A stretch of 51,103 nt of DNA. It comes from Girardia tigrina (taxonomy: Eukaryota). Shown here piece after piece: positions 1-51,103 of this stretch. Position 1 is the first letter of the stretch. The number at the start of each line of letters is the position of its first letter. The notes under the pieces were generated by a model. The model saw nothing but the letters and a program-made list of their open reading frames with translations, was not told where the DNA came from and ran no database searches. The translations under genes were made by a program, and so were the position numbers. The DNA lies in NCBI GenBank assembly GCA_001938485.1, contig MQRK01178639.1:1-51103 (forward strand), written 5' to 3'.

Positions 1-417
1 AACATCGTCAGTATCTTCGAAAAACTGAAAATTGATATGTGTATACTCACAGAGACGCACTGGATCGGAACCGATATTGCCTCTTTCGGGGATTGGAGGA
101 TCCATCATAGTGGCAGTACGAGTAGCATAAGGGAAAAAGGCGTAGTCATGATGGTAAAATCTGGGGATTCAATGAACATCGAATTCGAAGCGATCAGTGA
201 GAGAGTGTTCCTCTGTCATATACCAAAAAGGTCGATCACAGTGGTGGGGGTATACGTTCCGACTGACAGCGGACACTCAAGTGATGAAAAGGAAGAGTTC
301 TTCGCATTACTGCAAGAACATGACGAAAGGGCGACGACTGAGGCTGAAAAGAGGAAACACGAACTGATAGTTGGAGACGACTTCAACTGTCGACTTAATC
401 GGACGGAGGAAAACTGA
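1..417 (+). mobile_element. Non-LTR retrotransposon (RTE/CR1-like) APE endonuclease fragment
   Basis: ORF has the EEP-endonuclease motifs ILTETHW, VGVYVPTD and IVGDDFN; it stops prematurely at 417. Confidence 0.8.
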
Positions 418-2738
418 AAGACTGTATCAGCATGCCGAGATTAGACAACTTCGATTGGAGATAGTGAGAAAACTCGCTCTGATTGGTCAAAATAAGAAAG
501 TAAAAATCGAATAAAAGGAAAAGTGAATTAATCACTTTTTTCATGATTATTAGTTTTTAGAAAAAAAGGCTCTCAATTCGATTTTTCATGATATGATATT
601 CTATTGTATTTGTGCTTTATGTTTTTCAATTTGATTGTCGTTTCATATGAGAAATTTTTATGAGAGCGAATTTTTTTTAATCGAAATTATGCATTGTGAT
701 TTGTCGATATGTGATCAGACGATTCGAATAATTAATTGGGAAATCAATTTCGTTCAGATTTTTTGATCATTTTTTTTGAAATTTGAATTTTATTGACAAT
801 TTTAAAATGATTTTTTTTGTAATTTGGAGAACTGTAAAACATTTTTTGTTCGATTAAAAATTTCCAAACAGATATGTTTTTGAAATTTTTGTAGAACAAA
901 TACATCTTCTTGATTTAAATTGTTGTGGTGACAGTACCGATGATCGAAAAATTTTAAATCATGAATCCCTCGATAAATAAAAATAAATCAATTCAATGGG
1001 CCTAGCACAATGAAAATAATCCACTGCGTAACCCTGCTACCACCGTCTAATTCTCGGTTCAACTTGAGGGTCAAGCGGAATAATTACTATTGTTGTGCGT
1101 TACTTTAGTATTATTTACAGTAAACATACATGTATTATACGTGTTTTCGTGAATTATATTATTATATGTTAGCTTTATATTATTGCGTTTTCCAAAATAA
1201 AAAAATCAATAAAAAATTAATTAAAAAGTCAATATCGCTTATATTGATTGTTAGTAGCATTGATGTTATCTTCAATTTAAGAACTTGAAGTCATGGCCGT
1301 CATGATTTTTTATTAATGATATAACACTAATTAAAATAAATTTTCATATCCTTTTCTTTAAAAACCAACATTATTGTTGTTCTTTACTGTCCCCAGCTTG
1401 TCCCAGAGACTGACCAGAGGTGGCAGATTTATAGCGCTGGATTCGCTGTGGTTCTTGCTTGACCCATCTAAATATGTTGTTAATAGTATTCTTGTTCGGT
1501 TCATTATCATTTTTAAATAATCTAACGTGTAAATAATTCAAATTTTAAAAATGTAATTAACGTTCTGCTTTTCCTATAATTAGTAAATAAGATAATTATA
1601 TTTAATTTTAAATAATCTAAAATCTAAAAAGTAAATAATTCTAATAAATAAAACAGAAATTGATCATAAATTGAAAAGGTGAATTGAGAAACAGTAAAAT
1701 ATTACTTGTTTGAACTAAAAATAATATCATAAATTTGTACAAATTCATTTAAAATGTAAAATACTGTAAATTTTTTAGCGCTTTTTTTGTTTATTGCAAT
1801 AATTCATTTTTTTAAAAGATAATGACACAAATTATTTTTTGAGACCAGTACGGCTTGAGGTCGGACTCATGAACTACGACAATGAACATAAAAATAAGAA
1901 AGAAAATAACAAGATTTTACAAAAACTCGTTCATGTAAAAACATAAAATAAAAATATCTTTAAAGTCTGAAAAGAAAAAGATAAGTTGAACAATTTATTT
2001 GAAAATAATAAAAATAAAACTAAATCGACAGAATTAATATAATTCATTTTAAAAACATCAAAACAAAAACGTTTTTCTCGCCATATTTTATATCAAAAAA
2101 AAATTTAAATAATTTTTTATTTTGAAATCAAATTTATAATTTTATGTTTACTTTTTAGTTTAAATGTTTTTGATTTTAAAAATTTTTTAAGGATTTATTT
2201 TCTTTAAAAAAATTTTTTAAACTTTTATTACAGAACAAATGTTAATTCGTAATTTGTCTCTATCAAATTATAGAAATAATTCATTATAATATATATATAT
2301 ATATATNNNNNNNNNNNNNNNNNNNNNNNNNNNNNNNNNNNNNNNNNNNNNNNNNNNNNNNNNNNNNNNNNNNNNNNNNNNNNNNNNNNNNNNNNNNNNN
2401 NNNNNNNNNNNNNNNNNNNNNNNNNNNNNNNNNNNNNNNNNNNNNNNNNNNNNNNNNNNNNNNNNNNNNNNNNNNNNNNNNNNNNNNNNNNNNNNNNNNN
2501 NNNNNNNNNNNNNNNNNNNNNNNNNNNNNNNNNNNNNNNNNNNNNNNNNNNNNNNNNNNNNNNNNNNNNNNNNNNNNNNNNNNNNNNNNNNNNNNNNNNN
2601 NNNNNNNNNNNNNNNNNNNNNNNNNNNNNNNNNNNNNNNNNNNNNNNNNNNNNNNNNNNNNNNNNNNNNNNNNNNNNNNNNNNNNNNNNNNNNNNNNNNN
2701 NNNNNNNNNNNNNNNNNNNNNNNNNNNNNNNNNNNNNN

Positions 2739-4700
2739 AAATGTTTTTCGTTTTAAAAATTTATTGTGGATTTATTTTCTTTAAATAACTTTTATTTCAG
2801 AACAAATTTTAATTCCTAATTTATCTGTATAAATTGTAGAAATAATTCGTTAAATTCTGATTGTTGGTAAATAAAATTAATAATATTAAAAAAGGAATTA
2901 AATATAACTTTTAAAAGGAAATTAACAAATTTATTTTTAGAGAACATTTTTTATTTTTTACAATAATTATATTAACTCACTTCCTATAAATATTTATATC
3001 ACAAATTATTTAAACGACTTTTCACCAACTTCAAATTGTCAAAATAAATTTTATATATATAAATGAATTGTTTATTTTACTAAAATATTCTGTCTTCTTT
3101 TAAACACAAGTAAAATCTTTCTTACAAAATGACATAAAAATAAATTTTGTAGCATATTTTAAATTTACATTTATTTTTTACATAAACACAGCGATTATTT
3201 TTTTATTAATGTAATAAAATTGTACATTGTTAATCACTGGTCGAAGAGGGTACCCAATCGTCCATGCCGCATGTACAGCGGTCAACGACCACAGAATTCG
3301 TGATCGGAGGATGACGGTAAAACATTCGAAATATTTTTTCCTGAAATATATTTTAAAATAGCGTGTTTTTTTGTTTAAAATACATTTTTAATGATTAAAA
3401 TTTGTTTTATTAATATAATTTAACATTAAATAACTTTGAATACTAAAATGAAATTTTATCAATTTTTGATATTTTTCTGTGGTTTTTTATTTTCGCAAGT
3501 CGCTAATTCGAGGATTGTAAGAAATGATAATATAGAAGAAGGCAATGGCCAGCTGCAAGAGGATGTAAAAGAACGTTTTCCCAGACATGCGGAACATTTT
3601 ACTAACAAAGCGAAATTCGAATTGAAAGAAGCATTTCCAATCGATTTGTATACTGGAGTGAAGTTCAAACTGACGTATGACCCTGTGGACTATGATAACA
3701 AGGACGTTGTGTTTGTACTGGCCATCACGGAGAATAATGTATTAAAGTCGTCTGTCATTATCGATTCCACAAGGATCAAGTATGAATTCATTGATGAGAT
3801 ATTTACTGTCGTTGAAGAACAGCGATCTAAATTCTCTTTTGAAGGAAGATTACAATTTTCACGCATTTGTAATCACTCAATTTTCACGGTCTTTTATTTC
3901 TCGAAAAGAAATCCTTTAATTGAAGACAGATTCTATTTTGGTCGCCCCGATTATCGCGCTCCTCTGCGGGGCCTTTCGACAACTGACATAATATTTACTT
4001 ATTTCAGAGAGAACTTCCTTCAGTTCAAGGATTACACCATTTATAATAATCTCATCGAACTCGATGATTCTAATCTGTTTTCGAAAATTATTTTCTTAAT
4101 ACAAACGGACAGTGTGACACAAATAATAACTTTTATGCTCCTGGCCGCTGTTGTGGGACTATTTATCTTCATTATATCGTATTTCGCTTCACATTTTCGA
4201 CATAATAATAAGAAGAAGAAGAACGAGCAACAAGAAAATAAAGTTTAGTAAATCTTCAGCATTAAAGAAAATAAATTTTGTATATTTTATTAATAAAACC
4301 TTTTGAAATTGAATTCAGACTTTTGTATATTACTTTATCATTGTATCTATTTTTCAAAAATTAAAATTCATTTGCTATTTGTTCCATTTATAATAGGAAC
4401 ATTTACTCCTAATGGAAATGTAATTCCATGGGGTCAATTCCTTATTGTAGTAAAATCGAGGAAGTCCCGAAAAAGGCACAAAGGTTTTCGGTCGATCTGT
4501 TCAAACTTGGTATTCGTATATATTAAAATTCGTACACGTAATATTCTTTCTGTTTTTGTAACCACTTTTTTGATTGTAGAATGAAATTCAATATTTAAAG
4601 AGATTTAATGCGAATAATGCAAATTATTTAACAATTTAGTTTGTTTGAATATTGAGAATTTAGTAAATGCGGGTTAATTATTGATTTATCTGTGTGATAA
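2739..4700 (+). repeat. Left arm of a ~2 kb inverted duplication (partner ~12185-14127)
   Basis: 2739-3969 is the reverse complement of 12897-14127 with no difference seen by eye; 3970-~4700 is homologous to ~12185-12896 but diverged. Confidence 0.9.
3448..4248 (+). CDS. Orphan type I membrane protein, copy 1 (266 aa from the first ATG)
   Basis: Intact intronless ORF with signal peptide MKFYQFLIFFCGFLFSQVANS, a beta-rich ectodomain with an NHS sequon, TM segment IITFMLLAAVVGLFIFIISYF and basic tail RHNNKKKK. Two paralogues in the window have identical length. Confidence 0.85.
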   Translation: MKFYQFLIFFCGFLFSQVANSRIVRNDNIEEGNGQLQEDVKERFPRHAEHFTNKAKFELKEAFPIDLYTGVKFKLTYDPVDYDNKDVVFVLAITENNVLKSSVIIDSTRIKYEFIDEIFTVVEEQRSKFSFEGRLQFSRICNHSIFTVFYFSKRNPLIEDRFYFGRPDYRAPLRGLSTTDIIFTYFRENFLQFKDYTIYNNLIELDDSNLFSKIIFLIQTDSVTQIITFMLLAAVVGLFIFIISYFASHFRHNNKKKKNEQQENKV

Positions 4701-5774
4701 ACAAATTGCGTGTTTTAGTAATAAAAATATATTATTTGTCTCATGTACGGTTTTTGAAGCTATGTCAATACCGACGGAGTCTGTTTTAAAGATGACAATT
4801 TTTATGTTATTTTAGTCTGGATTTGTAAAAAAAATATAGCAAAAATTTTGATATTTGTTTCAATTGATGAGGCTGCTGCAAAATTGGTCAAGTTTGAGGA
4901 TAGTTCGAAACTTGCTGACAATTTAAAATAGAAACCTTGCATAAAGTTCAAATTTATCTGTTTGTAAGGCTTAAAATATATAACACTACAAAAATTATAA
5001 AAAAATATAATAGTAAAGCATTTTCAAAACATTTTAACCCTAATGGGACCGAAACTATTTCCTTTAGAAAAAATGAATTTTTGATATTAATTCTGGTTTA
5101 TTATATCTAAATAACTTGTTCTACATTAAAAAATAAACTGATGAGTTCAAACTCGTGACTCATATATACAAAGACTATTGCACCTAATGCCGCCTGTTGC
5201 CGAACTTCTTCGTCTGTTGTGTCTTTATCAAACAGACTCTTTATCTTCAAAATCTTTCTGTGTTGAATCAATTTTCACAGACATTAAAATTATATAAATT
5301 CAAAACGTTGACCTTGCTAGGCAATTCAGTTAAACAAATTAACATTTTTTTTAGTGTGAATTAAATTCACATTTGAAATGAATTTTGTTTCATTTCAATT
5401 TGAATTGACCAATTGGGTCACGTTGTGAATGTAATTTCATTGGGTGTGTTTAAAATGAAAGTAAAGAATTCATGTGTGTGTTGTGTGAAAGTTACACAAT
5501 CACAATTTTTAATGTCTGAAAATTTTTCACTATTGGTTTTTTTGATTTAATAAAGAATAAAAGAATTCGTGACGGCATTTAAAATTAATAAATTCATTTT
5601 TTACAAGTGTTTTGGAAATCATTATTTCTTATATGTGATATAAGAAAACGAATAAATATAAATCGATAATAATGTTTATCAAATCATCAATGAAAATTAT
5701 TGATATTGCCAAATCTGTGATTAAATTTAAAAAATCAGGCTCAAAAGGTCATAGATTTCAGCAACAAATTCGAT

Positions 5775-6610
5775 ATGGGCGTGCAGATATTCATTTTGAA
5801 TTTGAGTAGAGCCCATCAAGTAATCGACCAAATCGAAAGAAACTCTCCAACGGTAATCGCACATTTCGATATTAAAGACGGTCATTTGGTCAAGAAAATC
5901 TATTTAAAATCAAGTAAATTTATTGTCGACTCAGACAGTGATGATTCGCTCGTTGAATCGAGTTCCGATAAATCCGATCGGAAATTATCGAGAAATAACT
6001 CGAATGAAATCAAAGCATCTTCATCGATCCTTCCTGACAACCGAATCAAATCTCAATCAAATCAAATCGATAAACCGCGTCGGAGAACGATCAACGAATT
6101 TCTATTGGAAACGAGCACTATATGCGATTTGAAGTCGGCAATCGAACAATATTTGGCGACAAAATTGTGGAAGAGCTTGTTTCGAATTGTCGCTTTGATT
6201 CGCACACGGAGAAATTATGTAATTGTGATATTCAGTGCCAAGAAACTCGCCAACAGTTATCTACACTATATTCGTGTGATAGATGTGATTCCAGTTAATA
6301 ATGAAACTAAAATCAGTGACGATCTAACTCGATCCAGTAGCGGCGCGATACAACAAGTAGTCTTAAACGGTGAAGATTTTTCTCTAAATCAATTCGATTC
6401 GATTTCAAATCCAATTGATTCTCAACACCCAATCAATCAATCGAATATGAAAGAATATCATTTAAGCTTCAAGGAAAACGAAGTCTTTACAAGTTTGAAT
6501 TGGCTGCAAAAATTGAGGGATGAAGCGGAATCATCGTCCGAACAGTCATTCGAACCAAAATTATCAGAATCTAATTATGATTTACGAAAACCCTCTGCTG
6601 AGATACAACA
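5775..6610 (+). CDS. Orphan coding exon, Ser/Asn-rich, product unknown
   Basis: 279-codon open frame in very AT-rich DNA. It ends at CA|GTAAGT (6611), a consensus donor, so the TAA is probably intronic. Confidence 0.55.
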
Positions 6611-6639
6611 GTAAGTGCTTTGGTTTAATTTGGCAACGT

Positions 6640-7270
6640 CAACATTCTTCAACTGATTCTTCAACTACTTTTATTTTAACGGTAAGCATTATATCATTCA
6701 TATCAATGTATTCATCTTCACTACCGATAATATCAAACTCTATATGAGATTTATTATACCCACTACATTTATCTGATCCTCTACATTCTTAATCTCGTGT
6801 ATCATTTTGATCTTTTCTTTTATTTGTTCTACTCCTTTTACATTATTCATCCGAACTTCTTTCTTGATATCCCTGTCATCACAACAGTTCATTAATAATG
6901 TTTCCATTATGCTTTCTTTGGACATGTTATGTTGCAAAATTCTTTCTGTCATCTTTTCTATTTTTTCGAAAAAAAACTTCAGGTATATCATCTTTCATCC
7001 TTTACCGGCATGGTTCCGACCAATCTTCAAATAGCGAAGATGTCCTCCCAAATGCTTTTCGAAGTCGATTTTTATAACTACATATCGACTTGTCAACGGT
7101 CTTATACTTTTCCTTCATGTCTCTTTCCAACAGACACAGGACAATCACGTCTTGTTTTGCTTTTGCCATTCCCGCGAATTGGAAAAATGTTTCATATTCT
7201 TCTATGAACGTCTCCACATTGTCACCTTTCCTGAATTTTTCAGGAAGTAATTGTTTCGGGAAGTTATCCA
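6640..7270 (-). mobile_element. Degenerate Ty3/gypsy gag fragment
   Basis: PEKFRKGDNVETFIEEYETFF...RLRKAF resembles the gag N-termini at 29345-29884 and 42700-42942; frameshifted. Confidence 0.65.
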
Positions 7271-7509
7271 AATAAATAAAATAAATAATTGCTGTTAAAG
7301 TGATTAATAATTTTAATAATAATGCAATTCTTTTTTCCAACAAAATTAATTAGGAAATATTAAAAATATACACAAATAATGCATGGACTAAACAACAATT
7401 GAATATAACTTGAACGACTTTTTATAACAAAACTCTGTTTATAAAATTAACGCAATATTTTGAACGAAAAATATATTTCACTACAAATATTTTTTATTTA
7501 CAAAACATC

Positions 7510-7900
7510 TTTCTTTTCGACCAAAATTGATCGTCTTTAAGACCACTGCTGGTCTAAAATATTGATTGATTGATTGCAGGTTCAATCTCCAAAATGTTGA
7601 AGTATCTGCAAAGAAATTGGAATGGAGTGATTTCATTATTTATTAAACAATATTTGAGCTCGGAAGAGAAATTTGAAAGAATATTAGGATCACGTTGTCT
7701 AGTTCTTTCAAGTTCATTTCTTATACGCAAACTAACAAGTCTCATAGGATTGCATCAATAATGTTGCTCTCAGTTTCAGTGAAAACCCATGGATTGTCAT
7801 GATGAACCCAAAATTTCATCTTTTGTTTCTTGTTGAAGGTCTCGGAGAAATTGTTGGTCAAGATCGTGGAATTGAACTATTTGATTATTGCGAGATCAAT
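7510..7900 (-). mobile_element. Degenerate MULE transposase C-terminal fragment
   Basis: Minus-strand translation LTNNFSETFN...HDNPWVF matches the TNNxxExF/HxNxWxF pattern. Confidence 0.45.
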
Positions 7901-8483
7901 TAACCGTGTCCTTTCAAATTAGAGATGAAAAGAGGCTATTTTTGTTTGTTGTTGTGGAGTTCCGATCCTTTTTTGTTTCAATGTACTAAATAATGTACGT
8001 GTTCGAGAATATAAAAGGTTAAATTAAAAAATTTTAAAAGTTTGAGAAATTTTGTCTATTAGTTAATCGAGTTTTTTTTGTAAATGTAAATTTTTTTGTA
8101 AATTATAAAATTTAGAAAAATGAAAATTAATTAAATTAATAAACTTTTGAATTTAGAAATTTTATGTTTGTGGTTAATTTAGTTTTTTAGTAATTATAAA
8201 AATGTATAAAAAATATTATTATGATGGTTAAGATTATTAAATTATGTCAAGAAAAATGTAAATTTTATGGATGAGTTTTAATAAATCAGTTTGTATAGGG
8301 ATTTCAGAACTAATAAAATTTTATTGAGATATCGATTTCTTTCATATATTCATTAACTGAAATTGAAATGCCTAATTTAAAAGAACAGATAACTTTGCCA
8401 TTTGACTATATTTTTAATGTGGATTATTTTATGAAGATATTCGAAGATTGAATATAACTAATTGAATATAAGAAATTGACAAA

Positions 8484-8793
8484 ATTTCAGTACCTATTAA
8501 AAATTGTGAAGACATTCATGATCAATGGAATGAATTAATGAGAATATTCCAAAATTGTGGAAAATCATCAACTTACAGATATTTATTTCTTATGGATTAT
8601 GTTGACTGCGGTTCTTATTCATTGGAAACAGATATATTTATTGTGTAAGATTATCAAGTGATAGACATTTATTTCTTGGGGATTATGTTGACTGCGGTTC
8701 TTATTCATTTGAAACTATATGTGTGTTGTTTGCTTACAAAATTAAATATCTATATAGAATATATTTATCACGCAGAAATCACGAATCTAAAAG
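8484..8793 (+). pseudogene. Ser/Thr protein phosphatase (PP1-like) catalytic subunit pseudogene fragment
   Basis: CEDIHDQ (cf. GDIHGQ), [10 protein letters not shown] (cf. GDYVDRG) and [13 protein letters not shown]...LSRRNHE (cf. RGNHE); catalytic motifs are mutated and there is an internal duplication. Confidence 0.85.
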
Positions 8794-9759
8794 CAGAACG
8801 AGAAGCGAGTTGTTGAACTCTGGGCATGGCTGCGCGCTCAAATTGCCGCTCTGCGATCAGTACGTATTTTATCAGAGGGCAAAAATCCAAGCGCCATTAT
8901 CAAATTTATCAGCTAGTTAAATTCTTTATTGCGAATGAAAAACTTTTTCAGGCCAAGTTCGCCAATTTTCCTTACAATGGCCTGCTTAAAATGAAAATAG
9001 TAGCCTTGACAGGTAATCTGTGAAAATATTTCACGAAATACTCTACTCAGCTTTTTTCAAAGTCACCAATTTCCAACTAAGACAAAAATTGATGTGTTAG
9101 GGTTTCGAAAAATACATATGAACACTTTTGATAACATTTTATGTAAAAAAAATTTTCAAATAATTCTTTTAGTAAAATTATTAATTTCAAACAAAATAAT
9201 ATTTAGTTTAACAAAATTTGGAATTTAAAATTAAAAATATTTTAGTCTTTGTTTTAATTGATCAATTTTCAAGGCTGATGAAAATAACTATATAAACAGT
9301 AGCAAATTTAGTTTAGTTTGTCCAAAAATATTTGCTGAAAAATTCGCCTAAGAAGAGTTCACGTAAACAAGTAAAGCGAATATCAAATTTTTTTTATTTT
9401 ATCCTTTAAAATATTGTTTTATTAAAGAAACCATAAGTATCCCGTATGGGAGAAAAAGATTTTTGAATTTAAAGTTTTAATCAAATCATCGTTGGTTTTT
9501 GGAGATTCACAGTCTTTACTGTAATCTGTTAACTCGTACAAAATATTGATTTGTGTTTGTGTTCTGTCATCAAGAATTGAATTAATATTATTATTTTCGA
9601 CTTGTTAATTGTGTTATTTGAAATAAAGCTTCATAAAAGATTTTGTGTTCATAGTCTATATATTTATGTTGGAAGTCTTTTCTGATTAATTGGAGCCAGA
9701 TTAAAGATTAAAGAATAAAGATTTGTGTTTTAAAAATAAATAATTATATTAAAGATAAT

Positions 9760-10270
9760 TTAATATCCAACAGATGTATCATATCTTTTATTTTTGAATA
9801 ACGAACTTGTAATGTTGATATTGCCTAGATTTCATAAAGACAAAAAATGTTGGCAAAATTCCATGTCGAAATGAAATAATGAACAACTGATAAAATTTTT
9901 TTGCACAATAAAAAATGTCCCATCATAACAGATGCTATCAAAATTTGGGAGACTATCAACCATTTCACTTGAAAAGAAAAAGATTCTAATGACTTCATCG
10001 CCATCAAATATTGGTTTTTTTTTATTGATTTTTCTGATATTGTTTCGGACAAATAATTTCTTTTAGTTCCTTCTTCAGTGCTCTCATTGGTTCTTCATAT
10101 AGTTTATGGTTCGTGGTTATGGCAGGTTTCAATAATAATTTCATTGGTATCAATCTTTAGCGAAATTAATTATTTAGTGACATTAATTCTTTGCTGAAAT
10201 TAAATCTTTTATTTATGAAAATTAAATCTTTAGTGAATTTAGTTCTTTAGCAAAATTACTTCCGCAACCC
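9760..10270 (-). mobile_element. MULE transposase N-terminal remnant with a repeat-rich terminus
   Basis: Minus strand reads ICYDGTF then, frameshifted, KFYQLFII; tandem tctttagYgaaatt motifs at 10155-10260 end in ccgcaacc. Confidence 0.5.
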
Positions 10271-10273
10271 AAT

Positions 10274-11060
10274 CTACGAAGAGTATAACAATTGTGAAAG
10301 AAGTTCAAAAGTGTGGTACGAAGTAGATAACGCCACTTCAAAAACCGATGAAAGTATTGCGCTAGTGAACAGATCAGTGACTGAAAATAGCCACATATAT
10401 TGTCGAGCGAAAGAAGATATTACTGGAATAACTAAAACCTTTGTTAACAGAATTATCACCTAATAATTTGTCTTAACAAACTTTACTTCAAAATGGTTTA
10501 CTTTTCAGCTGTCAGAGAACACAGAATAAATAGTGTTGAAATTTGTTAAGAATTACAAAATACTTTTTAGAAAGAGTCAAGGAGAGATTGTAAGTTTGTG
10601 ATAAGAAGTAAATTATATAAAGTCATTTTCATCTCAAAACACAGTGTGAAAATAGATAATGGTTGATGGTTATGAGGAAACTTAAAAACCGATAGTAATG
10701 CAAAAATTGTGATTATTTTAGCAGTGAATTCTATTGGCTCTGAAATTGGATTTTATATTGAAATATTGAAAGATGCTGGTCGATAAATACTGACAGATAC
10801 ATTCTTTTCCTTAAAACATTTTAAACAAGAACGTTTTATAAACATTGAACGTGACTTATGGATATATGATAATGTAAGCCTCATATAAGAGGCGCTTCAG
10901 TTAATTTTATCCTAAATTTATTAGTGTCTCAAAGTCCATATTCTCCAAATTTGAATGACCGATATATTTTTCGGAACAAGCAATCGCAAACCTTGATGAG
11001 TTGAAGGTTTATTTGAATGATGTTACGAATGGCCTTACAACTTCCCCCCTGAACAACCAT
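10274..11060 (+). mobile_element. Decayed mariner transposase
   Basis: SKWFTFQLS (cf. WVPHEL), IYDNV (cf. HDNA) and PYSPNLND (cf. YSPDLAP); many stops. Confidence 0.6.
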
Positions 11061-11067
11061 TTAACTG

Positions 11068-11644
11068 TTTACTACAAGACATTTAGAAAATTGTTAGGGT
11101 CAAAATGTTAATCTGAAATAAATATACAATTAAATGGCTCATTATGTGTACAATTTGATACCGATAATTCACCATAATAAATGATATATAATGTTTCACA
11201 AAGCACTGCCCCAATAATTATATAGAGCCGATCATTTGAAAATTAGATAAATTTATGTTCTATTAAATGATTTTATGTTCCAAATATTACTTGCCCTTCT
11301 CTTTCAGGCGATTTGTCTGTATGGTGCGAAGTCTCTCCTGTGCATATAGGGTTATATTAATGAGCAATTAATTCATTTTCATTTCGCTGATCGAGATTTA
11401 AATAATTGAAAACTTAAAACAAATTTACAAAATATTTAATCTAAGAAAAATTTAAATATTTAAAATTAAGGTGAAATTAAATAATATTTTTACTTTTCGA
11501 AAGATAGTAAATTAACGAAAAATAATTATTTTAAAATAAAGATTTACTACAAGACATTTAGAAAATTGTTAGGGTCAAAATGTTAATCTGAAATAAATAT
11601 ACAATTAAATGGCTCATTATGTGTACAATTTGATACCGATAATT
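11068..11644 (+). repeat. 102-bp exact direct repeat (11068-11169 and 11543-11644)
   Basis: tttactacaagacatttag...tgataccgataatt occurs twice. Confidence 0.9.
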
Positions 11645-11708
11645 GAAGGTATTAAAATATTGTTTTTGGGATTCGAATTTTCTGAGTTACAAATCATAAA
11701 AAAACAGA

Positions 11709-12114
11709 ACGAATGTTATACTGCCCCCATATGTTATGTAATCTGTATAGATTATATTATTTCTTTTCGAATTAGAGGAATAACTGGTGGAATGGATGAA
11801 TAAAATTGTTAATTAATTAATAAAAAATGAAATAATTAATTATTAATTAATTGAAATTCAATCAAATCAAATTTAATTAAATCAATGAAATCAAATTTAA
11901 TAATTTAATTATGATTATTATTAAATTAAATTAATAAAAAAATAAATAAAATAATTAATTAAAATTTATTTATAAAATAAATTAAATTAATTAATTAAAA
12001 TAAATTAAATTAATTATTATTAATATATTAATAAAGAATTAATTAAATAATTAATCTTAAAGAATATATAAATCTTCACAGATTACATAATATGTGGGGC
12101 AGTATAACAGTCGT
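11709..12114. mobile_element. Foldback/MITE-like element with ~50-bp inverted termini and an almost pure A/T core
   Basis: acgaatgttatactgcccccatatgttatgtaatctgt at the left end matches the reverse complement of acagattacataatatgtggggcagtataacagtcgt at the right end. Confidence 0.7.
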
Positions 12115-12617
12115 ACCTAAAAAACGAAATAATATGCTGGACAATCTATAAAATTTTTTGAAAGTGCTTTAATATTATAATTTTTATCACACAGATAAAT
12201 TAACAATTAACCCGCGTTTACTAAATTCTCAATATTCAAACAAACTAAATTGTTAAATAATTTGCATTATTCGCATTAAATCCCTTTAAATGTTGAATTT
12301 CATTCTACAATCAAAACAGTGGTTACAAAACCAGAAAGAATATTACGTGTACGAATTCAAGTTTGAACAGATCGACGAAAAACCATTTTGACTTTTTCTG
12401 GACTTCCTCGATACTACAATAAAGAATTGACCCCATGGAATTATACTTTCAGAGGGTTGATACAATTACAGGTAAATGTTTCTATTATAAATGGAAAAAC
12501 GAGCAAATGAATTTCAATTTTTGAAAAATAGATACAATGATATAAAAAAGTATGTATTCAATTTCAAAAAGTTTTATTTATAATATATACATTTTTTCTT
12601 ATAATGTTGAAGATATA

Positions 12618-13418
12618 CTAAACTTTATTTTCTTGTTGTTCGTTCTTCTTCTTATTATTATTATGTCGAAAATGTAAAGTGAAATACGATATAATGAAGA
12701 TAAATAGTCCCACAACAGCGACCACGACAAAAAAAGTAATAACTTGTACCTCGTCGTTTGTTTTAATCAGGAAAATAATTTTCGAAAACAGATTAGAATC
12801 ATCGAGTTCAATGAGAGTATTATAAATGGTGTAATCCTTGAACTGAAGGAAGTTCTTTCTGAAATAAGTAAATATTATGTCAGTTGTCGAAAGGCTCCGC
12901 AGAGGAGCGCGATAATCGGGGCGACCAAAATAGAATCTGTCTTCAATTAAAGGATTTCTTTTCGAGAAATAAAAGACCGTGAAAATTGAGTGATTACAAA
13001 TGCGTGAAAATTGTAATCTTCCTTCAAAAGAGAATTTAGATCGCTGTTCTTCAACGACAGTAAATATCTCATCAATGAATTCATACTTGATCCTTGTGGA
13101 ATCGATAATGACAGACGACTTTAATACATTATTCTCCGTGATGGCCAGTACAAACACAACGTCCTTGTTATCATAGTCCACAGGGTCATACGTCAGTTTG
13201 AACTTCACTCCAGTATACAAATCGATTGGAAATGCTTCTTTCAATTCGAATTTCGCTTTGTTAGTAAAATGTTCCGCATGTCTGGGAAAACGTTCTTTTA
13301 CATCCTCTTGCAGCTGGCCATTGCCTTCTTCTATATTATCATTTCTTACAATCCTCGAATTAGCGACTTGCGAAAATAAAAAACCACAGAAAAATATCAA
13401 AAATTGATAAAATTTCAT
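12618..13418 (-). CDS. Orphan type I membrane protein, copy 2
   Basis: Intact ORF, identical to copy 1 up to ...RAPLR, then ~16 aa differences. Confidence 0.85.
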   Translation of the reverse strand: MKFYQFLIFFCGFLFSQVANSRIVRNDNIEEGNGQLQEDVKERFPRHAEHFTNKAKFELKEAFPIDLYTGVKFKLTYDPVDYDNKDVVFVLAITENNVLKSSVIIDSTRIKYEFIDEIFTVVEEQRSKFSFEGRLQFSRICNHSIFTVFYFSKRNPLIEDRFYFGRPDYRAPLRSLSTTDIIFTYFRKNFLQFKDYTIYNTLIELDDSNLFSKIIFLIKTNDEVQVITFFVVVAVVGLFIFIISYFTLHFRHNNNKKKNEQQENKV

Positions 13419-14493
13419 TTTAGTATTCAAAGTTATTTAATGTTAAATTATATTAATAAAACAAATTTTAATCATTAAAAATGTATTTTAAACAAAAAAA
13501 CACGCTATTTTAAAATATATTTCAGGAAAAAATATTTCGAATGTTTTACCGTCATCCTCCGATCACGAATTCTGTGGTCGTTGACCGCTGTACATGCGGC
13601 ATGGACGATTGGGTACCCTCTTCGACCAGTGATTAACAATGTACAATTTTATTACATTAATAAAAAAATAATCGCTGTGTTTATGTAAAAAATAAATGTA
13701 AATTTAAAATATGCTACAAAATTTATTTTTATGTCATTTTGTAAGAAAGATTTTACTTGTGTTTAAAAGAAGACAGAATATTTTAGTAAAATAAACAATT
13801 CATTTATATATATAAAATTTATTTTGACAATTTGAAGTTGGTGAAAAGTCGTTTAAATAATTTGTGATATAAATATTTATAGGAAGTGAGTTAATATAAT
13901 TATTGTAAAAAATAAAAAATGTTCTCTAAAAATAAATTTGTTAATTTCCTTTTAAAAGTTATATTTAATTCCTTTTTTAATATTATTAATTTTATTTACC
14001 AACAATCAGAATTTAACGAATTATTTCTACAATTTATACAGATAAATTAGGAATTAAAATTTGTTCTGAAATAAAAGTTATTTAAAGAAAATAAATCCAC
14101 AATAAATTTTTAAAACGAAAAACATTTNNNNNNNNNNNNNNNNNNNNNNNNNNNNNNNNNNNNNNNNNNNNNNNNNNNNNNNNNNNNNNNNNNNNNNNNN
14201 NNNNNNNNNNNNNNNNNNNNNNNNNNNNNNNNNNNNNNNNNNNNNNNNNNNNNNNNNNNNNNNNNNNNNNNNNNNNNNNNNNNNNNNNNNNNNNNNNNNN
14301 NNNNNNNNNNNNNNNNNNNNNNNNNNNNNNNNNNNNNNNNNNNNNNNNNNNNNNNNNNNNNNNNNNNNNNNNNNNNNNNNNNNNNNNNNNNNNNNNNNNN
14401 NNNNNNNNNNNNNNNNNNNNNNNNNNNNNNNNNNNNNNNNNNNNNNNNNNNNNNNNNNNNNNNNNNNNNNNNNNNNNNNNNNNNNNNNNNNNN

Positions 14494-15365
14494 ATTATAA
14501 TTTATTTAATTATATATTTTAAAAAGTATATTTTATGAAACAAACAATAAAATAATATGTAAATGTTTTTTAATTTAATTTTTTTAGAAAACAAATAATT
14601 AAATTTTTAAAAAATGTTACGACTAATTTTAATGATAAAATTTCTTAAAAAATATCGAAATAATCTAAAATTTTATTAAAAGAAATAAACAGCAATTTTA
14701 TCAATTTCTGTTTTTTGTCACAAGTTTCCTTTTCCCAGTTATATTTAATTCCTTTTTTGATATTATTAATTTTATTTACTAACAATCAGAATTTAATGAA
14801 TTATTTCTATAATTTGATGGAGACAAATTACTAAAATAATCTCTGGCAATAAATGCAAATAAGAAAATTAAATTAAATTGTTATTTAAAATTATTCAACT
14901 AATTATTAATTAATTATTTTTGATTATTTAAAATTACAGAAATAATTTCAACATTAAAAAATATTTTTTTAAATATATGTTATACTTATTTTTACCTATT
15001 TTATAATATATGTTATTAAAAATACAATTATACAATTATTTATTTATAAACCGATTTTTATTAAAAATATTTTTATTGAATAATGAAAGATATAAAAACT
15101 AAAGAAATTAATGACGATATTAAAAATTAATTCAATTATTTTTGTAGTTCGTTTCTTTTTGTTCGTCGTCTTCTTATGTTTCCAATATTTAAATAAAATT
15201 ATATTTTTAGTTATTATATACTTAAATAAATCTTTAATGGAATAAATAATTGAATAATATGTAAATGTTTTTTATATTATTTTTTCAGAAAACAAATAAT
15301 TAAATTTTTAAAAAAATTTTTCGAATAATTTTAATGCTAAAATTTGTTACAAATATCGAAATAAC
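14494..15365 (+). repeat. AT-rich segmental duplicates of the family's upstream region (match ~19905-20455 and ~13960-14050)
   Basis: 14494-14710 is nearly identical to 20237-20455; 14870-15365 is similar to 19910-20405. Confidence 0.7.
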
Positions 15366-17000
15366 TTGTTAAGAATTCAAATTTAATTATTATATTTATT
15401 ATCGTATATATATTAATTTATATCATTTCTGTGGCGATCCATTCCGTCTCATGAACAATCAACATCCTAATAGATCAAAGAACTTTAAAAAATATTGAAA
15501 AATCTTCCTCGAAAAGTACACGAAATTCTGTTGGTCAAGCAGAGTTCTGACCGCAGAATGAATACATTTTTTTATTTATTATTAGTACTTCTCAAAATTT
15601 GCATAATGATTTTTACTTTTTTAAGTTTCTGTAACATTTTTCAGTGAGAAAAATTTCTAAAATATAAATAAAGTCAAAAAAGGATTCTGTAATTTTTAAT
15701 CTAAAGACGCCATCAATGCCTAAATCCAAAAAGACAACGTTGAGACTAAATGGCAAAAGATTAGTGGTTTTCTTAATGGGATATTTTAATTTTTGTAATA
15801 TTTTTTGTTTCGTGAAATAATCTTGAAATGTTTAATTTGGAATCGTTGGTGACTTCAACAAGGAGACTCTTCCTATTTTTAACTAACAATAAACGTAATG
15901 ATAATAATCTTTTTATGTTTCAGGTGAAATCGATTTTTTCATAAATAAATCAACCAATACTTTTTTCACGGAGTGCCAAGGTAAATTGAAATCAGAACAA
16001 GGGGTAAAGAACTGATCCTCTGGGAAATGGAAGTCTTCCCTTCACCCAGATCCACATCATTCTGTATTCACGTAAAAGAAGTCAGTATATCGGATCGACG
16101 GATGTAGCGTTGCCCAAAATCGATTAGAAATTGTTTCGGCAATGCGAAATATTTGATTCGTATTCAAAGACAAAGCAATGAAAAAAAAGAGAGATTTCTA
16201 TCGATGGAGTTTCGTTAATTTAAGAAGTCAAAAAAAGATTCCAATCAAGCTCAGGTTGTCACAAAGTCCGTCTTTCGATTTTCCAACAAATATATCCATA
16301 ACCGCACCTCAAAATATTCAGTTACATCGCTCGAGATAGTAAATCAACTACTTTTAAATGCAATGTGTTAAATGCTTTAATTAAATTGGAAGCAATGAAA
16401 AGAATTAAATGTTTGTCATAGAATCAATCAAAAATGTAAAGAAACAAGGAAAACCAAAATTCAAGTAAGAATTCTTTTTTCCACGAAAATAAAGTATCCA
16501 CTTCTTAATCTCCTCAACCGATTCTACCTGCCGATCTCATAAAAATTGATGAAGCTGAAAGTAATTCTTAATCCGAATCTTAATCTACTTTAGATGAGTT
16601 AATTATGCAAAGTTACATTAAAAAGAAGGAAAAGGATGTGCGAAATTCAATCAATAAACCAAACATAAAATTACATTATAATAGTCTGAATGAAGACAAA
16701 AACGTAGTGCATATGTGGAGCATTGCTTGCTTATTTATATTTAGAGGAAAGAGACAAAATTCTTTGAATAAAACTTTTGTTCATACCATTGATGTTGCGG
16801 TAAGACCAGTAACTGTCTGTATCCTTCTGTTTCATATCTTCCACCAAATCATTTTACAGGAATGGGAGATTGTTATCATTCTCCATTTATGTAGAAAAAA
16901 TTGATATTTTAATGAATAGACATCATGAAACATAAGAATGGTTTTATATGATATTTATCTTTGAATATTAAAAAGATGTCATTTACATATCTTTAATACG

Positions 17001-17820
17001 GTATCCCGACAAAAACGCCAACGACAACAGCGCCCACCGACAAATGCGTCCCGAAAAAAGCGCTCATTTTTGAATTTTTATTTAAATTCTTAACAGAAGT
17101 AATTCTTAAATGAATTAATTTTGAGAGTCAAAAAAACTTTTTAACAAGAAAAATAGTTTAAAAATAGTACCAATGTTTCCATTAATCGTTTGGAATATGT
17201 TTGGTAGAGTTAATGGTGACTTGCCGTGTATAAATAATTCAGTTGAAGGTTGGCATAGAGCATTTCAACAAACCGTGAAGTACCACCATCTCTCAATTTT
17301 TAAAATAGTGGAACATTTTAAAAAAGAACAAAATCAAATAGAAATAGAATATGAACGTTTTCAAGTCGGATTTCGACAACCAGAAGCTTTGAAAAATAAA
17401 TATGTAAGCCTAAACAAACGGATAAAAAAATTAACAGAAAATTATATTATATATTATCTTAAGCGATAGTCGGATAATCTGGAAATATAATATAATATGT
17501 TATCTTTTTATTTTTTTTCATTGTATTACTTTTATTTTTAACATTTTGTTACTTTTGTTATTGTTGCAGTTTTGCAAGTCGTTAGGCGTTATTATTTATA
17601 TTATCATTATATTGCTTAAATCCCAAATAATATAAGTTTTACAAAATTATTTTTATAAAAATTCAAAAAGTCCTTTCATATTTGGGATTTAAACAATATA
17701 ATAATAGTAGAAATAATGATGCTTTCTGTTAAGAATTTAAACAAAACGTTTTACAAAAATTTAAAAAAGTGAGCGCTGTTGTCAGGATGCCTCCGTCGGT
17801 GAGCGCTGTTGCCGGGTCAC
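17001..17820 (+). mobile_element. Internally deleted MULE element with TIRs
   Basis: ORF 17173-17469 (WNMFGRVNGDLPCINNSVEGWH...) is a MULE C-terminus; termini are inverted arrays of gacaacagcgc motifs. Confidence 0.75.
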
Positions 17821-18042
17821 TCTATCATACACAGATGACTGATTCCATTTGATTTTCAGTGAGTTGCGTGAAAATGGAAGTCATGTTGGAACAGGTGTAG
17901 AACCCATTGCGACACCGTCTTTTAGAATGAACCATTTTAAAAACAGATACAATGAGTAATTAATATAAAAAGCTCTATACAATTTCAAAAAGTTTTATTA
18001 ATAACATATACAAAATTTATTTTCTTTAATATTGAAGAAATA

Positions 18043-18843
18043 CTAAACTTTATTTTCTTGTTGTTCGTTCTTCTTATTATTATTATTATGTCGAAATTGT
18101 AAAGCGCAATACAATATTATGAAAATAAGTGATCCAACAACAGCGGCCACGAGTAAACCAATGATTATTTGTGCCACAACGTTCGTTTTTATTATGAAAA
18201 TAATATGTTTAGACAGATGAAAATCATTTAGTTCGATTAATGTATTATAAATCGTGTAATCGTTGAACACAAACCAGAATTCTCTGAAATAATGTACGAT
18301 TATTGGAGTTGTTTGTGAGAAATAGAGAGGAAGGCCATTTGCCTCTGCACCCATAGTCAGTCTTGCTTCGCTTAAAGGATTTCGTTTCGAGAAATAAAAG
18401 ACCGTGAAAATTGAGTGATTACAAAAGTCTGTAAATTGTATTCTTCCTTCAAAGGAGAATTTAGACCGCTGTTCTTCAACGACAGTAAATATTGGATTAA
18501 AGGAGTGATACTTGATCCCCGTGGAATCAATAACGGCAGACGATTGCCATTTCTTATCCTCCGTGATGGCCAATACAAACACAAGGTCCTTGTTATCATA
18601 ATCCACAGGGTCATACGTCAGTTTGAACTTCACTTCATCGTTAACATCAACTGGAAATACTTCTTTCAATTCGAATTTCGCTTTGTTAGTAAAATGTTCC
18701 GCATGTCTGGGAAAACGTTGTTTTACATCCCCTTGCAGCTGGCCATTGCCTTCTTCTATATTAACAATACTTACAATGCTCGAATTAGCGACTTGTGAAA
18801 ATAAAAAACCACAGAAAAATATCAAAAATTGATAAAATTTCAT
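18043..18843 (-). CDS. Orphan type I membrane protein, copy 3 (divergent variant)
   Basis: Intact ORF of the same length, ~71% aa identity to copy 1 by manual count; upstream ~700 bp nearly identical to the other copies. Confidence 0.85.
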   Translation of the reverse strand: MKFYQFLIFFCGFLFSQVANSSIVSIVNIEEGNGQLQGDVKQRFPRHAEHFTNKAKFELKEVFPVDVNDEVKFKLTYDPVDYDNKDLVFVLAITEDKKWQSSAVIDSTGIKYHSFNPIFTVVEEQRSKFSFEGRIQFTDFCNHSIFTVFYFSKRNPLSEARLTMGAEANGLPLYFSQTTPIIVHYFREFWFVFNDYTIYNTLIELNDFHLSKHIIFIIKTNVVAQIIIGLLVAAVVGSLIFIILYCALQFRHNNNNKKNEQQENKV

Positions 18844-20989
18844 TTTAGTATTCAAAGTTATTTAATGGTAAATGATATTTATAAAACAAATTTTAATCAT
18901 TAAAAATATATTTTAAACAAAAAAACACGCTATTTTAAAATATATTTCAGGAAAAAATATTTCGAATGTTTTACCGTCATCCTCCGATCACAAATTCTGT
19001 GGTCGTTGACCGCTGTACATGCGGCATGGACGATTGGGTACCCTCTTCGACCAGTGATTAACAATGTACAATTTTATAACATAGAAAAATAATCGCTGTG
19101 TATATGTAAAAAATAAATGTAAATTTAAAATATGCTACAAAATTTATTTTTATGTCATTTTGTAAGAAAGATTTTACTTGTGTTTAAAAGAAGACAGAAT
19201 ATTTTATTAAAATAAACAATTCATTTATATATATAAAATTTATTTTGACAATTTGAAGTTGGTGAAAAGTCGTTTAAATAATTTGTGATATAAATATTTA
19301 TAAGAAGTGAGTTAATATAATTATTGTAAAAAATAAAAAATGTTCTCTAAAAATAAATTTGTTAATTTCCTTTTAAAAGTTATATTTAATTCATTTTTTT
19401 AATATTATTAATTTTATTTACCAACAATTCGAATTTAACGAATTATTTCTACAATTTATACAGATAAATTAGGAATTAAAATTTGTTCTGAAATAAAAGT
19501 TATTTAAAGAAAATAAATCCACAATAAATTTTTAAAACGAAAAACATTTTAAGTAAAAAGTAAACATAAAATTGTAAATTTCGTTTCAAAATTTAAAACT
19601 ATTTAAACTTTTTTGATATAAAATATGGCGAGAAAAACGTTTTTGGTTTTTATAAAATGAATTATATTAATTTAGTTTTATTTTTTTCAATAAAATTGCT
19701 TAACTTAAGATTTATTTTCAGACTTAAAAGATATTTTAATTAAAATAATCATTTATGTAATTTACTAAATGTTTTATTTGAGATAAAATGTTTTCAGATG
19801 TTTGATCCACTGAGAGAACGAAACATTTCCTCAATATCCGTGGACGATTTGCCTGTGTTAAATTTCAGAAATGTCTCAAATAATCATTTACAATAAATAC
19901 AAATATGAAAATTAAATTAAATTGTTAATTAACACTATTAAAAACAAATTATTAATTAATTATTCTTGATTATTTAAAACTACAGATATAATTAAAAAAA
20001 TAACTTTATAAATATATACTAAACTTATTTATACCTAATTTATATTACATATGATTTCAAAAAAAAATATATATTATAATATCACATTATTCATAATTTT
20101 TTTAATTTTTATCAAAAATATTTTTTATTGAATAATGAAAGATATAAAAATTAAAAATTGAACGACGATATTTAAAAATTACTTCAATAATTTTTGTAGT
20201 TCGTTTCTTTTTGTTCGTCGTGCTTTTATATTTCAATTATAATTTATTTAATTATATATTTTAAAAAGTATATTTTATGAAACAAACAATAAAATAATAT
20301 GTAAATGTTTTTTAATTTAATTTTTTTAGAAAACAAATAATTAAATTTTTAAAATATGTTACGACTAATTTTAATGATAAAATTTCTTAAAAAATATCGA
20401 AATAATCTAAAATTTTATTAAAAGAAATAAACAGCAATTTTATCAATTTTTGTTTTTTATCTGGTTTATTTTTTCACTATTAACTTAATTGAGACTATTG
20501 GGTTCGTGATTAAAATCCGAAGTCATTATTCGCAAACTTTATTTCTACTACAACTTTCACTACTCAAACAAATTTATGAGGAACAATATTTCAGTTACAT
20601 AAACCAGATTTTAAAATTCTAAATATAAATAATAATATCGATGTATATTTATGTGTATTATTTTATTCAATTTTGCATAAATCATATTTTGCTTTTGTTT
20701 TAATAATTTTTAAAATGTTTATTAATTGAAATATAAATTTAGATCTTTAAAAATATTTTAATGGACATGTCCTGTAAAAATTAAATTCCTAAATAATTTT
20801 TTCTTTAATTTTAAATTATTCAATTATAATTTTTTTTAATAAGACTTTCCGTGGACAAAAATTATAACTTTTTTTTATATAAAGTTATTTCATTTTAATG
20901 AGTAGAACATTATTTTTAATTTATCTCAAATATAAATACGATTTTTAATTTAAAAATATCAAAAATTTACAGTTCACCAAAAAAAACTC

Positions 20990-21300
20990 CTAACAGAGAC
21001 AATTTTGAATATTTATTACTGTCACATTTAGGTCATTAAAACTCTCAGAAGATCTTTCACCGTTTGAAATTAGTTTTTTTATTTTTGTTTTTAATACTAA
21101 TTATTCAAACAATGTTCTAAATCTTTTTTTTTAATATTTAATTTATAAATTTAATAAATTAAAATAATAATTTTAACCATTTCTTTATCAAAACACAAAA
21201 TAATAAAAATGTTATCTGTAAAATCGTATCAATGAATTTGGACTAAAATTTAACCACAATTAATTAAACATTTATTTAATAACGACACTCAATTATTAAA
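20990..21300 (-). mobile_element. Partial LTR of the TGTGAGGAATATT family
   Basis: Reverse complement contains gaaagatcttctgagagttttaatgacc, as at 39832-39859. Confidence 0.6.
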
Positions 21301-21359
21301 ACAAATATATTTAGGATTTAATTAATATTTGAATTTTCACTAATTAAATCTTTTCTCGA

Positions 21360-22900
21360 CACTACAGCTTCTCCTTTCTTTAGGAGATGTAATCGCCTAG
21401 GTAGTTTGATGGCTTGCGTTTTCGTTTTCCGTCTGTTCCGTTCTCCATGATTTTTTCATTGTCATTCCGGTGGTGCTCGGTCTTCCGATTGTCCACTTTT
21501 TCTTTCTCTGGTTCTGGTTTTTTCACGAGTCTCAGTTTTCTGATGTTTATCCATCTGCAACTACGTTGGTTTTTCCTTTTATATATGAGACCGTGAAGTT
21601 ATATGATAAGAGCTTTGTAGCCCGCCTTGAGATTCTGCATGGTACCGTACCATATCCATTAATGACAGTTAGTAGTTGTCGTAAGCTTTGGTGGTCTGTT
21701 CTTACTTGAAATTTTTGTCCATAAAGAAATTCATTCAATCTCATGATGCTCCAGATGACGCTGAGTGCTTCTTTTTCTGATGCTGAGTATTTTCGTTCTG
21801 AATCATGAATAGTTCTGCTGATAAAGTAGATTGGTTTTTCAATCCCTTCTTGGATTTGGCTTAATGCTGCTCCAAACCCGTTGTCTGAGGCATCTGTTGT
21901 CAGTATAGTTTCTGTTTTCATATCTGTAGAGTAGAATGCTAGTGGTACTGCCTCTGAGATTGCTTGTTTCAACTTCTGAAATATTGCTTCCATTTCTTCT
22001 GTCCACTGGAACGTTATTTCTCTTCTCGTTAAATTATACAGTTCGCGTGATAATTCCGCGAATCCTGGAATGTTTAATCTATAGCAACCGACCATTCCTA
22101 GAAATGATGCGAGTTGTTGTTTAGTCTTTGGAGTTTCTAAATTAATAATAGCTTTCAACGCTTCTGGCACTGGATGTACTCCTGTTTTATTAATTAATCT
22201 TCCCAAAAAGACTATTTCTTCTTTCCGGTATAACGATTTCTCTTAATTAATTGTCACTCTTTTCGATTTCAGCCGAAAGTCGTTTCATTCAGTCATTTAT
22301 CATGCTCCTCCATATTTTTCCCGTTTACTAATATATCATCTAGATAACAGACGATGCCTTCACGATGTCTGAGGATGTTCGTCATTACCCTCATGAATGC
22401 TGCTGGGGCATTTGCTAGACCAAATGGAAGTCGCTTGTATCTGAATGAACCTATGTGCGTAATGAAGGCTGTCTTCTATTCTGATGGGTAGTTGATGCTA
22501 TGCTGAAGTGAGATCCACTATTGAGAATATTTGAGCTCCGTACAGCTTGTTGTGAATTTCTTCCTGAGTGAGTATTGGAAACTGATCGATTTTGATGTGT
22601 TGGTTTAATCTTCCTGTAATCGACACACAGTCGAATTCCGTTCTTCTTGTTTGCTATTACTATTGGTGATACGAATACTGATGACTTAATTGGCTCGATG
22701 ACATCTTATGCAATCAGTTTTCTTATCTCTTCAGTGACAGGTGCCTCCAAATTAAAAGGAAGTCTTCTGACTTTTTGTATGATTGAATGGGGTACATCTT
22801 CTTTCAGTTGTATTTAGACTTCTTGGTTCGACATCGATATTAGTTTATCCGTCAAGAAATTCTTCTCCATTTCATCGTTATTGATTGCTGCAATTTCCGG
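21360..22900 (-). mobile_element. Ty3/gypsy pol fragment (RT-RNase H), frameshifted
   Basis: VCYLDDILV near 22340; LASFLGMVGCYR, TTDASDNGFGA, YSASEKEAL, VRTDHQSL and KGKTNVVAD motifs. Confidence 0.9.
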
Positions 22901-22912
22901 GGTAATAGCTAT

Positions 22913-25260
22913 TTGTAGGCTATTCACAGGCCACCCTCTCCCTATAGTTTTTAAAACGAGAACACAGAATTTTAAAATCCTTTATGTTTATGTTTTCATT
23001 CGACTTACAACCCTTTCTGTGTTCTGCAATATTACTCCCACCTACATTCCGACCATGTTCTTGGATTCTCTTACAAAGATGACGGGACGTCTCTCCAATG
23101 TATGTGACATTACACCCATTGCATGTAAATTTATATACGAGATCCGAACATAATCCAAATGGGGTTGGAGATTTATTACAAAACACATTTTGGATTTTAT
23201 ATGTTTGTGATATTATTTTTAAATTAAAGGCATTATTTAAACATTTCAAAATTGAACGTTGAAATTGACCAAATCCCTCTGAATATGGAATGCTTAAAAC
23301 GTATTTTAAAGTCGTTGAGTCTTCTTTAATCGGTTTATTAATAAATTTATCAATTGTTTCTTTGGTCAATTTCTCAATAATAGATTTTGAGTAACCATTT
23401 TTATTCAATAGTTTAGTGCATTGATTAATGCTATCAAAACTTTTTGTATAAGTTGATGATAATGACAAAGATCGAAAAATTAGTCCTCTAATCATATTAT
23501 ATTTGTATCGAGATTCACAAAAACTGTTTGGCGTTGTATATAACCCAGTATCAGTTTTCTTTCCGTGAATCTCAGTCTCTTTTCCTTTCAATCAGTAAAT
23601 CTAGGAAAGATAATTTACCATTATTCTCTGTTTCTGTTGTAAACTTAATATTTGAATGCAAAGAATTTAAGTATCCTAAAAATGAATCTATGTCAATTTG
23701 ATTATCGAAAATAAGAAAAATGTCATCAACATAGCGTTTATACGCTATAGGTTTTTGACCCGAAAACAAATCGATCTTATCTTCAATGCTTGATAAAAAT
23801 ATTTAAGCCAACTTTGGAGCTAAGAGAGAACACATTGCTACACCATCAACCTGCTTATACCACTCATTATTAAAAAGAAAATGAATATTAGAAGTGGCAA
23901 AACACAACAATTCACGAAATGCAACTTCATCGATAAAATGATGTTCACCAACATTATCTTTCCAAAGATTGCAACATAAATCAATCGTTTCCCTCAGAGG
24001 AACATTGGTGAAAAGACTAACAACATCAAAAGAAACCATAATTTCATTTTTGTTACTAATCTTATAATTTGAAATAAAGTCAACAAATTCAAAACTGTCT
24101 AAACAATTAGAACCCTTTTTCAGAAGGGGCTTTAATTTACCATCAAGATATTTCGCAACTTCATATTGAGATGTATTTACCATAATAATGTATTTTACCA
24201 TAATATGGGACGCAAAGGAATGCCATCTTTGTGAACTTTTGGAAGTCCATAAAGTTTAGCTGGTTGAGAACCAACTGCTTTTAAACTAATAGCTAAATTG
24301 CTATCAATATTTTTATTTTCAATTAAATTCGATTCAAATATTCATCATCTTTTACAGGTTGTAATTTTCCATCTTTCCTAAATTTACTAACTTTATCAAA
24401 TTGCGGACAATTTAAAACCTTTTCCATTTTATCAAAATAATCACAATTATTCATTACAACAAGTCCATTCCCTTTTTCAAATTTACATATCTTTACATTC
24501 TTTTTTGATAAATATTTTAAAATTATAAAAAATCTTTATTACATTGTTTTTTATTTTTTTTCCAAATATACATTCGTACTATTATTTAAAACGTGTTTAA
24601 AATATCAAAATCCACGCTTTTAAATAATTTAGCATGATTTAATGTCAAAATTGGAACATTGATTCAATTTTAGATTGAATTTTAAATTTATTTAACCTAC
24701 TTCTAATTCCATGTTCAGGACCAAATTTCAATAAATTGATCTCTTCATCTGATAATTCTACATTACTTAAATTTAAGACTGTATCTTTAACATTAAATTC
24801 AAAAACACCAAATAATTTTCTTAATGTTTTAAGTTTTTTGTTCTGTCTCAATTTTGTTACGAGAGATTTTATTAGCGTGATAATTAGAGACCATATTACA
24901 CCAATGAAGACCCAAATCACTACTTACATTATACAATGCAGATCTAACAATAGTTAGTCGTTTCACAATTTCTTTTCTTCGTTTCTTCTCTGTCTCCAGC
25001 ATTCTCCTTAGGATCTTCCGATGAATTTTGCGAATATCTTCTTTCTGTAAGCATTCATGTAATTTTCTTTTAAATATAAACGAGGGGATAATATTCTCGG
25101 CAACACAGGCAGCCAAAAAATATATTATTAATATATCCAATTCCTTTCTTCGTAACGAACAAACTAACTTCAGATATTTCTTGAATATACCGTCAAAATT
25201 AATTGTCATGAAAAATAAATGTCTATTTAAAAAATGGTGTATTTTTGTTTTTAATTAATA
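22913..25260 (-). mobile_element. Penelope-like retroelement (N-terminal domain, RT, GIY-YIG endonuclease), frameshifted
   Basis: YGLPKVHKDGIPLRP near 24220, SFDVVSLFTNVP, YKQVDGVAM, YKRYVDDIF, LSFLDLLI, and VYKFTCNGCNVTYIGETSRHLCKRIQEH. Confidence 0.92.
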
Positions 25261-25567
25261 TTATTCAATTAACAAAATAATCACTAATTTGAGTACAAAA
25301 ATTCTAAAAAGCTGAATAAGTTTTTTTGTAATATTTATTTGAGATATATTTGCTCGAACAGAGATCATGAAGACGACACTGAGCAGAAGGAAAAGTCGTA
25401 TTAGTCAGTATTGTCCATTCCAAATGAGTCGTTGTACAAACAAATTGTTTTCTCAAGGTAAAATGACATGTAATTTTTCAATCTCCGGAAGTCCTTAAAA
25501 ACAATCAAAACATTTTGACTAGTTGTTTTTTGGGAAAACAATTTTTTCATAAATTTACTTTTCGAAA

Positions 25568-25795
25568 ATGTGGAGATTTCTGGGTTTACTTGCTGCAATC
25601 GGTTCATTATTACTCGTTTTTGGTAATGATACCGGTGTGGTTCCTCGAGAGGGTGGGGGCTTTGAAGTATTAGACTGGGATGAATACGAACGAGGAAGCC
25701 GAGATTTTAATTTTGTACTTAATGTAGCAAGTAGAAGTCATGAATGTTTTTGGGAGCATCTTTTAGATGAGTCGAAAGTCTTCTTATCATTTGAA
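25568..25795 (+). CDS. TMED: p24/TMED GOLD-domain protein, exon 1
   Basis: Signal peptide then FVLNVASRSHECFWE (GOLD start); GT donor at 25796; 48-nt intron to AG at 25843. Confidence 0.85.
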
Positions 25796-25843
25796 GTATA
25801 ATGAAATTGGTATCTTAATAGAATAATTAATTTGAACTTATAG

Positions 25844-25958
25844 GTCCTGACAGGATCTCCTCGAGTTTTGGATTATTATTTTCAACATGAGAAGGGAACT
25901 TTTGTGTCTAAATACGGATTCACGTTTGACACTTTGGAAGTATCAATTAACGAAACAA
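25844..25958 (+). CDS. TMED: p24/TMED, exon 2
   Basis: In frame VLTGSPRVLDYYFQHEKG...INET; phase-1 GT donor at 25959. Confidence 0.8.
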
Positions 25959-26183
25959 GTTTTTTATTTATTTCTGATGATTTTTGTAAAGTTAATGTTA
26001 ACTTCATTCTAATTTTGTACATGTTTACGTATGAGTTTTTTAATACATTTTTATGGTGGAATATTTGTCAATATTTTGTCCCAATATGGTTTTAGAGTGT
26101 TCACTACTGTTCTCTTTTATATATAAAAGTTTTTTTACATTAATATAAATATAAAATTATTTATATGTGCATATTGATATATA

Positions 26184-27026
26184 CACTATATCCTTTTTAC
26201 GCGATTATCGTTTCCTGAATGTCATCGCGTAAAAAAATAGCGTAATAAAATATACAATTTACATTAAAATATCAATTTCGCTCCAATGTTTCGATTATTC
26301 GCGTAAAAGCGAATATCTGTATAAAAACGACGCAAATTCAGATGTACATATTTTTATTTATAACAAAAATGAAAAGTTTACAAATAAATACTTTCATCCG
26401 AACTAAAAATCATTTTTTAGCGCTTGCTTCTTACGCCATTATCAATATCGCTAGAAGATGTCACAGTTTGTATTATCTTGCGTTACAGTCTCTTATTTTG
26501 AACAATATATTCTGTAATACGCCGTTGTTTGTACAATTTTCGTCCAAGTAAATCTCTAGGAAGGATCTCGTATATTAATTTACATGCAATGGGTGCAATG
26601 CCACATACATTGGAGAGATGTCCCTTCATCTCTGTAGGAGAATCCAAGAACACGGTCGAAATGTTGGTGGGAGTAATATTACAGAACACAGAAAGGGTTG
26701 TAATTCAAACGAAAATATAAACATAATTAATTTTAAAATTCTGTGTTCTCGGTTTAAGGACTATTGGAGGGTGGCCTGTGAAGCATTTTATATCAGATCT
26801 TTAGATCCTAAGATAAATGTGCAAACGGGTTTTCAAAAACCCTATTGAGCGTGTTTAGATGACATAACAATCAATTGATGACATAATCACTGCTTGCCTA
26901 TATAAGCTGATTTAAAATTTTTTATACTGAAGTCGCGTAAAAGTGAAAAAAAATTGCATTAAAAAAGAATTTGTACCGCAATATCAAGTTGCGTAAAAGT
27001 GAATTCGCGTAAAAAATGATAAAGTG
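26184..27026. mobile_element. Tc1/pogo-type MITE with ~21-bp TIRs and TA flanks
   Basis: TA|cactatatcctttttacgcga ... tcgcgtaaaaaatgataaagtg|TA, with repeated internal cgcgtaaaa motifs. Confidence 0.7.
26520..26930 (+). mobile_element. Penelope-like GIY-YIG 3' fragment nested in the MITE
   Basis: HLCRRIQEHGRNVGGSNITEHRKGC...ACEAFYIRSLDPKINVQ, nearly identical to the 22920-23160 element. Confidence 0.85.
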
Positions 27027-27606
27027 TAATTTAAAAGTATAATCACCGAAAAAAGGATTCGGATAAATGGGAAAACATTTTTTTTATAATATGATTTATG
27101 TTATTTCTACAGCTTCTGGAACAAAATGCTCTAAATATCTTTGAAAAAGAATCTTCAACCGAAATGTAACAAACACTAAATTGAACAGATCAAGAACAGC
27201 TGTATCAAATAAAATTAATTTATTAGTAAACGAAAATACTTACCGACATTTTGATCCAATAGTTCAAGCCATCGGCAACCTTTAAAGGACATGATCCTTG
27301 TAAGAGGATTCCATAATAATAAACTAACAATTTCAAATATATATTTATTATTTAAAATTACACGCGTTGTAATAATATTAAAACAAATTCAAGAAATTAA
27401 TTTGAATATTCTGGATACATTATTGTAATATATTTAGTATAATAAAGATAATATAAATATCATATAATTATTTATCCTTACAATCCTCAAAAGGTTTAAA
27501 AAAGCAATATCATGTGGTGAAAGTTTTAACTTATTTATTCATTGAAATAAGTATTTTTCATTATTGTTAAAAAATAAATTTATAAATTAAATATATATAT
27601 ATATGT

Positions 27607-28010
27607 ATACAGAGGTTACAAAAATGATGAAGAAACCCTGAAAAATCAACGAAATATTTTTTAATTTTGAGTGGGTTTATCTTTTGCGGTGGTTTTATCT
27701 TAAATTCTTTCAGATATTGATTCATGCAAACTGTGAATGTTTTCCAAAGGAATATTAACTCAATCTACAGTTAAAATACCCTCCAGATTTTTTAGAGATG
27801 ATGGTATCGATGATTGACTTATTAACAATTATAGCTGTATGGATTGGTGCACTATCATCTTGAAAGATGGTGTTCCCCTTCGGAACCAGTTCTTGAACCA
27901 TTGGAAGAACTTGCTCGCCTAAAATTCCAAAACTATATCGGTAGTTAATTCTTCCATGAATGAAAACCATTAGGCCAAAGGACTCACAAGAAATAGCATT
28001 TCTGATCATT
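27607..28010 (-). mobile_element. Tc1-like DDE transposase fragment
   Basis: TIFQDDSAPIHTA motif; a TA-CAG-type terminus near 27607. Confidence 0.7.
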
Positions 28011-28049
28011 ACAAAATCTGACATATTTTACAATTTTAAAATTTTTACA

Positions 28050-30377
28050 ACTTTACACGTAAAGATCCACACTTCGACGTCCTTTCAGTTCTTTATAATT
28101 TATCTTAAACTTTGATATCTTCAATATTTCCGTTTTACCATTTAGTTTCTTATCATCTTGAGTTGTCATACTATTACACTGTTCTCGATTTACAATATCT
28201 TCGAATTCAAATTCGCACATCTCTTGAGGAATATTTCCATCCGTAAAATCAAACATACAATCACACACACAATCATACATACAATCAAACATACATTATA
28301 ATTGTGAGGAATATTTTAAATTTGGTATGTTGAAATTGGTTTGTTGCATTTTGTATGTTGAGTTTAGTATTTGGAAATGTGTTTCTCCCACCCAGATGGA
28401 AAATTGATATTTTGGATGTTCACGATAAATAATTATTCAAGTATAATTTATATAATTTAAATTTTAATTTATATTTTAAAGTACAACATAAGATATTTAA
28501 AAACATTAAAAATATTAAATATTTTCAAATCTTCATATTAAAATTTAAATAAAATAAANNNNNNNNNNNNNNNNNNNNNNNNNNNNNNNNNNNNNNNNNN
28601 NNNNNNNNNNNNNNNNNNNNNNNNNNNNNNNNNNNNNNNNNNNNNNNNNNNNNNNNNNNNNNNNNNNNNNNNNNNNNNNNNNATCAATTTAGAACGATGT
28701 CGAATGACGAGAGTTTCGCTGAGAGTTGTCCAAAAGACAATTCTGATTGTAATGAAAATAAAAGTTTGAAAAGCCATGTTGGTGTTCTTAATAATAATTA
28801 ACATAATTTTTTTTACATTGGTTTTCTAATGAAGCACACTGATCACCTCTCCTTGTGATCGTGAGTCCTCGTTTTCCTGTTCATCTCCGGATCTTCTTTT
28901 ACCTCTAGAATAATCTCTTGCTGTATTCTATTCTCTTCTATCAGACATTTCTGATCTCCTGTCCATTTCATCATCCCTGTCGCCTAACTCAGTCAAGTAT
29001 TGTTTCTTATTCATATATTCCGGCCGTTCTCTATATCTCTGATTAGAATAATCTCTCCTGTCATTCCAATGATTTCTATTATTGTCCCATTTCCGTTGAT
29101 CACGTTCTTTAAACCTATTTGGGTTTTCATAACATTGTGTTCGTAGGTGTCATTTTCTTTGACAGTGGCTACACTTAACGTTTGGACATTCTCTTCTAAC
29201 ATGACCTTCCTCATGGCATACCCAACAAATTATTTTTCTGACTATAATTTCGACTTGTACCGTCTCTCTTTACTTCGTCGTTCCGTGGTTTGGTGTTCAT
29301 CTTTTATTCGCCACAGTTTTCCAATCGTTTTCTTTCCTTGTTTTCTATGCTGCAATCGGTGAATTTCTTTTATTTTTCCCGTATTCATACATCCTCATTT
29401 GTATGTTTTCGATCCCCTCTGCCTTTGTTACACATTGAATCGCTATCTCTTGATCGACGTTATCGTCGTCAATTATATTAGCATAGACCAAGTTTGATAG
29501 TTCTTTCTTACCAAACTTTTTCTCCACTAATTTTTCGATTATCTCATCTGTTTTGCGGAACGCAAGTGACGGGTCACCGCAACCTACTCTTAACTCTATG
29601 AGATCTTTCATCAAATCCAAAATAGATTTCTCTTTTGAAAATGCTGCCTGCATTTTCTCTTCGCAAGTACTCCCTGAGGCCTTTTTGTATCTCAGAATCG
29701 CATCTGGAGTCAAGTAGGGTGTTACCAGTAGGATTTTTCTCTCCTCTAATAATCCCATAATTTTTGAATACCTGTTAAAACTTATCAGGAATTCTTCTAA
29801 TTTGTGCTCGGATCCATCGAATGTTTCTGGACCTTTGATGTTCGGAGTCACGTGGTGTGAAGTTGCCATGTTAAGAGAACTCACACATTTGACAGAACAT
29901 TTATTACATTCACATTTCTTATCATCTTTATAATGATCAATAGTATTGCTTTCGAGCGCGCGCAGTCGCGTCCCCCGCTGCTCAACAACAACAACTACCC
30001 CGCCGATCCATCACTCAATTTTCAATATCTCTCATTATAATCTGAACTATACTTGATAAAATTATTTTATTAAAACATATTTAATTTAAATTTTATTGGC
30101 TTAAATAAAATATTTCTATAGTCATTTTTAAACATTAATTTGATTTTAATTATTTAAAAATTTACAAAAATAAAATCAATAAAATTATTTAAAAGTTGCA
30201 ATAGTAAAAATTAAAAATTTGAATATTAAATCTAAATTTAAATAAATTAGTTTCAGATTATAAGAATTAAAATATTGATCATCCATCTGATTAGGAGAGG
30301 CACAATCCCAAATCAACACACAACATTTAAACATGCAAACACTACAAAAAACAATTACACACCAAATATTCCTCACA
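28050..30377 (-). mobile_element. Truncated Ty3/gypsy element: 5' LTR 29869-30377, PBS, gag with zinc knuckles, start of pol
   Basis: LTR starts TGTGAGGAATATT and ends TCTTAACA, followed by TGGCAAC; gag MATSHHVTPNIKGPETFDG; CCHC knuckles at ~29130-29240. Confidence 0.8.
28303..28793 (+). mobile_element. Solo LTR with 5-bp TSD ATAAT
   Basis: ataat|TGTGAGGAATATT...GGTGTTCTTAATA|ataat. Confidence 0.85.
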
Positions 30378-30399
30378 ATTGGAAAAACCAATTTTGGAA

Positions 30400-32380
30400 T
30401 CTTGGTCTTGCAAGAGTTCATAGTCTTGAAATTTTAAAACCCAAATAGTCTATATTCAAATTTCAGTAAGACAATTTTGTTTTTAGTACAACGTAGGGTG
30501 CATCTGTAATGAAAAAAATTAGTACATTGTCAAAAATTTGACATCGATTTTGCTTTGTCCATAGACCTCAATTGGAAGTATCAGATGTTCTGTATAAAAA
30601 AAATCTTATTTTAATAACACGAAAGATGAACATCTATTTTCTGGATGTTTAAATAAAGATGAATCATCAAATAAAGAAGATAAGAATTATGAAGGGACGT
30701 TTTTTGTACCTGATGAAACAGTAGAAGTCGTTGTGTTGAAAATGAATCCTTATATTGATCCATTGCAAAAATTCGTAAGATTTTAAAAATGTTCCGGAAA
30801 TCTCCGACCAAAAATGATTTTCTTCAAAAATATGTTACATCCTAATCAGGAGTATATTCTGTTTGATATACTTGACAAATTTCAAAAATTATATCATTGT
30901 GTTAGAAACACTTTGTTAGATTTAAACGTTGATTTAAACTTTTTTGTAGATGAATTGAAGCTGTTGAGCGAACTAATGCATGTTTCACAACCATAAAAAA
31001 TTGCAGTTCAGACTCTTTGTTCTCCAAGTACAAATTTACTGACCGTGGTCACCATTTTAAAGTTCATGGTGAAGGAATTATCTAAACAAAATAATTGGTT
31101 AAAAAATTAACTAAAAGATAGTTTGGTTCAACAGATTGATGAAAGACGAACAATATTCTCAGATTTATTGGCTTTCTTACATTAGCCAGACAGTTATATA
31201 AGTGACGACGTTTAAAATTTTAAATCTTCAATAAAAAGCCGAAGACATATTTAACAAAACATATTCTTGAATTGATGGCACGTTTATATCCAGTGGAAAA
31301 AAAGTTAAATTCTGCTGGGGATTTACCAGGTAAAATCATTAACAGTCCAGTGACAGCGCATGCATCTGAATCAGAAAATTTGTCAATGAAGGAAAAATTG
31401 CATTTAATGATTCTGTGAGGAATATTTGAATGTTTGATATTTTGTGTTTGAATGTGTATGTTGATTTGGAATTGTGTCTCTCCTGCCCAGATGGATGATT
31501 AATAATTTAATTCTTATTATCTACAAATATGTAATGTTTAAATTTATTTTTTAATTTAAATTAATTTTAAAATTTTAAATAAGTTAATTTATTTTTATAA
31601 TATTTAATAAATAAATCAAATTAATATTTTTAAATAATTAATAATCATTTTAATTATTATCCAATAAGTTTTGAGTAAATATTTTAATAAAATATTTATT
31701 TCCCTATTTACTAAAAAAATAATGAGAATTAATTCATTAATCAATTTCGTTTAGAATGCAAATGTACGAAAGTTTTGACAAAGATTGTTTTGAGGACAAT
31801 CAAAATTGTTGTTTAAATAAAAATATAAAAAGTCAAATTGGTGTTCTTAATAGATTCAAAGAAACATTTCTTTAAATCATAGAATTTAAGCTTAAAGGCT
31901 CCAACAAAATATCAAAACAACCTCAAAACAGAAATAAAACTGTTTATGGAGCAAAATACCAGTGAAAAACATTTGGAATTTTCACATCTATTGACAATTG
32001 ATCCATCAAGTGTTGAAGCAGAGAGAGTCTTTTTTGCAGTGGGTTTGTTTTGTGCCAAAATAAGATTCAGAATGAATGACTCTACTTTGGATTGTTTGTG
32101 CTTCTTGCCTCAAATTTTTTGAATCTATATATTTATTTAATCAGCTTTTTATCATCTTCTTGTGATAATATTTTTTGAACCAAAAGTATTAATTAATTAG
32201 TTTTTGAATAATTAGATGGTCTTGCCCTTATAAACTTAAGATTAATAGAAAAAATACCGTCATTTTTATAATATATCAAAATACATGAACGGTTGTTAAA
32301 CAGTTTTCATGACCCATACCGGTATTACCGGTATTACAAAGTTTAGCGAGAAACCAATACCGGTAATACAGGTAATATCC
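30400..32380 (+). mobile_element. Decayed hAT transposon
   Basis: TT*GASVMKK near 30490; dimerisation domain PSSVEAERVFFAVGLFCAKIRFRMNDSTLDCLCFL at 32000-32107; subterminal ataccggta repeats at 32316-32376. Confidence 0.8.
31414..31852 (+). mobile_element. Solo LTR with 5-bp TSD GATTC, inserted in the hAT element
   Basis: gattc|TGTGAGGAATATT...GGTGTTCTTAATA|gattc. Confidence 0.88.
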
Positions 32381-32734
32381 TTCTTCCAAAATACACTTAA
32401 TTGACCTATGAAGATGTGCAATGTCAATAACAATAACAATAATTTCTTGAAAAATGGATTCTGCCTTTCCAAAACATTGTCTTGATAATTCAATAACATC
32501 TTCTTTTGTAAAAATACCTCTCTTAAGTTGATGATAAAGAAATCCCTTTGTTTTTGTTGTTCAAAATCTTTAACATATAGAAATACTGAACTCAAATTAT
32601 TCTTTATTAAATCTTTGACGAATGTTTAAACTTTTCTAAATAATTAATTTTTCAAAGATAGCTTTTATTTTAAATATCTTCAGTTCCATGACAAAAATGT
32701 TGTATAAATTATAACAATAAATTTTATTGCATAG

Positions 32735-32895
32735 GTGAATGGAAATTTTGTTTTGCCAATATTTACAATGAGGACAAACAGTTATATGTTTATGGGTCAT
32801 TTTACCATCCATTTTCCATCGGACCGACTAAAGAGGAGCGTAACAAAACCAAGCTGGCAAAGATCTCCATATCTGACAAATCAAGAAGACTTATG
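32735..32895 (+). CDS. TMED: p24/TMED, exon 3
   Basis: AG acceptor at 32733-34; (S)EWKFCFANIYNEDKQLYV is the GOLD xYxFCFxN motif; GT donor at 32896. Confidence 0.85.
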
Positions 32896-33764
32896 GTAGG
32901 AGCTTTGAGATTTTGTAAATAAAACTAAATATTGTCACGATAACTATTTGAAAATGCTTGCTAGAGTCACTGTGTTTATTTTACCCTTAATTTTCAAGTT
33001 TAATGCTTTAAAAAATATATAATTAATCTATTAAGTTTCTTGTGATTAAAAGGTCTGAAAGGACCAGGAGGTTGGTTGAGAGAGTTGTTTATGACAGAGA
33101 TATTTTACTGATCTATTAGAATGTTTCTTGAATATTTCTTTTGTCGAAGTTTTGTATCAATCATAACAACTTTTATCTGATCAGATATTTTTGGTCAATC
33201 AATTGGATCTTCTTCGACAAGAGGTTTACAGTGATGACATTTTTATTAGAAATAAATTCTACAAGAATATCTTCTTTAGTTTATATTTTCTTAACAAATA
33301 TTATTGATAATGATAGGATATTACAGATTTTAGAAATTATGTAAAGTGAAATTTAAAATTTTTAAACCCCTTGTAATACAAATGAGAAACCCCCTTTTCA
33401 AGTCAAGTACCTTTTATGATACACCCAGCCCTTCTGATACGGTCTCTTATCACTTCAAAAATAATGCTACGGAAATGTTTGGAATAATTTGTATCAGTAA
33501 ATTTAAGGAATTGCAATATTTACTGACTTTTACAGATTGGTTTTGCATACCACTCCTCACTTCCTAACTTTAAAAAAATTCACCATTATATTCAGAATTA
33601 TCCGGATCAACGATCTCTTCATTGTATGGATTGTGCAACAATTTATTAGGATTATTCAGAAAGTATGATATGTTTTGACTCTATACGGTCCCCATCCCCT
33701 CCCCCTAAAACGCTTCGTACCGAAAACGTGACCACCCTCCTTAGGGCTTTACGTAATTTATGAA

Positions 33765-34219
33765 CAATCGGTAGTAGCGACGGGTGGTGTGTACAAAGGG
33801 CATGGACGTAATCAGCGCAAGCTAGTGACTTGCGCTTACTAGAAATTCCTCGTTCAAGTGGGATAATTTCAATCCACTATTCCTGATACGACAGTGATTC
33901 AGCAGGTTACCCGGCCATTTCTAGCTAGGAATAAAACTCGATGGTACTGCTATAGTAGCGCGCCTGCGGCCCCGGACATCTAAGGACATCACAGACCTGT
34001 TATTGCTCCATTTCACTTAGCTAAACGCTATTTATTCTTCTAAGAAGTCAGCATTTGCGATTTAACACAAATGTACTATTTAGCAGGTGAGAGTCTCGTT
34101 CGTTAACGGAATTAACCAGACAAATCGCTCCACCAACTAAGAACGGCCATGCATCACCACCCACCGAATCAAGAAAGAGCTATCAATCTGTCAATCCTCA
34201 CAGTGTCCGGATCGGGTGA
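33765..34219 (-). pseudogene. 18S: 18S rRNA pseudogene fragment (3' part), animal-like
   Basis: Reverse complement of conserved SSU blocks (gtagtagcgacggg.ggtgtgtacaaaggg; catcacagacctgttattgc; cggaattaaccagacaaatc; aagaaagagctatcaatctgtcaatcc). Several universal positions are mutated and no flanking rDNA is present. Confidence 0.93.
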
Positions 34220-34550
34220 ATAAAGATTATGTTACAAATAAACAGCACAAGCAAATAAAGATGCATTTTCCAATAGTCAGCTTATGGATTATATTGTTGA
34301 ACACGAAGTAGGAATTGATTTTCGGAAAAACATTTTTTTACATTACTTGTTTAAAATAGAAATATTTATAAAAAATAAATCAGAATTTATATTTAAAATC
34401 AATGATAATCAAAAAAAATTATTTGAAAAAAAAGAATGTTTAACATTGTCGAGTCGTATAAATATTCGATTTATTTATTTATTATTTCATTTATTTATTT
34501 ATTATTTTTAGTTACTCTTTATGATACTTTGATATACCGTATTTTCAAAG

Positions 34551-34787
34551 GCAAGTTTAGAAAATATTGAAGTACAATCTCTGAAGATACAGCAGCTGAC
34601 TTCCCAAACTAAAAGTCATGAGTCGGTTGACGCAATATCCCAAGAGCTCAGCCAGTATTTCATCATCAAATGGGCGATATTCCAAGTGCTCGTCATAATT
34701 GCAGTAGGAATGGGTCAGGTTTATTTCATTCGAAATTGGTTTGGTGTTCCAGAAGAGAAGAAATCATTCACCGCTAATATGTTTTAA
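34551..34787 (+). CDS. TMED: p24/TMED, exon 4 (coiled coil, TM, cytosolic tail)
   Basis: ASLENIEVQSLKIQQ...KWAIFQVLVIIAVGMGQVYFIRNWF...*; the spliced product is 246 aa with all phases compatible. Confidence 0.88.
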   Translation, partial: ASLENIEVQSLKIQQLTSQTKSHESVDAISQELSQYFIIKWAIFQVLVIIAVGMGQVYFIRNWFGVPEEKKSFTANMF

Positions 34788-35039
34788 TGATAAATACTAA
34801 AGTTTATATTTGTTATAGTATAAAATATTGGATGTTCATATGCAGCTTATGTCTTAGTAGTTTTAGAATGTGTGGAAAAGTATTAAAAATATTTTTTTTA
34901 AGTTTTGTTTCTTGGTTATCCTATCTTCGATTGCCGTGGAATATGATAATAGATTTCTCATTAATTTAATTTTCAAGCTCTAATGTTAACATTTTGTTAA
35001 AATAAAATGTTACAGCAACTCTCAATTATATTAAATGAA

Positions 35040-35760
35040 GAATTAGGTTTGACAAATATGTTCATAGGTCATTTTCAATTACAGAGCATCATTGACTGAT
35101 GATTATTTTTGTTAGTGAGCGGTTTAAGTTTAGAGCGTTTAGAGCATTTAAGAAGAGTATTTGTAGAACTATAAGTAGTGCTAAATTAGTCTCTGTCACA
35201 TCCAAAGTTCAAAGTTTCCTCTCAAACAAATCGAAAACAGTTTGTGATTTGCAAGCTAATCTGGTATATAAATTTAATTGTCACGGGTGTCAAAACTCGT
35301 ACATCGGAAAGACAAATCGTCATCTCAAAACCCGGATTAGCGAGCACTCGCAAATGAGACGATCGAGTAAGGTTCTTGATCATTGGTTATGTTGTAAGAA
35401 TAGAAACTCATCCATTTCAAAAGATGAGTTTTCTGTTCTACAAAAGGGTTTTGATTCACATTACGAACGACAGTTTTGTAAATCTCTACTAGTAAGACAC
35501 TACAACCCATCAATTAACATTCAGAATGGGCAAAGTAAAGTTATTTCAATACTTAAAATTTTTAATTAAAATATTTTTGCCATTATTACCCAATAATATT
35601 TTAATAAATAATAATGTTTAATTTTTTGTTACCTTTTAAAGTAAATTATATCTATTAAAATTGTATTATTCAAACAATTCAATATTCATATACTAAACAT
35701 TCGAAAATTGTTGATGATGATGTATGTAAACATCGAAACATGTCCAATAATTATATAAAA
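35040..35760 (+). mobile_element. Penelope-like 3' fragment (GIY-YIG ORF 35099-35569 plus 3' region)
   Basis: LVYKFNCHGCQNSYIGKTNRHLKTRISEH...NPSINIQ. Confidence 0.88.
35707..35748 (+). ncRNA. Minimal type I hammerhead ribozyme motif (C3U variant) of a Penelope-like element
   Basis: attg-TTGATGA-t-gatgt(atgtaa)acatc-GAAA-catg-TC-caat: stem I, core, stem II, palindromic stem III and cleavage triplet. Confidence 0.7.
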
Positions 35761-35804
35761 AAGCTTTAATCAAATTATATTTTCGAAATACTAAAGTTAC
35801 ATTC

Positions 35805-36214
35805 ACAAAACACAAATTAAATTTTCTATACATTTATTGATATCACAATTTGAATTGTCACTAGGACAATTCTCCATAAAACTTTCATAGGTAGTCATCG
35901 TTCCTAATTGATAAATCTAATTCTATTTCTCAACGTCTTATTATTTAAACAACTTTAAATTACAATTTTTTACAATTCGATTTCAAAATAATTTATAATA
36001 TAAATTACAAAAATAATTTTAATTATTTTAAAAACTATTTTAGGTATTTTATTTATGATATATTCTAGTTTAATTTTTAAGTTACTTATTTAAATTTTAA
36101 AATTGATTAAATAATCTAAGGTTTAAATAATTAAAATATCAATCTTCCATCTGGGTGGGAGAAACACAATCATAAAACAGTATACAATAAGCACCATTAA
36201 AAATATTCCTCACA
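35805..36214 (-). mobile_element. LTR of the TGTGAGGAATATT family, 3' end eroded
   Basis: Reverse complement starts TGTGAGGAATATT, contains ctcccacccagatgga and the LTR-internal ORF; no TSD seen. Confidence 0.75.
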
Positions 36215-37567
36215 GTGGTAAAATTCAAAAATTGTAAATATTGTAAATCAGGGAAGCACAGAAAATATGTAAAATGATTATAAGAAAAATTATAAACAGT
36301 AAAAATTGTTGAATTGTAAAAAATGGAGTCGTAAATTATATTTGTAAAATGGAAGTTTGAGAAATTATAAAATAATAACAGTAAATTAAAATTTTTAAAA
36401 TATTCATATTTATAATGTTTAAGAAAAACAAAATTGGTTCCTCAAAAAGTTGTTTTTAGAAAACAATAATTGTGTTATAAATATATTTTTGGTGTTATGA
36501 TTTTATCTATTGATATCGAACCTAACAATTCCTAATGAAAATTACAAAAAATATTCGTCTAAGTGATGAACCACAAGAACTTTATAAATATAAGCTTTAT
36601 AAACATATTTGAACACTAAAATATAAAAGTTTTTTCATTGGAATTATTCTCAGAATCATTCTTATAATGTTTATTCAATATCTTTTTTAATTTGATACCA
36701 AAATTTTTTTCAATCAATAAATTATTGCTTCGAGTCTTTCTCCTTTTGTACTGCAAATTAACTAGGGGTAATAGAGGTGCTGGCAAATGTAAATTAAAGG
36801 TTTGCGAAGGATGGGATATGTTGCAATTAATGGTTATCTGATTGCTACAGCGAGTTGCAGATGATTCAAAATGACCTAAGACCAGAGATTTCAGATGTCT
36901 TGATAAATTTGGATTGTTTATCGAAAAACAGTAGTCGAATTTCTTGTTTTATGGATTTTTTCTTCTGGCTCGTTCGTTTAATAAATCGGGATTTTTTTTC
37001 AATTTTTCGATTTACTCGATCACTTTTGGGGTATTTTTTATTTTGACTTAATTATTAACCATGTTTTACAAGCACTATGTTGAGTCATTGTGAGGACTGT
37101 ACTATGCAGGTATATGTCACTTGGTCAACGATATTTGGTCGGAACACAGTTCGTCATCGATAATTGATCAAGGATATTTGATTGGAAAACAGTTTGTCAC
37201 CGACAATTATCGACTAGGTCCAGTATAACGTTTCCATTTATTTACATTGCAAAACATTCAGTGACTGCTAACTTCAATTTTAATTCATTTACACTGTTTT
37301 ACTCTAAAATCATTCATTTATTTATTTACTTAATTTATTTATTATTTTTAATAATTATTTATAAATTATAAATTTATTTAATTAAATTTGAATTTATTGA
37401 TTTTTATACATTTGCAAATTTGCTGCACACTCGATTTTTACATGTGCTGGGTTGATTGTATACTTATCAATACATATTGTATAAATATTGTTTTCATATT
37501 GCACACATATTGTGCAAATATTTGAAAAACTCAATTTCTTTTGACTTTTCAGAAAATTTTAAAATTG

Positions 37568-38184
37568 AATCTGACTATTCCTATATAGGTTCCTATCCAA
37601 GTGCATCAGCATAATTTTCATATTGTGCTTTTTTCTAGCTATGCAGCCTAGTCAACATAGGCAGCCTTGGGCACAGAAAAATCGATTTTTGAATTTTTTT
37701 TAAAAAATTTGATATGGATTCTGACTATTGACCTATGGATTTTTATCCAAGTGCATCAAAATAATTTTGATATTGTGCTTTCTTTGACCTCTAAAACCTA
37801 CGGGCATTTTGTACCAGTTTGCACTATAAACATTATTATAGGAAAAAAAATCAATATATCAGAATTCTAATAGCCAAGTTGGATAGAAAATCAAAATGTG
37901 CATAAAAACCAATGGACCAATAAATATTATTTTCACTACGAAAAATTGGGAAATTTTGAAATTATCAATTTCGCATACTTGCACATGTGCAGCACACTGC
38001 TCCATCGAATAGCACTTTTTGCATTGTTGTCATGGTAACGGCACCCATTGACATGATTACCGTGACAAAGTGGCGATCGATAATGCACATATTCACTATT
38101 GATTTGCACACTTGCTATATCAGTTAACACATGTGCTCCCCCAGGGGTTCTGGTGTATACCAACCACAACTACTGAAGGGTTAA
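37568..38184. mobile_element. Probable piggyBac-like terminus with a ~70-bp subterminal duplication
   Basis: Ends GGG|TTAA at 38178-38184; 37568-37635 resembles 37717-37785. The partner end was not found. Confidence 0.35.
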
Positions 38185-39119
38185 TGTTGATACAATGATC
38201 TTCATGGTACCCAAATGACCCGGACGATTTTGTTGTTTTTATTTCAGATATGAAATGAGGAAATATTTTTGTTTAAATGAAAATTTCGACTTTTTAAAAC
38301 AATTAATTAATATAGTGTTAAAAGAAAATTTTTAAAACGGATTAATTTATAAAAATTAAATAGAAATAAATAATATATGTTAATTACTAAGGTCATTGAA
38401 CAAACCTGATTCATTATAAACAATGAACGAAGGCGTCTAAAGTTCTTCGATAAATAAATAATGTAAAATGCGCCGAGAGCATTAAGAATAATATGAAGAT
38501 TAAGAATAATAAAACATGAAAACTAAAAATGATAATTTGATCCTATAACAACTTATTCAAAGAATAGTCAAAATCTTAAATTAAATTTAAAATGTTTATC
38601 AAAACCCCCTGGGAATATACTCCATAAACTTATATTGTATAACAATTTATTTATTTATATATTAAAAATTTGGAGCTACTTTACCGTGCGATATATCAAA
38701 TGAATAGGGTCCCCAGGTCCTCAATTAACTTTCAAGTAGTTGTTCTTGCTTACGTTTGATCTGATTCTTTAATTTGTTCGAAATGTGTTATCAGTCATTA
38801 TTAATAAAATCCTAGAATAATTTTTTAATTATTTTATTCAGAAATGTCGAAAACAATTAATATAATAATAGTTTTATTGATACATTTCATTAGGAGTGAC
38901 TCTCTTTGTGAGGAATATCTAAAATTGTATGTGAATGCAGTATGTTGATTTGAATATGTTGAACATAGAATAGTGATTCTCTCAGCCAGATGGATATTGG
39001 TAATTTTTGTATTTGCAGTGATTGACCATTCGAACATTATTAAAATAATAATTTGATAAGTTCATATTTTTTAAATTAACAATTTGAATTAAGTTTATAA
39101 TTTGTAAGAAAAGAAAAGC

Positions 39120-39601
39120 TATTACGAACATTTAAACAAGTCTCATTTAAATTTTTATTACAATCACATTTAGAGTCATTATGACTCTTAGAAAGTCTTT
39201 CATCGTTTCTCATCCTTCTAATTTGTTTTCTTATTTCTGTTTTTAATCATGATTATTCGAACATTTTTTCTATGTTATTTTTTAAAATATTTAACCTCTA
39301 AAAATATTAATTAAAAAATAATAATTTTACCATTTCTCAATAAATCCCAAAAATTATTAAAAATGCATTTAATTTAAATTTCACTAACAATTATTATACT
39401 TAATTTTAATTGTGAAATTAAAAATATGAACTTATCATATGATTATTTTAATTATGTTCGAATAGTTAATCCTTTAAATTTAATAAAAAAATACCAATTT
39501 CCATCTGGGTGGGAGAATCACCATTCTAAATTCAACATACTTAAATCAACATACCGCATCCATACATTTACACATTCAAACAAATTAAAATATTCCTCAT
39601 A
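39120..39601 (-). mobile_element. Solo LTR with 5-bp TSD AAAGC, inserted antisense into a sister LTR
   Basis: aaagc flanks at 39115-39119 and 39602-39606. Confidence 0.82.
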
Positions 39602-40005
39602 AAAGCATTTAATTAAATTTAAATAAATTTAATAAGATTTAAATTAAAATCCTTTTTAATGATTTGATAAGATTTTTATAATTTTGTGTTTTTATTTAGA
39701 AATGATTTAAATTATTATTTTTAATTAATATTTTTAGAAATAAAATATTTTGAAAAGATTTAGAAAAATTGTTCGAATAGTCATGATTAAAAATAGTAAA
39801 AGCGAAATAAATCAGAGCAATGTCAAATGATGAAAGATCTTCTGAGAGTTTTAATGACCATAAATGTGATAGTAATAAAAATTCAAATGAGAATTGTCTC
39901 AATGTTCTTAATATGGCGACACATGACCACGTGACACCAATTATCAGAGGACTGAAGACATTCGATGGGTCAGAAGTAAAATTAGAAGAATTCCATATAA
40001 CCTTC

Positions 40006-43000
40006 TGTAAGAATTTTCCATCAATAATTAATAAATCGAAATTTCAAAAATTTATTCTTATTTAAAAAGTGCGCGTTTTTTGTTTATTTAAACAAAAATC
40101 ATCAAGAGACTTAATCTAGAATATTTTGGATCCATTATTATAATATTTGGGATAATACTCCTTTTTGATAACACTGCTCCTATCATATCAAAAGAAGCAT
40201 CAGTGTCTAATATAAATTCTTACCCAAAATCAGGATAACAAAGTATTGGGGCCGATATTAGTGCTTCCTTTAGTTTTTAAATGCCACTGAGTGTGAATCT
40301 GACCAATGCACCATGTCTTTCGAACTTCCACACATTTCTTCCAATAGTTTTGATAGTTTTGAATAATTTGGTATAAATTTTCTATAATAATTACATAGTC
40401 CCAAGAAACTTCGCAATGTCTTTATACATTTTGGTTGTTCGAATTCCACTATCAATTTTATTTTGTCTGGATCAGTCTTAATTCCGTCTCTCTTCACTAT
40501 ATGCCCCAAAAATCGTAGTTCTTTTTGAAAGAATCTACATTTTTCTGGATTTATTCTCAGTCCAGCCATTTCTATTCGTGCAAATAGTTTTTCCAACCTT
40601 TCCATGTGCTCCATTTCGATTTTCGAAAAAATCAAAATGTCGTCAAGATAGACCAGGGCTTCTTTCCACAATATCTCTTTCAAAACATCTCTCATAATCT
40701 TCTGAAATGTTGCTCGTGCAGCTGCAATGCCAAACAGCATTCTTGTGAAGCAATACTGTCCCATTTTAGTTGAAAATGCTGTTTTCAACTTTGAAGAATC
40801 TTCTAATTCTATTTGATAGTAGGCATTTCCCAGGTCAATGGAACTGAACCATTTCATTCCTCTTAATGAATCTAACATTTCCTCGATGTTTGGTATAGGA
40901 AAGGGCGGCCTCTCTGTCACTTGATTCACCAACCTGAAATTCAAACATAAACGAATTATCTTCTTTTCTTTTTTCCAAACACACACCATCGGTGTGTTCC
41001 ATGGTGATGAGCATTTCTCTATTATCCCGTGTCGTTCCAAATTACGAACAGCATCATCTATATGACTTTCTAAATGAGTTGGTTGTCTACGCGGTTTCTG
41101 TAGTATTGGTTGCCCTGATGTCTTAATTCAATGTTTTACTAATGATGTCTAACCAATGTCCCATCCTCCAGCCATAAAAATATTTTTAAATTTTTTAATA
41201 CATGTGTATAGTTTGTTATCCTCATTTAAATTTAATTTTTCTTTAGCATTTAGAATTCTCATTTCATCTGTATATTTCAACTTATCTATATACGGATTTA
41301 GAGCGCATACTTCTCTATCGGTTTCAATTATATTTTTATCATTTCCATTTATCCACCTCTAAATTCCATCTCAATTCCAACCCGATAGTTCTTATCAAGG
41401 TTATTCCGAAAATAATTGATGGGAACACTGTTTGTGAAACAAAATAACTGGTTCACTTTCTTATTTCTCCATACTATTATAATATTACATGTACCTAGTA
41501 TTTCCATTCCACTTCCGTTGGCACACACAACTGATGATATAACATTCCTATTTATTCTAACCTGTAATTTTTCAGCAATTTTCTTGTCCAGTACATTAAT
41601 ACGAGCTCCAGTGTCCAATAAACAATTCATCTCTATTCCGTCCATCCTAGCTTTAATACTGGGTCTTCCATTAAACTCCAAATAGTCTAGTTTCTCACTC
41701 GAACAAATTTCAAATTTAAATATCGCGGCATCTTGAACTATATTATCATTAAAATTTCCCGTATAGGGCATTATGTCTTTATAATAATTATTATTATTAT
41801 TATTAAAACTACATATACTATAATTATTATGCAATATATTATCATTAAAATTATTATAATTAAAATTACATTTACAGTTACTAATATTACAAATACTTAG
41901 ATCCAAAACATTCTTACTTTTTAATTTATGGCTCATATCATCTCTTGACTTGATAAAGCCTCCGAGTTTACCGATCTGTCGCCTTCGCAACTGTTTGTTT
42001 CATCCATTTCATCGATTCCAGCGACTGGTGCTTTGTATCGGTTTGGTTGCCATCTTTTCTGATCTCGGTGTACATTCAGTGCTTTTTGTTTGTAACACTG
42101 GTACCATAAATAACCTGGAGCGTTGCAATTTGAACATTTAAGGTACGGGCATTCTCTCCGAATATGTCCTTTACCTCGGCACCAATAACCTATTTTGGAA
42201 TTTTCTGGACATTCCAGTTTCATGTGTCCATGTTTCATATAATTAAAACATTCAAAAACTTTACCGTAGTGTCCACTATATTGTCGGTGAATCATTTGTT
42301 TGGGCGTTTCATTTCTTTTTGTGAAGTCTGGTCGAGACATCCTTGTCTGTTGGAATCTTGGCTGATTGACATAATTCGATCTATCCTCTAATATATTCGC
42401 GAACGTTTTCTGTCGTTGTATTTGGGCAATTTCGTTAATATAGACTTCGGCCTTAATATTTTTCATTTTCTCGATGACAGCTTTGATAGATTTGGGTGCT
42501 TTTGCTTCTTGTATGTAGATTTGTGTCTTCACTAACACATCTTCAACACAATGGGTCAAATAATATGTCATTAGCTCCTGTTTGTTTAATTTGTGTAACA
42601 GGATCTTGTCCACCATCTTCTCTATTCTGTTACGGTATACTGTTGCTGAATCTGTTCCTTTTCTTTAATTCAAAATTTCATTGAGGTCTTGTATTAACGA
42701 TGTCGGACGTTTAAACGCCTTCCGCAATCTGTCGGAGAAATCTGAGATTTTGAAATCCACCGCTTCGTAAGTGGTAAGCATATCTCTACTTATGAATGCC
42801 TTGACCATTGTCACTTGGATGGCTTCATTGATCTGGGCGACTTCAAAAAATCTTCAACTTCGGATATAAAGTCTTCAATATCCTACGATCCATCATAACT
42901 TTTTGGAGCCAGATTGCCTATAACACTGGCCGTGGTCGCCATATAAGAATTTTCCATCAATAATTAATAAATCGAAATTTCAAAAATTTATTCTTATTTA

Positions 43001-43117
43001 AAAAGTGCGCGTTTTTGTTTATTTAAACAAAAATCATCAAGAGACTTAATTCAGAATATTTTTGATGCATTATTTAATATTTTAAATGTTATCTTAGTAT
43101 AGTAAAAATAATATAAA
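40006..43117 (-). mobile_element. Second Ty3/gypsy family: LTRs (40006-~40140 and 42942-~43117), gag, protease, RT, partial RNase H; integrase deleted
   Basis: Direct repeat taagaattttccatcaataatt...; PBS TGGCGACCA; three CCHC knuckles; LLDTGA; VYLDDILIFS; LRSFLGLCNYYRKFI. Confidence 0.92.
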
Positions 43118-44950
43118 TATAGATATAGTTATTTATCCTTAATGAATAAAGAAAGGCAATATTAGTTTACAGCATTCATGACCCTGGAGGCGATAAGGAA
43201 ATACAGGGAAATACAAGGAGACAGCTGGGAAACAAGAATGAGAAGTGCATTCTCGAAAGAGAAAAATATTTTGGAGATAATGAAGGAGTTTGTAGAGATT
43301 AGAATCGGGGATAAAAATCTATCAAAAGTGCTGGGGTTCCTTTTGGTGAACTTTAAATTTTTGATATTTTTAAATTTTTTATATTTTTAAAAATCATATT
43401 TGTATTTTGAATAAATTGAAAATAATGTTCGATTAATCAAAAGGAAATAATTCTTTAAAATAAAAACTTTTAAAGTCTTAAAAAAAGAACAAGCTCATTC
43501 TTTAAATTTTTGGAAATAATTAATTGTTATAAATCTCTAAAATAAAAAAATATTTAAAATCAAAAGTTTTAAACAATTATTAGTAAAAAATATTTTATTT
43601 AATTTTAAAAAGTTAATTTCATAAATAATTGAATTTTAATTGTTTTGCATTTATTTTAAGAGTTATTCTGAAGAATTTTTTGTTGAAAATTTTCGTTGTC
43701 AGAGATGTAATAAAAATAGATAATTTAAAGTTAAAAGGCAGTTGGAAATTCTGCAAATTAAAATTCGATAAATAATAGATAAAATAATCCAGAACATAGA
43801 ACTGAGGAATGTTACACGAATTTGAATAAACGATATCAAGGAAGAACTGATTATCAAAGGAGAACCCAATGAGATAGCCGACAATTCTCAGATGCACAAA
43901 CGAAAAGCTCAGGAAACCGGAACTCAGATGACTACAGAAGAGGGTTCGAAAGAAGAAGACAGATCGTGATGATGGAGAAGGAAAAAAACGCAGGAGAGCG
44001 AGAACATATAGAAAAAAACGAATTGTGCCGAGACGATGAGGAACCGATCTTGACACTAGAGTAAGTTCTCATTTGCATGAACCAGATCATATAAATTATA
44101 TATATAAGTAGTAGTAATATAAATTATATAAATAAAATAAATAATAAAGTTGATATCAATAATATAAATGCTAAAATTAAGAAAAATAATCAAAAAGAAC
44201 AAAGTGAACCAAAACCCCATCAGGAATGAGAAGTAAGTCAGAAAGTCGTGAAATTTATAAAAAAAAAGAATCATTTGGTGATAGAGAATTGCAAATAATT
44301 AATAATTGTGAAAATGTTCCAATTACATACGATAAATTACAGGGCTGGATAAATTTCAAAATTAGTTCAGCATGTTGTGTGCGCAATTTATATCTTTCAA
44401 AACGCACACGCTGCCCAAGACCGCCGGCTAATTCTGTCGCGGCGTCACCTGATTGGTCGCGTGTACTGAAGGATGTGCTCATCCGGATCAAACGATTATA
44501 GTGGTTGATTCGTGGTTTGTTCATTGTAATTTATTTCTTATTGTTGCAGCTTCTATTGTTGGATGAAGGTGCATCTGTGCGGTTGATTGTGTTCCACCCG
44601 ATCCTCAGGTCGCCCCCAGAGTCGGACGGAGATAGCAGGGTTGCACAGGAAATTTTGTGGTTGAATTGCCCATTTATTGAGAAGTGAATAAAAAATAACA
44701 CCGATCCTGTTTTCGTTTGTCGAATTCGATTTGTCGTTAAATCTTTCGAATCTTTCACAGAATATTTTAACAATTTCAGTATCGATTTTCGAATTGATTG
44801 ATTCATTTCATTGATTTCGCTTTGTAAAAATTAATCTTATTGGAGTAATTTTTTCTAAAAGCATTTTGCTTTCTATTTAAATCATTGTAAGTTTAATCCA
44901 ACACCGACATTCGCATATCATACAGAAACACTGCGCCGTTTATTTGATTA

Positions 44951-46608
44951 CACAGTGTAACACATTTTTTGCCCGGCTGTTAATTTATTCGTGTCCTATA
45001 CCATTTTGACACGCTGAAAATGAATTCGATAATCATTTTTTTCCTCCGTCCTTGGTTTGGCAAAAATTTGAAAAAATAAACATTTTTTGATATTTCATTT
45101 TTATTACAGCCATATTTCAAAGTTTTTGTCTAAATTCTTTTTCTGNNNNNNNNNNNNNNNNNNNNNNNNNNNNNNNNNNNNNNNNNNNNNNNNNNAAAAT
45201 TTGAAAAAATAAACATTTTTTGATATTTCATTTTTATTACAGCCATATTTCAAAGTTTTTGTCTAAATTCTTTTTCTGTCGGGCTTCTATTTTTCATTAG
45301 CAGATGTATATACCTCTCGTATATGTATATGTGGAGATTTCAAAATGTTGGGATTTTTGACTGGCTTACAAGGAGGATATACAAAGTATTGTTGCTTTTT
45401 ATGCTTGTGGGATAGTAGAGCTACGTCTAAACACTACGTNNNNNNNNNNNNNNNNNNNNNNNNNNNNNNNNNNNNNNNNNNNNNNNNNNNNNNACATACA
45501 CCCTTAGTCCAAAGGGAAAAGGTGCTATTGCCACCGCTTCACATCACTTTGGGTTTGATAAAGCAATTTATCAAAGCGCTGGACAGAGATGGCCCTACTC
45601 TTACGTTCATTCGAAGTATGTTTCCCAAAGTTACAGACGCGAAAATTAATGAGGGGGTCTTTATTGGCCCTCAGGTGAGGAAAATGCTTGCATCTCAAGA
45701 GCTCCAGCGCAAAATGAAGCCAGTGGAGAAGAGAGCTTGGTGTTCCTTGAGAAATGTTGTCAATGGATTTTTGGGAAACTCTAAAAGTGACAATTACAAA
45801 CAGCTGGTCAATGACTTACTGCTGCGGTACAAGCANNNNNNNNNNNNNNNNNNNNNNNNNNNNNNNNNNNNNNNNNNNNNNNNNNNNNNNNNNNNNNNNN
45901 NNNNNNNNNNNNNNNNNNNNNNNNNNNNNNNNNNNNNNNNNNNNNNNNNNAAAAGTCATGGAAGAGCGATATCAAGGACGCTGGAATGCTTCAATGATGG
46001 GCGATTATGTCTGGAATTTGATGAGAAGTGGTGAATCTCTTTACAACAGACAGTCTCGATCAAATGTGCCCTTTTGATTGACTTCATTGTTGTTCTTTCG
46101 AGATTGTCTCATTGTGTAGGACTGAATTATAATTCAATACTTTGTATCATTCACTTTGAATCATTCGCATTGTATCATTAAATTTTGTATCATTCACTTT
46201 TGTATCATTCACTTTGTATCATTCACTTTGTATCATTCACTTTGTATCATTCACTTTGTATCATTCGCTTTGTATCATTCACTTTGTATCATTCACTACT
46301 TTGTATCATTCACTACTTTCTATAATTATAATTATGTGTTCTCATCGACTCAGATTACTGTTTNNNNNNNNNNNNNNNNNNNNNNNNNNNNNNNNNNNNN
46401 NNNNNNNNNNNNNNNNNNNNNNNNNNNNNNNNNNNNNNNNNNNNNNNNNNNNNNNNNNNNNNNNNAGTTTATCATTTTTGATTTTCTGAAAAATGCCGGG
46501 ACACAGGTGAAAAACGGAGATCAAAATCGTGATCAGCGCATAAAAGTGACCCTATAAACATTGAAAACTTAAGCCGGGCAGACAAAAAAAAATTTTTGTT
46601 ACACAGTG
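44951..46608 (+). mobile_element. Chapaev3-type (CMC) DNA transposon, internally deleted
   Basis: tta|CACAGTGTAACA...GCCCGGCT and AGCCGGGC...TGTTACACAGTG|tta (3-bp TTA TSD); transposase GLQGGYTKYCCFLCLWDSRA, LLPPLHI and MEERYQGRW. Confidence 0.82.
46138..46320 (+). repeat. Minisatellite, 14-bp unit actttgtatcattc (about a dozen imperfect copies)
   Basis: Visible tandem repeat; it explains the HFVSFTLY ORFs. Confidence 0.92.
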
Positions 46609-47109
46609 TTATTTATTCTCATTGAACATATTTCACTATTAATATTTCGATTGTTTATCGCCATTTTATTTAATTGCGAATAATTTGTCGTCAAGCGAAA
46701 ATCAGAATCGATAGAAGCGATTAGAATTAATTATTCAAATTGAGTTACGATTTAAAATTAAATTTAATAAAATCGATCGATCAATAGCAGATTTATCTTC
46801 TCGAACAAATTCGAATATTTTCAATACAATTTCTTCAAGCAAAATAATCAATTCAAGTCACGTGATCGATTTTATTTTTTAATTACACAAAACTATTCGC
46901 TTTCACATGTCGATTTAATTACTTCAGTAAAACAAAACCCAAGGTCATAATGTTCTTTTGATACAAAAACCAAATTTTTTTAAAACTCAAACGAAAAATT
47001 GTTTTTTTCAAGTAAATGTCAAAGGCTCAACTTTCTTTTCAATTTGATTTGATTTTCTTTTGATAATATAAATAACGATAATAATTTAATTTAAAATATA
47101 ATAATTCAA

Positions 47110-47590
47110 ATGTTCGAATCCCGAAAAGATTGCATGTTTGTAAGTTTGCTCTTATTTGTTCGTTATTTCTTATTTATTTATCATAGATGCATTGCGGGTG
47201 TGTCGCCTATTTTCTATTCAGCTTCTCAGAATATCCTGCACGGACAGGTGGAGGGTCAACCGACCATTACAAAATTGAATTTCAAAAACTGTAAGTCTTG
47301 TATAAACTTGTTTGTTATAATTAAGTTCTGTGGATTGATCCAGGGCTCAGATCAACGGTCTTCGAAGGGAAGTGACAAGGCTTTAACGGGGTTGCCTTTG
47401 GTGTGGTAATGGTGACAATCCACTCAGGGATCGACACGCACTCTCGACATTCGATGCCGTTTTCACAGGGTTCCTAAGTAAGTTATTATTACTTTTCGGG
47501 CTCTGGTTATTATGTTTCGATTTTTAGCTCGCAGCAACTTTCAGGGGAGGTTTTGGCGGTATTCTTCGATCGAATGACGCTGATTTCAAA
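47110..47590 (+). other. Putative spliced locus with three short introns and no long ORF
   Basis: GTAAGT...AG AT-rich segments at 47140-47186, 47291-47325 and 47478-47527 separate GC-richer blocks. Confidence 0.45.
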
Positions 47591-48890
47591 TATATGTTTT
47601 ATTCTCAATAAACCTTTCATATGTTATTCGGTTCTAATGCTCCTCATATAGGTTTTATTGTTTTGCAAATGTGGGTTTCTATGTTTAGATAGTTTGTTTT
47701 ATTAACATTTTGCGTCGTAACATATAGAACTAATTTATAGAATTATATCTAGAACTTTATGTATAGAACTATGTATCAATAGAAATAAGTATAGTTTTAT
47801 ATTTAAGTATTTAATGAACAACTTTTCATAACAATTAATGAGAAGGGTGAGCTAGAAAAGTGCTTATAATGGTGTCTACATTTATATGTGAAATCGCATC
47901 CTGTGGGTCCAATCGAGATTGATATTTTGTTTTAATTGCCACTAATTTAGAAAATACAGTTTCGCATAAAGTAGGTTGATGCTAATTGGATCAAAATTTT
48001 TATCGTCTTCTTTAAATCGGTGTATCCAGATATTAACCAAATTTTTTGGCAACTCGTAATATTTCATCGTTTGAAATATCTATTAATTCTTTTTTTTCAG
48101 TTAAAGTGATATTTGAATTTAAAATATCAAACTAGAATGGGTCGCAAATCCAACCTAATTCTTTATTTGGAAATTTTTCAAATCTTTTTGAAAAGTTTTC
48201 TATCATTTTATTAAATGTCCAGAAATCATATTTTTAAATCATTTTACATCAATATTAGTTTCTTTGGCAAATTCGGCAGAGCATGGGAACATTTCTGTAT
48301 TATTTTTATTTTTGTTTTGATAAATAAATTTCTTCAAATTTTGCGACCCCAAAAAATCTGTTCGCGACCCCTAGTTTACGCACCACTGCTCTAGATTACG
48401 AATCTTCAAACGTTAGACTCTGCGTGTCAATAGGGTCACCCCATAGAAAGTTAAATTAAATACGAGTACGTTTAGAGACGTTTCCTGAAGTTAGAGCAAA
48501 AATATTTGACAGTTCCGCAAATGTATATTCATTTTTATTGTTTGAGTTAAAAAGAAATATAATGTTACAAATCTTATTTTATAAATGAAGGTTATTATTA
48601 AATATTTTCCTTAAAAATAAATATATATACATAAAATTTGTTAACTGGTCTTAGGACGGTCAAGTTTGCTAGCAAACTTAATTATTGGTAATCATTGTAA
48701 ATTAACAAAAACATATTTCAGATATTATTATAATTATAAACGATGTACAAAAATAATTTCGTAAATTTGATAATCTTTAGAAAATTTTGGAAATTTCCTT
48801 ATTTAGAAAATCTATAAAAATAATATTTTAATAATAAATTTGTTCAAATAAATAATTAATCCGATTCATATCTTTGACAAACATCTCAGA

Positions 48891-49070
48891 ATGCAAATTT
48901 TCGTGAAAACGCTCACTGGTACAACGATTACTTTGGAAGTAGAATCAAGTGATACAATCGAAAATGTGAAAACAAAAATTCAAGATAAAGAAGGAATTCC
49001 TCTCGATCAACAAACATTAATTTTCGCTGGAAAACCATTAGAAAACGGTCGAACATTATCCTATTATAAT
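48891..49070 (+). pseudogene. Truncated, diverged ubiquitin (residues 1-60)
   Basis: [37 protein letters not shown]...; homology ends after YN and LRLRGG is absent. Confidence 0.9.
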
Positions 49071-49251
49071 ACTTATTTTAAATATCGGATTCGAAATTAC
49101 AATTGTGTGAAAAATTATTTATATTTAGATGTTTATAATCTCTAAAAAACCTAGGAAAGAGGTTTGTGTCAATTGACCGAATCCCAAAAGACCGAAATTT
49201 ATTATTAAGAAATTTATTTTTCTAAAATACAATAAATTTTAAATTAGTTTT

Positions 49252-49620
49252 TAGAGGAATATTTTTTTAATGTTTTGTCTTTGTATGTTGTACTACGTTA
49301 TTTTTTCTTTTAAATTGAGATATTTTTATTTTGAATTGAGATTTTTTCATTTAAAATTAAGAATATTTCATTTTCTTTATTTTTATAATTATTAACCATC
49401 CTTTTGTGTCAATATTGTCGTTTTTTTGTCTGCTGGTTAGATTGGTGACTCTCCTACTCAAATGGGATTGATATGTTATTGATTACTTATTTAAATATAA
49501 TGAGATTAATGTTTAAATACTAAAGAATTAAAAGTTTTATCATTAGAAATTTTGATAATACTATATTGAATTTAATATAATTTAAAAACTAATGTTTATT
49601 TTAAAATTTACTTAATGCAT
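49252..49620 (+). mobile_element. Eroded LTR of the TGTGAGGAATATT family
   Basis: gaggaatattt ... ctctcctactcaaatggga matches the two conserved LTR boxes. Confidence 0.45.
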
Positions 49621-50419
49621 TTTTATGCAATAAAATTTTCAGAAATTAAAAGTTATCATTATTTATATCTCAGAGTTGGCTTAAATGATCTTAAACTTAG
49701 GTAGTTCTTGAACTTAAAGATCTTCATCCCTAATCACTGTTAACAGATGATAAAAAGCTGAGAGGTTAGTGTGAAAGGATTCTAGAATGTGTCCATTATT
49801 GATGCTATTAGTAAAAGGGTGCTAAAAGATCTAGTCTATTTTTGGGTAGATCCTTGAGCACAAAAATAATAAATAAAATAAATAAATACTAGTTGAATAA
49901 AACACACAATATATAATTTATAAATAACAGAACAGAAAGAAAAAAATTGACTATGAAAAATTGACTATCACAAGTAATAAAGAGAGGCTTTAGGAAGAAA
50001 AATATGATAAAATAATTACTTCGAAATAATGAAGTGTTTCGCTAAATAATGTCGTTTTACTTCAGGAATAATAAATTTCTCCAACAAAATGTTACGCAAA
50101 TATCGAAATATTGGATACCAGATATTGTTGAATGTCGGAAATGAATTGCACAAAATGGATTGTTGAATGGATTTAACGTTGAAATAATTATTGAACAATC
50201 CCTGAATAAAATTTCTTGTTCGAATAACAACAAAATAAATTATCCCAATCAGTCTAATACAGAAAAATATCTTTGGCTCATCATGTTTTCAGATTATTAA
50301 TATATTTTTTGATTATTGATTTTTTTTTAATTAATAATCTATATTTGTACGAAATTTAAAAAATAATGGCCATTTTTTATTAAAATCAAGAACACCGTCA
50401 AAATCAAATTTTATTGTCG

Positions 50420-50620
50420 CAATATATTTCGGTGGACATTGCTGGACATATGAAAATTTGTAAATCGGAAGTGAAAACAACTAATTTTAAAATATGGTGC
50501 AGTAATTTTAAAAATTATTGGGAAAGAGTTGCTTTAGAGGCTTTATTGATTAAATCACTTAATCCGTCCATTAATGTACAAACAAGTCTCTCTTCCAATT
50601 TTTTGAAAATATTTAATTAG
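50420..50620 (+). mobile_element. Penelope-like GIY-YIG C-terminal fragment
   Basis: NFKIWCSNFKNYWERVALEALLIKSLNPSINVQ. Confidence 0.8.
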
Positions 50621-51103
50621 TTATTACGCAAGATGCTTACATAATCTTCAATTTGATATATATAATAGGGTGAGTCGAAAATTTTTTTTCTCCAAACATG
50701 CCTAAAAAGTTGTGCTTATGCTAGAAAATGAAATATCCGTGCAAAAGACTGCTGTTTAAAAGGGTTTACAGGTCCCAACTTTTGTTTGTATGTATTAGTA
50801 CTATCCNNNNNNNNNNNNNNNNNNNNNNNNNATTGTAAATTCATCCTGCAAGCAGTCACACGCTTGCAGAAAGACCATTTTTGACATGCTCTATTCACAA
50901 GTCCAAGCTAACGCGTACATGTATAGAGAGGTTAATTCACGGAAGCATGTGAGCGTGAAATTTTTTACAGGGATAATGTATTCAACATTGATTTTCCTTA
51001 CACAGTAATTCCTTTTGGCTAGCAATGGCGACTCCCGCTTATCAATATCAGTGTCAAAGTCTGTATTATCAATGTCCAACGGAATTTGTTGCCAACTGTT
51101 GCG

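Follow-up and report, generated by a model that had tools for sequence, protein, structure and literature searches.

Recognition genes of invertebrates are, to our knowledge, usually missed by homology searches and have been found by genetics only, as in the cases of Alr, fester, and PTC2/GRC. In parasites, families of variant antigens (var, rif/stevor, vsg, and vsp) comprise tens to thousands of copies, with positive selection on exposed tips and exclusive expression. In Hydractinia, the Alr allorecognition proteins are non-canonical V-set/I-set proteins that are encoded in a cluster, cross the membrane once, and are mostly missed by Pfam (PMC9546547). Their Ig fold was suggested by AlphaFold in confident models (pLDDT 80-97), and in domain 1 the B-strand Cys is replaced by an aromatic residue, the F-strand Cys and the Trp by hydrophobic residues, and the Tyr corner by Phe (PMC9546547). 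Each Alr domain occupies one exon, and the proteins combine 1-3 Ig domains with an Fn3-like segment, keep an Arg-Asp salt bridge, and often carry ITAM/ITIM (PMC9546547). The Biomphalaria PTC2 and GRC loci are likewise clusters, set in TE-rich DNA, of lineage-restricted genes for single-pass TM proteins that lack known domains; what defined these loci was extreme divergence between alleles and the mapping of parasite resistance, and their paralogues are less than 50% identical (PMC7494358, PMC4361660).

The window analysed here, a DNA stretch of 51,103 nucleotides, contains three ORFs of 266 aa plus a stop: copy A at 3448..4248 on the + strand, copy B at 12618..13418 on the - strand, and copy C at 18043..18843 on the - strand. 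All are free of any N and translate at exactly the coordinates given in a first-pass annotation, which had described them as intact and intronless; the latter term denotes one continuous ORF read from DNA alone. Copy C lies on the contig beyond an assembly gap (14128..14493) that falls outside all ORFs and 709 nt upstream of the B ATG, so no reading frame spans the gap. Shuffled CDS were stop-free in 0/3000 trials, and AATAAA occurs within 45 nt 3' of the stop in every copy. The opposite-strand reading yields just shorter, broken ORFs. The surroundings had been called decayed, and most of the neighbourhood is indeed TE debris; however, an intact 279-codon ORF persists amid it at 5775-6614, and exons of a p24/TMED gene, searched singly, lie at 32738-34787 (a 70-aa exon matches EMP24_GP25L at 2e-6), 14 kb from the copy family.

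Copy A and the beta-domain alignment, each used as a query against 5.8 billion proteins, returned no homologue, and no relative was found among 1.84 billion representatives or in metagenome, viral, and prokaryotic contigs. An exact look-up of the protein and a search of PDB sequences gave no match, Pfam, NCBIfam, and PHROGs gave nothing beyond weak TM-composition matches, and the planarian literature searched describes no such family. The single match, P0001 (E 1e-19), was rejected as the translation of a 14-fold tandem repeat, in which pieces of 25 bits each add up to the score. The earlier statement that no family was recognised is upheld in every protein, contig, and profile database searched. 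The outcome named there as refuting, a clear match to a protein of housekeeping type or to an env encoded by a TE, did not turn up in the sequence or fold searches. The three ORFs could nevertheless belong to a mobile element or endogenous virus, as a passenger or envelope-like gene that multiplied with its element, with A and B forming long inverted arms. Their intronless structure within TE-rich DNA and the 2-kb inverted A/B arms, most alike at their outer ends, are in keeping with this idea, as are top viral fold matches to epsilonretrovirus env (E 1.4e-3 and 3.5e-3) and to herpes and pox membrane proteins. However, these fold matches are weak (none at E <=1e-3; env TM 0.06, rmsd >12), a furin site, fusion peptide, and cysteine pattern are absent, and no pol lies upstream in env order. 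Since viral contigs and the 1.84 billion representatives hold no relative, the A/B arms carry no transposase, and C is a solitary unit, we regard this origin as improbable.

The predicted layout is that of a type I, single-pass surface protein. All copies share an invariant N-terminal hydrophobic segment at aa 1-21, assigned as a signal peptide by eye (3448-3510, + strand, in copy A), and a single strong hydrophobic helix at about aa 223-250 (4114-4197 in A; KD19 maximum 2.9-3.1) that is also a helix in the AlphaFold (AF2) models. Positive charge follows the TM on its C-terminal side, and hydropathy, charge bias, and the modelled helix thus agree with the first-pass topology of a signal, one TM, and a short conserved tail. 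The tail (4198-4245 in A) has 16 residues, of which the last 8 are the same in A, B, and C. It had been proposed as a possible PDZ-type end. PDZ ligands of classes I, II, and III carry S/T, a hydrophobic residue, or D/E at position -2, plus a hydrophobic C-terminus; all three copies have Asn at position -2, so the tail is not a canonical ligand of any class, although atypical binding is possible. The tail lacks Tyr motifs or any other signalling motif, ITAM/ITIM are absent, and the TM has no charged residue, and for these reasons the protein would serve in adhesion or as a ligand, and would not be a self-signalling receptor.

A p24 protein has a similar order of parts, namely a signal, a beta domain, a helical stalk, a TM, and a short tail ending in Val. 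The size and segment order of A-C, together with the true p24 gene 14 kb away, might therefore suggest a single-pass protein that stays inside the cell and serves the secretory pathway, as a cargo receptor or in a chaperone-like role in the manner of p24/GOLD or L-type lectins, and that has diverged past recognition. We consider this very improbable, because EMP24_GP25L gave no match to E 10 while detecting the neighbouring 70-aa exon at 2e-6, the GOLD cysteine pair and a KKxx or FF tail are absent, no GOLD structure occurs among the Foldseek matches listed, and a dN/dS near 0.8 is unlike that of housekeeping genes. In comparison with p24/TMED proteins, then, A-C are similar in size and segment order, but they have no profile match, no GOLD disulphide, and no COPI/COPII tail motif, and they evolve fast.

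The ectodomain is tentatively a cysteine-free, non-canonical Ig V-like domain, a view that rests on two AF2 models (full-length and ectodomain; mean pLDDT 43) built from a three-sequence alignment. Both contain an 8-strand beta domain at aa 55-153 with pLDDT 44-68 and an unmodelled G strand, where a Greek-key V-frame has nine strands, C'' and G among them. The beta region perhaps extends to aa 165 (3610-3942 in copy A), and aa 33-53 and 178-193 are predicted to be helical, so that the beta-rich ectodomain of about 200 aa described at first would shrink to the beta region at about aa 55-153. Nearly all of the best PDB matches in Foldseek are Ig V domains (TM 0.40-0.49, E 7e-4 to 7e-3), and entries of antibody, TCR, CD8, or VSIG4 type make up 50/50 of the PDB matches listed for the full-length model and 47/50 for the ectodomain model. 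The PDB is rich in antibody domains, and with TM <0.5 and E near 1e-3 the Ig call is tentative. No V-set/Ig sequence profile matched in Pfam to E 10 (whole protein, ectodomain, or beta domain). V-set sequence hallmarks are absent, including the Cys-Trp-Cys pin of the B, C, and F strands; the ectodomain has one Cys (C141), and Trp is absent from A and B. By-hand threading places G70 7 residues before Y77 and Y77 71 residues before V148, which we take to be V-set-like spacing, with F146 presumably at the tyrosine-corner position and Tyr77 and Val148 presumably at the Cys positions, as in Alr. On the same assumed threading, the Arg75-Asp98 salt bridge is lacking: Asn142 occupies the Asp position, and the D strand is not preceded by any conserved basic residue.

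The reading frame of A-C is under selection, because the copies have kept the same length and no stops while their flanks are rich in indels. Copies A and C differ by 141 substitutions, for which the neutral probability of no stop is 0.001-0.002, and the CDS shows zero net indel, whereas the flanks carry 1 indel per ~6 substitutions. The dN/dS is 0.7-0.9 overall and also 0.7-0.9 in the ectodomain, and it reaches ~1-1.5 in variable patches but is never significantly >1; positive selection was nonsignificant in every partition. Selection acts on one set of loops. Alternate loops of the beta domain differ sharply, such that one pole is invariant and the opposite pole variable: residues differ at 13/19 positions in odd loops and 0/16 in even loops. 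The even loops have 0 nonsynonymous and 4 synonymous changes (pN 0/36, pS 4/12; Fisher p = 0.003), and in strands plus even loops pN is 0.06 versus pS 0.17 (p = 0.015). The alternation is effectively one pairwise comparison, with P ~0.03 when taken as four of eight loops and 8/102 under a circular-shift null. If the domain is read as a V-set, the CDR side is the one kept constant, which is the reverse of what is expected of a variant antigen.

It is possible, though on balance unlikely, that the variable pole and aa 158-194 form an exposed hypervariable surface under diversifying selection, within a diversified system that recognises pathogens, self versus non-self, or gametes, perhaps through the choice of a single copy per cell from identical promoters. 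The differences fall in marked clusters (59 runs, P < 5e-5), pN lies above pS both in the odd loops (0.38 versus 0.24) and in aa 158-194 (0.47 versus 0.42), the patch changes are radical, and transversions outnumber transitions 88:53. In immune multigene families, a divergent core is framed by a conserved signal, tail, and promoter, and A-C share this pattern. Analogues exist in the PTC2/GRC genes of snails (PMC7494358) and Alr of Hydractinia (PMC9546547). However, the excess of pN over pS is nonsignificant (p = 0.47-0.82; dN ~ dS in odd loops), this window holds two ectodomain types only, and both ITAM/ITIM and a charged TM residue are absent. Moreover, the TM and stalk (dN/dS 0.9) have kept pace with the ectodomain in divergence, a pattern that resembles general relaxation. 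The proposal of a diversified variant surface antigen system survives in part: a functional family of predicted surface type is supported, but given the two ectodomains, a dN/dS not significantly >1, the invariance of the loops that would face outward on the V-set reading, and the lack of a signalling motif in tail or TM, variant antigens are so far unsupported. The host appears to be an animal with a large, TE-rich genome, and a gag protein had relatives in unlabelled metagenome contigs only. An 18S fragment suggests what we take to be a free-living flatworm host, which antigenic variation would fit poorly.

The window holds three copies and possible remnants. A and B are 94% identical, and C is 71% identical to either. 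The A/B inverted duplication has a left arm at 2739..4701 (+ strand; 5' flank, gene, and 453 nt of 3' flank), which begins at the edge of gap 2307-2738, and a right arm at 12183..14127 (- strand), which ends at the edge of gap 14128-14493 on the same base where the left arm begins. From these contig edges, A and B are identical over 1231 nt (709 nt upstream plus codons 1-174), and all 28 nt differences in the CDS fall within codons 175-260. Identity through codon 174 means that there are two ectodomain types and not three, and it reflects either recent conversion or one collapsed unitig. That the A/B 5' halves are one unitig placed twice, one copy being chimeric or truncated, is suggested by the exact 1231 nt and the shared end base; we give this partial artefact very little credence, because the 28 differences and a 3' flank that is 8% different with 6 indels demonstrate two 3' ends, collapse presupposes near-identity, C is independent with a flank 1.8% different, and the matter touches copy count and not the reality of the family. 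Copies A and B share a contig (2739-14127) and C lies on another (14494-28558), with its order and orientation relative to A/B taken from scaffolding. Continuity across gap 14128-14493 is plausible, as judged from the first 226 nt to its right, which are 98.7% identical to 20236-20461 upstream of C, but the homologous anchors lie 686 nt apart in C, against a gap estimate of 366 nt.

The C unit (17935..19549, - strand) is homologous to the A/B arms, with a 5' flank 98.2% and a 3' flank ~86% identical to those of A. Among copies the 5' flanks share 98-100% identity, against 82% in the CDS. Their divergence is 1.8%, whereas synonymous sites in unchanged codons have diverged by 16% (p = 3e-9). Each flank contains a GC-rich island, at 3237..3325 (+) for A, 13541..13629 (-) for B, and 18966..19054 (-) for C, with B the same as A and one substitution in C. 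In A the island, with 53% GC against 20% in the flank around it, sits ~120-210 nt 5' of the ATG and is a candidate promoter core or 5' UTR exon. It was rejected as an ncRNA (no Rfam match; unremarkable folding, z -0.8 and -0.4) and as a coding exon joined to the T-rich signal region, since the needed phase holds a stop and the stretch from the in-frame stop upstream to the ATG has no AG. A diverged copy (80-89%) of the unit's far-upstream region lies at 1947..2286 (+), left of gap 2307-2738. A probable decayed gene-start remnant that has lost its ATG aligns at 20303..20493 (+), covering ~-119 to +65 (score 109 versus a shuffle maximum of 87). A second, weaker copy at 14561..14770 (+) scores 87, inside the shuffle range, and suspected 3' gene remnants near 15170 and 20220 were dismissed with scores also inside that range.

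Set beside the known systems, A-C resemble Alr in being clustered, single-pass, invisible to Pfam, and tentatively Ig-like in AlphaFold, with the same kinds of substitution on by-hand threading; they differ in having no sequence similarity (5.8 billion proteins and 1.84 billion representatives searched), a single ORF with just one tentative domain, a 16-aa tail, and pLDDT <70, and they lack the salt-bridge pair. They share with PTC2/GRC the clustered, lineage-restricted, single-pass genes in TE-rich DNA and the lack of any known domain, but no homology was detected, and A-C paralogues are 71-94% identical. The V domains of CD8 alpha, VSIG4/CRIg, TCR, and antibodies are the best matches of both models and accord with the single-pass layout; yet A-C have TM-scores <0.5, no Cys-Trp-Cys pin, an extra N-terminal helix and a helical stalk, and variation on the loops opposite the CDR-equivalents. 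The conserved signal, tail, and upstream region, the variable ectodomain, and possible gene conversion among copies recall parasite variant antigens, but A-C number three in the window, show no significant positive selection, and may belong to a free-living host.

We therefore favour, with a probability of roughly one in two, a small, fast-evolving, lineage-specific adhesion or recognition family of functional type I membrane glycoproteins; selection on the frame and the lack of a homologue agree with the functional, orphan, lineage-specific membrane family of the first-pass annotation. The family would have expanded by local tandem and inverted duplication, and recent gene conversion or recombination may have homogenised the 5' ends (promoter, signal peptide, and ectodomain start). 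Given near-identical promoters, all copies are predicted to be expressed in the same cell type. The protein would be secreted via its signal peptide, anchored by one TM helix, and N-glycosylated at the conserved N142 sequon, with the C-terminal Val possibly acting as an ER-export signal. It would display one beta-sandwich, most likely the Ig V-like domain described above, whose invariant pole (BC, C'C'', DE, and FG loops on the V-set reading) is a putative constant site at which a conserved partner binds, whether that partner sits on another cell or in the matrix. Constraint would be weak at the opposite pole and in aa 158-194, whose differences between paralogues possibly tune specificity.

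A bolder version, which we consider a long shot, is a single-exon germline receptor family with a cysteine-free V-like Ig domain, a variable pole opposite the CDR loops, identical promoters, and one copy per cell, serving self/non-self, pathogen, or gamete recognition. If true, a variable Ig-like recognition system would have arisen independently in an invertebrate, possibly a triclad flatworm. If A-C are merely a fast-evolving adhesion protein, they are one among many orphan membrane families of animals. A-C constitute a concrete recognition-gene candidate, being a functional orphan family of single-pass proteins with sharply bipolar constraint and possibly an Ig fold of non-canonical type, and a planarian host would raise the interest of the family.

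Translation gives three reading frames of 266 aa plus a stop codon at exactly the positions proposed in the first-pass annotation, namely 3448-4248 on the plus strand (copy A) and 12618-13418 and 18043-18843 on the minus strand (copies B and C). Their GC content is 34%–35% in a setting of 20%–25%, and AATAAA follows each stop codon within 45 nt. Despite differences at 141 of 798 sites, copies A and C are of equal length and contain no stop; when the same substitutions are placed at random, the frame stays open in 0.1%–0.2% of trials. In the flanks there is about one indel for every six substitutions, and in the coding pairs no net indel, with the caveat that where divergence is greatest the aligner can insert gaps that cancel out. 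Because selection keeps frame and length, we judge all three to be functional genes. No fourth intact copy was found by tblastn within the window, where a probable gene-start remnant lies at 20303-20493 and a doubtful one at 14561-14770.

Each protein has a hydrophobic N-terminus invariant among the copies, one ectodomain cysteine, a conserved N142 sequon, and a single transmembrane segment (about aa 223-250) that holds no charged residue and has basic residues C-terminal to it. A motif check of the 16-residue tails found neither Tyr-based motifs nor a dilysine signal. The tail end NEQQENKV had been suggested as a PDZ-type end; it is indeed short and conserved, but, judged against the PDZ ligand motif classes, it is not a canonical ligand because Asn occupies position -2. 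With its terminal Val, the invariant end may act in ER export or in binding a fixed partner.

Neither the whole protein nor the beta domain alone had a homologue among 5.8 billion proteins, and no true homologue was present among 1.84 billion representatives searched with no length limit, where the sole match was rejected as a tandem-repeat artefact. Metagenome, viral, and prokaryotic contigs, Pfam, NCBIfam, PHROGs, and PDB sequences were likewise without a homologue; as first noted, the proteins belong to no recognizable family. The collections seem not to include the proteins of Girardia tigrina itself, and "orphan" therefore means orphan outside its lineage.

Two AlphaFold runs with three-sequence alignments gave models of low confidence (mean pLDDT 43), both of which contain an N-terminal helix, eight strands at aa 55-153, and a further helix at aa 178-193. 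In these low-confidence models, the beta-rich ectodomain of about 200 aa that had been proposed keeps its beta part but not its extent. In Foldseek against PDB, nearly all of the matches listed were Ig V domains, from antibodies, TCR delta, CD8 alpha, and VSIG4, at TM 0.40–0.49 over 90–110 residues and E of about 1e-3. This likeness is only suggestive, because model quality is low and PDB is rich in antibodies. Hand threading gives what we take to be V-set-like spacing, with Tyr and Val at the two Cys positions and Phe at the tyrosine-corner position. The Cys pin and the salt bridge of the V-set are both absent, and we therefore do not file the domain as a V-set member, although it may work like one. 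Foldseek against a viral library yielded nothing at E ≤1e-3, its top rows being epsilonretrovirus env (TM 0.06) and herpes and pox membrane proteins. A housekeeping or transposon env match, which would speak against a surface family, had no clear instance in sequence searches, and none of the three genes sits where an env gene would, relative to any pol.

When the differences between A and C are mapped on the predicted strands, 13 of 19 residues differ in loops 1, 3, 5, and 7, and 0 of 16 in loops 2, 4, 6, and 8. Alternate loops of any antiparallel domain lie at opposite ends, which would make one pole of the domain variable and the other invariant; treated conservatively, the alternation has P of about 0.03–0.08. 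The invariant loops carry four synonymous and no nonsynonymous changes (p = 0.003) and are thus held by selection, not by conversion. In the variable loops and aa 158-194, pN is slightly but not significantly above pS; pairwise dN/dS is 0.81 (A-C) and 0.69 (B-C), with no partition of the coding sequences significantly above 1. If the domain is read as a V-set, the CDR-equivalents would be the invariant loops, the reverse of the pattern in variant antigens and antigen receptors. Mainly for this reason, we rank a constant-ligand adhesion role or a ligand role above a variant system. Depending on the chain topology, it could also be the variable pole that faces away from the membrane. What survives of the variant surface system first proposed is a real orphan family of predicted surface type, with antigenic variation and allorecognition as less likely roles.

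The 5' flanks of A and C diverge by 1.8% over 705 nt, against 16% at synonymous sites in unchanged codons (p = 3e-9). This synonymous divergence rises along the gene: it is 3% over codons 1-60 and 30% over codons 158-250. The simplest reading is that recent conversion or recombination may have homogenised the promoter and 5' end onto older coding regions. Copies A and B share one contig (2739-14127) and C lies on the next. By the mapping of N runs, the gap at 14128-14493 lies 709 nt upstream of the B start codon, clear of every reading frame. Sequence to its right matches, over 226 nt at 98.7%, the region upstream of C, as expected if the B upstream region continued there; as the anchors are 686 nt apart in C against an estimated gap of 366 nt, continuity is plausible rather than proven. 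The two ends of the A/B contig are inverted copies of the same 1231 nt and break off at the same base, a pattern that fits either a collapsed repeat placed twice or recent conversion between inverted arms. Under either, the actual 5' parts of A and B must be near-identical, and the window therefore has two ectodomain types, A/B and C. Two distinct A/B 3' ends exist, with 28 nt differences in codons 175-260 and 8% divergence plus six indels in the 3' flank. The arms contain no transposase.

A GC-rich island (53%) lies 120–210 nt 5' of the ATG in all copies. It matches no known RNA family, its folding is not unusual, and a coding exon was rejected, no in-frame join being possible; we regard it as a possible promoter core or 5' UTR exon. 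On the opposite strand of the island (3237-3325, minus, and likewise in the copies belonging to B and C), an acceptor-like site is followed by a 31-codon ORF with C-x-C at its end.

The window (GC about 28%) is full of retroelement and transposon remains. Between A and B lie a broken gag-like remnant (6743-7349, minus, by eye) and an intact 279-codon ORF (5775-6614, plus) unmatched in Pfam, NCBIfam, PHROG, exact-sequence, and viral-contig searches; with a donor-like GTAAGT at its end, this ORF may represent either a large exon or the ORF1 of a TE. A miniature inverted-repeat element (11725-12099; 29-nt arms 11725-11753 and 12071-12099) has an extremely AT-rich core. A small element (about 17000-17840) adjoins C on its 3' side, close to where the homology of C to A/B stops at 17935; by eye, the two ends of the element resemble each other in inverted orientation, and it contains the end of a transposase-like ORF (17125-17466), presumably Mutator-like, without a Pfam match. 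Penelope-like fragments (RT and GIY-YIG-type) were seen by eye at 22920-25250 (minus), 26563-26845, 35099-35569, and 50384-50617; the pieces scanned had no Pfam match at 1e-3. Ty3/gypsy-type gag, protease, RT, and RNase H remains occupy 21547-22705, 40270-42616, and 29345-30010 (all minus), and metagenome contigs contain relatives of the gag at 41933-42616 with 61% identity. Exact direct duplicates occur at 11068-11169 and 11543-11644 (102 nt) and at 45063-45145 and 45196-45278 (83 nt), the latter flanking an N gap and probably an assembly overlap. An exon-by-exon search placed p24/TMED pieces at 32738-34787 (plus), with a GOLD-like exon by eye (about 32738-32896) and a C-terminal exon (34533-34787; EMP24_GP25L, E 2e-6). 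The obvious acceptor near 34511 gives no open frame, so the gene may be broken or use another splice site. Between these exons, apparently within an intron, is a mutated 18S rRNA fragment (33795-34270, minus; model positions about 1160-1690), whose sequence appears bilaterian and would be nearest to triclad flatworms. A degenerate ubiquitin-like ORF (48852-49142, plus; E 1e-22), with substitutions at normally invariant sites, is probably a pseudogene.

In literature searches, no comparable planarian family came up. In its way of working the trio comes closest to two systems, the Alr family and the PTC2/GRC clusters of snails, which consist of orphan single-pass proteins (PMC7494358), and it belongs to neither. 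By hand threading, the Tyr, Val, and Phe of the trio at the two Cys and tyrosine-corner positions are of the same kind as the replacements reported in domain 1 of Hydractinia Alr (PMC9546547). As read from sequence, the trio forms an orphan family that is real and functional and has a tentatively Ig-like fold; as a family it is of a kind already known, and its unusual feature is the two-pole constraint.

Follow-up and report, generated by a model that had tools for sequence, protein, structure and literature searches.

The window, meaning the whole 51,103-nucleotide stretch of DNA analysed here, belongs to a eukaryotic assembly of 1.43 Gb in 255,254 contigs. It is AT-rich (GC about 25-30%), and retroelement remains are abundant across it; the reverse transcriptases it encodes are those of LTR retroelements. 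Three copies of one gene lie within it, all intronless, and their coding sequences are taken from the list of open reading frames:

Positions 2739-3447, plus strand: tract upstream of copy 1, the counterpart of the 5' tract of copy 3 described below.
Positions 3448-4248, plus strand: coding sequence of copy 1, 266 codons, the reference for comparison.
Positions 12618-13418, minus strand: coding sequence of copy 2, 266 codons.
Positions 18043-18843, minus strand: coding sequence of copy 3, 266 codons and a stop codon, readable without an intron.
Positions 18103-18171, minus strand: predicted transmembrane helix of copy 3, about residues 225-247, a hydrophobic stretch that is also a helix in the structural model.

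Copies 2 and 3 stand in tandem with a spacing of about 5.4 kb, and copy 1 is inverted relative to both. The three encoded proteins share one layout, which runs from a signal peptide through an ectodomain of about 200 amino acids and a single hydrophobic helix to a short tail rich in Lys, Asn, and Glu. A search of its own genome returns copy 3 as an intact, in-frame match, and the family as a whole numbers about 8-10 loci. Four paralogues served as references: L004 and L005, which are close and unlinked to the window copies, and L012 and L016, which are distant.

Copies 1 and 3 were compared codon by codon over 801 bases. The coding alignment is gap-free, with net length unchanged, and 141 of the 801 nucleotides differ, distributed over codon positions 1, 2, and 3 as 54, 39, and 48. 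Replacement differences occur in 77 codons and silent differences only in 19, close to the figures of about 77 and 20 given in the initial annotation of this locus. Its report that some 700 bp of upstream DNA is almost identical agrees with our count of 13 mismatches in 705 aligned bases, plus two indels of 1 and 4 nt, and the variable blocks and invariant frameworks that it quoted are all present as listed. The clustering of changes into multi-base codon swaps that it described is likewise real: the dispersion of differences and the length of invariant runs were exceeded in none of 5000 permutations, and codons with zero, one, two, and three differences number 116, 51, 29, and 8, against 98, 82, 23, and 2 expected; unchanged codons and those hit two or three times are both over-represented.

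About four fifths of all sites are replacement sites, so a ratio of 77 to 19 is near the neutral one and is no sign of selection by itself. Pairwise estimates of dN/dS for copies 1 and 3 are 0.77 (NG86), 0.94 (YN00), and 0.80 (maximum likelihood). The real anomaly is not this count but the silent divergence of the gene, whose dS of 0.21-0.25 is ten times the divergence of the non-coding DNA directly upstream (0.018).

A maximum chi-square scan of the same alignment, with 500 permutations, finds a single sharp breakpoint at copy 1 coordinate 3632, about codon 62, where the chi-square of 146.7 was reached in none of the permutations. Divergence between copies 1 and 3 is 2.2% to the left of this point and 20.9% to the right. 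Silent and non-coding sites, followed from upstream of the gene to beyond its stop codon, give these values:

Upstream non-coding DNA: 0.018
Silent third positions, codons 1-64: 0.018 (1 of 56 differ)
Silent third positions, codons 65-151: 0.079
Silent third positions, codons 152-222: 0.143
Silent third positions, codons 223-266: 0.161
Non-coding DNA past the stop: 0.165

The jump in divergence is thus present at silent and non-coding sites too, and must be viewed as a matter of history rather than of selection on the protein. The 3' coding part of copy 3 has diverged no more than its own non-coding 3' flank. Copy 3 accordingly divides as follows:

Positions 18658-19549, minus strand: recently shared 5' tract, comprising 706 bp of upstream DNA and codons 1-62, about 98% identical to copies 1 and 2.
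Positions 18634-18660, minus strand: breakpoint zone, codons about 62-70, across which divergence passes from 2.2% to 20.9%.
Positions 17935-18657, minus strand: older 3' segment, comprising codons 63-266 and about 110 bp downstream, with silent divergence of 0.079-0.161 and downstream divergence of 0.165.

The upstream limit of the 5' tract is set by a masked run of N in the partner copies, and the tract may extend further. The first of the variable blocks, at residues 65-70, comes directly after the breakpoint zone. Copies 1 and 2 show a comparable switch at a different place. They are 100% identical over about 1.2 kb, covering the upstream DNA and about 175 codons, after which, in the membrane-proximal and transmembrane part, 17 of 50 bases mismatch, a switch that marks a second, more recent conversion boundary.

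A junction of this kind might also be produced in assembly, by the mis-joining of a 5' repeat of the copy 1 and copy 2 type to the 3' half of some other paralogue or haplotype. The assembly, at 255,254 contigs, is highly fragmented, short contigs end exactly at the point where copies 1 and 2 diverge, and several upstream positions show only the letters of copies 1 and 2 in contigs of both runs in which copy 3 was found. At the junction itself the copies share an identical 57-bp stretch, longer than short assembled contigs can phase, and together with those upstream letters this leaves a mis-join with a small probability. Set against it, the 5' tract of copy 3 carries differences of its own, in the 13 upstream substitutions and two indels already mentioned and in 8 of the first 62 codons. 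The 3' half is unique in the assembly, and other paralogues either have 5' ends of their own or lie on contigs that stop earlier, so the two halves of copy 3 can pair only with each other. Two public DNA runs yield assembled contigs with sequence specific to copy 3, including its largest variable block; in these runs it shows few allelic differences from the assembly, and the 3' half has single-copy-like depth. The divergent half was therefore not invented by this assembly. The sequence was present in no RNA run. Among raw reads from one run filed under another organism label (about 1% sampled), 28 were placed, none of them fitting in full. We consider a mis-join highly improbable.

On the two sides of the breakpoint copy 3 appears to take different positions. 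For codons 63-266 it falls outside a group in which copies 1 and 2 pair with each other and L004 pairs with L005, with 98% bootstrap support (92% from third positions alone), and a clade of the three copies in the window is rejected by the AU test (p=0.017). Long-branch effects could inflate this outgroup position. Upstream of the gene, where the comparison is made without an outgroup, copies 1 and 3 are separated by a distance of only 0.018, while copy 1 stands at 0.119 from L004 and 0.093 from L005. The 5' coding partition groups copy 3 with copies 1 and 2 at 60-72% support (AU p=0.26), but at 62 codons it is too short to fix copy 3, and the incongruence thus rests partly on distances.

The 77 residue differences between copies 1 and 3 were polarised with three distant paralogues. 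Copy 3 carries the outgroup state at 16 and copy 1 at 22, while 37 are unassignable. The changes have accumulated along the two lineages alike, with no concentration in that of copy 3. This result, together with the indel register of copy 3 described below, means that copy 3 is no hypermutated twin of copy 1, and that its 3' two-thirds represent an older lineage.

Drift of copy 3 as a pseudogene is rejected. When the 133 substitutions right of the breakpoint were placed at random, the frame was kept open in only 0.3% of trials (P=0.003), and the 70 residue changes observed in this part lie below the 87.5 +/- 4.2 obtained under random placement. The gene is still constrained, its reading frame is maintained, and there is no decay.

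Sequence searches for relatives of the encoded protein returned nothing. Pfam, including its V-set and other Ig families, gave no match above noise; a word-indexed search of 5.8 billion proteins found no relative; a family HMM had no match among 1.84 billion representative proteins; the best score in the ESM Atlas, 0.78, fell below the noise line; and exact-sequence look-ups returned nothing. Structural comparison, made with an AlphaFold model of the ectodomain (mean pLDDT 65, core 76-86), has Ig V-type domains as its top matches, among them antibody VH, myelin P0, CRIg, CD28, nectin, and sodium-channel beta subunits. VIA Z scores reach 8.2 over about 115-123 residues, Z 7-8 being a level that the tool calls typical of generic arrangements, and the best Foldseek E-value, again to V domains, is about 2e-3. 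In all three copies residue 141 is the only cysteine of the ectodomain, so the canonical B-F disulfide is absent, and a search for tryptophan among the columns invariant across the family found none. The family is thus an orphan one, small and restricted to its lineage; going by the predicted fold and the shared layout, its members are probably Ig-like, single-pass type I membrane proteins.

Nine strands make up the predicted beta-sandwich, at residues 56-59, 70-76, 88-95, 98-105, 110-112, 119-126, 130-137, 144-153, and 196-205. The invariant frameworks coincide with these predicted strands and with one invariant, Asp-rich loop at about residues 77-87. Four short variable blocks (residues 65-70, 96-100, 113-117, and 138-140) fall at predicted inter-strand loops, and longer ones follow toward the membrane. 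Those beyond the breakpoint zone have these positions in copy 3:

Positions 18544-18558, minus strand: residues 96-100, at the turn that joins predicted strand 88-95 to predicted strand 98-105.
Positions 18493-18507, minus strand: residues 113-117, in the loop that joins predicted strand 110-112 to predicted strand 119-126.
Positions 18424-18432, minus strand: variable triplet, residues 138-140, in the loop that joins predicted strand 130-137 to predicted strand 144-153.
Positions 18304-18372, minus strand: largest block, residues about 158-180, a low-confidence disordered linker or long loop with pLDDT below 50.
Positions 18205-18297, minus strand: two blocks, residues 183-194 and 206-213, best explained by compensating one-codon indels.

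In the triplet at residues 138-140, copy 3 shares T and D with unlinked paralogues, which makes copies 1 and 2 the derived ones there. Over the 24 codons 158-181, which take in the largest block, the ungapped identity of copies 1 and 3 is 49%, the chance level, and in this region 8 to 24 residues are missing from other paralogues. The alignment is improved by compensating one-codon indels at residues 189-192 and 208-213, and in both of the blocks concerned (183-194 and 206-213) copy 3 retains the register of the distant paralogues. The divergence had been described as free of indels, which holds for net length but not for these two stretches. Within the predicted transmembrane helix, residues 231, 232, and 234 show allelic replacements in a second DNA run.

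Several mechanisms that might have generated the blocks were tried and rejected. For a compensated frameshift, gapped alignment helps at residues 189-192 and 208-213, where the indels are of one codon, and only weakly elsewhere. In-place inversion of the blocks gives scores at or below those of shuffled controls. Templated hypermutation of the type carried out by diversity-generating retroelements finds no template, as self-comparison of the window recovers only the three gene copies and no template repeat, nor is the adenine-specific change of such systems seen, the changes per base being 0.16 for A, 0.32 for C, 0.29 for G, and 0.18 for T.

Another possible source is patchwork micro-conversion, in which the blocks of copy 3 would be short tracts copied from diverged family members or pseudogenes, in the manner of gene conversion at chicken immunoglobulin loci. 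Conversion is clearly active among these copies, the blocks have two or three changes per codon between flanks of 50-60 bp of perfect identity, and several block residues of copy 3 match distant paralogues. At the DNA level, however, the known paralogues differ from copy 3 in every block, and a search of the 1.43-Gb assembly for a donor, taking as query either the entire locus or the 78 bp of the largest block, recovered nothing beyond copy 3 and the known paralogues. To the right of the breakpoint, moreover, the frameworks have 8-16% silent divergence and are thus old as well, rather than recently shared. This origin seems to us quite improbable. The initial annotation had named segmental conversion as one of two possible causes of the pattern; recombination or conversion among the copies is indeed supported, by the breakpoint, by the silent sites, and by the apparent incongruence of trees and distances, but what it accounts for is the conserved 5' part, not the blocks.

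The other cause proposed there was strong diversifying selection, expected to show in a comparison of models M7 and M8. The corresponding reading is that the ectodomain presents a V-set-like recognition surface whose loops are driven by an arms race or by self/non-self recognition while the strands stay fixed, a reading compatible with a 5' conversion tract. We fitted a custom-written codon likelihood model of the Goldman-Yang type (F3x4) to codons 63-266, the stretch over which one history applies. Family-wide, M0 gives an omega of 0.78 over these codons. The comparison of M1a with M2a is significant (LRT 30.3, omega 5.1 at 16% of sites), as are those of M7 with M8 (LRT 36.1) and of M8a with M8 (LRT 29.4); across these tests omega is about 4.5-5 at 16-18% of sites, and the positive sites are mostly residues 158-180, 115-117, and 190-192. 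A weaker signal persists when copy 3 is left out (p=0.014) or the largest block is masked (p=0.02). The branch leading to copy 3 has an omega of 1.7 against a background of 0.71 (p=0.06), not significantly above 1, and the branch-site test on it gives an LRT of 33 with an omega of 96. In the young 5' tract, replacement differences exceed silent ones 2.5-fold in density (7/151 vs 14/740), although the contrast reaches only p=0.069. The location of the blocks in predicted loops and the structural resemblance to V-type domains of single-pass receptors also favour selection.

Counting methods give a different picture. By structure-defined class, over several pairs of sequences, pN/pS is 0.25-0.43 in strands and 0.7-1.2 in loops. 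In the largest block pS is 0.47 and pN 0.46, a ratio of about 1.0, with silent and replacement changes equally saturated. For loops and largest block the ratio comes to about 0.9-1.0, at or below about 1, with silent changes raised as much as replacements, and whole-gene dN/dS is at or below 1 as well. Judged by the yardstick of the initial annotation, which was a dN/dS of 1 or less in the blocks, the selection reading is not confirmed. Very large branch-site omegas are a known signature of multi-nucleotide or misaligned codons (bioRxiv 10.1101/165969; PMC11601313), and the value of 96 is typical of them. Standard site tests, furthermore, presume one synonymous rate across sites (bioRxiv 10.1101/174839). 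A model whose third class has omega fixed at 1 and a rate 3.9 times higher matches the fit of M2a (lnL -3016.76 vs -3017.70). Freeing both omega and the rate of this class yields an omega of 1.6, not significantly different from 1 (LRT 0.98, p=0.32); the result is unchanged when five close sequences are used. M2a and M8 are thus significant only under a uniform synonymous rate, and omega above 1 is lost once the fast class may have a higher rate, so positive selection on the blocks is not demonstrated. Recombination among the copies breaks the single-tree assumption of such tests, and the family, at about 8-10 loci, is small. On balance we regard selection on a recognition surface as the main cause of the blocks as rather unlikely, while some real diversifying selection on the loops may make a modest contribution.

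The predicted fold bears on the same question. A CDR-like pattern had suggested that the variable residues might map to one surface. They do map to predicted loops, but strand alternation in the low-confidence model would put all four short variable loops together at one end of the sandwich, with the Asp-rich loop and the long variable loop at the other. A more specific proposal is that the family represents an unrecognised, germline-encoded, V-set-like variable receptor, its loops, including a long CDR3-like one exchanged almost entirely between copies, diversifying under selection; conversion recurring from upstream would then homogenise the promoter, the signal peptide, and the N-terminal part. 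We think it improbable that the evidence assembled here reflects such a receptor.

Copy 3 is probably a chimeric paralogue made by interlocus conversion or crossover, in which the blocks mark uneven constraint across the fold and near-neutral loops. An older paralogue would have had its promoter region and first 62 or so codons overwritten with sequence of the copy 1 and copy 2 type, which would account for a 5' part about 98% identical to both. The likely mechanism is gene conversion between loci, or else an unequal crossover of neighbouring copies. From about codon 63 to some 110 bp beyond the stop, the gene would have kept its older divergence, which at silent and non-coding sites is about 15%. 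Within that segment, purifying selection would hold the beta-strands and the one Asp-rich loop, while the inter-strand loops and the disordered, length-variable linker would change at about the neutral rate, small compensating indels included. A chimera of this kind explains the pattern of an identical promoter with a very different protein with no need for antibody-like diversifying selection. The locus is also a cautionary case, in that a pattern which passes both M7/M8 and branch-site tests appears to be due largely to a breakpoint, unconstrained loops, and multi-base or indel changes.

Three kinds of known system invite comparison. The FREPs of snails and the 185/333 proteins of sea urchins are fast-evolving, restricted families with reported loop-focused diversification. 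Like them, the present genes form an orphan family with a high family-wide omega of 0.78, clustered copies, conversion, and variable loops; unlike them, they occupy about 8-10 loci only, and positive selection is not robustly shown. The family is a modest lead for studies of surface or recognition proteins in this animal lineage. Ig V-set proteins such as myelin P0, CRIg/VSIG4, CD28, and the sodium-channel beta subunits share with it the succession of signal peptide, beta-sandwich, transmembrane helix, and short tail, and, so far as the model predicts, the concentration of variability in loops. The family differs from them in having no sequence or Pfam match, one ectodomain cysteine, and a model with a mean pLDDT of 65.

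A third parallel is with chimeras produced by conversion or unequal crossover, which are known in tandem clusters of globin, opsin, and pheromone-protein genes (reviewed for Caenorhabditis paralogues in PMC3966223). Here, the partner tract runs into masked stretches of N, in which respect the locus differs from those cases. In common with them, it passes abruptly from near-identity to old divergence inside the gene, with the flank and 5' part homogenised and the 3' part not; its trees appear to depend on the part of the gene examined; and the pair formed by copies 1 and 2 has a second tract with another end point. The repeated 5' anchoring of these tracts, which reach about codon 175 between copies 1 and 2 and about codon 62 in copy 3, hints at a conversion hotspot upstream. 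The event is of an ordinary kind, in an otherwise uncharacterised orphan gene family.

Among the 266-codon paralogues, c1 and c2 lie in opposite orientations as a pair, in which positions 2739-3969 and 14127-12897 of the window are 100% identical over about 1.2 kb. This identical stretch takes in upstream DNA and approximately 175 codons, after which c1 and c2 abruptly differ at 17 of 50 positions, in the membrane-proximal and transmembrane part. The short contigs L006 and L007 both stop exactly at this divergence point. The identity of c1 and c2 reflects either another conversion tract, younger than the first, or the collapse of a repeat during assembly.

For the third paralogue, c3, a second public run carries a distinct allele. 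Three of its replacements (L231F, V232L, and A234V; 18143-18153) are packed into a four-codon stretch inside the transmembrane helix, and a fourth, F131Y, is located in a framework strand. The allele also has a 3-bp in-frame deletion in the run of Asn codons in the tail (18074), and only one silent change was seen (T108).

A distant family paralogue, given by its coordinates on other sequences, and further features of the window are as follows.

Distant family paralogue: L020 3-950, reverse; L050 991-2046, forward; L049 1219-1848, reverse
5775-6614, forward: 279-residue Ser-rich ORF between c1 and c2
17036-17839: very high-copy repeat directly downstream of c3, recognized by contig depth
17173-17469: 98-residue ORF inside that repeat
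21547-22206 and 40270-42616, reverse: LTR-retroelement remains (RNase H, reverse transcriptase, aspartyl protease, gag-like ORF)
22920-23591, reverse, and 35099-35569, forward: two ORFs with a common Cys-rich motif
45345-46034, forward: transposase-like ORF broken by several masked N runs

The distant paralogue runs from signal peptide through a long His/Gln/Asp/Asn-rich hexapeptide repeat to the beta-sandwich domain, and lacks the long variable linker entirely. Homology of c3 to the other copies stops just short of the high-copy repeat, where summed contig depth reaches 24,000-75,000, versus about 100-400 in flanking DNA (two runs). Neither the 98-residue ORF nor the Ser-rich ORF, a putative gene only, has a match in Pfam.

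The retroelement remains include RNase H (E-value 1e-27), reverse transcriptase (3e-30), an aspartyl protease, and a gag-like ORF with a zinc knuckle. Within the window, 22923-23145 matches 26782-26563 at 89%. Neither Cys-rich ORF has a Pfam match at an E-value of 0.001 or below; their shared motif resembles the GIY-YIG nuclease of Penelope-like elements.
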